Part shown: piece after piece, positions 1-24,000 of the stretch
Layout of the letters: each line of letters starts with the position of its first letter
Position numbering within the stretch: position 1 is the first letter of the stretch
Assembly (NCBI RefSeq): GCF_014931565.1
Contig: NZ_CP063353.1
Coordinates: 3,798,872-3,822,871 of the forward strand
Direction of reading: 5' to 3'
Length of the DNA: 24,000 bases
DNA from: Clostridium sp. 'deep sea'
GTDB lineage: Bacteria > Bacillota > UBA994 > PWPR01
Notes under the pieces: model-generated
What the model was told of the DNA's origin: nothing
The model's database searches: none
The model's input: the letters and a program-made list of their open reading frames with translations, nothing else
Position numbers and translations under genes: made by a program

Positions 1-87
1 ACAATTACATGTTTTTTTTAACTTTAAGGTAGCTTTAACTGGATGTATTTTAATCTATAACTATGATTAATTTAATCACAGTATTAA

Positions 88-116
88 TTGTAAATAAGAT
101 TTTTATTAGCTATAAT
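88..116 (+). promoter_or_regulatory. Putative sigma-A type promoter for the lipoprotein gene
   Basis: TTGTAA (88-93), 17-nt spacer, TATAAT (111-116), about 70 nt upstream of ATG 189. It lies inside the 5' extension of the ORF-track call (63..), which argues for the 189 start. Confidence 0.45.
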
Positions 117-188
117 ACAAGAGATTACATAATTAATAATTTTCTTAACTTGCAAAAAAGCATAGGACATATGAGAGAGGGAATAAGC

Positions 189-2423
189 ATGAAAAAGCTA
201 TTAAGCTTGGTGTTAACTGTTGTTTTAGTGATGGCATTAGTTGGATGTTCTGCTGAAAATAATGCTAATGGAGAGTTAAAAGAACCGATAGCGAAAGAAC
301 AAAATGATAATGAAGATTTTAGCTTAGAGTCTATTTCTAAGTTTAATCTATCAGAAGCACAACGTGGTAAAAACGAGGATCCTTTTGAAACCGTAGAACC
401 ATTACATAATGTACCAGCAGATAACCAATTTGTAATTAAACTTAATCTTGGAACTGATCCATTTGATGATTTTAGAATAGAAGAGCAGTTTGAGGTTTAT
501 ACAGATAGAGAATGTAAACGTAAACTTTTAGCAGATGTTGTTTTTGATAGAGCTAAAAATGAAATTACGGTTAAACCCGATAAAAGCAGTTGGGGAATGT
601 ATGCTAGAAAAGGTGTTGATAGTGAAGAAAAGCGTAACTGGGGTGGATTACAAACATACTACCTATTAATTAAACATGATGTTACAGCTACCAAGGTAAC
701 CAAGCTAGAAAAACCTAAACGTATGATGTTTACAGTTCAGTCGAAGGTAGATATACCAACTGTAACAGTTAAACATAATTTTGAAGGAAACTTAACATTG
801 TATTGGAAAACCATAGAGGGAGCTACCGAATACAAAATATACCGTGGAACTAGTCATGGCATGGAAGTGATTGGTTCAACAGAAAAAACTGAGTTTGTTT
901 TATCAGAAGATAGATTTAGAACTGTTGCTATGAATACCCTGGTTGGTGAAGTTTATGACTTTGCAGTTGTAGCAGTTAAGGGAGAAGAGCAGTCAAGACT
1001 AAGTAATATCATTATAGGTGATGATTTAGATGATATTGCTATTAGTAAAATAACATATGGTGAAAAAACACGTTTTTCAAGTGATGAGATAGATACTATT
1101 TTAGATTTGCCATTAAAAATAAGTGTTGATATGGTGAAATACGATGGTGATTATCATAGAAAAACTTTACCTATCATCTGGGATTTTGATAATATGGTTG
1201 TCATGAAAGGTGAAGTAGAAAAATATGTAGGAAAAGTATTAGGTACAACTTTTACTGTTAGGTATTTGCCTTTTAGCGACTTACCTACAGATGAAGAAAT
1301 AGCTGCATTTAAGGAAAAAGCAAAAGAAAATGAAGTAAGTATTGGAGCTGTAAATGTTGAAGATCAAATTGACATTCCAAATGCTCCTAGCAACGAAGAT
1401 AGCAAGGAAATGAGCAACAAAGATGTAAACGACATTGTTAATAACGATGAAGAAAAAGTGCCAGAAAAAAGTTTAGAGATAACAATTGCTGAGGGTATGT
1501 TAAAGCACGAGACAAGTATAGATATTTCTATGCATAAAGAGGCTAATGATCCTATATTATTAAAAGATACTCTCTTAAAAGTTATTACTCAATATCCTTT
1601 AATCCTTGATGAAGAAAATTATAGATATGATTATCGTAATAAAAAATTATTAATTGGCTACAGATGGACTAAAGAAGAAGCTCTGAAAAAACAAATAGAA
1701 ATAGTAAATAAAGTTTCAGATGTTGTGGGTGAAATAATTAAACCAGACATGACCATAGAACAAAAAGAACAAGCATTACACGACTGGGTTACTAGTAGGG
1801 GTGAATATCACATAGAACTCCTTGAAGCATTTTATGATGGAAAAGATATGCGAGATATTTCTGAGCAATATGCTGACTCATTTAACCCTTATGGCATACT
1901 TATTAATGGACTTGGTGTGTGTCAAAGTTATGCAGAGTCTTACAAACTATTATGTGATGCTGCAAACGTACCATGTGTAGTTGCTTCAGGCACAGTTGGC
2001 TCAGTACCTCATGCTTGGAATAAAGTTAGATTAAATGATACATGGTATCATGTAGATGCCACCAATAATGATGGGGATAGTATTCCTTATGCTGTATATA
2101 ATGCTAGTGATAAAGTAGTGTCTACAGACTTTACTACAAGTGATGAATATATATTAAACTCAGAATTAAAAAATTATGTAAGTGATAAAGATGATAAAGA
2201 TTACTACATGATAAACGGACAATTTGCTCAGTCAGAAGAAGATTTAAATATTTTATTTAATAAGTATGTTAAAACAGGAGAGGATTTTTGCATAAAAGTT
2301 TCTCCAAGTATTCCAGATGATACAATAATTAAATTATTGGCTATTAATTTTACTGATTATCCCGAATTAGCTTCTAAAGCGAAATTTGCCAAGATGTTTA
2401 ATGTATTAAAGATATTTTACTAA
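189..2423 (+). CDS. Secreted lipoprotein with a C-terminal transglutaminase-like (Cys-His-Asp) domain and a central FN3-like segment
   Basis: ORF track 63..2423. Preferred start is ATG 189, preceded by GAGAGAGG (173-180). The N-terminus MKKLLSLVLTVVLVMALVGC is a signal peptide plus lipobox (LVGC). The block GVCQSYAESY...PHAWNKV...WYHVDATN is the classic transglutaminase-like core. LTLYWKTIEGATEYKIYRG resembles an FN3 strand pattern. Confidence 0.85.
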   Translation: MKKLLSLVLTVVLVMALVGCSAENNANGELKEPIAKEQNDNEDFSLESISKFNLSEAQRGKNEDPFETVEPLHNVPADNQFVIKLNLGTDPFDDFRIEEQFEVYTDRECKRKLLADVVFDRAKNEITVKPDKSSWGMYARKGVDSEEKRNWGGLQTYYLLIKHDVTATKVTKLEKPKRMMFTVQSKVDIPTVTVKHNFEGNLTLYWKTIEGATEYKIYRGTSHGMEVIGSTEKTEFVLSEDRFRTVAMNTLVGEVYDFAVVAVKGEEQSRLSNIIIGDDLDDIAISKITYGEKTRFSSDEIDTILDLPLKISVDMVKYDGDYHRKTLPIIWDFDNMVVMKGEVEKYVGKVLGTTFTVRYLPFSDLPTDEEIAAFKEKAKENEVSIGAVNVEDQIDIPNAPSNEDSKEMSNKDVNDIVNNDEEKVPEKSLEITIAEGMLKHETSIDISMHKEANDPILLKDTLLKVITQYPLILDEENYRYDYRNKKLLIGYRWTKEEALKKQIEIVNKVSDVVGEIIKPDMTIEQKEQALHDWVTSRGEYHIELLEAFYDGKDMRDISEQYADSFNPYGILINGLGVCQSYAESYKLLCDAANVPCVVASGTVGSVPHAWNKVRLNDTWYHVDATNNDGDSIPYAVYNASDKVVSTDFTTSDEYILNSELKNYVSDKDDKDYYMINGQFAQSEEDLNILFNKYVKTGEDFCIKVSPSIPDDTIIKLLAINFTDYPELASKAKFAKMFNVLKIFY

Positions 2424-2454
2424 ATAAACATAGTTACAAAGTTTAGAGCATATT

Positions 2455-2493
2455 AAAAGACAAAATTTCTATTAATAGATTTTTTGTCTTTTT
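2455..2493 (+). terminator. Intrinsic terminator after the lipoprotein gene
   Basis: AAAAGACAAAA (2455-2465) pairs with TTTTGTCTTTT (2482-2492). An inner palindrome TCTATTAATAGA sits between them. A T-rich tail follows. Confidence 0.55.
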
Positions 2494-2695
2494 ATTTTGA
2501 TATTTTGCATACTATCTTGCTAAAAAAAATACCTTACTAATTTGTGTAACTATTATATAATGAGCTATAATTAAAGAATTCGTAAACAAGAATATATTTA
2601 AAAATATAATGGGTTGTGCAACTAGTAAATTACTTTTGTAATATGCAATAGAATTATAGTTAAAAGTAAATAAAAATAAATTAGGTGGTGACAAT

Positions 2696-3583
2696 ATGAT
2701 TGAAGCAGTGTTTAGTGAAAGTTTAAAAGGCTCTTTAAAAGTAGCAAAAAGTTATAGTAAAGAAAGTAAGCATAATAGTGCTATTGCTTATATTGGAGAT
2801 AAACAAGCTCTAAAACAATTACAAAGTAATACTGAAGGTGAAGCACTTGAAGGAAGTTCAAACGATGTTGTTTTTATTGGTTGTAATTTAGATATAGGTG
2901 ATATCAGCTGTGTTGAAAATGAAGAATCACGCAAAGATGTGTTAAAAAGCCTATTTAGTTTTGCTAGTTTTGAAGAAAATGAAATGCAAACATACCTTAA
3001 TAGACAACGCAATGACTTAAGTAAATTAATTAATGCTGCAAAAAGTGGTACAGCCATAAGAGTATGGAAAAGTAATGCACCCTACTCAGCCTGTGCTTAT
3101 GCTTATTTATGTAATACGTTAAAAAGTATTGATTGTGAAATAAGTGTAATGGAGCTACCTACATACTGGCAGACTTCCGAAACTAGCTTAACATCTTATA
3201 CTGATTGGGCAGAGATTGCACCCTATAAGTTTTATCAATTTTTATCTATAGAGCGCAAAGTATCTACATTGGAAAAGTGTTTGCAAAGTAATATTTGGAC
3301 TAATTTAAAAGAAGAAAACGCTGCATTGCGTGCTGTAGTTAATGGTAAACTAATTTCTGTTCCAGAGAACTTTTATGACCATTTAATTTTAAATAACCTG
3401 CCATCTGGCGAGTTTGAAATGGCCAGATTTATAGGTACAATTTTAGGCAAATATCCATTGGGCATTGGCGATGCTTGGTATGCACTACGTATAGAAAAAA
3501 TGATTAAAAATAATATATTACAGCTCGTTTCAATTAAAGACTGTAGTCATCAATACAGTAAAATATTAAAAAAAGTGAAATAA
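2696..3583 (+). CDS. DUF1835/DUF3658-type protein of unknown function
   Basis: Intact 295-aa ORF with RBS AGGTGGTG about 6 nt upstream. The N-terminus MIEAVFSESLKGSLK resembles the (H)IVFG.SAAGSLK start typical of DUF1835 proteins. The C-terminal ARFIGTILG...DAWYALRIEKMIKNNIL resembles DUF3658. Family assignment is from memory, not from a search. Confidence 0.6.
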   Translation: MIEAVFSESLKGSLKVAKSYSKESKHNSAIAYIGDKQALKQLQSNTEGEALEGSSNDVVFIGCNLDIGDISCVENEESRKDVLKSLFSFASFEENEMQTYLNRQRNDLSKLINAAKSGTAIRVWKSNAPYSACAYAYLCNTLKSIDCEISVMELPTYWQTSETSLTSYTDWAEIAPYKFYQFLSIERKVSTLEKCLQSNIWTNLKEENAALRAVVNGKLISVPENFYDHLILNNLPSGEFEMARFIGTILGKYPLGIGDAWYALRIEKMIKNNILQLVSIKDCSHQYSKILKKVK

Positions 3584-3664
3584 AGTGGTTTAGTTATCTT
3601 TATTAATTTTAGGTTTTATAAGATTAAAATAAATAGATATAAAGATTAATCTAGGAGGATGAAA

Positions 3665-3675
3665 ATGGACAATAA
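3665..3675 (+). other. Orphaned native start (ATG GAC AAT AA) of the EamA transporter gene, cut off from the rest by the IS
   Basis: AGGAGG (3654-3659) lies 5 nt upstream of ATG 3665. Removing 3676-5346 (the IS plus one duplicate copy) joins it in frame to 5347 onward, giving MDNKPKAVLFMLMSALSF... Confidence 0.85.
3668..3675. repeat. Left copy of the 8-bp target-site duplication GACAATAA
   Basis: Identical octamer at 5339-5346, directly abutting both IS ends. Confidence 0.85.
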
Positions 3676-3702
3676 GAGACTGTAAATATTTCTGTGTCTA
3701 AA
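3676..3702. repeat. IS256-family terminal inverted repeat (end distal to the transposase start)
   Basis: See the mobile element entry. 21 of 27 positions match the reverse complement of 5312-5338. Confidence 0.75.
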
Positions 3703-4032
3703 TAAGTTTGCTTAAAATCTGACAACAAAAACAAAGAAGAAACTAATTTAAATATAGAATTGCCAAAATCAAAGATTTTATGTATAAAAATAAATGATTT
3801 TGGCAATTTAATTTATGCTAGAATGTAATATTTTTTGAATTATTATATAAATACTTATCTATAGTTATTCTCATATGCATAACAATATCCTGTTCTGTGT
3901 ACTCATAAATCTGGTCATCAACAATTGCATGAGAACCAAGGTCAAATAGTAACTTCACTTCAATATACTTAGGATAAAGATAAAATGACCTCTAAGTAAC
4001 TTTTAAGATATTCTTTAGTAAGCGACATAAGC

Positions 4033-5256
4033 TCATCTTAAAGCAAAAGCAGCAAGCCTTTCGCCATAGAAAATCATCAGCTGATTAAGGACATTATCCC
4101 AATCCCTATATCTGGTAGTCCATTTTTCCATAATATTTTGACTAGCCAAATAAAGCATTTTTTCAAGTGATTTATTAGTTGGAAAGACTGACTTAGTTTT
4201 AGTTACTTTTCTAAACTGTCTATGAACACCCTCAATAATATTGGTAGTATACATAATTCTTCTAATTGCTAAAGGAAACTTGAAAAATGGAGATAGTATA
4301 TCCCAATTTGACTCCCAACTAGTTATAGCGTATGGGTATTTCTTGCTCCACTTTTCACCTAGCTCAGTAAGAGTTTCAAAAGCAACTTCTTCATTGACTG
4401 CTCTATATACTTGTTTGAAATCTCTAGCAAACTCTTTTCTATCCTTATAATTAACAAATTTAAAGGTGTATCTTAACTGATGTATAATACATCTTTGTAC
4501 TTCAGCGTTTGGATATGAGGCTTGTATGGCTTCTTTTAGACCTTTTAACCCGTCTATACTAAATATTAGCACATCTTTGACTCCTCGGTTCTTGAGTGAA
4601 TTAAGTATTGTTAGCCAGAACTTTGAAGATTCATTTTCACCTATCCAGATACCTAATATGTCTTTTTTACCATCAATTGTTACTCCTAATACTACATAAG
4701 CTGCTTTACTCTTAATTTGACCATCTTCTCTCACTTTATAGTGAATTGCATCCATAAATACAAATGGATAGATGTCGTCTAAAGGTCTATTTTGCCATTC
4801 ATTTATTTTAGGAATAATTTTATCTGTTATTTTACTAACCATTTCTGCTGATAATTTTATACCATATATGTCTTTTAGTTGGTCATGTATATCTCTTGTT
4901 GACATACCTCTAGCATATAGTGATATTACATTTTCTTCTATACCTGAAATATCTCGTTTATGCTTAGGTACTACCTTAGGTTCAAATTCTCCATCTCGAT
5001 CCCTAGGTACTTCAATTGCTAGTTCCCCATATTTTGTTTTTACTTTTTTTGAGGTATAGCCATTACGTTTGTTCTTTGTTTGTTTATCCTTACGCTCTCT
5101 TTTTTCATATCCTAAGCTTGTCTCTAACTCTACTTCAAGCATTTCCTGTAGGGTATCTTTGAATAGGTCTCTTAAATAGTTATGCACATCTTCTGATGTT
5201 TGTAGTTTACCTTCACTAATTATCTCTCTTAGCAATTGCTGACGTGCTGTTTTCAT
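4033..5256 (-). CDS. IS256-family (Mutator-type) transposase
   Basis: 407-aa ORF. The N-terminal LRDLFKDTLQEMLEVELETSLGYEKRERK...NGYTSKKVKTKYGELAIEVPRDRDGEFEPKVVPK and the downstream ISLYARGMSTRDI, FMDAIHYKVRE and IFSIDGLKGL blocks are hallmark IS256 transposase sequence. RBS AAAGGAG lies upstream of the ATG. Confidence 0.95.
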   Translation of the reverse strand: MKTARQQLLREIISEGKLQTSEDVHNYLRDLFKDTLQEMLEVELETSLGYEKRERKDKQTKNKRNGYTSKKVKTKYGELAIEVPRDRDGEFEPKVVPKHKRDISGIEENVISLYARGMSTRDIHDQLKDIYGIKLSAEMVSKITDKIIPKINEWQNRPLDDIYPFVFMDAIHYKVREDGQIKSKAAYVVLGVTIDGKKDILGIWIGENESSKFWLTILNSLKNRGVKDVLIFSIDGLKGLKEAIQASYPNAEVQRCIIHQLRYTFKFVNYKDRKEFARDFKQVYRAVNEEVAFETLTELGEKWSKKYPYAITSWESNWDILSPFFKFPLAIRRIMYTTNIIEGVHRQFRKVTKTKSVFPTNKSLEKMLYLASQNIMEKWTTRYRDWDNVLNQLMIFYGERLAAFALR

Positions 5257-5311
5257 TAAAAAAACTCCTTTTCTGGCTTCTCTTTGCTAAGTATTGCCAG
5301 ATTAGAGTTTC

Positions 5312-5338
5312 TTTAGACACAAAATTTTTTACATACCC
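5312..5338. repeat. IS256-family terminal inverted repeat (transposase-proximal end)
   Basis: Partner of 3676-3702. Confidence 0.75.
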
Positions 5339-5346
5339 GACAATAA
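5339..5346. repeat. Right copy of the 8-bp target-site duplication GACAATAA
   Basis: Identical to 3668-3675. Confidence 0.85.
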
Positions 5347-5365
5347 ACCTAAAGCTGTACTGTTT

Positions 5366-6190
5366 ATGCTAATGTCTGCGCTTTCATTTGTGTTTATGCA
5401 AACAATGGTGAAACTAGCAGGCGATATACCTATCTTCGAAAAGGTTTTGTTTCGTAACCTTGTAAGCTTAGTTGTAGCTCTTTATGTCATTTATAGTACA
5501 AAGACAAAGATGTTTGGTAATAAGGAAAATCAAAAATACTTACTTAGTAGGTCTCTATTAGGTGTTGGTGGTGTAGTATTTTATTTTTATGCAATTAATA
5601 ATTTAATTATGGCAGATGCTGCTATGTTAAATAAACTTTCTCCTTTTTTTGTGACAATTTTTGCTTATCTTTTCTTAAAAGAAAAGCTTAATAAAATACA
5701 AGTTCCATCATTAATAATTGTGTTTATCGGAGCATTACTAATTATTAAACCTGAGTTCAGCTTTGAAGTATTACCTGCTTTATCGGGATTATTATCTGCA
5801 ATATGTGCAGGTGCAGCATATACATTAGTTAGGTTGTTAAAAAATAAAGAGAATCCTTCTACTATTATATTTTACTTCTCTTTTGTATCTGTAATTGCAA
5901 TGATTCCCTTAACCATAATGAATTTTGAGATGCCAGTTGGTATTCAATGGTTATATCTTATTGGTACAGGAGTATTTGCTGCAATAGGTCAATATGGATT
6001 AACCTTTGCTTATAAACTTGCTCCAGCCTCCGAAGTATCTATTTACAATTATATGAGCATTATTTTTGCGGCTATAATGGGCTTTTTTATGTGGAGAGAG
6101 GTTCCAGATTTACTAAGTGTTATAGGTGGTTTGCTCATTATTGTAGTTGCAGTTGCAAGTTTTTGGTACCAGAACAAAAGAGTTGCTTAA
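5366..6190 (+). CDS. EamA/DMT-family (drug/metabolite) transporter, 5' end severed by the IS insertion and probably inactivated
   Basis: Polytopic hydrophobic protein with about 10 predicted helices and the two-repeat EamA layout (SALSFVFMQTMVKLAG..., ...GQYGLTFAYKLAPASEVSIYNYM). The frame is open back to 5306, and NKPKAVLF continues the orphaned start at 3665. There is no SD in front of the internal ATGs at 5366 and 5372. Confidence 0.8.
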   Translation: MLMSALSFVFMQTMVKLAGDIPIFEKVLFRNLVSLVVALYVIYSTKTKMFGNKENQKYLLSRSLLGVGGVVFYFYAINNLIMADAAMLNKLSPFFVTIFAYLFLKEKLNKIQVPSLIIVFIGALLIIKPEFSFEVLPALSGLLSAICAGAAYTLVRLLKNKENPSTIIFYFSFVSVIAMIPLTIMNFEMPVGIQWLYLIGTGVFAAIGQYGLTFAYKLAPASEVSIYNYMSIIFAAIMGFFMWREVPDLLSVIGGLLIIVVAVASFWYQNKRVA

Positions 6191-6227
6191 AAAATATAAT
6201 TATATTGTTTTGTTGTAATGCTTTAGC

Positions 6228-6262
6228 AATAACTCACTTATTTAATAAGTGAGTTATTTTTA
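6228..6262 (+). terminator. Intrinsic terminator after the EamA gene
   Basis: Perfect 13-bp stem: AATAACTCACTTA (6228-6240) pairs with TAAGTGAGTTATT (6246-6258). Loop TTTAA, then TTTT. Confidence 0.8.
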
Positions 6263-6288
6263 CATATTACATTAATAACAATACTTAA

Positions 6289-6363
6289 TAGATCGAAATG
6301 GTCATTTATATTTGACATTTATAGGTGCTAGAGCATATACTAAATATAGACCGAAGTGGTCTA
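6289..6363. promoter_or_regulatory. Two related palindromic boxes bracketing the promoter (candidate TetR operators)
   Basis: TAGATCGAAATGGTCA (6289-6304) and TAGACCGAAGTGGTCTA (6347-6363). The second is a perfect 6-5-6 inverted repeat, TAGACC/GGTCTA. One box lies upstream of the -35 and the other just downstream of the -10. Confidence 0.5.
6312..6341 (+). promoter_or_regulatory. Putative sigma-A promoter of the TetR/phosphotransferase unit
   Basis: TTGACA (6312-6317), 18-nt spacer, TATACT (6336-6341), 45 nt upstream of ATG 6387. Confidence 0.55.
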
Positions 6364-6386
6364 GCGGTTCTAGAAAGAGTGACATA

Positions 6387-7007
6387 ATGGAAGATAAGTT
6401 TAAAAATATAGATTTAAATAATGAAAAAGTAAAAAGAATTGTTAATGCTGCGTATGAAGAATTTGCAAAGTATGGTGAAAATAAAGCATCGTTAAATAAG
6501 ATTCTTAGATCATCGGGTATTTCAAAAGGTGTTTTTTATCACTATTTTGAAGATAAGCAAGAGCTGTTTAATTTTTTACTATATTACTCGGTTAGTAAAG
6601 CAGTAATTGATTTAGAGCAGAATTTTGATTGGAATAACAACGATATAATTAAAAGAATATGTGATGTTTCTAAGTGTAGATTTGGGATTATAATAGAGTA
6701 TCCTTATTTAATGGAGTTTATTGAGCAATTTAGAGATAAAGTTTATAACGAAGCTCAAAAAAGTAATTTTAAGGTATTTAGAGAAAAGTTCTATACATTT
6801 AATATTGATTACTCAAAGTTTAAAGATCAATCAAAAGCAAAAGAAGCTATTCATATAATTCGCTGGACTTATAAGGGGTTAGGCATAGAGGTGCTTAATA
6901 AACACGGATATGTTTTAGATGACGCTATTATTGTAGAACTTATTAATTTATGTGATTTGTACTACCAAGTATTAACTTCTCATTTTTACAAACAAGTAGG
7001 TAATTAA
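6387..7007 (+). CDS. TetR/AcrR-family transcriptional regulator
   Basis: ORF track 6312..7007 begins at a TTG that is the -35 box itself. ATG 6387 is preferred. The N-terminal RIVNAAYEEFAKYGENKASLNKILRSSGISKGVFYHYFEDKQELF is a canonical TetR HTH. Confidence 0.85.
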   Translation: MEDKFKNIDLNNEKVKRIVNAAYEEFAKYGENKASLNKILRSSGISKGVFYHYFEDKQELFNFLLYYSVSKAVIDLEQNFDWNNNDIIKRICDVSKCRFGIIIEYPYLMEFIEQFRDKVYNEAQKSNFKVFREKFYTFNIDYSKFKDQSKAKEAIHIIRWTYKGLGIEVLNKHGYVLDDAIIVELINLCDLYYQVLTSHFYKQVGN

Positions 7008-7072
7008 AGCATAATAGAAACCTAGTACTGTTGTTAACAGACAGAGTACAGTTATTGAATAGGAGGGTTACT

Positions 7073-9634
7073 ATGATATATTATTTTAATGAAAAGAAAA
7101 TACCAGAATTGTCTCAAGTAGGTGGAAAAGCCAAAGCCCTTATTGAAACCACAAATGCGGGATTTCCTGTTCCAGAGGGTATAACACTATCTGTTGATTT
7201 TTTTAGTACATGGCTCAACACAATTAAGAGTTCAAATGAGTTTAAAGCAGTAATTCAAAATACTACCAAAGAAAACTGTGATGCAGTAAAGGCACTTGCT
7301 GAGGTTATGAACTTTAACGAATGGCAGAGTGAGTCTTTTAATAAGACATTTACAAATTTACAGGGTAATATTTTTGCTGTAAGATCATCATCTCCAGAAG
7401 AAGATCTTGAAGGTACTAGTTTTGCTGGCATGTACGAAACATATCTTGGTACAAATAGAAGTGAGATAGAAAAAACTGTGGCACGTGCTTTTTCGTCGTG
7501 TTTTGATTATAGGGTAATGCGGTATAAAAAACAGAACGCAATAGATCTTAATAATACTAGTATTGCAGTTATCATTCAAAAACAAATTGATTCGGAAATG
7601 AGTGGGGTAGGTTTTTCACTTAATCCACTTAACAACTGTTATGATGAGGTTGTAATTAATGCTTCGTTGGGGCTTGGGGAAGCTATTGTATCAGGTATTG
7701 TTACTCCTGATATGTATATTTATGATGCTGTAGACAAAAGAATTATTGATAAAAAGATTAGTAAAAAAGAAATAGCAATTTATCTTAAAGAAGATGGGGG
7801 TACTGTTAAGAAAGAGATACTTAATAAAGAAAAGCAGACACTTACAGATAACCAAATAGTAGAGCTCTCTAGTTTAATAAAAAAAGTAGAAGAGTACTAT
7901 AACAAACCAGTTGATACCGAGTGGGCTTATGAAAAAGATAAACTTTACTTGCTTCAGGCAAGGCCTATAACAAGCTATTTACCATTTTTTGAAGAGCTCT
8001 TAACAAAACCTGGGGAAAAGAAAAGATTTTATTTAGATTTAATGGTAATGACTCAAGGCTTTGATGAACCTATGAGTGTATTAGGTATGGAAGTTTGGTC
8101 TGAGATGTTATATAACATTAAGTTTGGAATGATGACACCCCAAGCTAAAGGTACTACTCCTGCATTGTATGGTCGTGAGTATATAAGTGTTACCGACTTA
8201 CAAAAGATTGTAGGTAAAAAAAATGTTATGAAAATGTTTAACTCGTATGATGGTAATGTTAAACGAATTTTTAATAAAATTGATTTAGATGCCCATTTTC
8301 CTAATAAAAAACCTGAAGGGGTAAAAGGCTTTAAAAGAAAAGCAATAAAAATGTTTTGTAAGATGTTGCCTGGAGTTTTTAAGGGTATATTTCTTAATTA
8401 TAAGGCAGTTATTAAAGACTATAATGAAATTGCAGATGACATTATTAACAGAGCAAAGAATCTAAAAAAAGAAGATAGTTTTAAATACAATGCTTCACAG
8501 ATATCTCAGCTATTAATGGAAACAATGGGAACAATATCAGCGATGTTTGCTGGCATGCTTGCCCAATCATCTATTAAAAAAATGTTTAAGGGTGAAGATA
8601 TAGAGAAAGAAATCATTGCTCTTGCTATGGATCTTGAGGGTAATCCTACTAGTGCAATGGGTCATTTACTAGTTAAAATGGCTTCATATGAGGAATTTCA
8701 AAATACAGCATCAAGGCAAGAGTTTATTAAAAAGTGCAAAGATAGAAATTACTCTAAAGAGTTCATGGCAGACTACAATGAGTTTATGGATAAATACGCT
8801 GTTAGGGGTATGAAAGAAATTGATATAGCATCACTAAGAATTTATGAAGATATTGGTTTGTTATACGTCAAGCTTATTGAAATAAACATTGAAGACAATC
8901 AAATTATAAAGGTTAAAGAAAAGCGACAGCAGGCTTATAATAAGCTTCTTAAAGCAGCAAAGGCCAAAGGCAAAGAAAAGAAATTTATAAAAGCAGCAAA
9001 TAAGTATCAAGCAACCTTTGGTTATCGAGAACACCCCAAGTATGTTATTGTGTACATCTTAGCCATGTTGCATAATATTTGTTTACAAATGGCAAACGAA
9101 TGGGTTAAAGAGGGTCGGTTAGAAGAACCATATCATATATTTGATTTACATGTAAATGAAATAGCCAAAGCTCAAAAAGATGCTAATTTTAATATGAAAG
9201 CGGCTAGGGTAAAGAACCTAAAAGGCTATCAAAAAGTAGCTCATGTTAAAAATTGGCCACTGGTAATAGACAGTAGGGGTAAAATATATAAACCTAAAAT
9301 GCAGATAAAAGATGGAGATATTGTAGGTGACCCAATAGCTCCTGGTAAGGTAGTTGGTAAAGCTAAGGTATTAAAAAGCCCTTATGAAAAACCGTTATAT
9401 TCAGGTGAGATTCTTATTACTAGGGCCACAGAGCCATCGTGGACACCTATATTCATAAATGCAGCAGGTGTTATTATGGAAATCGGGGGTCCACTACAGC
9501 ATGGTGGAATTATTGCCAGAGAGTATGGCATACCATGTGTAAGTGGCTTAATAGGTATAATGGATATGGTTAAAGATGGAGATTTAATAGAGGTTGATGG
9601 TTATAATGGGATTGTAAAAATACTAGAAAAATAA
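7073..9634 (+). CDS. PEP-utilizing phosphotransferase: N-terminal PPDK_N/ATP-grasp domain plus C-terminal swivel phosphohistidine domain, in a rifampin-phosphotransferase-like architecture
   Basis: Start ATG 7073 follows AGGAGGG (7061-7067). VGGKAKAL and VRSSSPEEDLEGTSFAGMYETYLG are PPDK_N motifs. The C-terminal ILITRATEPSWTPIF...GGPLQHGGIIAREYGIPCV is the PEP-utilizer mobile domain, with the His codon at 9500-9502. No PEP/pyruvate-binding TIM-barrel domain follows, so this is not a true PpsA. Confidence 0.8.
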   Translation: MIYYFNEKKIPELSQVGGKAKALIETTNAGFPVPEGITLSVDFFSTWLNTIKSSNEFKAVIQNTTKENCDAVKALAEVMNFNEWQSESFNKTFTNLQGNIFAVRSSSPEEDLEGTSFAGMYETYLGTNRSEIEKTVARAFSSCFDYRVMRYKKQNAIDLNNTSIAVIIQKQIDSEMSGVGFSLNPLNNCYDEVVINASLGLGEAIVSGIVTPDMYIYDAVDKRIIDKKISKKEIAIYLKEDGGTVKKEILNKEKQTLTDNQIVELSSLIKKVEEYYNKPVDTEWAYEKDKLYLLQARPITSYLPFFEELLTKPGEKKRFYLDLMVMTQGFDEPMSVLGMEVWSEMLYNIKFGMMTPQAKGTTPALYGREYISVTDLQKIVGKKNVMKMFNSYDGNVKRIFNKIDLDAHFPNKKPEGVKGFKRKAIKMFCKMLPGVFKGIFLNYKAVIKDYNEIADDIINRAKNLKKEDSFKYNASQISQLLMETMGTISAMFAGMLAQSSIKKMFKGEDIEKEIIALAMDLEGNPTSAMGHLLVKMASYEEFQNTASRQEFIKKCKDRNYSKEFMADYNEFMDKYAVRGMKEIDIASLRIYEDIGLLYVKLIEINIEDNQIIKVKEKRQQAYNKLLKAAKAKGKEKKFIKAANKYQATFGYREHPKYVIVYILAMLHNICLQMANEWVKEGRLEEPYHIFDLHVNEIAKAQKDANFNMKAARVKNLKGYQKVAHVKNWPLVIDSRGKIYKPKMQIKDGDIVGDPIAPGKVVGKAKVLKSPYEKPLYSGEILITRATEPSWTPIFINAAGVIMEIGGPLQHGGIIAREYGIPCVSGLIGIMDMVKDGDLIEVDGYNGIVKILEK

Positions 9635-9748
9635 TAAATACAAATAATTGCTGCATTAAAGATTACTTGTATATATTACCTTTAGTAGTGTATTGATTAA
9701 CAATGACTAGTGTTGTGAAAAAAAAATACATTTCAAAAAGAGAATGAG

Positions 9749-9781
9749 AAAGCATGGCATCTAATTAGATATCATGCTTTT
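9749..9781. terminator. Hairpin between convergent genes (possible bidirectional terminator)
   Basis: AAAGCATG (9749-9756) pairs with CATGCTTT (9773-9780). The inner palindrome is ATCTAATTAGAT, and the flanks are A/T-rich. Confidence 0.45.
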
Positions 9782-9804
9782 AATTTATAAATAATAGGTA
9801 TTAT

Positions 9805-10252
9805 TTAATGAGTTTCAACTAAAACTTTAAGCGTTGCCATAGCTATTTTTTGCAAAGCCTCGTAATTAATATTCTTAGAAATATCTGCTGGAGTATGGTA
9901 ATACTCGCTTCTAAAGTTAGCCATATCAGTTATAAAAAGACCCGGTATGCCTTTTTTCCAGAAAGACCAGTGATCAGATCTTAATACATCTGATGCATAT
10001 TTTTTTATTAAATTATATTCAAAGGGAAGTCCTAATCATATGTAGTCTATATTAATTGTTTCATCTTGGCAACTTGCTAAAAATCTATTTAGGATATCTG
10101 TAGAATTTTTTTTCACCAAATACTGCAATACAATTTCTTTTCACCTTTTCTAAATCAACATTTTTAGTTTTAATTAGCTGTTTAATATTATCATCAAAAG
10201 GTAACTCACTTGTTTTATTACTTTGTGGATCAACCCATCCCAAGCAGTCATA
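9805..10252 (-). pseudogene. Truncated, disrupted remnant of an M28-family (aminopeptidase-like) peptidase gene
   Basis: My own minus-strand translation ends ...LGLPFEYNLIKKYASDVLRSDHWSFWKKGIPGLFITDMANFRSEYYHTPADISKNINYEALQKIAMATLKVLVETH*, with the stop at 9805-9807. SDHxxF and YHTxxD are M28 C-terminal signatures. There is an in-frame TGA at 10036-10038. A frame change is needed at the T8/A8 run (10106-10113) to continue into ...NCIAVFGEK. No N-terminal half and no start codon are present. Confidence 0.55.
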
Positions 10253-10301
10253 TCATTCTATGATTTTATGGACTAATTAAATTAAATTTCATAAATTCTT
10301 G

Positions 10302-10856
10302 TTAACTATTTCGTTCCTCACGCAGTATGCCATAGCTTACAGAGTCGTAGTATTTACCATCTACAATCCTTGCTTTTCTGTATACCGCTTCACATTTTAG
10401 TCCAGTTTTTTCTGCTAACTTTATCATTCTTAAGTTTCCCGACCAAGTCGTAAGACCTAATCTTACTAGTTGAGGATATTTCTCAAATAATATATCAATC
10501 CACAATGGTAATGCCTGATAACCAATGCCTTTACCCCAGTATTTTTCATTAAAAATGACAATTCCAACTTCCATCCACAAGGTTTCTTTTGATTTCCAAT
10601 ACCAAGATACTTCACCTATAAGCTCATTAGTATCTTTATTGGCTATCATCTGTCTTACTTCATGAAAACCTTCATCCTTGTTTAACAGTTTTGTTCTTAG
10701 TTTTTTAATACAAGCTTTTAACTCTTCTTCGGTAGTTTGTTTAAAATAAGGTCCATTAAATTTATGATATTCTCTACTTGGGTGTTTTAAATAAAAGTAA
10801 TTCTCTAAATCATTAATGGTAATATTTCTGAGAACTATAGATGTATTATTAGTTAT
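10302..10856 (-). CDS. GNAT-family N-acetyltransferase (RimJ/RimL-like) with no canonical start codon at the expected position
   Basis: The ORF track gives only 10302..10649, starting at an internal Met. The frame stays open upstream as AIVITNNTSIVLRNITINDLENYFYLKHP...EGFHEVRQ-MIANK, a typical GNAT N-terminal half. The GKGIGYQAL acetyl-CoA motif is present. SD GAGAGGGG lies 8 nt upstream of an ATA codon (10856-10854). There is no ATG, GTG or TTG in frame before 10649. Confidence 0.6.
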   Translation of the reverse strand: MTNNTSIVLRNITINDLENYFYLKHPSREYHKFNGPYFKQTTEEELKACIKKLRTKLLNKDEGFHEVRQMIANKDTNELIGEVSWYWKSKETLWMEVGIVIFNEKYWGKGIGYQALPLWIDILFEKYPQLVRLGLTTWSGNLRMIKLAEKTGLKCEAVYRKARIVDGKYYDSVSYGILREERNS

Positions 10857-11007
10857 TACAATCGCCCCTCTCTGTTATGTATATTATAAGCTTTGAAGTG
10901 GGTGTTTTCAAGGTTATAGAAAACTTACGGACATTTGTCCTAGAATATTTAGCAGATTTGACTATACTTTAAGTAACTAAATGTATATATATGAAAGTGG
11001 TGTTATT

Positions 11008-12525
11008 ATGCAGTCCAGTCTTAATGATATTATTGATATTGTAATTAGTAAAACTATGACTCCACAGCAAAAACTAATTGCTTTAGGCAATACCGCAGAA
11101 AGGCTTATTTCACCTGTTGAGCTTCTTGGCTACACAGAAGAAGAGCTGGCATACATTAATAATCAAATGATATGTGATTTAAATGAGGGTTATGCTATTT
11201 ATCGACCACGTTATATTGTGCCAGATTATACTGTCTTTGCAGAAAAAGGCTGTCAGTTTTTAGAACTAGAGCCACCCAAAGATTTAGATGAACTATTAGA
11301 TGGCTTGCTTATTCTTTATAGTCATGTTCCATCAATAACATCCTACCCAGTATTTATAGGTCACTTAGATAGACTAATAGAGCCTTTTTTAACTAATGAA
11401 AAAACAGATTATCTTAAAATTAAACGTTTTCTTAACCATATAGATAAAACAATTATCGACTCTTTTTGTCACGCCGATATAGGTCCTTATGACAGTAAGG
11501 CTGGCAGATTAATATTAAAAGCAGTTGTGGAGCTAGAAAATCCAACACCTAATATGACAATTCGTTACGATAAAAACAAAACATCAAAAGATTTTGCACA
11601 GCTTGCGGCGGCTGCTTGTTTACAAGTATCTAAACCATCATTTTCAAATGACGTTTATTACAATAAAGATATTGGCAGCCATGCTATTTGTAGTTGTTAC
11701 AATGCTTTGCCTTTAGCAGGTGGAGCTTATACTTTGTCACGTTTACGGCTAGGTACTATAGCTAAGTCTGCTACTAGCTTAGACATGTTAATTAGTGAAC
11801 TACTACCAAAGGTAGCTAAACTTATGTTATCAATTATAGATAAACGAACTAGTTTTATTGTTGAAAAATCTAATTTCTTTGAGTCAAGCTTTTTGGCAAG
11901 TGAGGGTTTTATAAACAAAGATAATTTCACAGCAATGTTTGCTATTGTTGGTTTAGCAGATGCTGTTAATACTATGCTTGCTTTAGAGGGATTAAGTGAA
12001 ACATTTGGAACTTCTACAAGGGGTGATGAAATAGGTCATTTAATCATGAATACTATTAAAGAAATAGTTGAAAAACATGAAGGAAAATATGTTAGCAGAA
12101 CTAATAACAGATATTTGCTTCATGCTCAAGTAGGTGCCTCAATTCATGAAGAGGACAAAGACAATACTCCTGCTCATAGAATTAAAGTAGGTCAAGAGCC
12201 ATCTTTAGTTGAACACTTAAAACAATCAGCCCCATTTCATCAATATTTTCCAGCTGGCACAGGTGATTTATTTGCCTTTGATCAAACTTGGTTAAGTCAC
12301 CCAGAGGCTATAGTAGATATAATTGATGGTGCTTTTGTTAGTGGTTATCGCTATATAACAACCTATTTAAAAAATTCCGATTTAATTCGGGTTACTGGCT
12401 ATTTAGTTAAAAAAAGTGAAGTAGAAAAACTAAGAAATAATCAGGCAGTTTTAAGAGACACAACTGTGTTTGGTATGGGTACCGAAGATAATAGTAAAGT
12501 CTTTGACCGTAAACTAAGAGAGTAG
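11008..12525 (+). CDS. yjjI: YjjI-family glycyl-radical enzyme of unknown function
   Basis: About 505 aa, the size of E. coli YjjI. N-terminal ...TMTPQQKLIALGNTAERL and a C-proximal glycyl-radical fingerprint LIRVTGYLV (Gly codon 12397-12399). An activase gene follows directly. Preferred start is ATG 11008, the second Met of the ORF-track call. Confidence 0.75.
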   Translation: MQSSLNDIIDIVISKTMTPQQKLIALGNTAERLISPVELLGYTEEELAYINNQMICDLNEGYAIYRPRYIVPDYTVFAEKGCQFLELEPPKDLDELLDGLLILYSHVPSITSYPVFIGHLDRLIEPFLTNEKTDYLKIKRFLNHIDKTIIDSFCHADIGPYDSKAGRLILKAVVELENPTPNMTIRYDKNKTSKDFAQLAAAACLQVSKPSFSNDVYYNKDIGSHAICSCYNALPLAGGAYTLSRLRLGTIAKSATSLDMLISELLPKVAKLMLSIIDKRTSFIVEKSNFFESSFLASEGFINKDNFTAMFAIVGLADAVNTMLALEGLSETFGTSTRGDEIGHLIMNTIKEIVEKHEGKYVSRTNNRYLLHAQVGASIHEEDKDNTPAHRIKVGQEPSLVEHLKQSAPFHQYFPAGTGDLFAFDQTWLSHPEAIVDIIDGAFVSGYRYITTYLKNSDLIRVTGYLVKKSEVEKLRNNQAVLRDTTVFGMGTEDNSKVFDRKLRE

Positions 12526-12532
12526 GTCTATT

Positions 12533-13297
12533 ATGAGGTTACCGGTACGTCGAATAATTCCATTCTCTAATGTTGAGGGAGTAGGTAATAGAACAAGTAT
12601 TTTTGTTCAGGGCTGTAACGCTAATTGTTTATATTGTCATAATAGCGAAACCATTGTTATGAAGTGTGATGAAGCTAAGCTATACACCGTAGCTGAGTTG
12701 TTAAAGATCATTAAAACCAATATGCCTTTCATACGAGGAATAACGGTTTCGGGCGGAGAATCTACGCTTTATTATGAATTTTTAGTAGAGTTATTTAAAC
12801 GAGTACACGAGTTAAATTTAACCTGTTACGTTGACACTAATGGCTTTTATGACACCATTAAATTACAAGAGCTAATACAGCATACCGATAAATTTCTGTT
12901 TGATATTAAAGCTAGGGGTGAATCCCTAGCGCCTTTATGTTTTTCTAACTTATTACCTAAGTCTTCTGCTTTAGCTAAAAATTATTATGAGAGATTTATA
13001 ATTAATGAGCAACATTTTAATAATCTTGAAATACTATTAAAACAAGACAAGGTTGAAGAAGTGCGTTTGGTGTATATTAAGGGTTACTACGATGTTAAAA
13101 ATACTGTAAATAGAATAACTCAATTAATCAAGCCTTATACAAATGTAATTTTTAAGCTTATTAGGGTTCATGTTAGGGGGTTGCCTAAAGCAAGAGCAGT
13201 AAAGCTTAAAGGTGTTATTCCAAGCAAAGCAGAAGTAGATGAGTTAGAGTTGTATATTAAGTCATTAGGGGTGCAGAATATAGTAAAGATTTATTAA
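12533..13297 (+). CDS. yjjW: Glycyl-radical enzyme activating protein (radical SAM, YjjW/PflA-like)
   Basis: GCNANCLYCHN gives the CxxxCxxC radical-SAM cluster motif (12614-12637). GITVSGGEST is the SAM-binding GGE motif. The gene starts 7 nt after the yjjI-like stop. Confidence 0.8.
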   Translation: MRLPVRRIIPFSNVEGVGNRTSIFVQGCNANCLYCHNSETIVMKCDEAKLYTVAELLKIIKTNMPFIRGITVSGGESTLYYEFLVELFKRVHELNLTCYVDTNGFYDTIKLQELIQHTDKFLFDIKARGESLAPLCFSNLLPKSSALAKNYYERFIINEQHFNNLEILLKQDKVEEVRLVYIKGYYDVKNTVNRITQLIKPYTNVIFKLIRVHVRGLPKARAVKLKGVIPSKAEVDELELYIKSLGVQNIVKIY

Positions 13298-13307
13298 TAA
13301 ATAAATA

Positions 13308-13340
13308 ATATGGGGGACTTTTTGTCCTTCATATTATTTA
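13308..13340 (+). terminator. Intrinsic terminator after the activase gene
   Basis: ATATGGGGGAC (13308-13318), loop TTTTT, GTCCTTCATAT (13324-13334). All 11 positions pair on the plus-strand RNA, including two G-U pairs. On the minus strand those two positions become A-C mismatches. Confidence 0.6.
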
Positions 13341-14008
13341 TAACTAGCCTTTTGCTGAAGTTTGTTTATATCTATTACAGTTACTGCTGCATTTTCTCTT
13401 ATTAATATGCCTTCTTGCTCTAATTCTGCTAACACTCTTCTTAAGTGTCTTAAACTAATTCCAAGATAATCCGCAGTTTGATTGCTTTGTACATCAGGAA
13501 TCTTATTGCCATGAATTTTAGAGAGTTCATACAAGAATTTTGCTAAGCGGTTTTTAAGAGGATATAGTAAAGTTCTGGCATATTTAAAAGAAGTTCGTTT
13601 CATTTTTTGAGCTAGGTTTCGGCAAATATACTTGTAAAATTGACTATTGTGTTGAAAATATAAATCAATAGAGTTTACTGGAATAGCTAAAAGTGTACAG
13701 GGGCTTAGGGCTCTTACCTGATAATAATAATTGTCGTCATTAAAATACTCTATATCACCAATAACATCCCCTAAAATTATAATATCTAAAAGACTAAGTT
13801 TGCCTTTTTCGGATAATGGAACAATTCCGGCCTGACCATCAAGCAACACATAAAGATTTTCGACATTATCTTCACTATTAAATAGAACTTCACTAGCTGC
13901 AAAACTATGTAAAGACAACATACTAAGCAAATTATCATCAAAAATGTGAGTTAGGTTAAGGTCCTTTATATATTTTTTAATAATATCAGTATTCTTAGAT
14001 ATTTTCAT
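13334..14008 (-). CDS. Crp/Fnr-family transcriptional regulator (cNMP-binding-like domain plus C-terminal HTH)
   Basis: LYVLLDGQAGIV...LGDVIGDIEYF is the beta-roll effector domain. QTADYLGISLRHLRRVLAELEQEGIL is the HTH. There is no N-terminal Cys cluster, so it is not an FNR-type O2 sensor. ATG 14008 with AAAGGA upstream is preferred over TTG 14023. Confidence 0.8.
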   Translation of the reverse strand: MKISKNTDIIKKYIKDLNLTHIFDDNLLSMLSLHSFAASEVLFNSEDNVENLYVLLDGQAGIVPLSEKGKLSLLDIIILGDVIGDIEYFNDDNYYYQVRALSPCTLLAIPVNSIDLYFQHNSQFYKYICRNLAQKMKRTSFKYARTLLYPLKNRLAKFLYELSKIHGNKIPDVQSNQTADYLGISLRHLRRVLAELEQEGILIRENAAVTVIDINKLQQKASYK

Positions 14009-14171
14009 GTTAAGTCCTTTCAATAATATATCATTAATATAAAGTTTAATACTATAAAAGTCAAAAAAAGATAGTGTAAATCAAGTTAGCCAAGAAATAC
14101 TAATTGAAGTATAATAATATTATATCAACAAAACATATGTTTAACTATTATTAAGTATTTAAGGGGTTAAA

Positions 14172-15260
14172 ATGGAATTTCACAATAAAAAATATAACAC
14201 CGTTGCAGACTGGTATATTGGAGGCTTAGCCAAATTTTTAAGCCCCCTATATGAAGTAGTGCCAGAGAGCATTAGCATTAAAAAAAGTAAGTTTATTAAA
14301 GCTGAACAAGAGTTACATAGTTACATTAATAATCTATATCAAAATATGCATAATAATGCAGAGTTATATAATATACCTTTAGCAACTTTTGAGGGCAAAG
14401 ACTTTAACAAAAAAAGACTAAAGGTGCGTAAAGTTATCAACATCATTTTAGATTTTTTGTATAAACTTGCTCAACTTGCTACCCTAGAAGAATGTAGCTT
14501 AGTTTTAGCAATAGAAAACTGGCATAAAATAAGAGATGATAAAATAAAAAAGCTTAAATCCGAAAAAAAATTTAATAATCTTGTTTTGATATTAGGTTTT
14601 ACAGTAAATGTAAAGCAAAATATAGTTGTTATTAATCATAAAAATTACCCAGCTATGTTAATAGCCCTTAGTTACTATGCAAAGTTATGTAGCCAAGATA
14701 AAAAATATGGTTTTAGATACTTTTATCAGCTGGATTTTAGAAGATTTAATAACTATAAATTACAGATGAACGATGTTATAAACTCATTACCATTAGAGCT
14801 TAAAATAATGGTAACAGAAACAGATAATTTGTTAATGAAGTTAAAGTATCGCAAAAAAATAGAGCTTTATGAGGACTTTGGATATCGAGTAGCCTACTCC
14901 AATAAAGCAGGTGTGGTATATTATATTCATATTAATTCCTATAAAATAGATACTTATTATCATTATTTGCGTTGGGTTTTAAATTCAGCTCAATCGGATA
15001 AATGTATTAACACATTGATTCAAGAAGGTAAACAAAATATAGTAGATTACCTAAAACATAATATAGTACAATGTGACCCCAATTGTATACCAGGTTATGG
15101 TGCTAAATCACCAGAGCAATGCCAAGCACGTATTCATATACCATATTATGATCTTTATGTTTGTAAAGATAAAGGCTGTTTAGTAGGAATAGCTAGTTAT
15201 GAATTTGAGTATATTCAAGTTGTTTTAGAAATAATTAATGAGATTATTTCTAAAAAATAA
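14172..15260 (+). CDS. Hypothetical protein with a Cys-rich C-terminal segment
   Basis: Intact 362-aa ORF with RBS AAGGGG. I recognise no family. The C-terminal segment is QCDPNCIPGYGAKSPEQCQARIHIPYYDLYVCKDKGC. Confidence 0.6.
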   Translation: MEFHNKKYNTVADWYIGGLAKFLSPLYEVVPESISIKKSKFIKAEQELHSYINNLYQNMHNNAELYNIPLATFEGKDFNKKRLKVRKVINIILDFLYKLAQLATLEECSLVLAIENWHKIRDDKIKKLKSEKKFNNLVLILGFTVNVKQNIVVINHKNYPAMLIALSYYAKLCSQDKKYGFRYFYQLDFRRFNNYKLQMNDVINSLPLELKIMVTETDNLLMKLKYRKKIELYEDFGYRVAYSNKAGVVYYIHINSYKIDTYYHYLRWVLNSAQSDKCINTLIQEGKQNIVDYLKHNIVQCDPNCIPGYGAKSPEQCQARIHIPYYDLYVCKDKGCLVGIASYEFEYIQVVLEIINEIISKK

Positions 15261-15322
15261 AGATATAAAAATATAAAGTTGCTAAAAAATTTTATTTTTC
15301 TATAAAATATAAGGAAACCTAT

Positions 15323-15841
15323 ATGACAAAACTTAATAGAAAACAATTAAGGATTAATAACTATGATTACTCTAAACCTAACTATTATTTTGTAACTATC
15401 TGTACGTTCAATATGAATAACCTCTTTGGAAGAATAATTAATAACAAAATGAATTTAAATAGTAGTGGTGTAATAGTAAAAGACGCTCTTTTAACAACAA
15501 TATCTTATAATAAAACTTTTAAGCTTGATAAATATATTATTATGCCTAATCATGTACATGCTATTATTATTAAAAATAATATTTTAATAACAAAAAATTT
15601 ATTACCCAAGTCCACCACATCAATAAGTGATTTTATTTGTGAATTTAAGTCAAGAACTGTACATAAGTATATTCGTGCTGTAAAGAATAAAGAATGTCCA
15701 CCATTTAATAAAAGAATATGGCAACGTAGTTTTTATGACCATATTATAAGAAATCAACAGGATTACCAAAGAATTTGCAAATACATAAACACAAATCCTC
15801 AAAAGTGGCAGCAGGATAAATACTTCAATGCAAAAATATAA
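15323..15841 (+). CDS. rayT: REP-associated tyrosine transposase (RAYT), IS200-like HUH/Y1 family
   Basis: 172 aa. N-terminal NYDYSKPNYYFVTICT. HUH motif at MPNHVHAII (HVH codons 15551-15559). The C-terminal block IWQRSFYDHIIRNQQDYQRICKYINTNPQKW aligns with my recollection of the E. coli RayT/YafM block IWQPRFWEHAIRNTKDYRHHVDYIYINP. The candidate catalytic Tyr codon is at 15782-15784. Confidence 0.85.
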   Translation: MTKLNRKQLRINNYDYSKPNYYFVTICTFNMNNLFGRIINNKMNLNSSGVIVKDALLTTISYNKTFKLDKYIIMPNHVHAIIIKNNILITKNLLPKSTTSISDFICEFKSRTVHKYIRAVKNKECPPFNKRIWQRSFYDHIIRNQQDYQRICKYINTNPQKWQQDKYFNAKI

Positions 15842-15851
15842 AAAGTGATAA

Positions 15852-16900
15852 GCGGTGGAGGGCTTTATGTCCTCCATAATTAATAAGATAACCCACTCAT
15901 TAAAAAAGGCAGACACAAGGCCTGTCACTACGTAGAGTAACAGAAGTAAAATCCGTAGTGGAGGGCTTTATGTCCTCCAAAATTAATAAGATAACCCCCC
16001 TCAAAAAAAGAAGGCAGACACAAGGCCTGCCACTACGAAAGTAACAGAAGTAAAAGCAGTAGTGGAGGGCTTTATGTCCTCCATAATTAATAAGATACCC
16101 CCAAAGAAAACAAGGCAGACACAAGGCCTGCCACTATGTAGAGTAACAGAAGTAAAATCCGTAGTGGAGGGCTTTATGTCCTCCATAATTAATAAGATAA
16201 CCCCCTCATTAAAACAAGGCAGACACAAGGCCTGCCACTACGAAGAGTAACAGAAGTAAAATCCGTAGTGGAGGGCTTTATGTACTCCATAATTAATAAG
16301 ATACCCCCCATTAAAACAAGGCAGACACAAGGCCTGCCACTACGAAGAGTAACAGAAGTAAAATCCGTAGTGGAGGGCTTCATGTCCTCCATAATTAATA
16401 AGATACCCCTTCATTAAAACAAGGCAGACACAAGGCCTGCCACTACGAAAGTAACAGAAGTAAAAGCAGTAGTGGAGGGCTTTATGTACTCCATAATTAA
16501 TAAGATACCCCTTCATTAAAACAAGGCAGACACAAGGCCTGCCACTACGTAGAGTAACAGAAGTAAAATCCGTAGTGTAGGGCTTTATATCCTCCATAAT
16601 TGATAAAATAACCCTTCATTAAAACAAGGCAGACACAAGGCCTGCCACTACGAAGAGTAACAGAAGTAAAATCCGTAGTGGAGGGCTTCATGCCCTCCAA
16701 AATTAATAAGATAACCCACTCATTAAAACAAGGCAGACACAAGGCCTGCCATTACGTAGAGTAACAGAAGTAAAAGCCGTAGTGGAGGGCTTTATGTCCT
16801 CCAAATTAATAAGATACCCCCAAAAAAACAAGGCAGACCCAAGGCCTGCCACTACGAAGAGTAAAGTAATAAGCCGTAGTGGAGGGCTTTATGTCCTCCA
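15852..16900. repeat. Array of 21 REP-like hairpins: 11 Y-type on the plus strand and 10 Z-type inverted. The period is 97-104 bp. The layout is BIME/REPIN-like.
   Basis: The Y hairpin TGGAGGGC-TTTAT-GTCCTCCA starts at 15856, 15959, 16063, 16165, 16269, 16371, 16473, 16576, 16679, 16783 and 16880. Each copy except the first is preceded by GTAG. Between Y copies sits GGCAGACACAAGGCCTGCCACTAC, whose reverse complement is GTAGTGGCAGGCCTTGTGTCTGCC. The array starts 11 nt after the RAYT stop codon. Confidence 0.9.
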
Positions 16901-17034
16901 AAACGGTTTTCGTTTTTGTTAATCAAAAATTAAGAATTTCTTAAGTTTAAATTGAAGTTTTTTTAATTTTAGTTAGCTATACTAATAACATTCGGAGATA
17001 ACAAGTAGTTTATAACAAAAGGAGAGCAAATTAC

Positions 17035-17721
17035 TTGAAAACATTAATACTTACAAAAATAAAACCCATAGATTATAAGGATCTAAAAGATGTTAGCAGG
17101 TTTATTTCCGAAGAGAGGCTTGCTCGTGCAGAGCTATTTACAGACAATAACAGAAAAAATGAATTTATTACAGTTGAGATAGCTGCTTCATATTTTGTAT
17201 CAGAGGTTTTTAATATATCTTTACCTAAATTTAATGGCAAAGCGGGTGAAAAACCCTATTTATGTAATTATCCTAATATATCAGTTAGTCGTTCATATGC
17301 TGATAATTATGTAGTATTTGCCTTAGAAAATAATTTTGATATTGGTGTAGATTGCGAAAAAATAAAAAGCTTTGATAAAAACACCCTTAAGTATTTTTTT
17401 ACAGAACAAGAGTGTAGATATATTAATGACTCAAAGTGTCCTAATCTTGCTTATGCAATTATTTGGACTCGCAAAGAAAGTTATCTAAAGTGTACTGGTC
17501 AAGGTCTTGCTTTTGCTCTCAGTAAGCTTGATGTTACACCACAAAATAATTGGGTAAATAGTAATAGTAGGTATCCAATTTATAAGAACAACGATCAAGT
17601 TAAGAGTAAATTTATTAATAGCTATATATATAATGATCTTGTAATATCTCTCTGTAGTACTAGTGATAACAATAGCCCTACATTAACATTACAAGTTAAA
17701 AACATGAATTTAGGAGTATAG
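17035..17721 (+). CDS. Sfp-type 4'-phosphopantetheinyl transferase
   Basis: TTG start 8 nt after GGAGAG (17021-17026). PPTase motifs are GVDCEKI (the GxD(I/C)E motif), FTEQECRYI and WTRKESYLKCTGQGL (the W/F-x-x-KE-S/A-x-x-K motif). The 228-aa length fits Sfp type rather than AcpS type. Confidence 0.8.
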   Translation: MKTLILTKIKPIDYKDLKDVSRFISEERLARAELFTDNNRKNEFITVEIAASYFVSEVFNISLPKFNGKAGEKPYLCNYPNISVSRSYADNYVVFALENNFDIGVDCEKIKSFDKNTLKYFFTEQECRYINDSKCPNLAYAIIWTRKESYLKCTGQGLAFALSKLDVTPQNNWVNSNSRYPIYKNNDQVKSKFINSYIYNDLVISLCSTSDNNSPTLTLQVKNMNLGV

Positions 17722-17723
17722 CA

Positions 17724-19229
17724 ATGACAAAAACTATTATTGATTTTTTCGAAAATACAGCATTAAAGTATCGTTCTAAAATAGCAGTAGGCGATAAAAA
17801 CGCCAGTTTTACTTATGAGCAACTTATGGAAAAAGCCCAAAAAGTAGGTGCAGTTATTGCAGAAAAAGGCTTTATTAAAAGACCTATTGCGATATTGATG
17901 AATAGAACATGCAAATTGCCTGCAACAATGTTAGGTGTTTTATATAGTGGTAACTTTTATGTAGTTTTAGATAGTAACTCAACCTTTAATAGGCAACAGA
18001 AAATAGTAGACATTCTTAGGCCATCTGCTGTAATATATGAAAGTCAGTTTAATAATATAGTAAATCAGTTAAATGGTGAATTTGTGAAATTAGAGTTAGA
18101 AAAAATAGAACCTACAGCTAATGGTTACAAAAAACTCAATAAAGCAAAAAATCAAATACTTTCAACAGACCCTGCTTTTTCGATATTTACATCTGGTTCT
18201 ACTGGGTTCCCTAAGGGTGTATTAATAACTCATCAAAATGTTATATCATACATTGATTGGTTTACAACAAGTATGAAAATATCTAGTAATACAGTGTTTG
18301 GATCTCAAACTCCACTGCACTTTAGTATGTCGGTATCTGATTTATTCGCTACCTTAGCTAAAGGTGGCACATATCATATGATACCCAAAGAGTACTTTGT
18401 GTTTCCTGCAAAACTAATTGAATTTATGAACGAGCGTAATGTAAATACAATATATTGGGTGCCAACAGCGCTTGCTATTGTTGCCAAGTTTAATTTATTT
18501 AAATATACCAAGCCAACATCTTTAAATAAGGTATTATTTGCAGGTGAAGTTATGCCTATTAAATACCTAAATTATTGGAGAAGCTATTTACCTAATGTTA
18601 TGTATGCAAATTTATTTGGTCCAACCGAAACCACTGATATTTGCACCTATTATGTGGTTAATCGTGAGTTTGAGGATACCGAAAGTTTGCCAATAGGTAG
18701 TCCTTGTGAAAACTGTTGTGTTTATTTAATAAATGAACAGGGTGAACAGGTAGCTGATGGTGACATAGGAGAGCTCTATGTTTCAGGAGCATTTGTTGCA
18801 AAGGGTTATTACAATAACTATAAAAAAACTAAAGAGAGTTTTGTTCAAAATCCCTTACAATCGGCATACCCTGAGTTGGTTTATAAAACAGGTGATTTGG
18901 CAAGAAAAAATGAATACGGAGAGCTTGAATATTTGGGAAGAAAAGATTTTCAAATAAAGCGTAATGGTTATCGCATAGAGTTAGGCGAAATTCAGGCTGC
19001 ATTTGCTAAAGTTAAAGGTATAGAGTTATCAGTTTGTTTATATGATGAAAAGCAACAACAGATAGTATTGGTTTATGAAGGGGCTACACATTTAAAAGAA
19101 CAGTTAAAAAAAGTAGCTAATCAAAAACTTCCAGCATATATGCGCCCAGATAAATATATAGCTACTGATTGTTTCCCTAAAAACGCTAATGGAAAAATAA
19201 GTAAAAAACTATTGAAAAATATTATATAA
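17724..19229 (+). CDS. DltA-like carrier-protein ligase (stand-alone ANL adenylation enzyme)
   Basis: 501 aa, the size of DltA. Motifs: A3 FTSGSTGFPKGV, A5 NLFGPTETT, A7-A8 YKTGDLA...GRKDFQIKRNGYRIELGEI, A10 NGKISKK. It aligns without gaps to my recollection of B. subtilis DltA around FGSQTPLHFSMSVSDLFATLAKGGTYH. Starts 2 nt after the PPTase stop. Confidence 0.85.
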   Translation: MTKTIIDFFENTALKYRSKIAVGDKNASFTYEQLMEKAQKVGAVIAEKGFIKRPIAILMNRTCKLPATMLGVLYSGNFYVVLDSNSTFNRQQKIVDILRPSAVIYESQFNNIVNQLNGEFVKLELEKIEPTANGYKKLNKAKNQILSTDPAFSIFTSGSTGFPKGVLITHQNVISYIDWFTTSMKISSNTVFGSQTPLHFSMSVSDLFATLAKGGTYHMIPKEYFVFPAKLIEFMNERNVNTIYWVPTALAIVAKFNLFKYTKPTSLNKVLFAGEVMPIKYLNYWRSYLPNVMYANLFGPTETTDICTYYVVNREFEDTESLPIGSPCENCCVYLINEQGEQVADGDIGELYVSGAFVAKGYYNNYKKTKESFVQNPLQSAYPELVYKTGDLARKNEYGELEYLGRKDFQIKRNGYRIELGEIQAAFAKVKGIELSVCLYDEKQQQIVLVYEGATHLKEQLKKVANQKLPAYMRPDKYIATDCFPKNANGKISKKLLKNII

Positions 19230-19248
19230 AAATGGAGAGAGAAATATA

Positions 19249-19476
19249 ATGAACAAAATAATTGAGATATTGTCAGAGATAATACCAGGAGAAAATTTTG
19301 AAACCGCTAACAACCTTGTAGACGGAAAAATTTTAACATCTGCCAATATAATTCGTCTTGTTGCTAGTTTAAATGAGCAGTTTGATATTGAAATAACACC
19401 GCTATATTTGGTACCTGAAAATTTCAATTCAGTAGAGAGTATTTTTAATTTAGTGACTTTGCTTGACGAGGAATAG
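19249..19476 (+). CDS. Small carrier protein (DltC-like, 75 aa)
   Basis: RBS GGAGAGAG. GKILTSANIIRLVASLNEQFDI aligns with DltC GLLDSFGTVELLLAIENRFDI, with the Ppant-acceptor Ser conserved (codon 19339-19341, context TS rather than DS). Confidence 0.75.
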   Translation: MNKIIEILSEIIPGENFETANNLVDGKILTSANIIRLVASLNEQFDIEITPLYLVPENFNSVESIFNLVTLLDEE

Positions 19477-19481
19477 TATTC

Positions 19482-21038
19482 ATGCCTAATCGGATTTTTG
19501 TTTATTTTATACTGTATTTAGTCATGAATACCCTTATATACGCTGTTTGCCCTCGCAAACAGCGTTATATTGTGTTATTAATGTCTAGTTTAATTTTTTA
19601 TAGTGTTTTTAGTGGATATGGTGTTTTGCTGTTGTTATGCACTATTATTACTACACATTACACAGCTCTAGTTATGGATAAAATAGGGTTAGCATACATT
19701 ACTACTGGGTTAGCTAAGCCCGAGCGAAAAAAACTAAAAGCCCAAATTAAGCATAAAAAACGCCTTGTATTATGTTTGTGTATTGTTATTAATGTGGGCA
19801 TTTTGTTAATAACAAAGTATTTTAATTTTTTTTCAAGGTCTTTTAGTAAACTTATTGCTACTTTTGGTCTTAATTTGCCTGTTCATGTAATAAAAATTAT
19901 TTTACCTTTAGGTATTTCTTACTATACGTTACAAGCATTGAGTTATGTAATAGATGTATTTAGAGGTAAATATCCGGCAGAGAAAAATATTTTAAAGACT
20001 GCTTTATTTATTGGATTTTTTCCGCAACTGCATGAGGGACCATTTGGGCGATATGATAAGCTTATGCCTGTTATGTCAGCAGGTAAACAAATAAATTCTG
20101 AGAATTTGTATGAGGGAATTGCTCGTTTTTTGTGGGGCTTTTTTAAGATATTTATGGTCGCTAATCGGGTATCATTAATATCTGATATGGTCTTTAATGA
20201 TTACAGTTCATATGGTGGTTTTGCCATTATTATAGGCATAGTTGCCTTTACAATACAGCTTTATGCAGAGTTCTCTGGCTATATAGACATAGCTGTAGGT
20301 ATTGCTAAGGTATTAGGTATAGAGTTAGCTAAGAATTTTGATATGCCCTTTATATCACAAAATGTAGCTGAATTTTGGCGTAGATGGCATATTTCATTAG
20401 GATTATGGTTCCGTGATTATGTTTTTTATCCTGTTTCTACGTCAAAAGTAATGTCTAAATTAAGAAAAAAAGTAGGCTCTAAACTTGCAAATTTTGTATC
20501 TATAAATTTAGCAATGTTAACAGTATGGTTTTTAACAGGTATGTGGCATGGAGCAAGTGTAAAATACATTGTTTATGGTCTGTATTATTTTGCACTAATA
20601 ATGCTTTATAATTTGCTTTCACCCTATATAGAAAAATTATTGAAAAAGTATGAGATTAGTGCACATAACAAAATTCTTATAACAGTGAGAATAATAAAAA
20701 CACTTATACTTGTTGGAATAGGTATGTTAATTTTTCGAGCCAAAAATCTAAGAGTTTTTAGAATTATGTTAATGTCTGTTTTTACAAAAGGTACAATGCA
20801 ATTTAATATACTAGCTAAAATTGATTTAAAAGACTTAATTATACTTTGTATTTCTTTTGGATTAATGTTATTACCAGTATTTCTTAAGACTAAAAATATT
20901 GAAATAGATACTAAATATAATTCACTTTCATCTATTAAAAAGTATTGGATTTGCTTTACTGCATTTAGCATAATTGTTATTTTTGGAGCTTATGGATTTG
21001 GATATCTTCCGCCAGACCCAATATATGGAGGGTTTTAA
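19482..21038 (+). CDS. MBOAT-family membrane O-acyltransferase (DltB/AlgI-like)
   Basis: Polytopic 518-aa protein. It carries MBOAT signatures FWRRWHISLGLWFRDYVFYP (catalytic His) and LTGMWHGAS. Confidence 0.9.
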   Translation: MPNRIFVYFILYLVMNTLIYAVCPRKQRYIVLLMSSLIFYSVFSGYGVLLLLCTIITTHYTALVMDKIGLAYITTGLAKPERKKLKAQIKHKKRLVLCLCIVINVGILLITKYFNFFSRSFSKLIATFGLNLPVHVIKIILPLGISYYTLQALSYVIDVFRGKYPAEKNILKTALFIGFFPQLHEGPFGRYDKLMPVMSAGKQINSENLYEGIARFLWGFFKIFMVANRVSLISDMVFNDYSSYGGFAIIIGIVAFTIQLYAEFSGYIDIAVGIAKVLGIELAKNFDMPFISQNVAEFWRRWHISLGLWFRDYVFYPVSTSKVMSKLRKKVGSKLANFVSINLAMLTVWFLTGMWHGASVKYIVYGLYYFALIMLYNLLSPYIEKLLKKYEISAHNKILITVRIIKTLILVGIGMLIFRAKNLRVFRIMLMSVFTKGTMQFNILAKIDLKDLIILCISFGLMLLPVFLKTKNIEIDTKYNSLSSIKKYWICFTAFSIIVIFGAYGFGYLPPDPIYGGF

Positions 21039-21988
21039 TGAAAAAACATAAAATGAATTTCAAAATATTATGTTGTGTAATCTTATCTTTATCACTTTAC
21101 ACTTATATTTGTGTAATTTTTACCCCCAAATCAATTAATGATTTAGGCGGTAAAAACTATTATGGCGGAATGGGATTTTTAGCAGAACCCGAAAATTCTC
21201 TTGATGTAATCATGTATGGTAATTCAGATGTATATTCAGGGTTTATACCTGCATTGATGTATGAGAAATATGGTTTCTCTTCATATGCTTCTGGTGTGCA
21301 ACTTCAAAGTATCAAGAAAATAAATCACTTGTTAAAAGCGACTTTAAAAAAGCAACAACCAAAAATAGTAATCCTTGAGGTGGATTGTCTTTACGATAAA
21401 GACAGTTGTTTAATAAATAATAATAACCTTTTTCTTGCTTCGGTCATGTATCATACCCGCTGGAAAGAGCTCAAACTACGTGACTTTTATACACTCCCAA
21501 ACAGAAAAAATAAGTATGACATAACAAAAGGTTATGAGCACTCGAATTATGTTTATAAATTTAATCCCGGAAAATATATGGGGCATAGTACTGACAAGCC
21601 AGCTGCAATACCAGCAAAAAATATTAAACAGCTAAAGTTTTTTCTTAATACTTGTAGTAAAAAAAATATTAAAGTTATATTTTTAGAACTACCTAGTTCG
21701 GTATCTTGGACCTATGCCAAACATAATTATATAAGTAAAATAGCATCGGAAAATGATATTGCTTTTATTGACCTGAATATTCCAAACAGTAATTATCAGG
21801 CCGATTTTCAAAATGATTTTCGAGATAATGGTAATCACTTAAATGTATATGGTGCAAAAAAAACTACAACATTTATAGGGGATTTTATAGAAAAGAAGTA
21901 TAAAAATATAATCATAGAAGCTAAGAAAGCAACCGTATTAGACTATTGGAGAGATGTAGTATCCTATTACTATGAACAACTTAGTTAG
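21038..21988 (+). CDS. DltD-like membrane-anchored SGNH-fold esterase/acyltransferase partner
   Basis: Its ATG overlaps the MBOAT stop codon (TAATG). It has an N-terminal TM anchor. MYGNSDVYSG parallels the DltD IYGSSELS Ser block. The C-terminal FRDNGNHLNVYGA is an SGNH-type D-x-x-H block. Confidence 0.65.
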   Translation: MKKHKMNFKILCCVILSLSLYTYICVIFTPKSINDLGGKNYYGGMGFLAEPENSLDVIMYGNSDVYSGFIPALMYEKYGFSSYASGVQLQSIKKINHLLKATLKKQQPKIVILEVDCLYDKDSCLINNNNLFLASVMYHTRWKELKLRDFYTLPNRKNKYDITKGYEHSNYVYKFNPGKYMGHSTDKPAAIPAKNIKQLKFFLNTCSKKNIKVIFLELPSSVSWTYAKHNYISKIASENDIAFIDLNIPNSNYQADFQNDFRDNGNHLNVYGAKKTTTFIGDFIEKKYKNIIIEAKKATVLDYWRDVVSYYYEQLS

Positions 21989-22023
21989 ATTATTAATGAC
22001 ATTGTTAAATTATATAATATATT

Positions 22024-22055
22024 GTAGTGGAGGGCTTTGTGCTCTCCATTTTTTT
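22024..22055 (+). terminator. Solo Y-type REP copy acting as the intrinsic terminator of the dlt-like operon
   Basis: GTAG-TGGAGGGC-TTTGT-GCTCTCCA (22024-22048) is followed by T7 (22049-22055), 36 nt after the stop at 21988. It has the same GTAG head and stem as the array units. Confidence 0.8.
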
Positions 22056-22139
22056 AGTTACTAAATTTTATGTAGAATTAAAAATTTATGTTAACATAAT
22101 AAAAGACCATACCAGTTATATAGTAATAGGAGATAAAAT

Positions 22140-22823
22140 ATGAGACTACTAATTATTGAAGATGAAGTTGAATTAGCTAATAGCTTAAAAACTCGTTTAA
22201 ATACCATTGGTTATGCTGTAGATATTGCTTACGATGGTTTAGTCGGTGAAGAAAAAGCTTTAGTAAATAATTATGATATTGTTGTTTTAGATTTAAATCT
22301 TCCTAACAAAAATGGAATTGAAGTATGTAAAGCACTTAGAACAGAAGGTGTTGAGTCAGCTATTATAATGCTTACTGCTAGAGATACAGTTAAGGATAAA
22401 ACACTAGGATTAGATAATGGAGCAGATGACTATTTAATAAAGCCATTTGCCTTTGAGGAATTACGAGCCAGAATACAGGCTTTAGTACGCCGTAGTTATC
22501 AAAGAAGCAACCCCATAATAAAGCTTGATGAATTAGTAATAAATCCATTATCAAGAATGGTTACTTTTAATAATATAAAACTTAGCTTAACTACTAGAGA
22601 GTTTGATATTTTAGAGTATATAGCAGTTAAGTATCCCACAGTAGTTTCCACAGAAGATATCTTGGAACATGTTTGGGATGAAAACATTGATTCTTTTTCT
22701 AATGTTGTTAGAGTACATTTAGCTAACTTAAGAAGAAAGTTAAAAAATAATGTAGGAGATATAAAAATAGAAACAATAAAAGGTAAGGGGTATCGATTAT
22801 GTTTAAATTCAAAACAAGAATAG
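22140..22823 (+). CDS. OmpR/PhoB-family response regulator
   Basis: Receiver domain MRLLIIEDE...DIVVLDLNLP...KPF. Winged-helix output domain LTTREFDILEYI...GKGYRL. RBS AGGAGA. Confidence 0.9.
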   Translation: MRLLIIEDEVELANSLKTRLNTIGYAVDIAYDGLVGEEKALVNNYDIVVLDLNLPNKNGIEVCKALRTEGVESAIIMLTARDTVKDKTLGLDNGADDYLIKPFAFEELRARIQALVRRSYQRSNPIIKLDELVINPLSRMVTFNNIKLSLTTREFDILEYIAVKYPTVVSTEDILEHVWDENIDSFSNVVRVHLANLRRKLKNNVGDIKIETIKGKGYRLCLNSKQE

Positions 22824-23938
22824 CTTTACTAAATAGTATATTTATCATGTTAATTGTTGTATTAGTTTTTATTATCTTATACTATTCTATAGGACATAAC
22901 TTAGCAAAAATGTCCATTGTGGAAGAAATTTATCCTACCGGGGTATATATAACAATACATGAGTTAACTGAAAAATCTATAATAGCTGATAATCGAGGTT
23001 TGAATCCTAAACAATTAGACAAAGTAAATATCGATACAATTCAGTTAGATAAGTTAATTATAAAGGAGATTTCAAAGAAATTAATGACTGTGTTAATAAC
23101 AATATTTATAGTTGTTATGATAATCTCATTTATACTGAGTCGGTATTTGTCTTCACTTACAATGAAGCCACTAGAGTCAATAACTAAAGCTATTAATGAA
23201 CTGTCATCAGACAATTTAGAACTGAACATTAATTTAAATAAAATTAACGCAGATGATGAAATTATAAAGCTAACGAAGTCTTATAACAATGTTGTTAAGA
23301 CCTTAAACAAGACCTTTTTTGATTTAGAACAGTTTAACTCTTATGCCTCACATGAACTTCGTAATTCATTGGCTATTTTTAAATCAAAAATAGAGGTAGG
23401 GGCAAGTAGTGAGGAACTTAATAAATATATTGATAAGTTAAAAGTGACTATTAATGACATGCTGATACTTTCTGCCAGACAAATAAATAATAATACTGAA
23501 CAAGTAGATATCGCCTTAATAGCAGCACAAGCTGTAGATGATTACTTAACAACTGGTAGAACTATTAAGCTTGAGATACCCGAAGATGGAGTTACCCCTA
23601 TAGCTGGTAATGAGAGTTGGTTTTATAGATGTGTAGCTAATTTACTGGATAATGCCATTAAGTATAGTAATGAAGACACACCTATTAATGTATGTGTAAA
23701 AGAAAAAGATAATGCTGTAATACTATCTGTAGAAGACTTTGGTATGGGTATTTCTAAAAAAGATCAAGAAAATATTTGGCAACCTTATTATAGTATTAAT
23801 TCAGGTAAGAGTATTCATGGCTTAGGATTATCGCTTATAAATAATGTAGTGGATTTATGTGGTGGTATGGTATGGGTCAACAGCTCACAAAACAAAGGAA
23901 GTACTTTTTATCTCTCTCTACCTATTTCTTTATCTTAA
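22799..23938 (+). CDS. Sensor histidine kinase (two TM segments, HisKA plus HATPase_c)
   Basis: H-box ASHELRNSLA, N-box LLDNAIKYS, G-boxes EDFGMGI and GLGLSLI. It overlaps the RR gene by 25 nt, consistent with translational coupling. Confidence 0.9.
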   Translation: MFKFKTRIALLNSIFIMLIVVLVFIILYYSIGHNLAKMSIVEEIYPTGVYITIHELTEKSIIADNRGLNPKQLDKVNIDTIQLDKLIIKEISKKLMTVLITIFIVVMIISFILSRYLSSLTMKPLESITKAINELSSDNLELNINLNKINADDEIIKLTKSYNNVVKTLNKTFFDLEQFNSYASHELRNSLAIFKSKIEVGASSEELNKYIDKLKVTINDMLILSARQINNNTEQVDIALIAAQAVDDYLTTGRTIKLEIPEDGVTPIAGNESWFYRCVANLLDNAIKYSNEDTPINVCVKEKDNAVILSVEDFGMGISKKDQENIWQPYYSINSGKSIHGLGLSLINNVVDLCGGMVWVNSSQNKGSTFYLSLPISLS

Positions 23939-23989
23939 CTTAACATTGCTTTTGCTATGATATTAAAAACTGAAATAGGAGACTAAAAA

Positions 23990-24000
23990 ATGGCAAATAT
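23990..24000 (+). CDS. Possible start of the next gene, truncated by the window edge
   Basis: ATGGCAAATAT is preceded by TAGGAGAC at appropriate spacing. Only 11 nt are visible. Confidence 0.25.

Follow-up and report, generated by a model that had tools for sequence, protein, structure and literature searches.

A RAYT gene with an adjoining tandem array of GTAG-headed hairpins in Clostridium sp. 'deep sea', a probable REPtron in a Gram-positive host

Positions 15323–16900 of the window analyzed here (a stretch of 24 kb from Clostridium sp. 'deep sea') very probably constitute a REPtron-type locus, that is, a domesticated RAYT (TnpA_REP) accompanied by a local cluster of its cognate REPs. The RAYT gene (15323–15841, + strand, 172 aa) is followed by a tandem array of 1.05 kb (15852–16900) with the structure Y-(linker1-Z-linker2-Y)x10, in which Y and Z are two types of hairpin and Y stands at both ends. 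REP and BIME loci are well known in Gram-negative bacteria, and here such a locus is found in a Gram-positive one. The novelty is modest: what is new is how large the array is and that it occurs in a clostridial host. A preliminary description, made from the sequence alone, rightly assigned the DNA to an AT-rich Firmicute-type genome (the source belongs to Bacillota) and considered the system under-described. The latter opinion holds for the two aspects just named, but not for tandemly reiterated REP dimers, which have been published (PMC3733652), nor for RAYTs of subclass 2.4 (group 4) outside Proteobacteria, for which REPtron-like flanks in "various phyla" are documented (PMC6006769, PMC5581495); BIMEs in varying number 3' of the gene and "local amplification" beside tnpA_REP have been reported as well (PMC3333891).

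Tandem Repeats Finder identified a single array (15855–16900, period 102, 10.2 copies, 91% matches, score 1683; a description with period 206 scores about equally), which bears out the earlier impression of a ~103-bp unit repeated 10 to 11 times. Each unit of ~102 nt is a BIME-like, heads-out (GTAG...CTAC) Y/Z dimer with linker, and Y (on the + strand) and Z (on the - strand) alternate ten times, with linkers of ~33 nt from Y to Z and ~22 nt thereafter. Units are 80–96% identical to one another, and those in the center of the array are more alike than those at its edges. The array is extragenic, between the stop of RAYT (15841) and the start of the next gene (17035), and, as had been noticed, it is richer in G+C than its surroundings (0.38–0.42 vs. 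about 0.30). The first Y-equivalent 25-mer begins 10 nt past the TAA stop codon, and not eleven as counted before. No GT[AG]G hairpin was found 5' of RAYT, either in 15261–15322 or further upstream.

The regularly spaced palindromes and the presence of short ORFs on the - strand could be taken to indicate a structured non-coding RNA, a CRISPR-like array or a gene for a repetitive protein, but we give this reading almost no credence. An RNA family was rejected on the Rfam result, as the array matched no family at gathering scores and had nothing above chance level at E<=1. A CRISPR-like array was rejected because the would-be "spacers" are not unique but themselves repeated at 80–96% identity, and the window is devoid of cas genes. 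A coding function was rejected because the unit lengths (97–104 nt, no multiples of three) disrupt all reading frames; the ORFs across the array are short and overlapping (<=92 aa), in agreement with the earlier statement that no protein-coding reading explains this region.

Y (GTAGTGGAGGGCTTTATGTCCTCCA) has 11 matches on the + strand of the array at <=2 mismatches, five of them exact, and Z (GTAGTGGCAGGCCTTGTGTCTGCC) has 10 on the - strand, six of them exact, whereas no match to Y was obtained in 100 shuffles and none is expected by chance for Z. The array thus comprises 21 hairpins, the number originally proposed. The exact copies of Y are located at 15955–15979, 16059–16083, 16161–16185, 16779–16803 and 16876–16900, the last being the final element of the array; the others are the first copy (15852–15876) with a degraded head, copies with one mismatch that breaks a stem pair (16265–16289), a loop change (16367–16391), one mismatch (16469–16493) and two mismatches (16572–16596), and a copy in which the G.T wobble is replaced by G-C (16675–16699). 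Exact copies of Z occupy 16013–16036, 16218–16241, 16320–16343, 16423–16446, 16525–16548 and 16628–16651, while the remaining four show one stem mismatch (15908–15931), an altered head (16114–16137 and 16732–16755) or a loop change (16832–16855).

With their segments separated, Y reads GTAG-T-GGAGGGC-TTTAT-GTCCTCC and Z reads GTAG-T-GGCAGGC-CTTGT-GTCTGCC. Both begin with GTAGTGG and share a 7-bp stem, a G.T wobble beside the loop-closing pair and a loop of 5 nt (stems across the array are 7–8 bp long, with one G.T each), and these two sister types are distinguished by compensatory changes in the stem. Folded as single-stranded DNA, Y reaches -6.1 kcal/mol (z -4.6) and Z -5.2 kcal/mol (z -2.9), and a Y-Z pair can also be folded as one long REPIN-like hairpin (-12.2 kcal/mol). 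The GTAG tetranucleotide, initially said to precede every hairpin, is intact in 18 of 21; the exceptions are the first Y (GCGG) and two copies of Z (ATAG at 16137 and GTAA at 16755). The GCGG of the first Y is ascribed to a 3-nt deletion, because GTAG stands at this place in strain L024, which is 98% identical. The elements have the form of a REP (a palindrome of 20–40 nt with a 5' GT[AG]G foot), their arrangement is that of BIMEs (alternating inverted REPs with linkers in consecutive tandem copies), and their distance of 10 nt from the gene is well within the range of about 1 kb from tnpA_REP that characterizes REPtrons (Ton-Hoang 2012; Quentin 2018).

The sequence of the RAYT protein is identical to QOR35244.1/WP_195159658.1 from Clostridium sp. 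'deep sea', annotated merely as "transposase", and such an annotation hides the system from genome surveys. Pfam Y1_Tnp matches it with 30.3 bits (cutoff 23), and the best-scoring NCBIfam family is the equivalog NF047646 REP_Tyr_transpos, with 67.1 bits, below its cutoff of 80. The HuH motif is N76-H77-V78-H79, followed by W133-Q134 and by the C-terminal Tyr, the predicted catalytic Y154, in the motif YINTNP (N158, P159). In a sequence search of the PDB with phmmer the sole match was E. coli TnpA_REP (4ER8), with an alignment that spans WQ..F..H.IRN..DY.....YI..NP. Residues W94, Q95, E100, H101, R104, Y115 and N119 of 4er8_A correspond to W133, Q134, D139, H140, R143, Y154 and N158; judging from this alignment, all residues of the E. 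coli enzyme that contact GTAG (W94, Q95, E100, H101 and R104, according to PMC6006769) have counterparts here, and the sole replacement, E100 to D139, is also seen in subclasses 2.5 and 2.7 (PMC6006769). The AF2 model (pLDDT 88.7, pTM 0.83) has 4er8_A as its top Foldseek match in the PDB (E 1.6e-7, TM 0.60/0.62), with an rmsd of 4.0, well under that of the IS200/IS605 transposase matches. These profiles, motifs and the sequence and fold match to 4ER8 agree with the original identification of a RAYT-type HUH/Y1 transposase and support, at the level of sequence, a class-2 TnpA_Y1 (RAYT), that is, a domesticated HUH/Y1 enzyme with predicted activity on single-stranded DNA.

RAYTs have their fold and HUH/Y1 chemistry in common with TnpA of IS608 and ISDra2, and the NCBIfam IS200 model does match the protein weakly (22.2 bits, cutoff 55), which might suggest a mobile IS200/IS605-type transposase with the hairpins as its subterminal ends. 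We rejected this reading, as hardly credible, because of the motifs, the conserved synteny and the lack of tnpB. The score with the RAYT model is three times that with the IS200 model, and the tyrosine motif is Y---NP, the signature of class-2 TnpA_Y1, and not the Y---Q of IS200 (PMC6006769). The window contains one copy of the gene, no tnpB and no left-end hairpin upstream, ten tandem dimers do not resemble an IS end, and three diverged strains share the position of the gene and its neighbors (see below). A divergent paralog of RAYT is encoded in the same genome (QOR35307.1, 46–53% identity) and should have a separate REP family around it, of the GTAGGGGC[AT]AA..-type.

The cognate pairing of RAYT and REPs, proposed at the outset, is supported by sequence comparison, because hairpins occur at all six homolog loci and are invariant in a diverged relative. 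Six independent loci encode homologs with 40–49% protein identity (L044, L045, L048, L050, L052 and L056), and each has GTAG hairpins beside the RAYT gene, in frame inside it, or both; the peptides VGADSISA and ADIESAPT in the homologs are translated REPs. Within the genes +/-400 nt there are 17 GTAG hairpins (2.18 per kb), as compared to 1 in 44 kb elsewhere (0.023 per kb). Between these loci the stems differ in a compensatory manner while GTAG is invariant; the percentage of paired positions in this covariation test is biased upward, because the hairpin finder had pre-selected the hairpins. In the relative represented by contigs L057 and L058 the RAYT protein is 92% identical (95.8% for the gene at the nucleotide level, 89.9% for a neighboring gene), and the gene order Crp-hyp362-RAYT is followed by at least two Y-Z units. 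Y and Z are there 100% identical to those of the window, while the linkers have accumulated substitutions and indels. The same Crp-hyp362-RAYT order is common to the window, L057/L058 and L024 (RAYT 98% identical at the aa level), whose contig ends inside the first Y. Since the contigs L024, L057 and L058 all end within the array, such arrays evidently break short-read assemblies.

Against this background we weighed whether the array could be no more than a satellite or a cluster of terminators, grown by slippage or unequal crossing-over from a GC-rich, terminator-type hairpin pair beside the gene, with RAYT as an inactive or otherwise employed relic that has no action on it today. A TTGTTTT stretch (on the - strand) comes after Z copies and T-runs after solo Y copies, with terminator-like scores for both; the greater similarity of the central units is what recombinational homogenization predicts; dispersed copies are few; and the RAYT differs from its 92%-identical relative by 15 amino-acid-changing and 7 silent differences, a high ratio that provides no argument for strong purifying selection. 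Nonetheless, we consider this explanation unlikely. The GTAG head, needless for a terminator, is kept on 18 of 21 hairpins, the GTAG-contact and catalytic residues of the protein are all intact, GTAG hairpins of their own accompany the genes of all homologs examined, the hairpins of the array remain invariant while the linkers drift, and the same 25-mer is found at an unrelated locus in another organism.

Among the known groups, the RAYT from the REPtron-type locus appears closest in sequence to subclass 2.4 (Bertels group 4), with which it shares the motifs NHVH (NH[IFV]H) and WQ. The assignment rests on the homologs, because the protein itself has no in-frame REP between HuH and Y and shows YINTNP, with T where the YIxNNP consensus has N; homologs P0003, P0014, P0023, P0025 and P0032 have YIxNNP, and in homologs of this clade REPs are inserted in frame between HuH and Y, which is unique to subclass 2.4. 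The homologs also resemble the subclass in their GTAG REPs within +/-1 kb, in being few in copy number and in their scattered taxonomic distribution. On the other hand, the protein is compact (172 aa) and its REPs are short, whereas those of subclass 2.4 are "long / double-foot". Group 4 RAYTs were reported with low-copy flanking repeats only; subclass 2.4 (Quentin et al. 2018), equal to RAYT group 4 (Bertels et al. 2017), is known from Cyanobacteria, Bacteroidetes, Chlorobia, Caldilineae and scattered phyla. The supplementary files of Quentin 2018 contained no text matching Firmicute examples, and we found no example of subclass 2.4 or group 4 from Clostridia in the literature examined. With its short, simple hairpins and a cluster of 21 elements, the clostridial RAYT would add Bacillota to the groups from which REPtrons are documented.

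The REPtron of E. coli K-12 (tnpA_REP/yafM, 4ER8; group 2, subclass 2.2) resembles the locus described here in having a single-copy HUH/Y1 gene, adjoining GTAG-headed imperfect palindromes of two inverted sister types (Y and Z) with a non-Watson-Crick position in the stem, a variable number of BIMEs 3' of the gene, and conserved GTAG-contact residues and catalytic Tyr/Asn. However, the two proteins are only ~20% identical and differ in their motifs (NHVH/WQ/YINTNP here, DHLH/WE/YIHYNP in E. coli), and the E. coli hairpins are long and bulged instead of short (7–8 bp, 5-nt loop, G.T). The E. coli gene has BIMEs on both sides, while none is present 5' here, and the 3' cluster contains 21 REPs as compared to three REP pairs in MG1655; moreover, the host of the present locus is an AT-rich Gram-positive. 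The clustered GTAG-REP families of Di Nocera et al. 2013 are similar in that heads-out (HH) dimers 20–100 bp apart are reiterated in tandem with linker DNA and G.T stem pairs are common, but none of them comes from Bacillota, and compared to them the present cluster is fused to the stop of the RAYT gene and unusually regular (10 units, 80–96% identical). The REPIN/RAYT system of Pseudomonas fluorescens (group 3, subclass 2.5) likewise has an inverted REP doublet as its replicating unit, inherited vertically with a single-copy RAYT, but it comprises hundreds to thousands of dispersed REPINs, in contrast to a local array with very few solo copies.

To our knowledge, the experiments on REP/RAYT systems come almost all from three proteobacterial enzymes. 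By analogy to the enzymes of E. coli, S. maltophilia and Marinomonas, the hairpins would fold on single-stranded DNA, probably the lagging-strand template, a RAYT monomer would bind the stem-loop and read the 5' GTAG through a patch formed by W133, Q134, D139, H140 and R143, and Y154 would cut a nearby dinucleotide, possibly with rejoining of the strand; these predictions of binding and cleavage are transferred from enzymes with only about 20% identity. Directly 3' of RAYT, a Y/Z heads-out dimer with its linker of ~22 nt has been amplified tenfold in tandem. One consequence of such activity could be the occasional seeding of REP copies elsewhere, seen as solo Y at the 3' ends of genes, and another the promotion of local recombination, which, together with unequal crossing-over of the direct Y repeats, may have led to expansion and homogenization of the array. 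The array could also have expanded by recombination alone, without RAYT. Solo Y with its T-runs and Z with TTGTTTT may have been exapted as intrinsic terminators or mRNA-stabilizing hairpins.

A more speculative extension, which we find rather doubtful, is that the locus serves as a RAYT-driven amplification "nursery" in a Gram-positive anaerobe with a tiny REP population, and that the identical 25-nt Y found in a Tissierellia/Sedimentibacter-like organism reflects a RAYT/REP pair that spread horizontally, or mobilization of REPs across species. If so, this would be a minimal low-copy system in which REPs could be watched directly as they arise, are amplified and become exapted as terminators. 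The REPtron-type locus bears on how REPs and REPINs multiply and on what RAYTs do for their hosts, and Y, Z and the solo variant offer a compact set of substrates for the biochemistry of the little-studied subclass 2.4.

Outside the array, a single dispersed Y is present in the window, the solo Y-like REP GTAGTGGAGGGCTTTGTGCTCTCCA at 22024–22055 (+ strand), which is 22/25 identical to Y (3 mismatches), retains the stem with one G.T, and is terminator-like, followed by T7. It is extragenic, 36 nt past the stop of the ORF 21038–21988 and before the next gene. An exact Y is found 8 nt past the stop of an ABC-permease gene in L030, L037 and L054, which represent one locus. The possibility that this organism is the same species as that of the window was rejected: the best named relatives of the permease are from Tissierellia and Sedimentibacter (~80% identity), and no 'deep sea' proteins are among its matches. 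Searches of viral contigs, plasmids and phages returned nothing. A scan of genome and metagenome contigs with GTAGTGGAGGGCNNNNNGNNCTCCA retrieved L030 and L037 with their solo Y, and also GC-rich REP-like elements in Chloroflexi; a tblastn search detected no RAYT near the GC-rich GTAGTGGAGGGC... copies in loci L001–L043. The same scan with GTAGTGGAGGGCNNNNNGNNCTCCA also matched a conserved coding site in genes of Prochlorococcus and Microbulbifer.

The RAYT gene at 15323–15841 (+) encodes a 172-aa protein identical to QOR35244.1/WP_195159658.1, which is annotated merely as "transposase" on a 3.83-Mb replicon of Clostridium sp. 'deep sea'. The YjjI glycyl-radical enzyme encoded nearby likewise shares 100% identity with its counterpart in that organism. 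The preliminary description had called it a RAYT-type HUH/Y1 transposase, and our analysis bears this out: the sequence passes the Pfam Y1_Tnp model, scores 67 bits with the NCBIfam RAYT equivalog (below the cutoff of 80) versus 22 bits with IS200, and carries the motifs NHVH, WQ and YINTNP. Y---NP is the signature of class 2 (TnpA_REP), while IS200 transposases have Y---Q (PMC6006769). E. coli TnpA_REP (4ER8) is the only sequence match in the PDB, and the AlphaFold model (54 homologues as input, pLDDT 88.7) also finds its best match there (4er8_A, TM 0.60, rmsd 4.0), with the ISDra2 and IS608 transposases ranking behind. The E. coli residues W94, Q95, E100, H101, R104, Y115 and N119 align with W133, Q134, D139, H140, R143, Y154 and N158 of the window protein; in E. 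coli they are the GTAG contacts, the catalytic Tyr and the essential Asn (PMC6006769). The comparisons show a predicted intact HUH/Y1 enzyme, with the GTAG-reading patch conserved, fused in position to a cluster of GTAG hairpins. An IS200/IS605 element was ruled out by motif, synteny, and the lack of tnpB and of a left end. With 22,428 representatives at 50% identity (E≤1e-3), this is a very large family.

The array that follows the gene is the single strong tandem repeat identified by Tandem Repeats Finder (15855–16900, period 102, 10.2 copies, 91% matches). Our counts agree with the 21 hairpins described earlier: 11 copies of Y (GTAGTGGAGGGCTTTATGTCCTCCA) on the + strand and 10 of Z (GTAGTGGCAGGCCTTGTGTCTGCC) on the - strand, each with 0 expected in shuffled sequence. 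A custom scan for perfect hairpins with a GT[AG]G head found 15 in the window versus a shuffle mean of 0.01. Three details of that description need correction: the first Y is headed GCGG (GTAG in L024, a strain at 98% amino-acid identity), two Z heads are mutated, and the first element starts 10 rather than 11 nt past the stop codon. As had been noted, the array is richer in G+C (38–42%) than its background (~30%) and has no coding reading; its units are 97–104 nt long, therefore no reading frame survives, and only short, overlapping ORFs cross it. RNA-family, CRISPR-like and coding readings were all rejected. Y occupies both the first and the last position, and central units are more alike (92–96% identity) than edge units (79–90%), both of which would follow from growth and homogenisation of the array through unequal exchange between direct Y copies.

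Y and Z are built alike: GTAG is followed by a T and by a 7-bp stem that starts with GG and carries a 5-nt loop. Their stems differ at three positions, each compensated on both arms. In both, a G.T wobble adjoins the loop-closing C-G pair, which favours the hairpin on the strand with GTAG over that on the complement, as would suit an element recognised strand-specifically, as ssDNA or RNA. The calculated ssDNA folding energies are -6.1 kcal/mol for Y and -5.2 kcal/mol for Z; alternatively, a Y-Z dimer can fold into one long imperfect REPIN-like hairpin (-12.2 kcal/mol). The dimers are oriented heads-out (GTAG...CTAC) across a linker of ~33 nt, the same "HH" arrangement that is commonest for REP dimers (Di Nocera et al., PMC3733652).

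In a relative at 92% amino-acid identity (L057/L058), the order Crp-hyp362-RAYT is kept, and two or more Y-Z units come next. Nucleotide identity is 95.8% for the RAYT gene and 89.9% for its hypothetical neighbour. Y and Z match those of the window at 100%, while both linkers have acquired substitutions and indels, so by this comparison the hairpins are evidently constrained or homogenised and the linkers neither. L024 has the same upstream genes as the window, and its contig ends within the first Y. Across the aligned region (5339–15881) L024 shows zero divergence over EamA, TetR, PPDK-like, GNAT and YjjI (~7 kb), and then increasing divergence towards the RAYT (rSAM 99.2%, Crp 99.7%, hyp362 97.7%), whose gene has three differences, all amino-acid-changing; this rise near the array could mark a recombination boundary or hot spot. 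Hyp362 (14172–15260, +; 362 aa) has a Cys-rich C-terminus and matches no family in Pfam or NCBIfam. It keeps its synteny with the RAYT in all three relatives and is fast-evolving, at 89.9% nucleotide identity versus 95.8% for the RAYT.

Six independent homologue loci (40–49% identity to the window RAYT) carry GTAG hairpins beside the gene, in frame inside it, or both, at a density of 2.18 per kb in the gene ±400 nt versus 0.023 per kb in the remainder. The segments VGADSISA and ADIESAPT of the homologue alignment are translated REPs. Between loci, GTAG is invariant and stem differences are compensatory in 6 of 8 pairs, the percentage of paired positions being biased upward because the elements were pre-picked by a hairpin finder. 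The comparisons show that enzymes across this clade are accompanied by GTAG hairpins of their own, and that the hairpins are selectively conserved. In-gene REPs have been described as unique to subclass 2.4 of Quentin et al. (group 4 of Bertels), whose reported members come from Cyanobacteria, Bacteroidetes, Chlorobia, Caldilineae and scattered phyla. Unlike that subclass, the window gene is compact, lacks an in-gene REP and has YINTNP in place of YIxNNP, and we therefore file it as "closest to 2.4", short of a proven member.

Outside the array, the sole strong intergenic GC-rich hairpin of the window is a solo Y-like REP at 22024–22055 (22/25 identical to Y, stem kept, followed by T7), 36 nt past the final stop codon of a dlt-like operon, whose intrinsic terminator it appears to be. 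Exact copies of the 25-nt Y, with a T-run behind them, lie 8 nt past the stop of an ABC-transporter permease gene in three metagenome contigs (L030 741–765, L037 2168–2192, L054 3157–3181) of a different AT-rich organism, whose nearest named relatives are Tissierellia/Sedimentibacter (~80% identity). An identical REP across genera suggests a common RAYT specificity or horizontal transfer. A related element, GTAGTGGAGGGCCTTGTGCCCTCCA, which combines the head and stem of Y with the loop of Z, is present in GC-rich genomes (L002 7970–7994 and L015 1315–1339, from one Chloroflexia MAG contig, L025 and L033), with variants in L027/L043, L021, L011 and L029; in L033 its partner is a second hairpin, one with a CACAAGG loop. 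No RAYT lies near the GTAGTGGAGGGCCTTGTGCCCTCCA copies within the 8-kb loci; the elements appear to be REPs that belong to group-4-type RAYTs of Chloroflexi. A rival reading, in which the array is nothing but a satellite or terminator cluster and the RAYT a bystander, seems to us improbable: the 15:7 split between amino-acid-changing and silent differences in the RAYT of the 92% relative and the small number of dispersed copies would agree with it, but it does not account for the GTAG heads being retained, for the association across the clade or for an identical Y in a different lineage.

A second RAYT is encoded in the genome of the window: the divergent paralogue P0005 (QOR35307.1, 186 aa). 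Its lineage (L056, P0002, 49% identity) has REP types of its own, GTAGGGGCTAACCTCGTGTTAGCCT and GTAGGGTCGAAGCTGGTCTTCGCCT, located upstream, downstream and in frame within the gene, and in L056 the gene is flanked by the same Y-linker-inverted-Z layout as the window array. Between REP dimers 3' of this gene (L056, ~800–860) lies a duplicated RAYT fragment (..SNHVHAIIII.. followed by an in-gene-type REP); therefore the reiterated unit there carries coding DNA along. Metagenome sample ERZ23487456 contains both paralogue types (L056 and L057).

For a cognate RAYT/REP pair, the mechanism can be modelled on the enzymes of E. coli, S. maltophilia and Marinomonas, which cleave between the C and T of a CT dinucleotide (PMC3333891, PMC8266576). 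By analogy to these, the window RAYT would bind the folded single strand, with GTAG as recognition or guide sequence, cleave at a nearby dinucleotide by Y154, and then transfer the strand, giving occasional new REP copies and BIME "local amplification". Cumulative GC skew rises in the window, and this, with the orientation of the genes, suggests that the leading-strand sequence is the + strand, in which case Y hairpins would be exposed on the lagging-strand template. Use as terminators or mRNA stabilisers has been proposed for REPs in general, and the terminator-like tails of the solo Y copies and of Z suggest such a secondary use here. The RAYT-REP association, REPtrons, Y/Z sister REPs and BIMEs as consecutive tandem copies have already been published (PMC6006769, PMC3333891), as have tandemly reiterated clusters of REP dimers (PMC3733652), and subclass 2.4 was already known beyond Proteobacteria. 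The RAYT/REP papers we read make no mention of a REP-associated RAYT in Firmicutes; Clostridia appear in them only with group 1, which is without REPs. What is new is the clostridial host (taxonomically Bacillota, Clostridia, so that an AT-rich, Firmicute-type genome had been guessed correctly), the size and regularity of a cluster of 21 REPs, fused to the stop codon, and the compactness of the enzyme.

The dlt-like operon (17035–21988, +) encodes an Sfp-type 4'-phosphopantetheinyl transferase, a DltA-like adenylation enzyme (TIGR01733 above cutoff), a 75-aa carrier protein with weak ACP/DltC matches, a DltB-like MBOAT and a 316-aa protein of no family. None of these proteins reaches the Dlt equivalog cutoffs, hence the operon may encode a distinct carrier-dependent acylation system. 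Within the MBOAT gene, in its 5' part, there is a perfect 11-bp palindrome (ACGCTGTTTGC-CCTC-GCAAACAGCGT, 19540–19565) unrelated to Y/Z. Upstream of the RAYT, a YjjI-family glycyl-radical enzyme and its radical-SAM activase (10981–13297, +) adjoin a Crp/Fnr-type regulator (13334–14023, -), and an intact Mutator/IS256-family transposase gene (4033–5256, -; Pfam Transposase_mut, 401 bits) lies directly upstream of the start of the L024 alignment.

Follow-up and report, generated by a model that had tools for sequence, protein, structure and literature searches.

A predicted RAYT gene bordered by a BIME-2-like array of GTAG-tagged hairpins in a deep-sea Clostridium

Work on REP elements and their RAYT partners comes almost wholly from Proteobacteria. 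The 2013 survey of Di Nocera (PMC3733652) covers eight phyla in a text without Firmicutes or Clostridia; the surveys consulted mention no REP families in these groups, and some RAYTs have been noted in Clostridia. The window analyzed here, a 24,000-nt stretch of the genome of Clostridium sp. 'deep sea' (contig NZ_CP063353.1), contains about 1 kb of alternating inverted hairpins that the initial annotation read as two diverged REP types, Y and Z. What kind of repeat is this, and how did it come to be reiterated? We conclude that the locus is probably a REPtron, that is, a domesticated RAYT/TnpA_REP gene with a 3' BIME-2-like array of cognate GTAG-tagged REP heterodoublets that was amplified locally. 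We favor this reading because a predicted RAYT with HUH, Y---NP, and GTAG-contact residues ends 11 nt upstream of the first hairpin. The repeat system is of a known kind, here found in a deep-sea Clostridium.

A covariance model run over the 24 kb recovered exactly 22 hairpin copies and no further significant match:

15852..16900, no strand assigned: tandem array, Y-(tail linker-Z inverted-head linker-Y) x10
15852..15876, + strand: Y copy 1, with a head short by 3 nt (GCG-GTGG)
15955..16900, + strand: Y copies 2-11, GTAG TGGAGGGC TTTAT GTCCTCCA, 25 nt each, starting at 15955, 16059, 16161, 16265, 16367, 16469, 16572, 16675, 16779, and 16876
15907..16855, - strand: Z copies 1-10, GTAG T GGCAGGC CTTGT GTCTGCC in the - strand reading, with GTAG ends at 15931, 16036, 16137, 16241, 16343, 16446, 16548, 16651, 16755, and 16855
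about 22024..22048, + strand: solo Y, with loop TTTGT and the wobble shifted by one pair

As the initial annotation had proposed, direct Y elements alternate with inverted Z elements: all 11 array copies of Y lie on the + strand (shuffled sequences are expected to contain none) and all 10 copies of Z on the - strand. Units are 97-104 bp long, and Tandem Repeats Finder (TRF) reports a period of 102 bp with 10.2 copies and 91% matches over 15855-16900. The array is a sharp GC island (41-43%, versus 30% for the background) and is extragenic, lying between the RAYT stop (15841) and the start of a PPTase gene (17035). The linkers are also as first described: the head linker (CTAC to GTAG) is 20-23 nt and well conserved, and the tail linker (body to body) is 29-34 nt, with a variable C/A tract. 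Taken with its GTAG ends outward, a Y plus an inverted Z makes an 81-nt, REPIN-like heterodoublet that folds as one long imperfect hairpin (-13.3 kcal/mol, z = -3.8). GC skew in the window is positive, which suggests that the + strand, which carries Y, is the lagging-strand template.

Only one copy occurs outside the array in the approximately 29 kb examined (24 kb plus 5 kb). This solo Y is extragenic too, between an ORF ending at 21988 and one starting at 22140; it begins 36 nt past the stop of the former (ORF 21038-21988), is followed by T7, and looks like a terminator from its sequence. It is kept in a related, 99.6%-identical strain (locus L001). Short-read Logan contigs of that strain end exactly at both edges of the array; the array therefore exists there as well, and the head of its Y copy 1 is intact. 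No match to a double array unit was found in plasmid and phage collections. One further hairpin in the window (13307-13330) matches Y at 16 of 24 positions, but it lacks the GTAG head and any covariance-model score, and we took it to be a conventional terminator separating convergent genes.

Both hairpin types have the GTAG head, 7-8 bp stem, and 5-nt loop originally attributed to them. The stem is 8 bp in Y and 7 bp in Z, three of its first four nucleotides are G or C in both, and 19 of the 22 copies have 0-1 nt between GTAG and the stem, the exceptions being Y1 (3-nt deletion), Z3 (ATAG), and Z9 (GTAA). Y and Z had been said to agree at 17 of 24 positions; the figure is 18, and the similarity itself stands, as none of 100,000 shuffles reached it. 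The four stem differences between the types amount to two fully compensatory pair swaps, and the loops differ by two transitions. The initial annotation correctly placed a G·T wobble at the second stem position from the loop in both Y and Z, read GTAG-first, and an A·C mismatch on the opposite strand; one stem pair in each type is thus not Watson-Crick. Also borne out are the change of the wobble to G-C in Y9 (16675-16699) and its shift one pair outward in the solo copy. The third stem proposed between facing heads does pair, but it is an automatic product, because the GTAGTGG heads are inverted, and it overlaps each hairpin by 2-3 bp.

Relatives of these hairpins occur far beyond Clostridium. 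A scan of genome contigs with the pattern GTAGTGGMRGGCNNNNNGYCYKCC gave at least 120 matches, and among the matches listed GTAGTGG hairpins with YTTRT loops span many phyla and have freely covarying stems. Pairing is found in 62 of 82 free stem cells of these listed matches versus 33.6 in shuffles, a level that 0 of 10,000 shuffles reach. At the wobble position the listed matches have GC, CG, AT, TA, GT, and TG pairs, and G·T exceeds A·C by 12 to 4 distinct sequences, which are not independent of one another. The exact Z 24-mer, arranged as a GTAG-outside doublet, is present in both Petroclostridium sp. X23 and a Peribacteria MAG (among the matches listed), and a further AT-rich organism has the exact Y as a solo copy; in these organisms the sequences sit at unrelated loci. 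Three of the listed matches lie within a few hundred nucleotides of RAYT homologs. Moreover, RAYT homologs with 42-46% identity have GTAG hairpins adjoining or within their genes, and a metagenome contig (L216) carries an independent 112-bp tandem array of a GTAG heterodoublet.

The gene that precedes the array was absent from the initial annotation. It and two minor features are as follows:

15323..15841, + strand: gene for a predicted RAYT/TnpA_REP-type HUH Y1 nuclease, 172 aa (profiles, PDB match, motifs)
15279..15308, + strand: promoter-like site TTGCTA-18-TAAAAT ahead of the RAYT gene (consensus scan; site counts not above shuffles)
15612..15618, - strand: possible REP head relic, GTGGTGG, within the RAYT gene (inference; match not significant)

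We predict that the gene encodes a REP-associated tyrosine transposase (RAYT/TnpA_REP). This annotation is supported by the Pfam profile Y1_Tnp (30.3 bits, cutoff 23); the best NCBIfam match is REP_Tyr_transpos (67.1 bits, below its cutoff of 80), and homologs of the protein carry the name RayT. Its sole PDB match is 4ER8, the E. coli TnpA_REP. Following the RAYT motif definition of PMC6006769 (HUH, a conserved W, and Y---NP), the motifs PNHVHAI (HUH), IWQ, and YINTNP align with 4ER8 residues 59-61, 94-95, and 115, and the predicted catalytic Tyr153 lies within YINTNP. Residues W132, Q133, D138, H139, and R142 have spacing identical to that of E. coli W94, Q95, E100, H101, and R104; the E-to-D change at this GTAG-contact patch also occurs in subclasses 2.5 and 2.7. 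This genome supplied a single further homolog, P0005, at 46-48% identity.

TnpA_REP genes of subclass 2.4 have REP insertions inside the gene (PMC6006769), and this subclass corresponds to RAYT group 4 (Bertels 2017, PMC5581495). The window RAYT appears closest to the subclass 2.4/group 4 lineage, judged from features of its homologs rather than from a reference-sequence phylogeny. Five homologs (L122, L125, L247, L249, and L251) have in-frame REP doublets between HUH and Tyr. The window gene, in which this distance is 76 aa and which has no C-terminal extension, contains no intact intragenic REP; the possible relic head at 15612-15618 sits where the homologous genes hold their doublets. There is no REP hairpin in the sequence read upstream of the gene. 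Between the two strains the gene has three nucleotide differences, all nonsynonymous, which could indicate relaxed constraint, though three changes are too few to judge.

The marks of a GTAG-tagged REP (Di Nocera 2013; Quentin 2018, PMC6006769) are a hairpin preceded at 0-2 nt by the tetranucleotide GTAG or GTGG, a basal stem of at least 7 paired nucleotides with a G/C-rich foot, a loop of 2-5 nt, and an extragenic location in many dispersed copies, at least one of them within 1 kb of tnpA_REP. The position of GTAG, the stem and loop, the extragenic placement, and the proximity to tnpA_REP all agree with this description, as does compensatory stem variation. The alternation of REP types, the defined linker classes, and the tandem reiteration are those of a type 2 BIME, and the low copy number and divergent paralog (P0005) are typical of a RAYT. 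E. coli BIMEs of this type are further characterized by unit numbers that differ from strain to strain at a locus and by binding of gyrase, IHF, or Pol I. The REP/BIME reading of the array, already given in the initial annotation, is now well supported by evidence beyond what was available to it, namely, the RAYT gene 11 nt upstream, the compensatory swaps between Y and Z, and the covariation within the wider family. Weighing against the REPtron reading are the single copy beyond the array in the approximately 29 kb examined, the lack of a REP on the upstream side of the gene, the REP_Tyr_transpos score, and the in-array stem mutations, most of which disrupt pairing.

How might such an array arise? 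TnpA_REP recognition is strand-specific and acts on ssDNA (PMC8266576). By homology with the E. coli enzyme, the RAYT would bind the folded GTAG-first strand of each hairpin as ssDNA, contact GTAG via the conserved W-Q...D-H..R patch, cleave near GTAG, and possibly rejoin strands. The doublet and its spacer would then have been amplified locally to about 10 copies, either via RAYT-mediated cleavage and strand transfer or via slippage or unequal recombination by the host. A G·T wobble could be tolerated because folding would be required on the GTAG-first strand only; in AT-rich hosts, it may be the form by which G-C pairs drift toward A-T. The copies of the array may now be decaying roughly neutrally. 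The earlier proposal that the wobble marks the active strand is consistent with strand-specific recognition (PMC8266576) and with the excess of G·T in the family, but the orientation of GTAG already defines that strand, so the wobble adds nothing to it. The accompanying statement that Y folds on the plus strand and Z on the minus strand was too strong. The opposite strands also fold as ssDNA (-4.7 versus -6.1 and -4.2 versus -5.4 kcal/mol), with a wobble advantage of 1.2-1.4 kcal/mol.

The amplification step could also have been passive. According to this explanation, which we consider possible rather than probable, an existing REP doublet and its spacer were multiplied by slippage or unequal recombination into a functionless minisatellite that has no present interaction with the RAYT. 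Stem variants there had been described as preserving pairing, a selective account, given that four of five events break the pair (C>A in Y5 and Y7, G>T and G>A in Y8, and G>A in Z1) and only Y9 keeps it. A bias toward pair-preserving substitutions thus exists between Y and Z and in the wider family, but not in the array alone. The in-array mutations therefore provide no support for current selection or activity on the array copies. Units have variants in common in a mosaic fashion, as unequal exchange would produce, the variable linker is a homopolymer-like C/A tract prone to slippage, and the first Y lacks part of its GTAG head. On the other hand, the array abuts a RAYT gene with a gap of just 11 nt, and tandem doublet arrays are found again within this REP family in taxa that are unrelated, as well as in the BIME-2 of E. 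coli (PMC3333891). The minisatellite explanation concerns only the amplification step and leaves the REP nature of the units undisputed.

A role at the RNA level, which we regard as rather unlikely, would make the hairpins terminators or 3'-end stabilizers of the RAYT mRNA, and also insulators between the RAYT gene and the downstream dlt-like operon, with a G·U wobble that reflects selection on RNA. Folding asymmetry between the strands is indeed far larger for RNA than for DNA (-15.5 versus -8.6 and -11.2 versus -7.6 kcal/mol). On the - strand, 9 of the 10 Z copies are flagged as terminator-like, with a T-rich run behind them (TTGTTTT and similar), and both solo Y copies lie on the coding strand 9-36 nt past a stop codon and are followed by T-rich sequence. 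G-T pairing in the stems of GTAG REPs was noted in 2013 and explained at the RNA level (Di Nocera et al., PMC3733652). However, the Y copies within the array have no T runs behind them, and ten terminators in a row would have no obvious use. The GTAGTGG head, which is conserved and unpaired, and the adjoining RAYT favor recognition of ssDNA by a protein, and there was no match in Rfam at gathering thresholds. The best permissive Rfam match, the C. difficile sRNA SQ1002, scored 25 bits versus a gathering score of 128 and was treated as chance. Selection at the RNA and ssDNA levels is not mutually exclusive.

Returning to the REPtron reading, we note an extension of it that we offer as speculation and consider unlikely. 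The GTAGTGG head, the YTTRT loop, and the near-loop irregularity of the helix could together be the recognition code of a pan-bacterial, subclass 2.4-like RAYT lineage, in which case the wobble would be kept rather than tolerated. In low-GC hosts the irregularity may be the G·T wobble, in a role analogous to that of the stem bulge recognized by E. coli TnpA_REP. If true, such a code would explain why the identical Z 24-mer occurs in Clostridium, Petroclostridium, and a Peribacteria MAG and why Y and Z keep the wobble at one shared position. As a corollary, each of the genome's two divergent RAYT paralogs may serve a single REP type.

E. coli BIMEs have been reported to bind gyrase or to extrude cruciforms. 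By extension, the array might be a nucleoid or topology site, either bound by a protein such as gyrase or HU or extruding cruciforms, with the RAYT a mere neighbor. The architecture does parallel BIME-2, the array is a sharp island of 41-43% GC in a 30% GC genome, and its alternating inverted repeats are able to pair as long hairpins. Yet we find this very improbable: similarity to E. coli BIMEs does not extend beyond GTAG, and the GTAG head and the asymmetry of the wobble are left unexplained. When the array linkers were checked by eye for IHF sites, no match to WATCAANNNNTTR was seen. A CRISPR-like array or coding repeat, suggested by palindromic repeats at regular spacing and by mechanical ORFs that overlap the array on the - strand, can be dismissed, as the "spacers" are conserved between units, the neighboring ORFs scanned have no cas domains, and the units, at 97-104 bp, do not come in multiples of 3, which leaves no reading frame that continues from one unit to the next.

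The locus leaves the current picture of REPs unchanged. It is a clean low-GC example, with an intact RAYT abutting a 10-unit heterodoublet array, and its hairpin type (GTAGTGG head, 5-nt YTTRT loop) is common to many phyla, with covarying stems among the matches listed. This makes it a convenient system in which to ask what a subclass-2.4-type RAYT reads (head, loop, or near-loop irregularity), whether the enzyme is required for tandem, BIME-like amplification, and whether it is selection on ssDNA or on RNA that the G·T pairs reflect.

Several known systems invite comparison. Like IS200/IS605 TnpA, the RAYT is an HUH/Y1 enzyme that, by analogy, would act on strand-specific, folded ssDNA hairpins with a 5' tetranucleotide guide. 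An IS200/IS605 insertion sequence was rejected, as the tyrosine motif is Y---NP instead of Y---Q, no left-end and right-end hairpins enclose the gene, and the gene is not present in multiple copies (the sole paralog is approximately 47% identical). As in the REPINs of Bertels and Rainey, a Y with an inverted Z and outward GTAG forms one long imperfect hairpin, and related genomes have GTAG-outside doublets of the same element. Unlike REPINs, the unit is a heterodoublet that has been seen only as part of a tandem array, and both dispersed Y copies are singletons. With subclass 2.4 TnpA_REP the window protein shares Y---NP, the conserved W/Q/H/R GTAG-contact residues, a variable insert between HUH and Tyr, and the lack of a C-terminal extension. 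Its closest homologs carry the in-frame intragenic REP doublets that are the hallmark of the subclass, whereas the window gene has a possible relic only.

Heterodimers, clusters, and G-T pairs have all been described for GTAG-tagged REPs (PMC3733652). Members of this superfamily have a terminal GTAG and stems of 6-9 bp and lie just downstream of genes; their heterodimers have alternative complementary stem residues and G-T pairs, and their clusters are dimers reiterated tandemly with flanking DNA, all as seen here. The loops, however, are mostly 2-3 nt in that survey versus 5 nt (YTTRT) here. The survey also gives a rule that spacers are conserved in GTAG-outside dimers and variable in GTAG-inside dimers, and this is reversed in the array.

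A further parallel is with the REPtrons of E. coli, in which BIMEs flank both sides of the gene; here, the array is on one side only. The host is a low-GC Clostridium, the RAYT appears to belong to a different subclass, and the short, near-perfect 7-8 bp stems with one G·T contrast with long stems that have an AA/GC bulge. Homology to the E. coli y/z REPs and S/L linkers is not apparent beyond GTAG, in a comparison with the published y consensus (PMC8266576) rather than a database search. BIME-2 elements are tandem y/z2 arrays bordering tnpA_REP, for which amplification models have been proposed, and E. coli TnpA_REP makes tandem products in vitro (Ton-Hoang 2012, PMC3333891). Like them, the locus described here alternates two REP types (Y/Z in place of y/z2) with two classes of linker, has the GTAG head 5' of the hairpin on the active strand, and presents well-conserved tandem copies at one locus, bordering a single-copy TnpA_REP gene.

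Two covarying types of GTAG hairpin form a tandem doublet array beside an intact RAYT gene in which the GTAG-contact residues are conserved. The array (15852-16900) repeats in tandem every 102 bp (10.2 copies, 91% matches by Tandem Repeats Finder, which also called a 206-bp period) and is a GC island (41-43% versus 30% for the window). The first type, Y (GTAGTGGAGGGCTTTATGTCCTCC), occurs 11 times inside the array, always on the plus strand, with 0 copies expected in shuffles. The second, Z (GTAGTGGCAGGCCTTGTGTCTGCC), has 10 copies, all on the minus strand. A solo Y lies at 22024-22047 (+), with 3 mismatches to the 24-mer. A covariance model built from Y, Z, and related sequences, run over the 24 kb with filters off, recovers exactly these 22 copies; the next score is 12 bits (E = 0.28). 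As initially described, inverted Z and direct Y alternate, in the order Y-(tail linker-Z inverted-head linker-Y) x10, and each unit measures 97-104 bp. The conserved head linker (CTAC to GTAG) spans 20-23 nt, slightly wider than the 21-23 nt noted at first, and few of its columns vary. The variable tail linker (body to body) is 29-34 nt, with variation mostly in the C/A tract.

The RAYT gene (15323-15841, +; 172 aa) has its stop codon 11 nt ahead of the first Y, and its GC content (21-23%) is under the 30% background. The protein matches Pfam Y1_Tnp at 30.3 bits, above the cutoff of 23. Among NCBIfam models, REP_Tyr_transpos scores best, at 67 bits, below its curated cutoff of 80; many homologs bear the name "REP element-mobilizing transposase RayT". 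The sole solved relative is E. coli TnpA_REP with bound REP (4ER8). Alignment to this structure identifies the HUH motif (PNHVHAI), places Tyr153 on the catalytic Y115, and aligns W132, Q133, D138, H139, and R142 one-for-one with W94, Q95, E100, H101, and R104, listed as the GTAG contacts of the E. coli enzyme (Quentin et al., PMC6006769). The tyrosine motif, YINTNP, is of the Y---NP type, the class 2 (TnpA_REP) signature; IS200 has Y---Q (PMC6006769). A second RAYT homolog, 46-48% identical, is encoded in the 3.83-Mb genome of Clostridium sp. 'deep sea'.

Among homologs whose DNA was retrievable, the closest (42-46% identity) have GTAG hairpins adjoining the RAYT gene, and also GTAG hairpin doublets in frame inside it, between HUH and Tyr. 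In one of them, L247, GTAGGGGCAGATTCCATATCTGCCC...GGGCGGATATTGAATCCGCCCCTAC encodes VGADSISA...RADIESAPT.

In-frame GTAG hairpin doublets in RAYT homologs (contig, position)
L122, 3118-3311
L247, 2295-2371
L249, 2127-2308
L251, 2293-2353
L125, 3319

Intragenic REPs are the hallmark of subclass 2.4, equal to Bertels group 4 (Quentin et al., PMC6006769). The only candidate trace of a REP head in the window RAYT is CCACCAC at 15612-15618, at the position aligned to the doublets of the homologs; it is possibly a relic head. Based on this possible relic, the intragenic REPs of the homologs, the HUH-to-Tyr distance of 76 aa, and the lack of a C-terminal extension, we tentatively place the window RAYT in or near subclass 2.4.

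A related strain (Logan sample SRR14270296) is 99.6% identical in the array flanks. One of its contigs terminates 43 nt past the RAYT stop, within the first Y, and another starts 2 nt ahead of the last Y. Contigs that end at both array edges indicate that the array is present in this strain and broke its short-read assembly. In this strain GTAG is intact in the first Y, whose loop is TTCAT; the window copy has a 3-nt deletion in its head. The solo Y is kept. All three nucleotide differences in RAYT between the strains are nonsynonymous (R37S, I39S, and A170V). The ORF just upstream of RAYT (14172-15260, 362 aa) contains 25 of the 40 strain mismatches over 10.5 kb, a local divergence hot spot, and has no family match in Pfam or NCBIfam.

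Y and Z share one architecture: GTAG, a stem of 8 bp (Y) or 7 bp (Z), and a 5-nt loop. They agree at 18 of 24 positions (initially counted as 17), a similarity reached by 0 of 100,000 shuffles of Z; the best unrelated 24-mer in the window matches at 16. Of the six differences, two are transitions in the loop; the other four lie in the stem and amount to two fully compensatory swaps, one of A-T to C-G and one of G-C to A-T. Both types carry a G·T pair second from the loop on the GTAG-first strand, which becomes G-C in Y9 and is displaced one pair outward in the solo copy. Pairing is not generally preserved by stem variants within the array, contrary to the initial annotation: four events break it and one, in Y9, preserves it. 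Y5 and Y7 have in common a C>A change that gives G·A, Y8 carries G>T (giving T·C) and G>A (giving C·A), and Z1 carries G>A (giving A·C). This 4:1 ratio is about that expected under neutral mutation.

Folding is also less exclusive than had been proposed. Y was described as foldable on the plus strand and Z on the minus strand, but the opposite strands also fold as ssDNA (-6.1 kcal/mol GTAG-first versus -4.7 opposite for Y; -5.4 versus -4.2 for Z). The asymmetry is greater as RNA (-15.5 versus -8.6 and -11.2 versus -7.6 kcal/mol, respectively). The facing heads are complementary, but the "third stem" assigned to them is not separate: it overlaps the feet of both hairpins and results automatically from two inverted GTAGTGG heads. 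In the minimum-energy structure, the whole Y-linker-inverted-Z segment is predicted to fold into one long imperfect hairpin (-13.3 kcal/mol, z = -3.8), a REPIN-like doublet with GTAG ends outward.

Related hairpins were identified in other genomes. A loose-pattern scan of a genome collection listed 131 matches, of which 96 have both free stem positions paired (about 37% expected), so these are more than noise. Among the matches listed, the loops CTTGT, CTTGC, TTTAT, TTTAC, and GTCYC recur across phyla. Petroclostridium sp. X23 and a Peribacteria MAG both contain the exact Z 24-mer, which in X23 forms a GTAG-outside homodoublet spaced by 26 nt. Candidatus Scatovivens has a stem-swapped version with the wobble kept, and at least three matches have a RAYT homolog no more than a few hundred nt away. 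A metagenome scan, with the head and a YTTRT loop fixed and two stem pairs free, returned 146 matches (41 distinct sequences). Here 62 of 82 free cells are paired versus 33.6 in shuffles, with 0 of 10,000 shuffles as high, and the wobble position is variously GC, CG, AT, TA, GT, or TG. In an AT-rich contig from another organism (L214), an exact singleton Y lies 9 nt past a stop codon. Contig L216 has a tandem array with a 112-bp period and at least five units, each with GTAGTGGCGGGCTTTATGCCCGCC and, after 3 nt, an inverted second type, GTAGGGGAGGGGTTTATCCCCTCCC. This is the window's heterodoublet-array architecture in a GC-richer genome.

Several 111-113-bp GTAG-heterodoublet tandem arrays, with TTTAT loops in both hairpins, occur in a deltaproteobacterium-like genome (L216 100-700, L044, L117, L204, and L232), an instance independent of the window. 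A related family, GTAGTGGCGGGCGTCYCGCCTGCC, has its G·T at a different stem position and a second GTAG/GTTG hairpin directly after. It occurs in GC-rich MAG contigs, mostly Verrucomicrobia (L066, L070, L081, L085, and L093), and flanks RAYT homologs in L070 and L066. A 203-bp tandem repeat in L180 (2277-2709) contains GTAGTGGCAGCCCTTGTGGCTGCC once per unit; the repeat may be located within repetitive coding sequence, and would then be a possible intragenic REP.

Low-GC hosts mostly have G·T as the near-loop pair and high-GC hosts G-C or C-G; A-T takes this place in the L125 RAYT flank and some AT-rich contigs. Among distinct, otherwise well-formed sequences, we counted G·T/T·G on the GTAG-first strand against A·C/C·A, which are wobbles on the opposite strand. 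The counts are 8 to 3 in the metagenome scan, 4 to 1 for recurrent-loop sequences among the genome-collection matches listed, and 10 to 21 in the noise-dominated rest of those matches. The first two sets combined give 12 to 4 (one-sided binomial p ~0.04, for phylogenetically non-independent sequences). This excess agrees with, but does not prove, selection for folding of the GTAG-first strand, whether at the ssDNA or RNA level. Frequent G-T pairs in GTAG REPs were previously taken as a sign of RNA function (Di Nocera et al., PMC3733652). TnpA_REP binds and processes the REP strand only, not its complement (Corneloup et al., PMC8266576), so the active strand is already defined by GTAG orientation.

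By homology, RAYT would bind the folded GTAG-first strand as ssDNA, cleave near the hairpin, and potentially rejoin strands. Doublets and spacer could then be amplified locally, either by the enzyme, as modeled previously (PMC3333891, PMC2817692), or by host recombination or slippage. The mosaic of variants common to units fits repeated unequal exchange. Given the positive GC skew of the window and the location of most genes on the plus strand, we infer that the lagging-strand template, with its exposed ssDNA, is probably this strand, on which Y and the solo copy lie. Host-level roles are possible: on the minus strand, 9 of 10 Z copies precede a T-rich run and were flagged as terminator-like, and solo Y copies occur just past stop codons, ahead of T runs.

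Other features of the window
13307-13330, 12-bp hairpin with two G·T pairs, between convergent radical-SAM activase and Crp-family genes
16814-16981 (-), weak Rfam match to Clostridioides difficile sRNA SQ1002 (RF03533), spanning the last array unit and downstream spacer
17035-21988, dlt-like operon downstream of the array, with a two-component system after it

The hairpin matches Y at 16 of 24 positions and lacks a GTAG head; it is possibly a decayed REP, and probably an ordinary bidirectional terminator. The SQ1002 match scores 25 bits versus a gathering score of 128 (E = 0.006). The operon comprises genes for a 4'-phosphopantetheinyl transferase and a DltA-like adenylation enzyme, a 75-aa ORF that was called in the contig of the related strain only (L246 2376-2603) and may specify a carrier protein, and genes for a DltB-like MBOAT protein and a 316-aa protein that matches no family.

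Bertels et al. (PMC5581495) note only the occurrence of some RAYTs in Clostridia, and the REP surveys cited here do not mention Firmicutes or Clostridia (PMC3733652, PMC3333891, PMC2817692); the host here is clostridial. Among known systems, the nearest parallel is the BIME-2-bearing REPtron of E. coli, in which alternating y/z2 units stand in tandem beside tnpA_REP (PMC3333891). Compared with the published E. coli y consensus, Y and Z have no sequence homology past GTAG, and their stems are short and near-perfect, whereas E. coli REP stems are long and bulged. Unlike in the REPtron, the array flanks RAYT on one side only, and this RAYT is of another subclass than E. coli TnpA_REP. Dispersal through the genome is one of the traits that define REPs. 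Y and Z, known in the source genome from the 24-kb window, follow the structural rules of GTAG-tagged REPs (PMC3733652, PMC6006769), in which heterodimers, clusters of reiterated dimers, and G-T pairs have already been described (PMC3733652).

Follow-up and report, generated by a model that had tools for sequence, protein, structure and literature searches.

A five-gene cassette in Clostridium sp. 'deep sea' probably encodes a carrier-protein-dependent MBOAT-SGNH acyl relay, which would attach a small acyl group other than D-alanine as an ester to an extracytoplasmic envelope polymer. Two features are decisive: a DltX-like tyrosine motif that the MBOAT carries in fused form at its C-terminus, and an on-carrier decarboxylase in a sister subfamily. 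The cassette occupies positions 17035-21988 of the window, by which we mean the whole 24,000-nucleotide stretch of DNA that was analysed. Its five ORFs run in the same direction on the + strand and are tightly packed. The gaps are 2, 19 and 5 nt, and the last two genes, those of the MBOAT and the SGNH protein, overlap by their stop and start codons in TAATG. ORF coordinates and domain searches bore out the five genes, their order and their spacings as given in the initial annotation. That annotation read the locus as a non-canonical dlt-like cassette with an altered adenylation pocket, a paralogous system putting some other acyl or aminoacyl group on a cell-surface polymer. A paralogous system that adds another acyl group to an extracytoplasmic acceptor is still the best reading of the locus. 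The two decisive features named above had been overlooked, three of the arguments brought forward turned out to be weak, and the DltD-likeness of the last protein is one of analogy. The features discussed below are as follows.

17035..17721, + strand: PPTase gene; 228 aa, TTG start, PF01648
17724..19229, + strand: A enzyme gene; 501 aa, stand-alone NRPS-type adenylating enzyme, TIGR01733
18324-18326, + strand: Ser201 of the A enzyme, at the place of the amine-binding Asp235 (PheA-235 position)
18636-18638, + strand: Asp305 of the A enzyme, invariant, within GPTETTDIC
19249..19476, + strand: carrier protein gene; 75 aa, PP-binding match below threshold
19339-19341, + strand: Ser31 of the carrier protein, presumed phosphopantetheine attachment site
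19482..21038, + strand: MBOAT gene; 518 aa, DltB-like core, PF03062
20547-20549, + strand: His356 of the MBOAT, catalytic His in WHG, aligned with the WHG of DltB
21018-21035, + strand: PIYGGF, residues 513-518 of the MBOAT, putative C-terminal acyl-shuttle motif with Tyr515
21038..21988, + strand: SGNH-fold protein gene; 316 aa, assigned by AF2 model and Foldseek
21224-21226, + strand: Ser63 of the SGNH protein, in GNSD
within 21038..21988, + strand: Asp263 and His267 of the SGNH protein, in RDNGNH
22027..22048, + strand: hairpin and T run, terminator-like, just downstream of the cassette
22140..22823, + strand: OmpR-family response regulator; Response_reg and Trans_reg_C
22799..23938, + strand: histidine kinase paired with the response regulator; HAMP, HisKA, HATPase_c

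Conservation and genomic context

The order A enzyme, carrier protein, MBOAT and SGNH protein recurs in about 60 of the 80 loci compared, from Clostridia and Bacilli. Recurrence in so many independent loci puts the arrangement far beyond chance. The A-C-B-D order had been used to set the locus apart from dlt operons; by itself this argument is weak, and its weight lies in the conservation of the order within the cassette family. Relatives of the cassette occur widely in Clostridia, and many gut Lachnospiraceae, Oscillospiraceae and Ruminococcus carry them. Three related MBOAT-SGNH pairs (L034, L043 and L047) have no A enzyme or carrier protein gene nearby, and the MBOAT clade may therefore not always depend on a carrier protein. 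Our literature search found no description of the cassette, and related genes are now named only "amino acid adenylation domain protein", "MBOAT family protein" or "hypothetical protein".

The hairpin that follows the cassette is a diverged copy of a repeat unit that also occurs upstream of the cassette. Beyond it lie the OmpR-family response regulator and its kinase. In 26 of 62 cassettes a related response regulator lies next to the cassette, on the upstream or the downstream side, and a kinase adjoins the cassette in 19 of the 62 loci, which makes these two genes the most frequent neighbours. At locus L001 the kinase is followed by a MacB/FtsX-type ABC transporter. The response regulator is likely a regulator of the cassette. 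The genes at 63-15260 were rejected as functional partners on account of their unrelated content: a transglutaminase-like protein, a transposase, an EamA transporter, a TetR regulator, a PPDK-like protein, a GNAT protein, a YjjI glycyl-radical enzyme with its activase and a Crp regulator. An Rfam scan of the whole window returned no family at gathering score, upstream regulatory RNA included, and a promoter scan was uninformative, with 28 sites found against 32 expected.

Proposed loading of the carrier protein

The PPTase matches PF01648 (ACPS) over residues 103-207 (E 1.4e-15, 57.7 bits). Its best NCBIfam matches are the Sfp-type enzymes AusB and HetI, both below the equivalog cut-off. With 228 aa and an ACPS-superfamily domain it has the make-up of an Sfp-type (group II) PPTase, a two-lobed enzyme of about 230 aa. 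Its TTG start is preceded by a ribosome-binding site, AAGGAGAG. The PPTase is presumed to activate the carrier protein of the cassette. It adjoins the cassette in the closest clade only, in about 15 of about 60 cassettes and sometimes on the downstream side, and in 8 loci it is accompanied by an alpha/beta hydrolase, possibly a type II thioesterase. A dedicated PPTase had been taken as a sign of a non-dlt system. With linkage confined to one clade this argument is weak, and we regard the PPTase as an accessory rather than a defining component.

The carrier protein is of the small, generic kind. It scores 17 bits against PP-binding, below the gathering score, and 21.6 bits against the DltC equivalog NF003464, which has a cut-off of 68. 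Ser31 is invariant in 68 homologues. Family members have T, D, N, E or S in front of it, and the "TS instead of DS" context, previously read as a signal of altered function, is uninformative and was discarded.

The A enzyme matches AMP-binding with an E value of 8.5e-62 and scores 330 bits against the amino-acid adenylation domain model TIGR01733, above the cut-off of 317.4. The core motifs GPTE and NGK are present, the latter with the A10 Lys, Lys491 (equivalent to Lys517). Score and core motifs place the protein among the NRPS-type amino-acid adenylation domains. DltA subfamily models do match it, at E values of 1e-87 to 1e-90, but its scores against the DltA equivalog TIGR01734 (291.8 bits, cut-off 559.85) and the DltA subfamily model NF003417 (301.8, cut-off 476) are well short of what is required.

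Pocket positions 235 to 331 were read from alignments with real PDB sequences. In these, HFSMSV of the A enzyme aligns with HFDLSV, FDVSV and FDISV, which puts Ser201 opposite their Asp. The Asp that characterizes DltA at the PheA-235 position is thus replaced, and the Ser is invariant in 34 members of the A-enzyme subfamily, in which the pocket code SMSYLALICK is conserved. The proposal of an altered adenylation pocket was therefore correct. The best PDB match for the pocket-forming segment is PltF (6o6e, E 2e-18); AlmE (4oxi) is also among the PDB matches of the enzyme. In the same alignment the PltF code reads DLLYLALVCK and is identical at 7 of the 10 positions. The three differences, D to S, L to M and L to S, fall on the A4 helix and include the amine anchor; the cassette also has no counterpart of the pyrrole-forming dehydrogenase downstream in the PltF/PltL system. 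Judged from these alignments, the pocket is without the canonical amine-binding Asp and in other respects appears to resemble the compact hydrophobic pocket of proline-loading enzymes. The register of the invariant Asp305 is ambiguous between positions 329 and 330; an amine might still be bound by this residue, and an amino-acid substrate would then be possible.

A sister subfamily of the cassette carries an additional gene between those of the A enzyme and the carrier protein. It encodes a BtrK-like PLP decarboxylase of fold type III, with BtrK itself as the best solved relative (E 2.5e-30). The presence of this gene indicates that the carrier-bound acyl group is the intermediate of the pathway. 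The sister A enzymes have the pocket code DVKILSLNCK, with Lys at position 239. At position 235 they have Asp where the subfamily of the window has Ser, and in the TETTDIC segment they have Cys where the subfamily of the window has Asp.

These loading genes could also belong to a small type II NRPS-like pathway for a natural product or lipid, with a tethered building block made by the A enzyme, carrier protein and PPTase and with the MBOAT and SGNH protein acylating a small molecule or a membrane lipid and not a wall polymer. The score of the A enzyme against the NRPS adenylation model, a pocket similar to that of PltF, which is a type II NRPS proline loader, the Sfp-type PPTase and the hydrolase found beside it would fit such a pathway. 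We consider it unlikely, because neither the window nor the conserved neighbours provide a condensation, ketosynthase, reductase, oxidase or halogenase partner, and the loading genes are strictly paired with an externally anchored SGNH protein and an MBOAT that bears the putative extracytoplasmic shuttle motif. In characterised systems, pairs of a shuttle-bearing MBOAT and an SGNH protein acylate envelope polymers (PMC12148441).

The MBOAT and its SGNH partner

The MBOAT scores 32.5 bits against PF03062. Against the DltB equivalog TIGR04091 it scores 164 bits, with a cut-off of 375, and only residues 6-419 are aligned. Its only matches among PDB sequences are to DltB (E 1e-24), and DltB is also the top Foldseek match (TM 0.70; 0.69-0.72 among the top DltB matches). 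Like DltB, it combines the MBOAT fold with a conserved catalytic His, His356, which is invariant in 39 homologues. NCBI annotates the protein 14 codons shorter (504 aa); homologues of 517 aa favour the longer start, which gives 518 aa.

At its C-terminus the MBOAT extends about 100 aa beyond DltB. In the AF2 model this extension forms two extra helices (449-470 and 484-506) followed by a flexible, low-confidence tail. The tail ends in PIYGGF. A motif of the form [P/F/L]-[I/M/L]-Y-[G/A]-x-F constitutes the exact C-terminus in 76 of 76 cassette MBOATs, and in the MBOAT of the window it follows helix 484-506; Y515 and F518 are invariant. DltX carries a C-terminal FXYXXF hexapeptide with an invariant Tyr after its transmembrane helix (PMC12148441). 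This acyl-shuttle Tyr is found both on DltX and at the C-terminus of PatA-type MBOATs, and the acyl group is then transferred to the SGNH Ser (PMC12148441). The DltX HMM does not match the MBOAT, and no HMM-level similarity between its C-terminal region and DltX was found. The proposed tie of the tail to DltX is through the six-residue motif, with Pro rather than Phe in first position. Within 16600-22200 there is no small ORF that ends in such a motif. A DltB works with a separate DltX, whereas here the motif sits at the MBOAT's own C-terminus.

The AF2 model of the last protein (pLDDT 91) shows an SGNH fold behind an N-terminal helix, residues 2-28, which would serve as a membrane anchor. Its Foldseek matches are TesA, GDSL lipases and PatB, with E values of 1e-5 to 2e-3. 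The fold, the block I Ser (Ser63) and the block V Asp/His (Asp263 and His267) are those of an SGNH/GDSL protein, and G61, S63, D263, G265 and H267 are invariant in the family, which comprises 3208 clusters (50% identity) at E ≤ 1e-30. Lipase_GDSL_2 matches weakly in 27 of 37 family members. For the protein of the window no Pfam or NCBIfam family passes, and a profile search of PDB sequences found nothing. The protein had been called DltD-like. This holds by analogy, as a membrane-anchored SGNH partner, but membership of the DltD family was rejected: PF04914 does not match the protein even at E ≤ 5 and matches 2 of 37 family members at E ~0.009, and DltD is absent from its top 50 Foldseek matches. 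The SGNH protein is the presumed final acyltransferase.

Could the cassette be a diverged but functional dlt operon, whose A enzyme loads D-alanine for transfer by the MBOAT and SGNH protein to teichoic acid? The overall logic is indeed that of DltXABCD, the teichoic-acid D-alanylation pathway of Firmicutes. An ATP-dependent ligase, which the DltA subfamily models recognize, would load a small acid on a dedicated carrier protein of ~75-80 aa; an MBOAT with DltB as its closest solved relative would carry the acyl group across the membrane; a putative acyl-Tyr shuttle motif and a membrane-anchored SGNH protein as final partner are present; and the neighbouring two-component system recalls dlt regulation, probably in response to envelope stress. 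Nevertheless, we judge D-alanine loading improbable. The A enzyme, carrier protein and MBOAT fall far below the NCBI cut-offs for DltA, DltC and DltB, with equivalog scores of about half the cut-offs or less, which agrees with the earlier view that this is not a conventional dlt operon. The amino-group-binding Asp235 is replaced by Ser in all members, and the pocket code, 7/10 identical to the proline code, has no specific likeness to the alanine-size pocket of DltA. The SGNH partner is outside the DltD family, and in place of a separate DltX the motif is fused to the MBOAT via two extra helices. The sister clade needs a decarboxylase, which would be superfluous for loading D-alanine. Two further differences from DltXABCD are the A-C-B-D gene order and, in the clade of the window, a dedicated Sfp-type PPTase, whereas Dlt uses AcpS (PMC9338922).

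PatA/PatB, AlgI/AlgJ/AlgX, WssH/WssI, PatA1/PatB1 and CcsH/CcsI use an acyl-CoA donor and no carrier protein (PMC12148441). That the MBOAT and SGNH protein are an ordinary acetyl-CoA-dependent O-acetyltransferase pair of the PatA/PatB or AlgI/AlgJ type, next to unrelated A enzyme, carrier protein and PPTase genes, is very unlikely: the FXYXXF-like C-terminal motif on two additional helices and the separate SGNH partner are those of acetyl-CoA pairs (PMC12148441), NCBI names one homologue "alginate O-acetyltransferase" and some related pairs stand apart from A enzyme and carrier protein genes, but in the cassette ligase and carrier protein are strictly linked directly upstream (gaps of 5-19 nt here), in an order kept in ~60 loci across families and classes, as would not be expected of unrelated neighbours, and DltB is all that the MBOAT matches significantly, whether in named models or in solved structures; its core is nearest to DltB in sequence and fold.

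A proposed relay and its relation to known systems

We propose that the carrier-protein-dependent relay proceeds as follows. The Sfp-type PPTase would modify Ser31 and so turn the 75-aa carrier protein into the holo form. The stand-alone A enzyme, identified by its domain, would adenylate a small acid and load it as a thioester. Based on motif and homology, the carrier protein may give up its acyl group to the DltB-like MBOAT on the cytoplasmic side, and His356 may pass it to Tyr515 on the MBOAT's own flexible PIYGGF tail, which would play the role of the separate microprotein DltX in Dlt. From the tail the acyl group could then move to Ser63 in the membrane-anchored SGNH protein, and this protein could transfer it to a hydroxyl of a cell-surface glycopolymer or glycolipid. 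The recurrent adjacency of the OmpR-type two-component system suggests that it probably controls expression as an envelope-stress response.

Two types of bacterial MBOAT-SGNH system have been distinguished: in Dlt the donor is a carrier protein and DltX is separate, and in the acyl-CoA type the motif is fused and there is no carrier protein (PMC12148441). From its sequence, the cassette appears to combine a carrier-protein donor with a fused shuttle motif and thus to unite both types. We call this architecture hybrid because the literature we found has carrier-protein donors only together with a separate DltX, whereas here the motif is fused.

Other systems share parts of the cassette. In the sister subfamily the A enzyme, PLP decarboxylase and carrier protein are encoded consecutively, which recalls BtrI/BtrJ/BtrK and VinL/VinN/VinO, where an amino acid is placed on a carrier protein and then undergoes PLP-dependent decarboxylation. 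BtrJ, however, is an ATP-grasp ligase and not an A domain, the cassette of the window has no decarboxylase, and the Btr and Vin products feed antibiotic biosynthesis, not an MBOAT. In AlmEFG of Vibrio cholerae, which adds glycine to lipid A, a DltA-like ligase works with a DltC-like carrier protein to attach a group other than D-alanine to an envelope molecule. It differs from the cassette in lacking both an MBOAT and an SGNH partner; its AlmG, a lipid A acyltransferase, belongs to another family.

More tentatively, the cassette and its thousands of relatives could represent a third, so far undescribed envelope-acylation architecture of bacteria, defined by a carrier-protein donor and an MBOAT-fused Tyr shuttle, together with new acyl groups and a distinct substrate for each subfamily. 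Taken as a whole this is a possibility that we rate well short of even. The acyl groups would be ones so far unreported from the surface polymers of Gram-positive bacteria. The A enzyme of the sister subfamily would load an acidic amino acid via its side-chain carboxylate, and BtrK-like decarboxylation on the carrier would give beta-alanyl or gamma-aminobutyryl esters. In the subfamily of the window the amine anchor is swapped (Ser at position 235, Asp in TETTDIC), and the A enzyme would therefore load such an omega-amino acid directly, or a small non-amino acid in a proline-like pocket.

Resistance to cationic antimicrobial peptides and host interaction both depend to a large extent on D-alanylation by Dlt, which is also a drug target. 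Once the acyl group of the cassette is identified, it would reveal a new surface chemistry of abundant anaerobes and inform on how the donor specificity of MBOATs evolved. It would also provide names for a large set of vaguely annotated genes.

Five genes and their genomic setting

The cassette consists of five genes on the + strand, and the five reading frames proposed in the initial annotation are confirmed at every position.

Genes of the cassette (window positions)
17035-17721, + strand, PPTase gene (228 aa)
17724-19229, + strand, A-enzyme gene (501 aa)
19249-19476, + strand, carrier-protein gene (75 aa)
19482-21038, + strand, MBOAT gene (518 aa)
21038-21988, + strand, SGNH-partner gene (316 aa)

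Gaps of 2, 19 and 5 nt separate the first four genes, and the MBOAT and SGNH genes overlap in a TAATG stop/start at their junction (TTTTAATGAAA). AAGGAGAG is located at a suitable distance upstream of the TTG start of the PPTase gene. The G+C content of the cassette (~0.30) is no different from that of the remaining window. NCBI annotates the identical MBOAT as a 504-aa protein that is 14 codons shorter (start at 19524 rather than 19482). The longer start is supported by homologues of 517 aa and also yields the 5-nt gap.

A scan of species-representative genomes with an SGNH profile found 236 stretches with a relative, and 80 loci were taken for comparison. In tblastn and blastp searches with the window proteins as queries, the order A enzyme, carrier protein, MBOAT and SGNH protein was found in ~60 of the 80. 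Their hosts include Vallitalea, Oceanirhabdus, Tissierellales, Ruminococcus, Acutalibacter, Robinsoniella, Coprococcus, Lachnospiraceae, Oscillospiraceae and uncultured Bacilli/Mollicutes. The altered gene order, which had been taken as an argument for a non-canonical system, is weak as such. The loci split into two groups. The window-type subfamily accounts for 33 of the 62 complete cassettes; here the A-enzyme gene is directly followed by the carrier-protein gene and the A enzymes are 40-62% identical. In the sister subfamily (~30 loci), the A enzyme is ~35% identical and a gene for a fold-type-III PLP decarboxylase is inserted between the two.

Other features of the window
4033-5256, - strand, Mutator-family transposase gene (PF00872, E 7e-120), between unrelated genes
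10981-13297, genes for a YjjI-like glycyl-radical enzyme (PF11230, E 1.7e-208) and its radical-SAM activase
13334-14023, - strand, Crp-family regulator gene
15323-15841, IS200-like Y1 transposase gene, RAYT-like (172 aa; PF01797, E 5e-7)
15855-16900, tandem array, 10.2 copies of a 102-nt unit with 91% matches
22027-22048, single copy of array hairpin 1 with 3 mismatches, just 3' of the cassette
22140-23938, OmpR-type regulator and histidine kinase genes, downstream of the cassette

The Mutator-family transposase and the IS200-like gene indicate that the region carries mobile elements. The tandem array, located between the IS200-like gene and the cassette, has a G+C content of 0.40 versus 0.30 in its surroundings. 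Every unit has a pair of G+C-rich hairpins. The array contains 11 copies of the first, GTGGAGGGCTTTATGTCCTCCA, and the further copy 3' of the cassette looks like a terminator; by chance, no matches would be expected. Array and IS200-like gene resemble a REP/BIME-type element and its cognate transposase, bracketing the cassette. The YjjI-like enzyme/activase locus, which the Crp-family regulator gene adjoins, has no relation to the cassette.

Of 62 loci, 26 have an OmpR-type regulator and 19 a histidine kinase next to the cassette, on its upstream or downstream side, and these are the commonest neighbours in both subfamilies. In the Logan contig L001, a MacB/FtsX-type ABC transporter comes after them. 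The kinase is a single 379-aa ORF in the window (22799-23938); in the otherwise identical L001 (5926-7066) it is split into genes of 174 and 189 aa, probably by an assembly frameshift or strain variation.

The MBOAT, its C-terminal motif and the SGNH partner

Among named models the MBOAT strongly matches DltB alone (164 bits, cut-off 375, aligned residues 6-419); DltB is also its only solved sequence relative (E 1e-24), and it retains the WHG histidine of the catalytic site. DltB is also the top structural match of the AlphaFold model (39 homologues, pLDDT 87), with a TM score of 0.69-0.72 normalised to DltB. The MBOAT is ~100 residues longer than DltB. In the model, the extension forms two more helices (449-470 and 484-506) and a low-confidence tail, which is presumably mobile. 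The tail ends in DPIYGGF, and the pattern [P/F/L]-[I/M/L]-Y-[G/A]-x-F is found at the extreme C-terminus in all 76 of the 76 MBOATs from related cassettes, Tyr515 and Phe518 being invariant. The initial annotation had missed this fused tyrosine motif.

An 'acyl-shuttle' hexapeptide with the sequence FXYXXF was described recently (Anderson et al., 2025; PMC12148441). In the Dlt system it resides on a separate microprotein, DltX, and D-Ala is passed from DltC to the DltX Tyr via DltB and then to the DltD Ser. Other MBOATs, PatA and AlgI among them, carry it as a fusion on two extra helices, and these systems were described without a carrier protein because they use acyl-CoA (PMC12148441). No DltX-like small ORF is present at 16600-22200 of the window. 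HMM comparisons did not relate the MBOAT tail to DltX models, and the motif begins with Pro where FXYXXF has Phe; the link to DltX thus rests on the motif and its position. A ligase with a carrier protein, the donor type of Dlt, is encoded in the cassette, and the putative shuttle motif of the MBOAT is fused as in the PatA type. With the motif fused and no DltX-like ORF, it appears to be a hybrid that joins a Dlt-type donor with a PatA-type shuttle. We found no description of this hybrid in the literature searched.

The fifth protein matches no Pfam or NCBIfam family. In its model (pLDDT 91), an SGNH fold comes after an N-terminal helix (residues 2-28). The top structural matches are TesA and GDSL lipases; PatB is lower in the list and DltD is absent from the top 50. 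Gly61, Ser63, Asp263, Gly265 and His267 are invariant in 37 homologues. When scanned one by one, 27 of the 37 family members weakly matched Lipase_GDSL_2 and only 2 matched DltD (E ~0.009). Judged by these fold and family scans, the earlier label 'DltD-like' holds as an analogy of role and not as family membership. The family comprises 3208 clusters (50% identity) at E<=1e-30 and 11831 at E<=1e-3. In several related loci, 2-3 tandem paralogues follow a single MBOAT (L005:8582-9613 and 9977-10954; L035:8681-11937; L026, L045 and L071), which might serve several acceptor substrates. Same-family MBOAT-SGNH pairs also occur with no adjacent A enzyme or carrier protein (L034, L043 and L047), next to a LiaF-like cell-wall-stress gene in L043. 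Either their donor genes are located elsewhere or another donor is used.

The putative carrier-protein donor and its substrate

With 330 bits, the A enzyme is above the cut-off of 317 for the NRPS amino-acid adenylation-domain model; against the DltA equivalog, whose cut-off is 560, it scores only 292 bits. Its matches in the PDB (GrsA, 220 bits; PltF, 197 bits; DltA, 190 bits) show it about equally close to NRPS A domains and DltA. The window-type pocket code is S-M-[S/T/L]-Y-[L/M]-A-L-I-C-K. In every alpha-amino-acid A domain, DltA included, an Asp at the first of these positions binds the substrate amino group. It is replaced by Ser in all window-type A enzymes, and the altered pocket noted earlier is upheld. 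In PDB alignments, HFSMSV of the A enzyme is opposite HFDLSV in PltF, opposite FDVSV, and opposite FDISV in LgrA. Seven of the ten pocket residues are identical to the PltF proline code DLLYLALVCK, which points to a compact, largely hydrophobic pocket. The invariant Asp305, within GPTETTDIC, corresponds to position 329 or 330, depending on the register, in which the alignments with PltF and LgrA differ.

The carrier protein matches PP-binding only below threshold and scores 21.6 bits against DltC (cut-off 68). Ser31 is invariant in 68 homologues. The preceding residue can be T, D, N, E or S, and the TS rather than DS context is therefore a weak signal. The PPTase contains an ACPS superfamily domain (E 1.4e-15), and its length of 228 aa is that of the two-lobed Sfp group; its top NCBIfam matches, the Sfp-type AusB and HetI, are each under their cut-offs. 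Outside the closest clade, no PPTase gene adjoins the cassette; within it, one does so 12 times upstream and 3 times downstream. Such clade-specific linkage makes the PPTase a weak hallmark. Some of these loci also encode, alongside the PPTase, an alpha/beta hydrolase that could act as an editing thioesterase.

A small type II NRPS-like pathway for a metabolite or lipid would also fit the PltF-like pocket, the Sfp-type PPTase and the possible thioesterase. Such a pathway is unlikely, since there is no tailoring or condensing partner and the pairing with an MBOAT bearing the putative shuttle and an external SGNH protein is strict. For the A enzyme of the window, three readings of the substrate can be proposed: an amino acid loaded directly, with its amine held by Asp305 instead of residue 235; a small non-amino acid, such as a hydroxy, oxo, cyclic or short-chain acid; or an alpha-amino acid bound unconventionally. 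DltA-style loading of D-alanine is least compatible with the data.

The sister A enzymes have the code D-V-K-I-L-S-L-N-C-K, with Asp235 and Lys239, and Cys in place of Asp305. The best solved relative of the inserted decarboxylase (for example L040:6879-8066; also L036, L041, L048 and L053) is BtrK (E 2.5e-30), with diaminopimelate decarboxylases just behind. BtrK is the decarboxylase of L-glutamyl-[BtrI carrier protein]. By analogy with the known precedents BtrI/J/K and VinL/N/O, the sister trio may tether an acidic amino acid via its side-chain carboxylate and decarboxylate it on the carrier, which would give an omega-aminoacyl thioester (beta-alanyl or GABA-yl) before export.

That the window cassette is a diverged yet genuine D-alanylation system is quite improbable: its A enzyme lacks the amine-binding Asp, scores with the DltA, DltB and DltC models are sub-threshold, and a decarboxylase is present in the sister clade. 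The initial view that this is not a conventional dlt operon is upheld, and its suggestion of a different acyl group is likely correct. Given the conserved synteny, it is highly improbable that the MBOAT and SGNH proteins are an ordinary acetyl-CoA O-acetyltransferase pair beside unrelated genes.

Proposed relay

The domains found in the five proteins are consistent with a carrier-protein-fed MBOAT-SGNH acyl relay to the cell surface, a general mechanism that we consider reasonably probable. The PPTase would prime Ser31 of the carrier protein and the A enzyme would load the acid onto it. The acyl group could then be transferred via His356 to Tyr515 in the MBOAT's own tail. The tail would offer it to Ser63 of the SGNH protein, which is anchored externally and may in turn esterify a glycopolymer or glycolipid of the cell surface. 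The adjacent two-component system probably controls expression. Our confidence in any one particular acyl group is much lower than in the general mechanism.

The cassette is probably an MBOAT-SGNH envelope acylation relay with an architecture missing from current reviews. Its logic extends known systems without being categorically new. Clostridia of gut and marine origin carry it in abundance.
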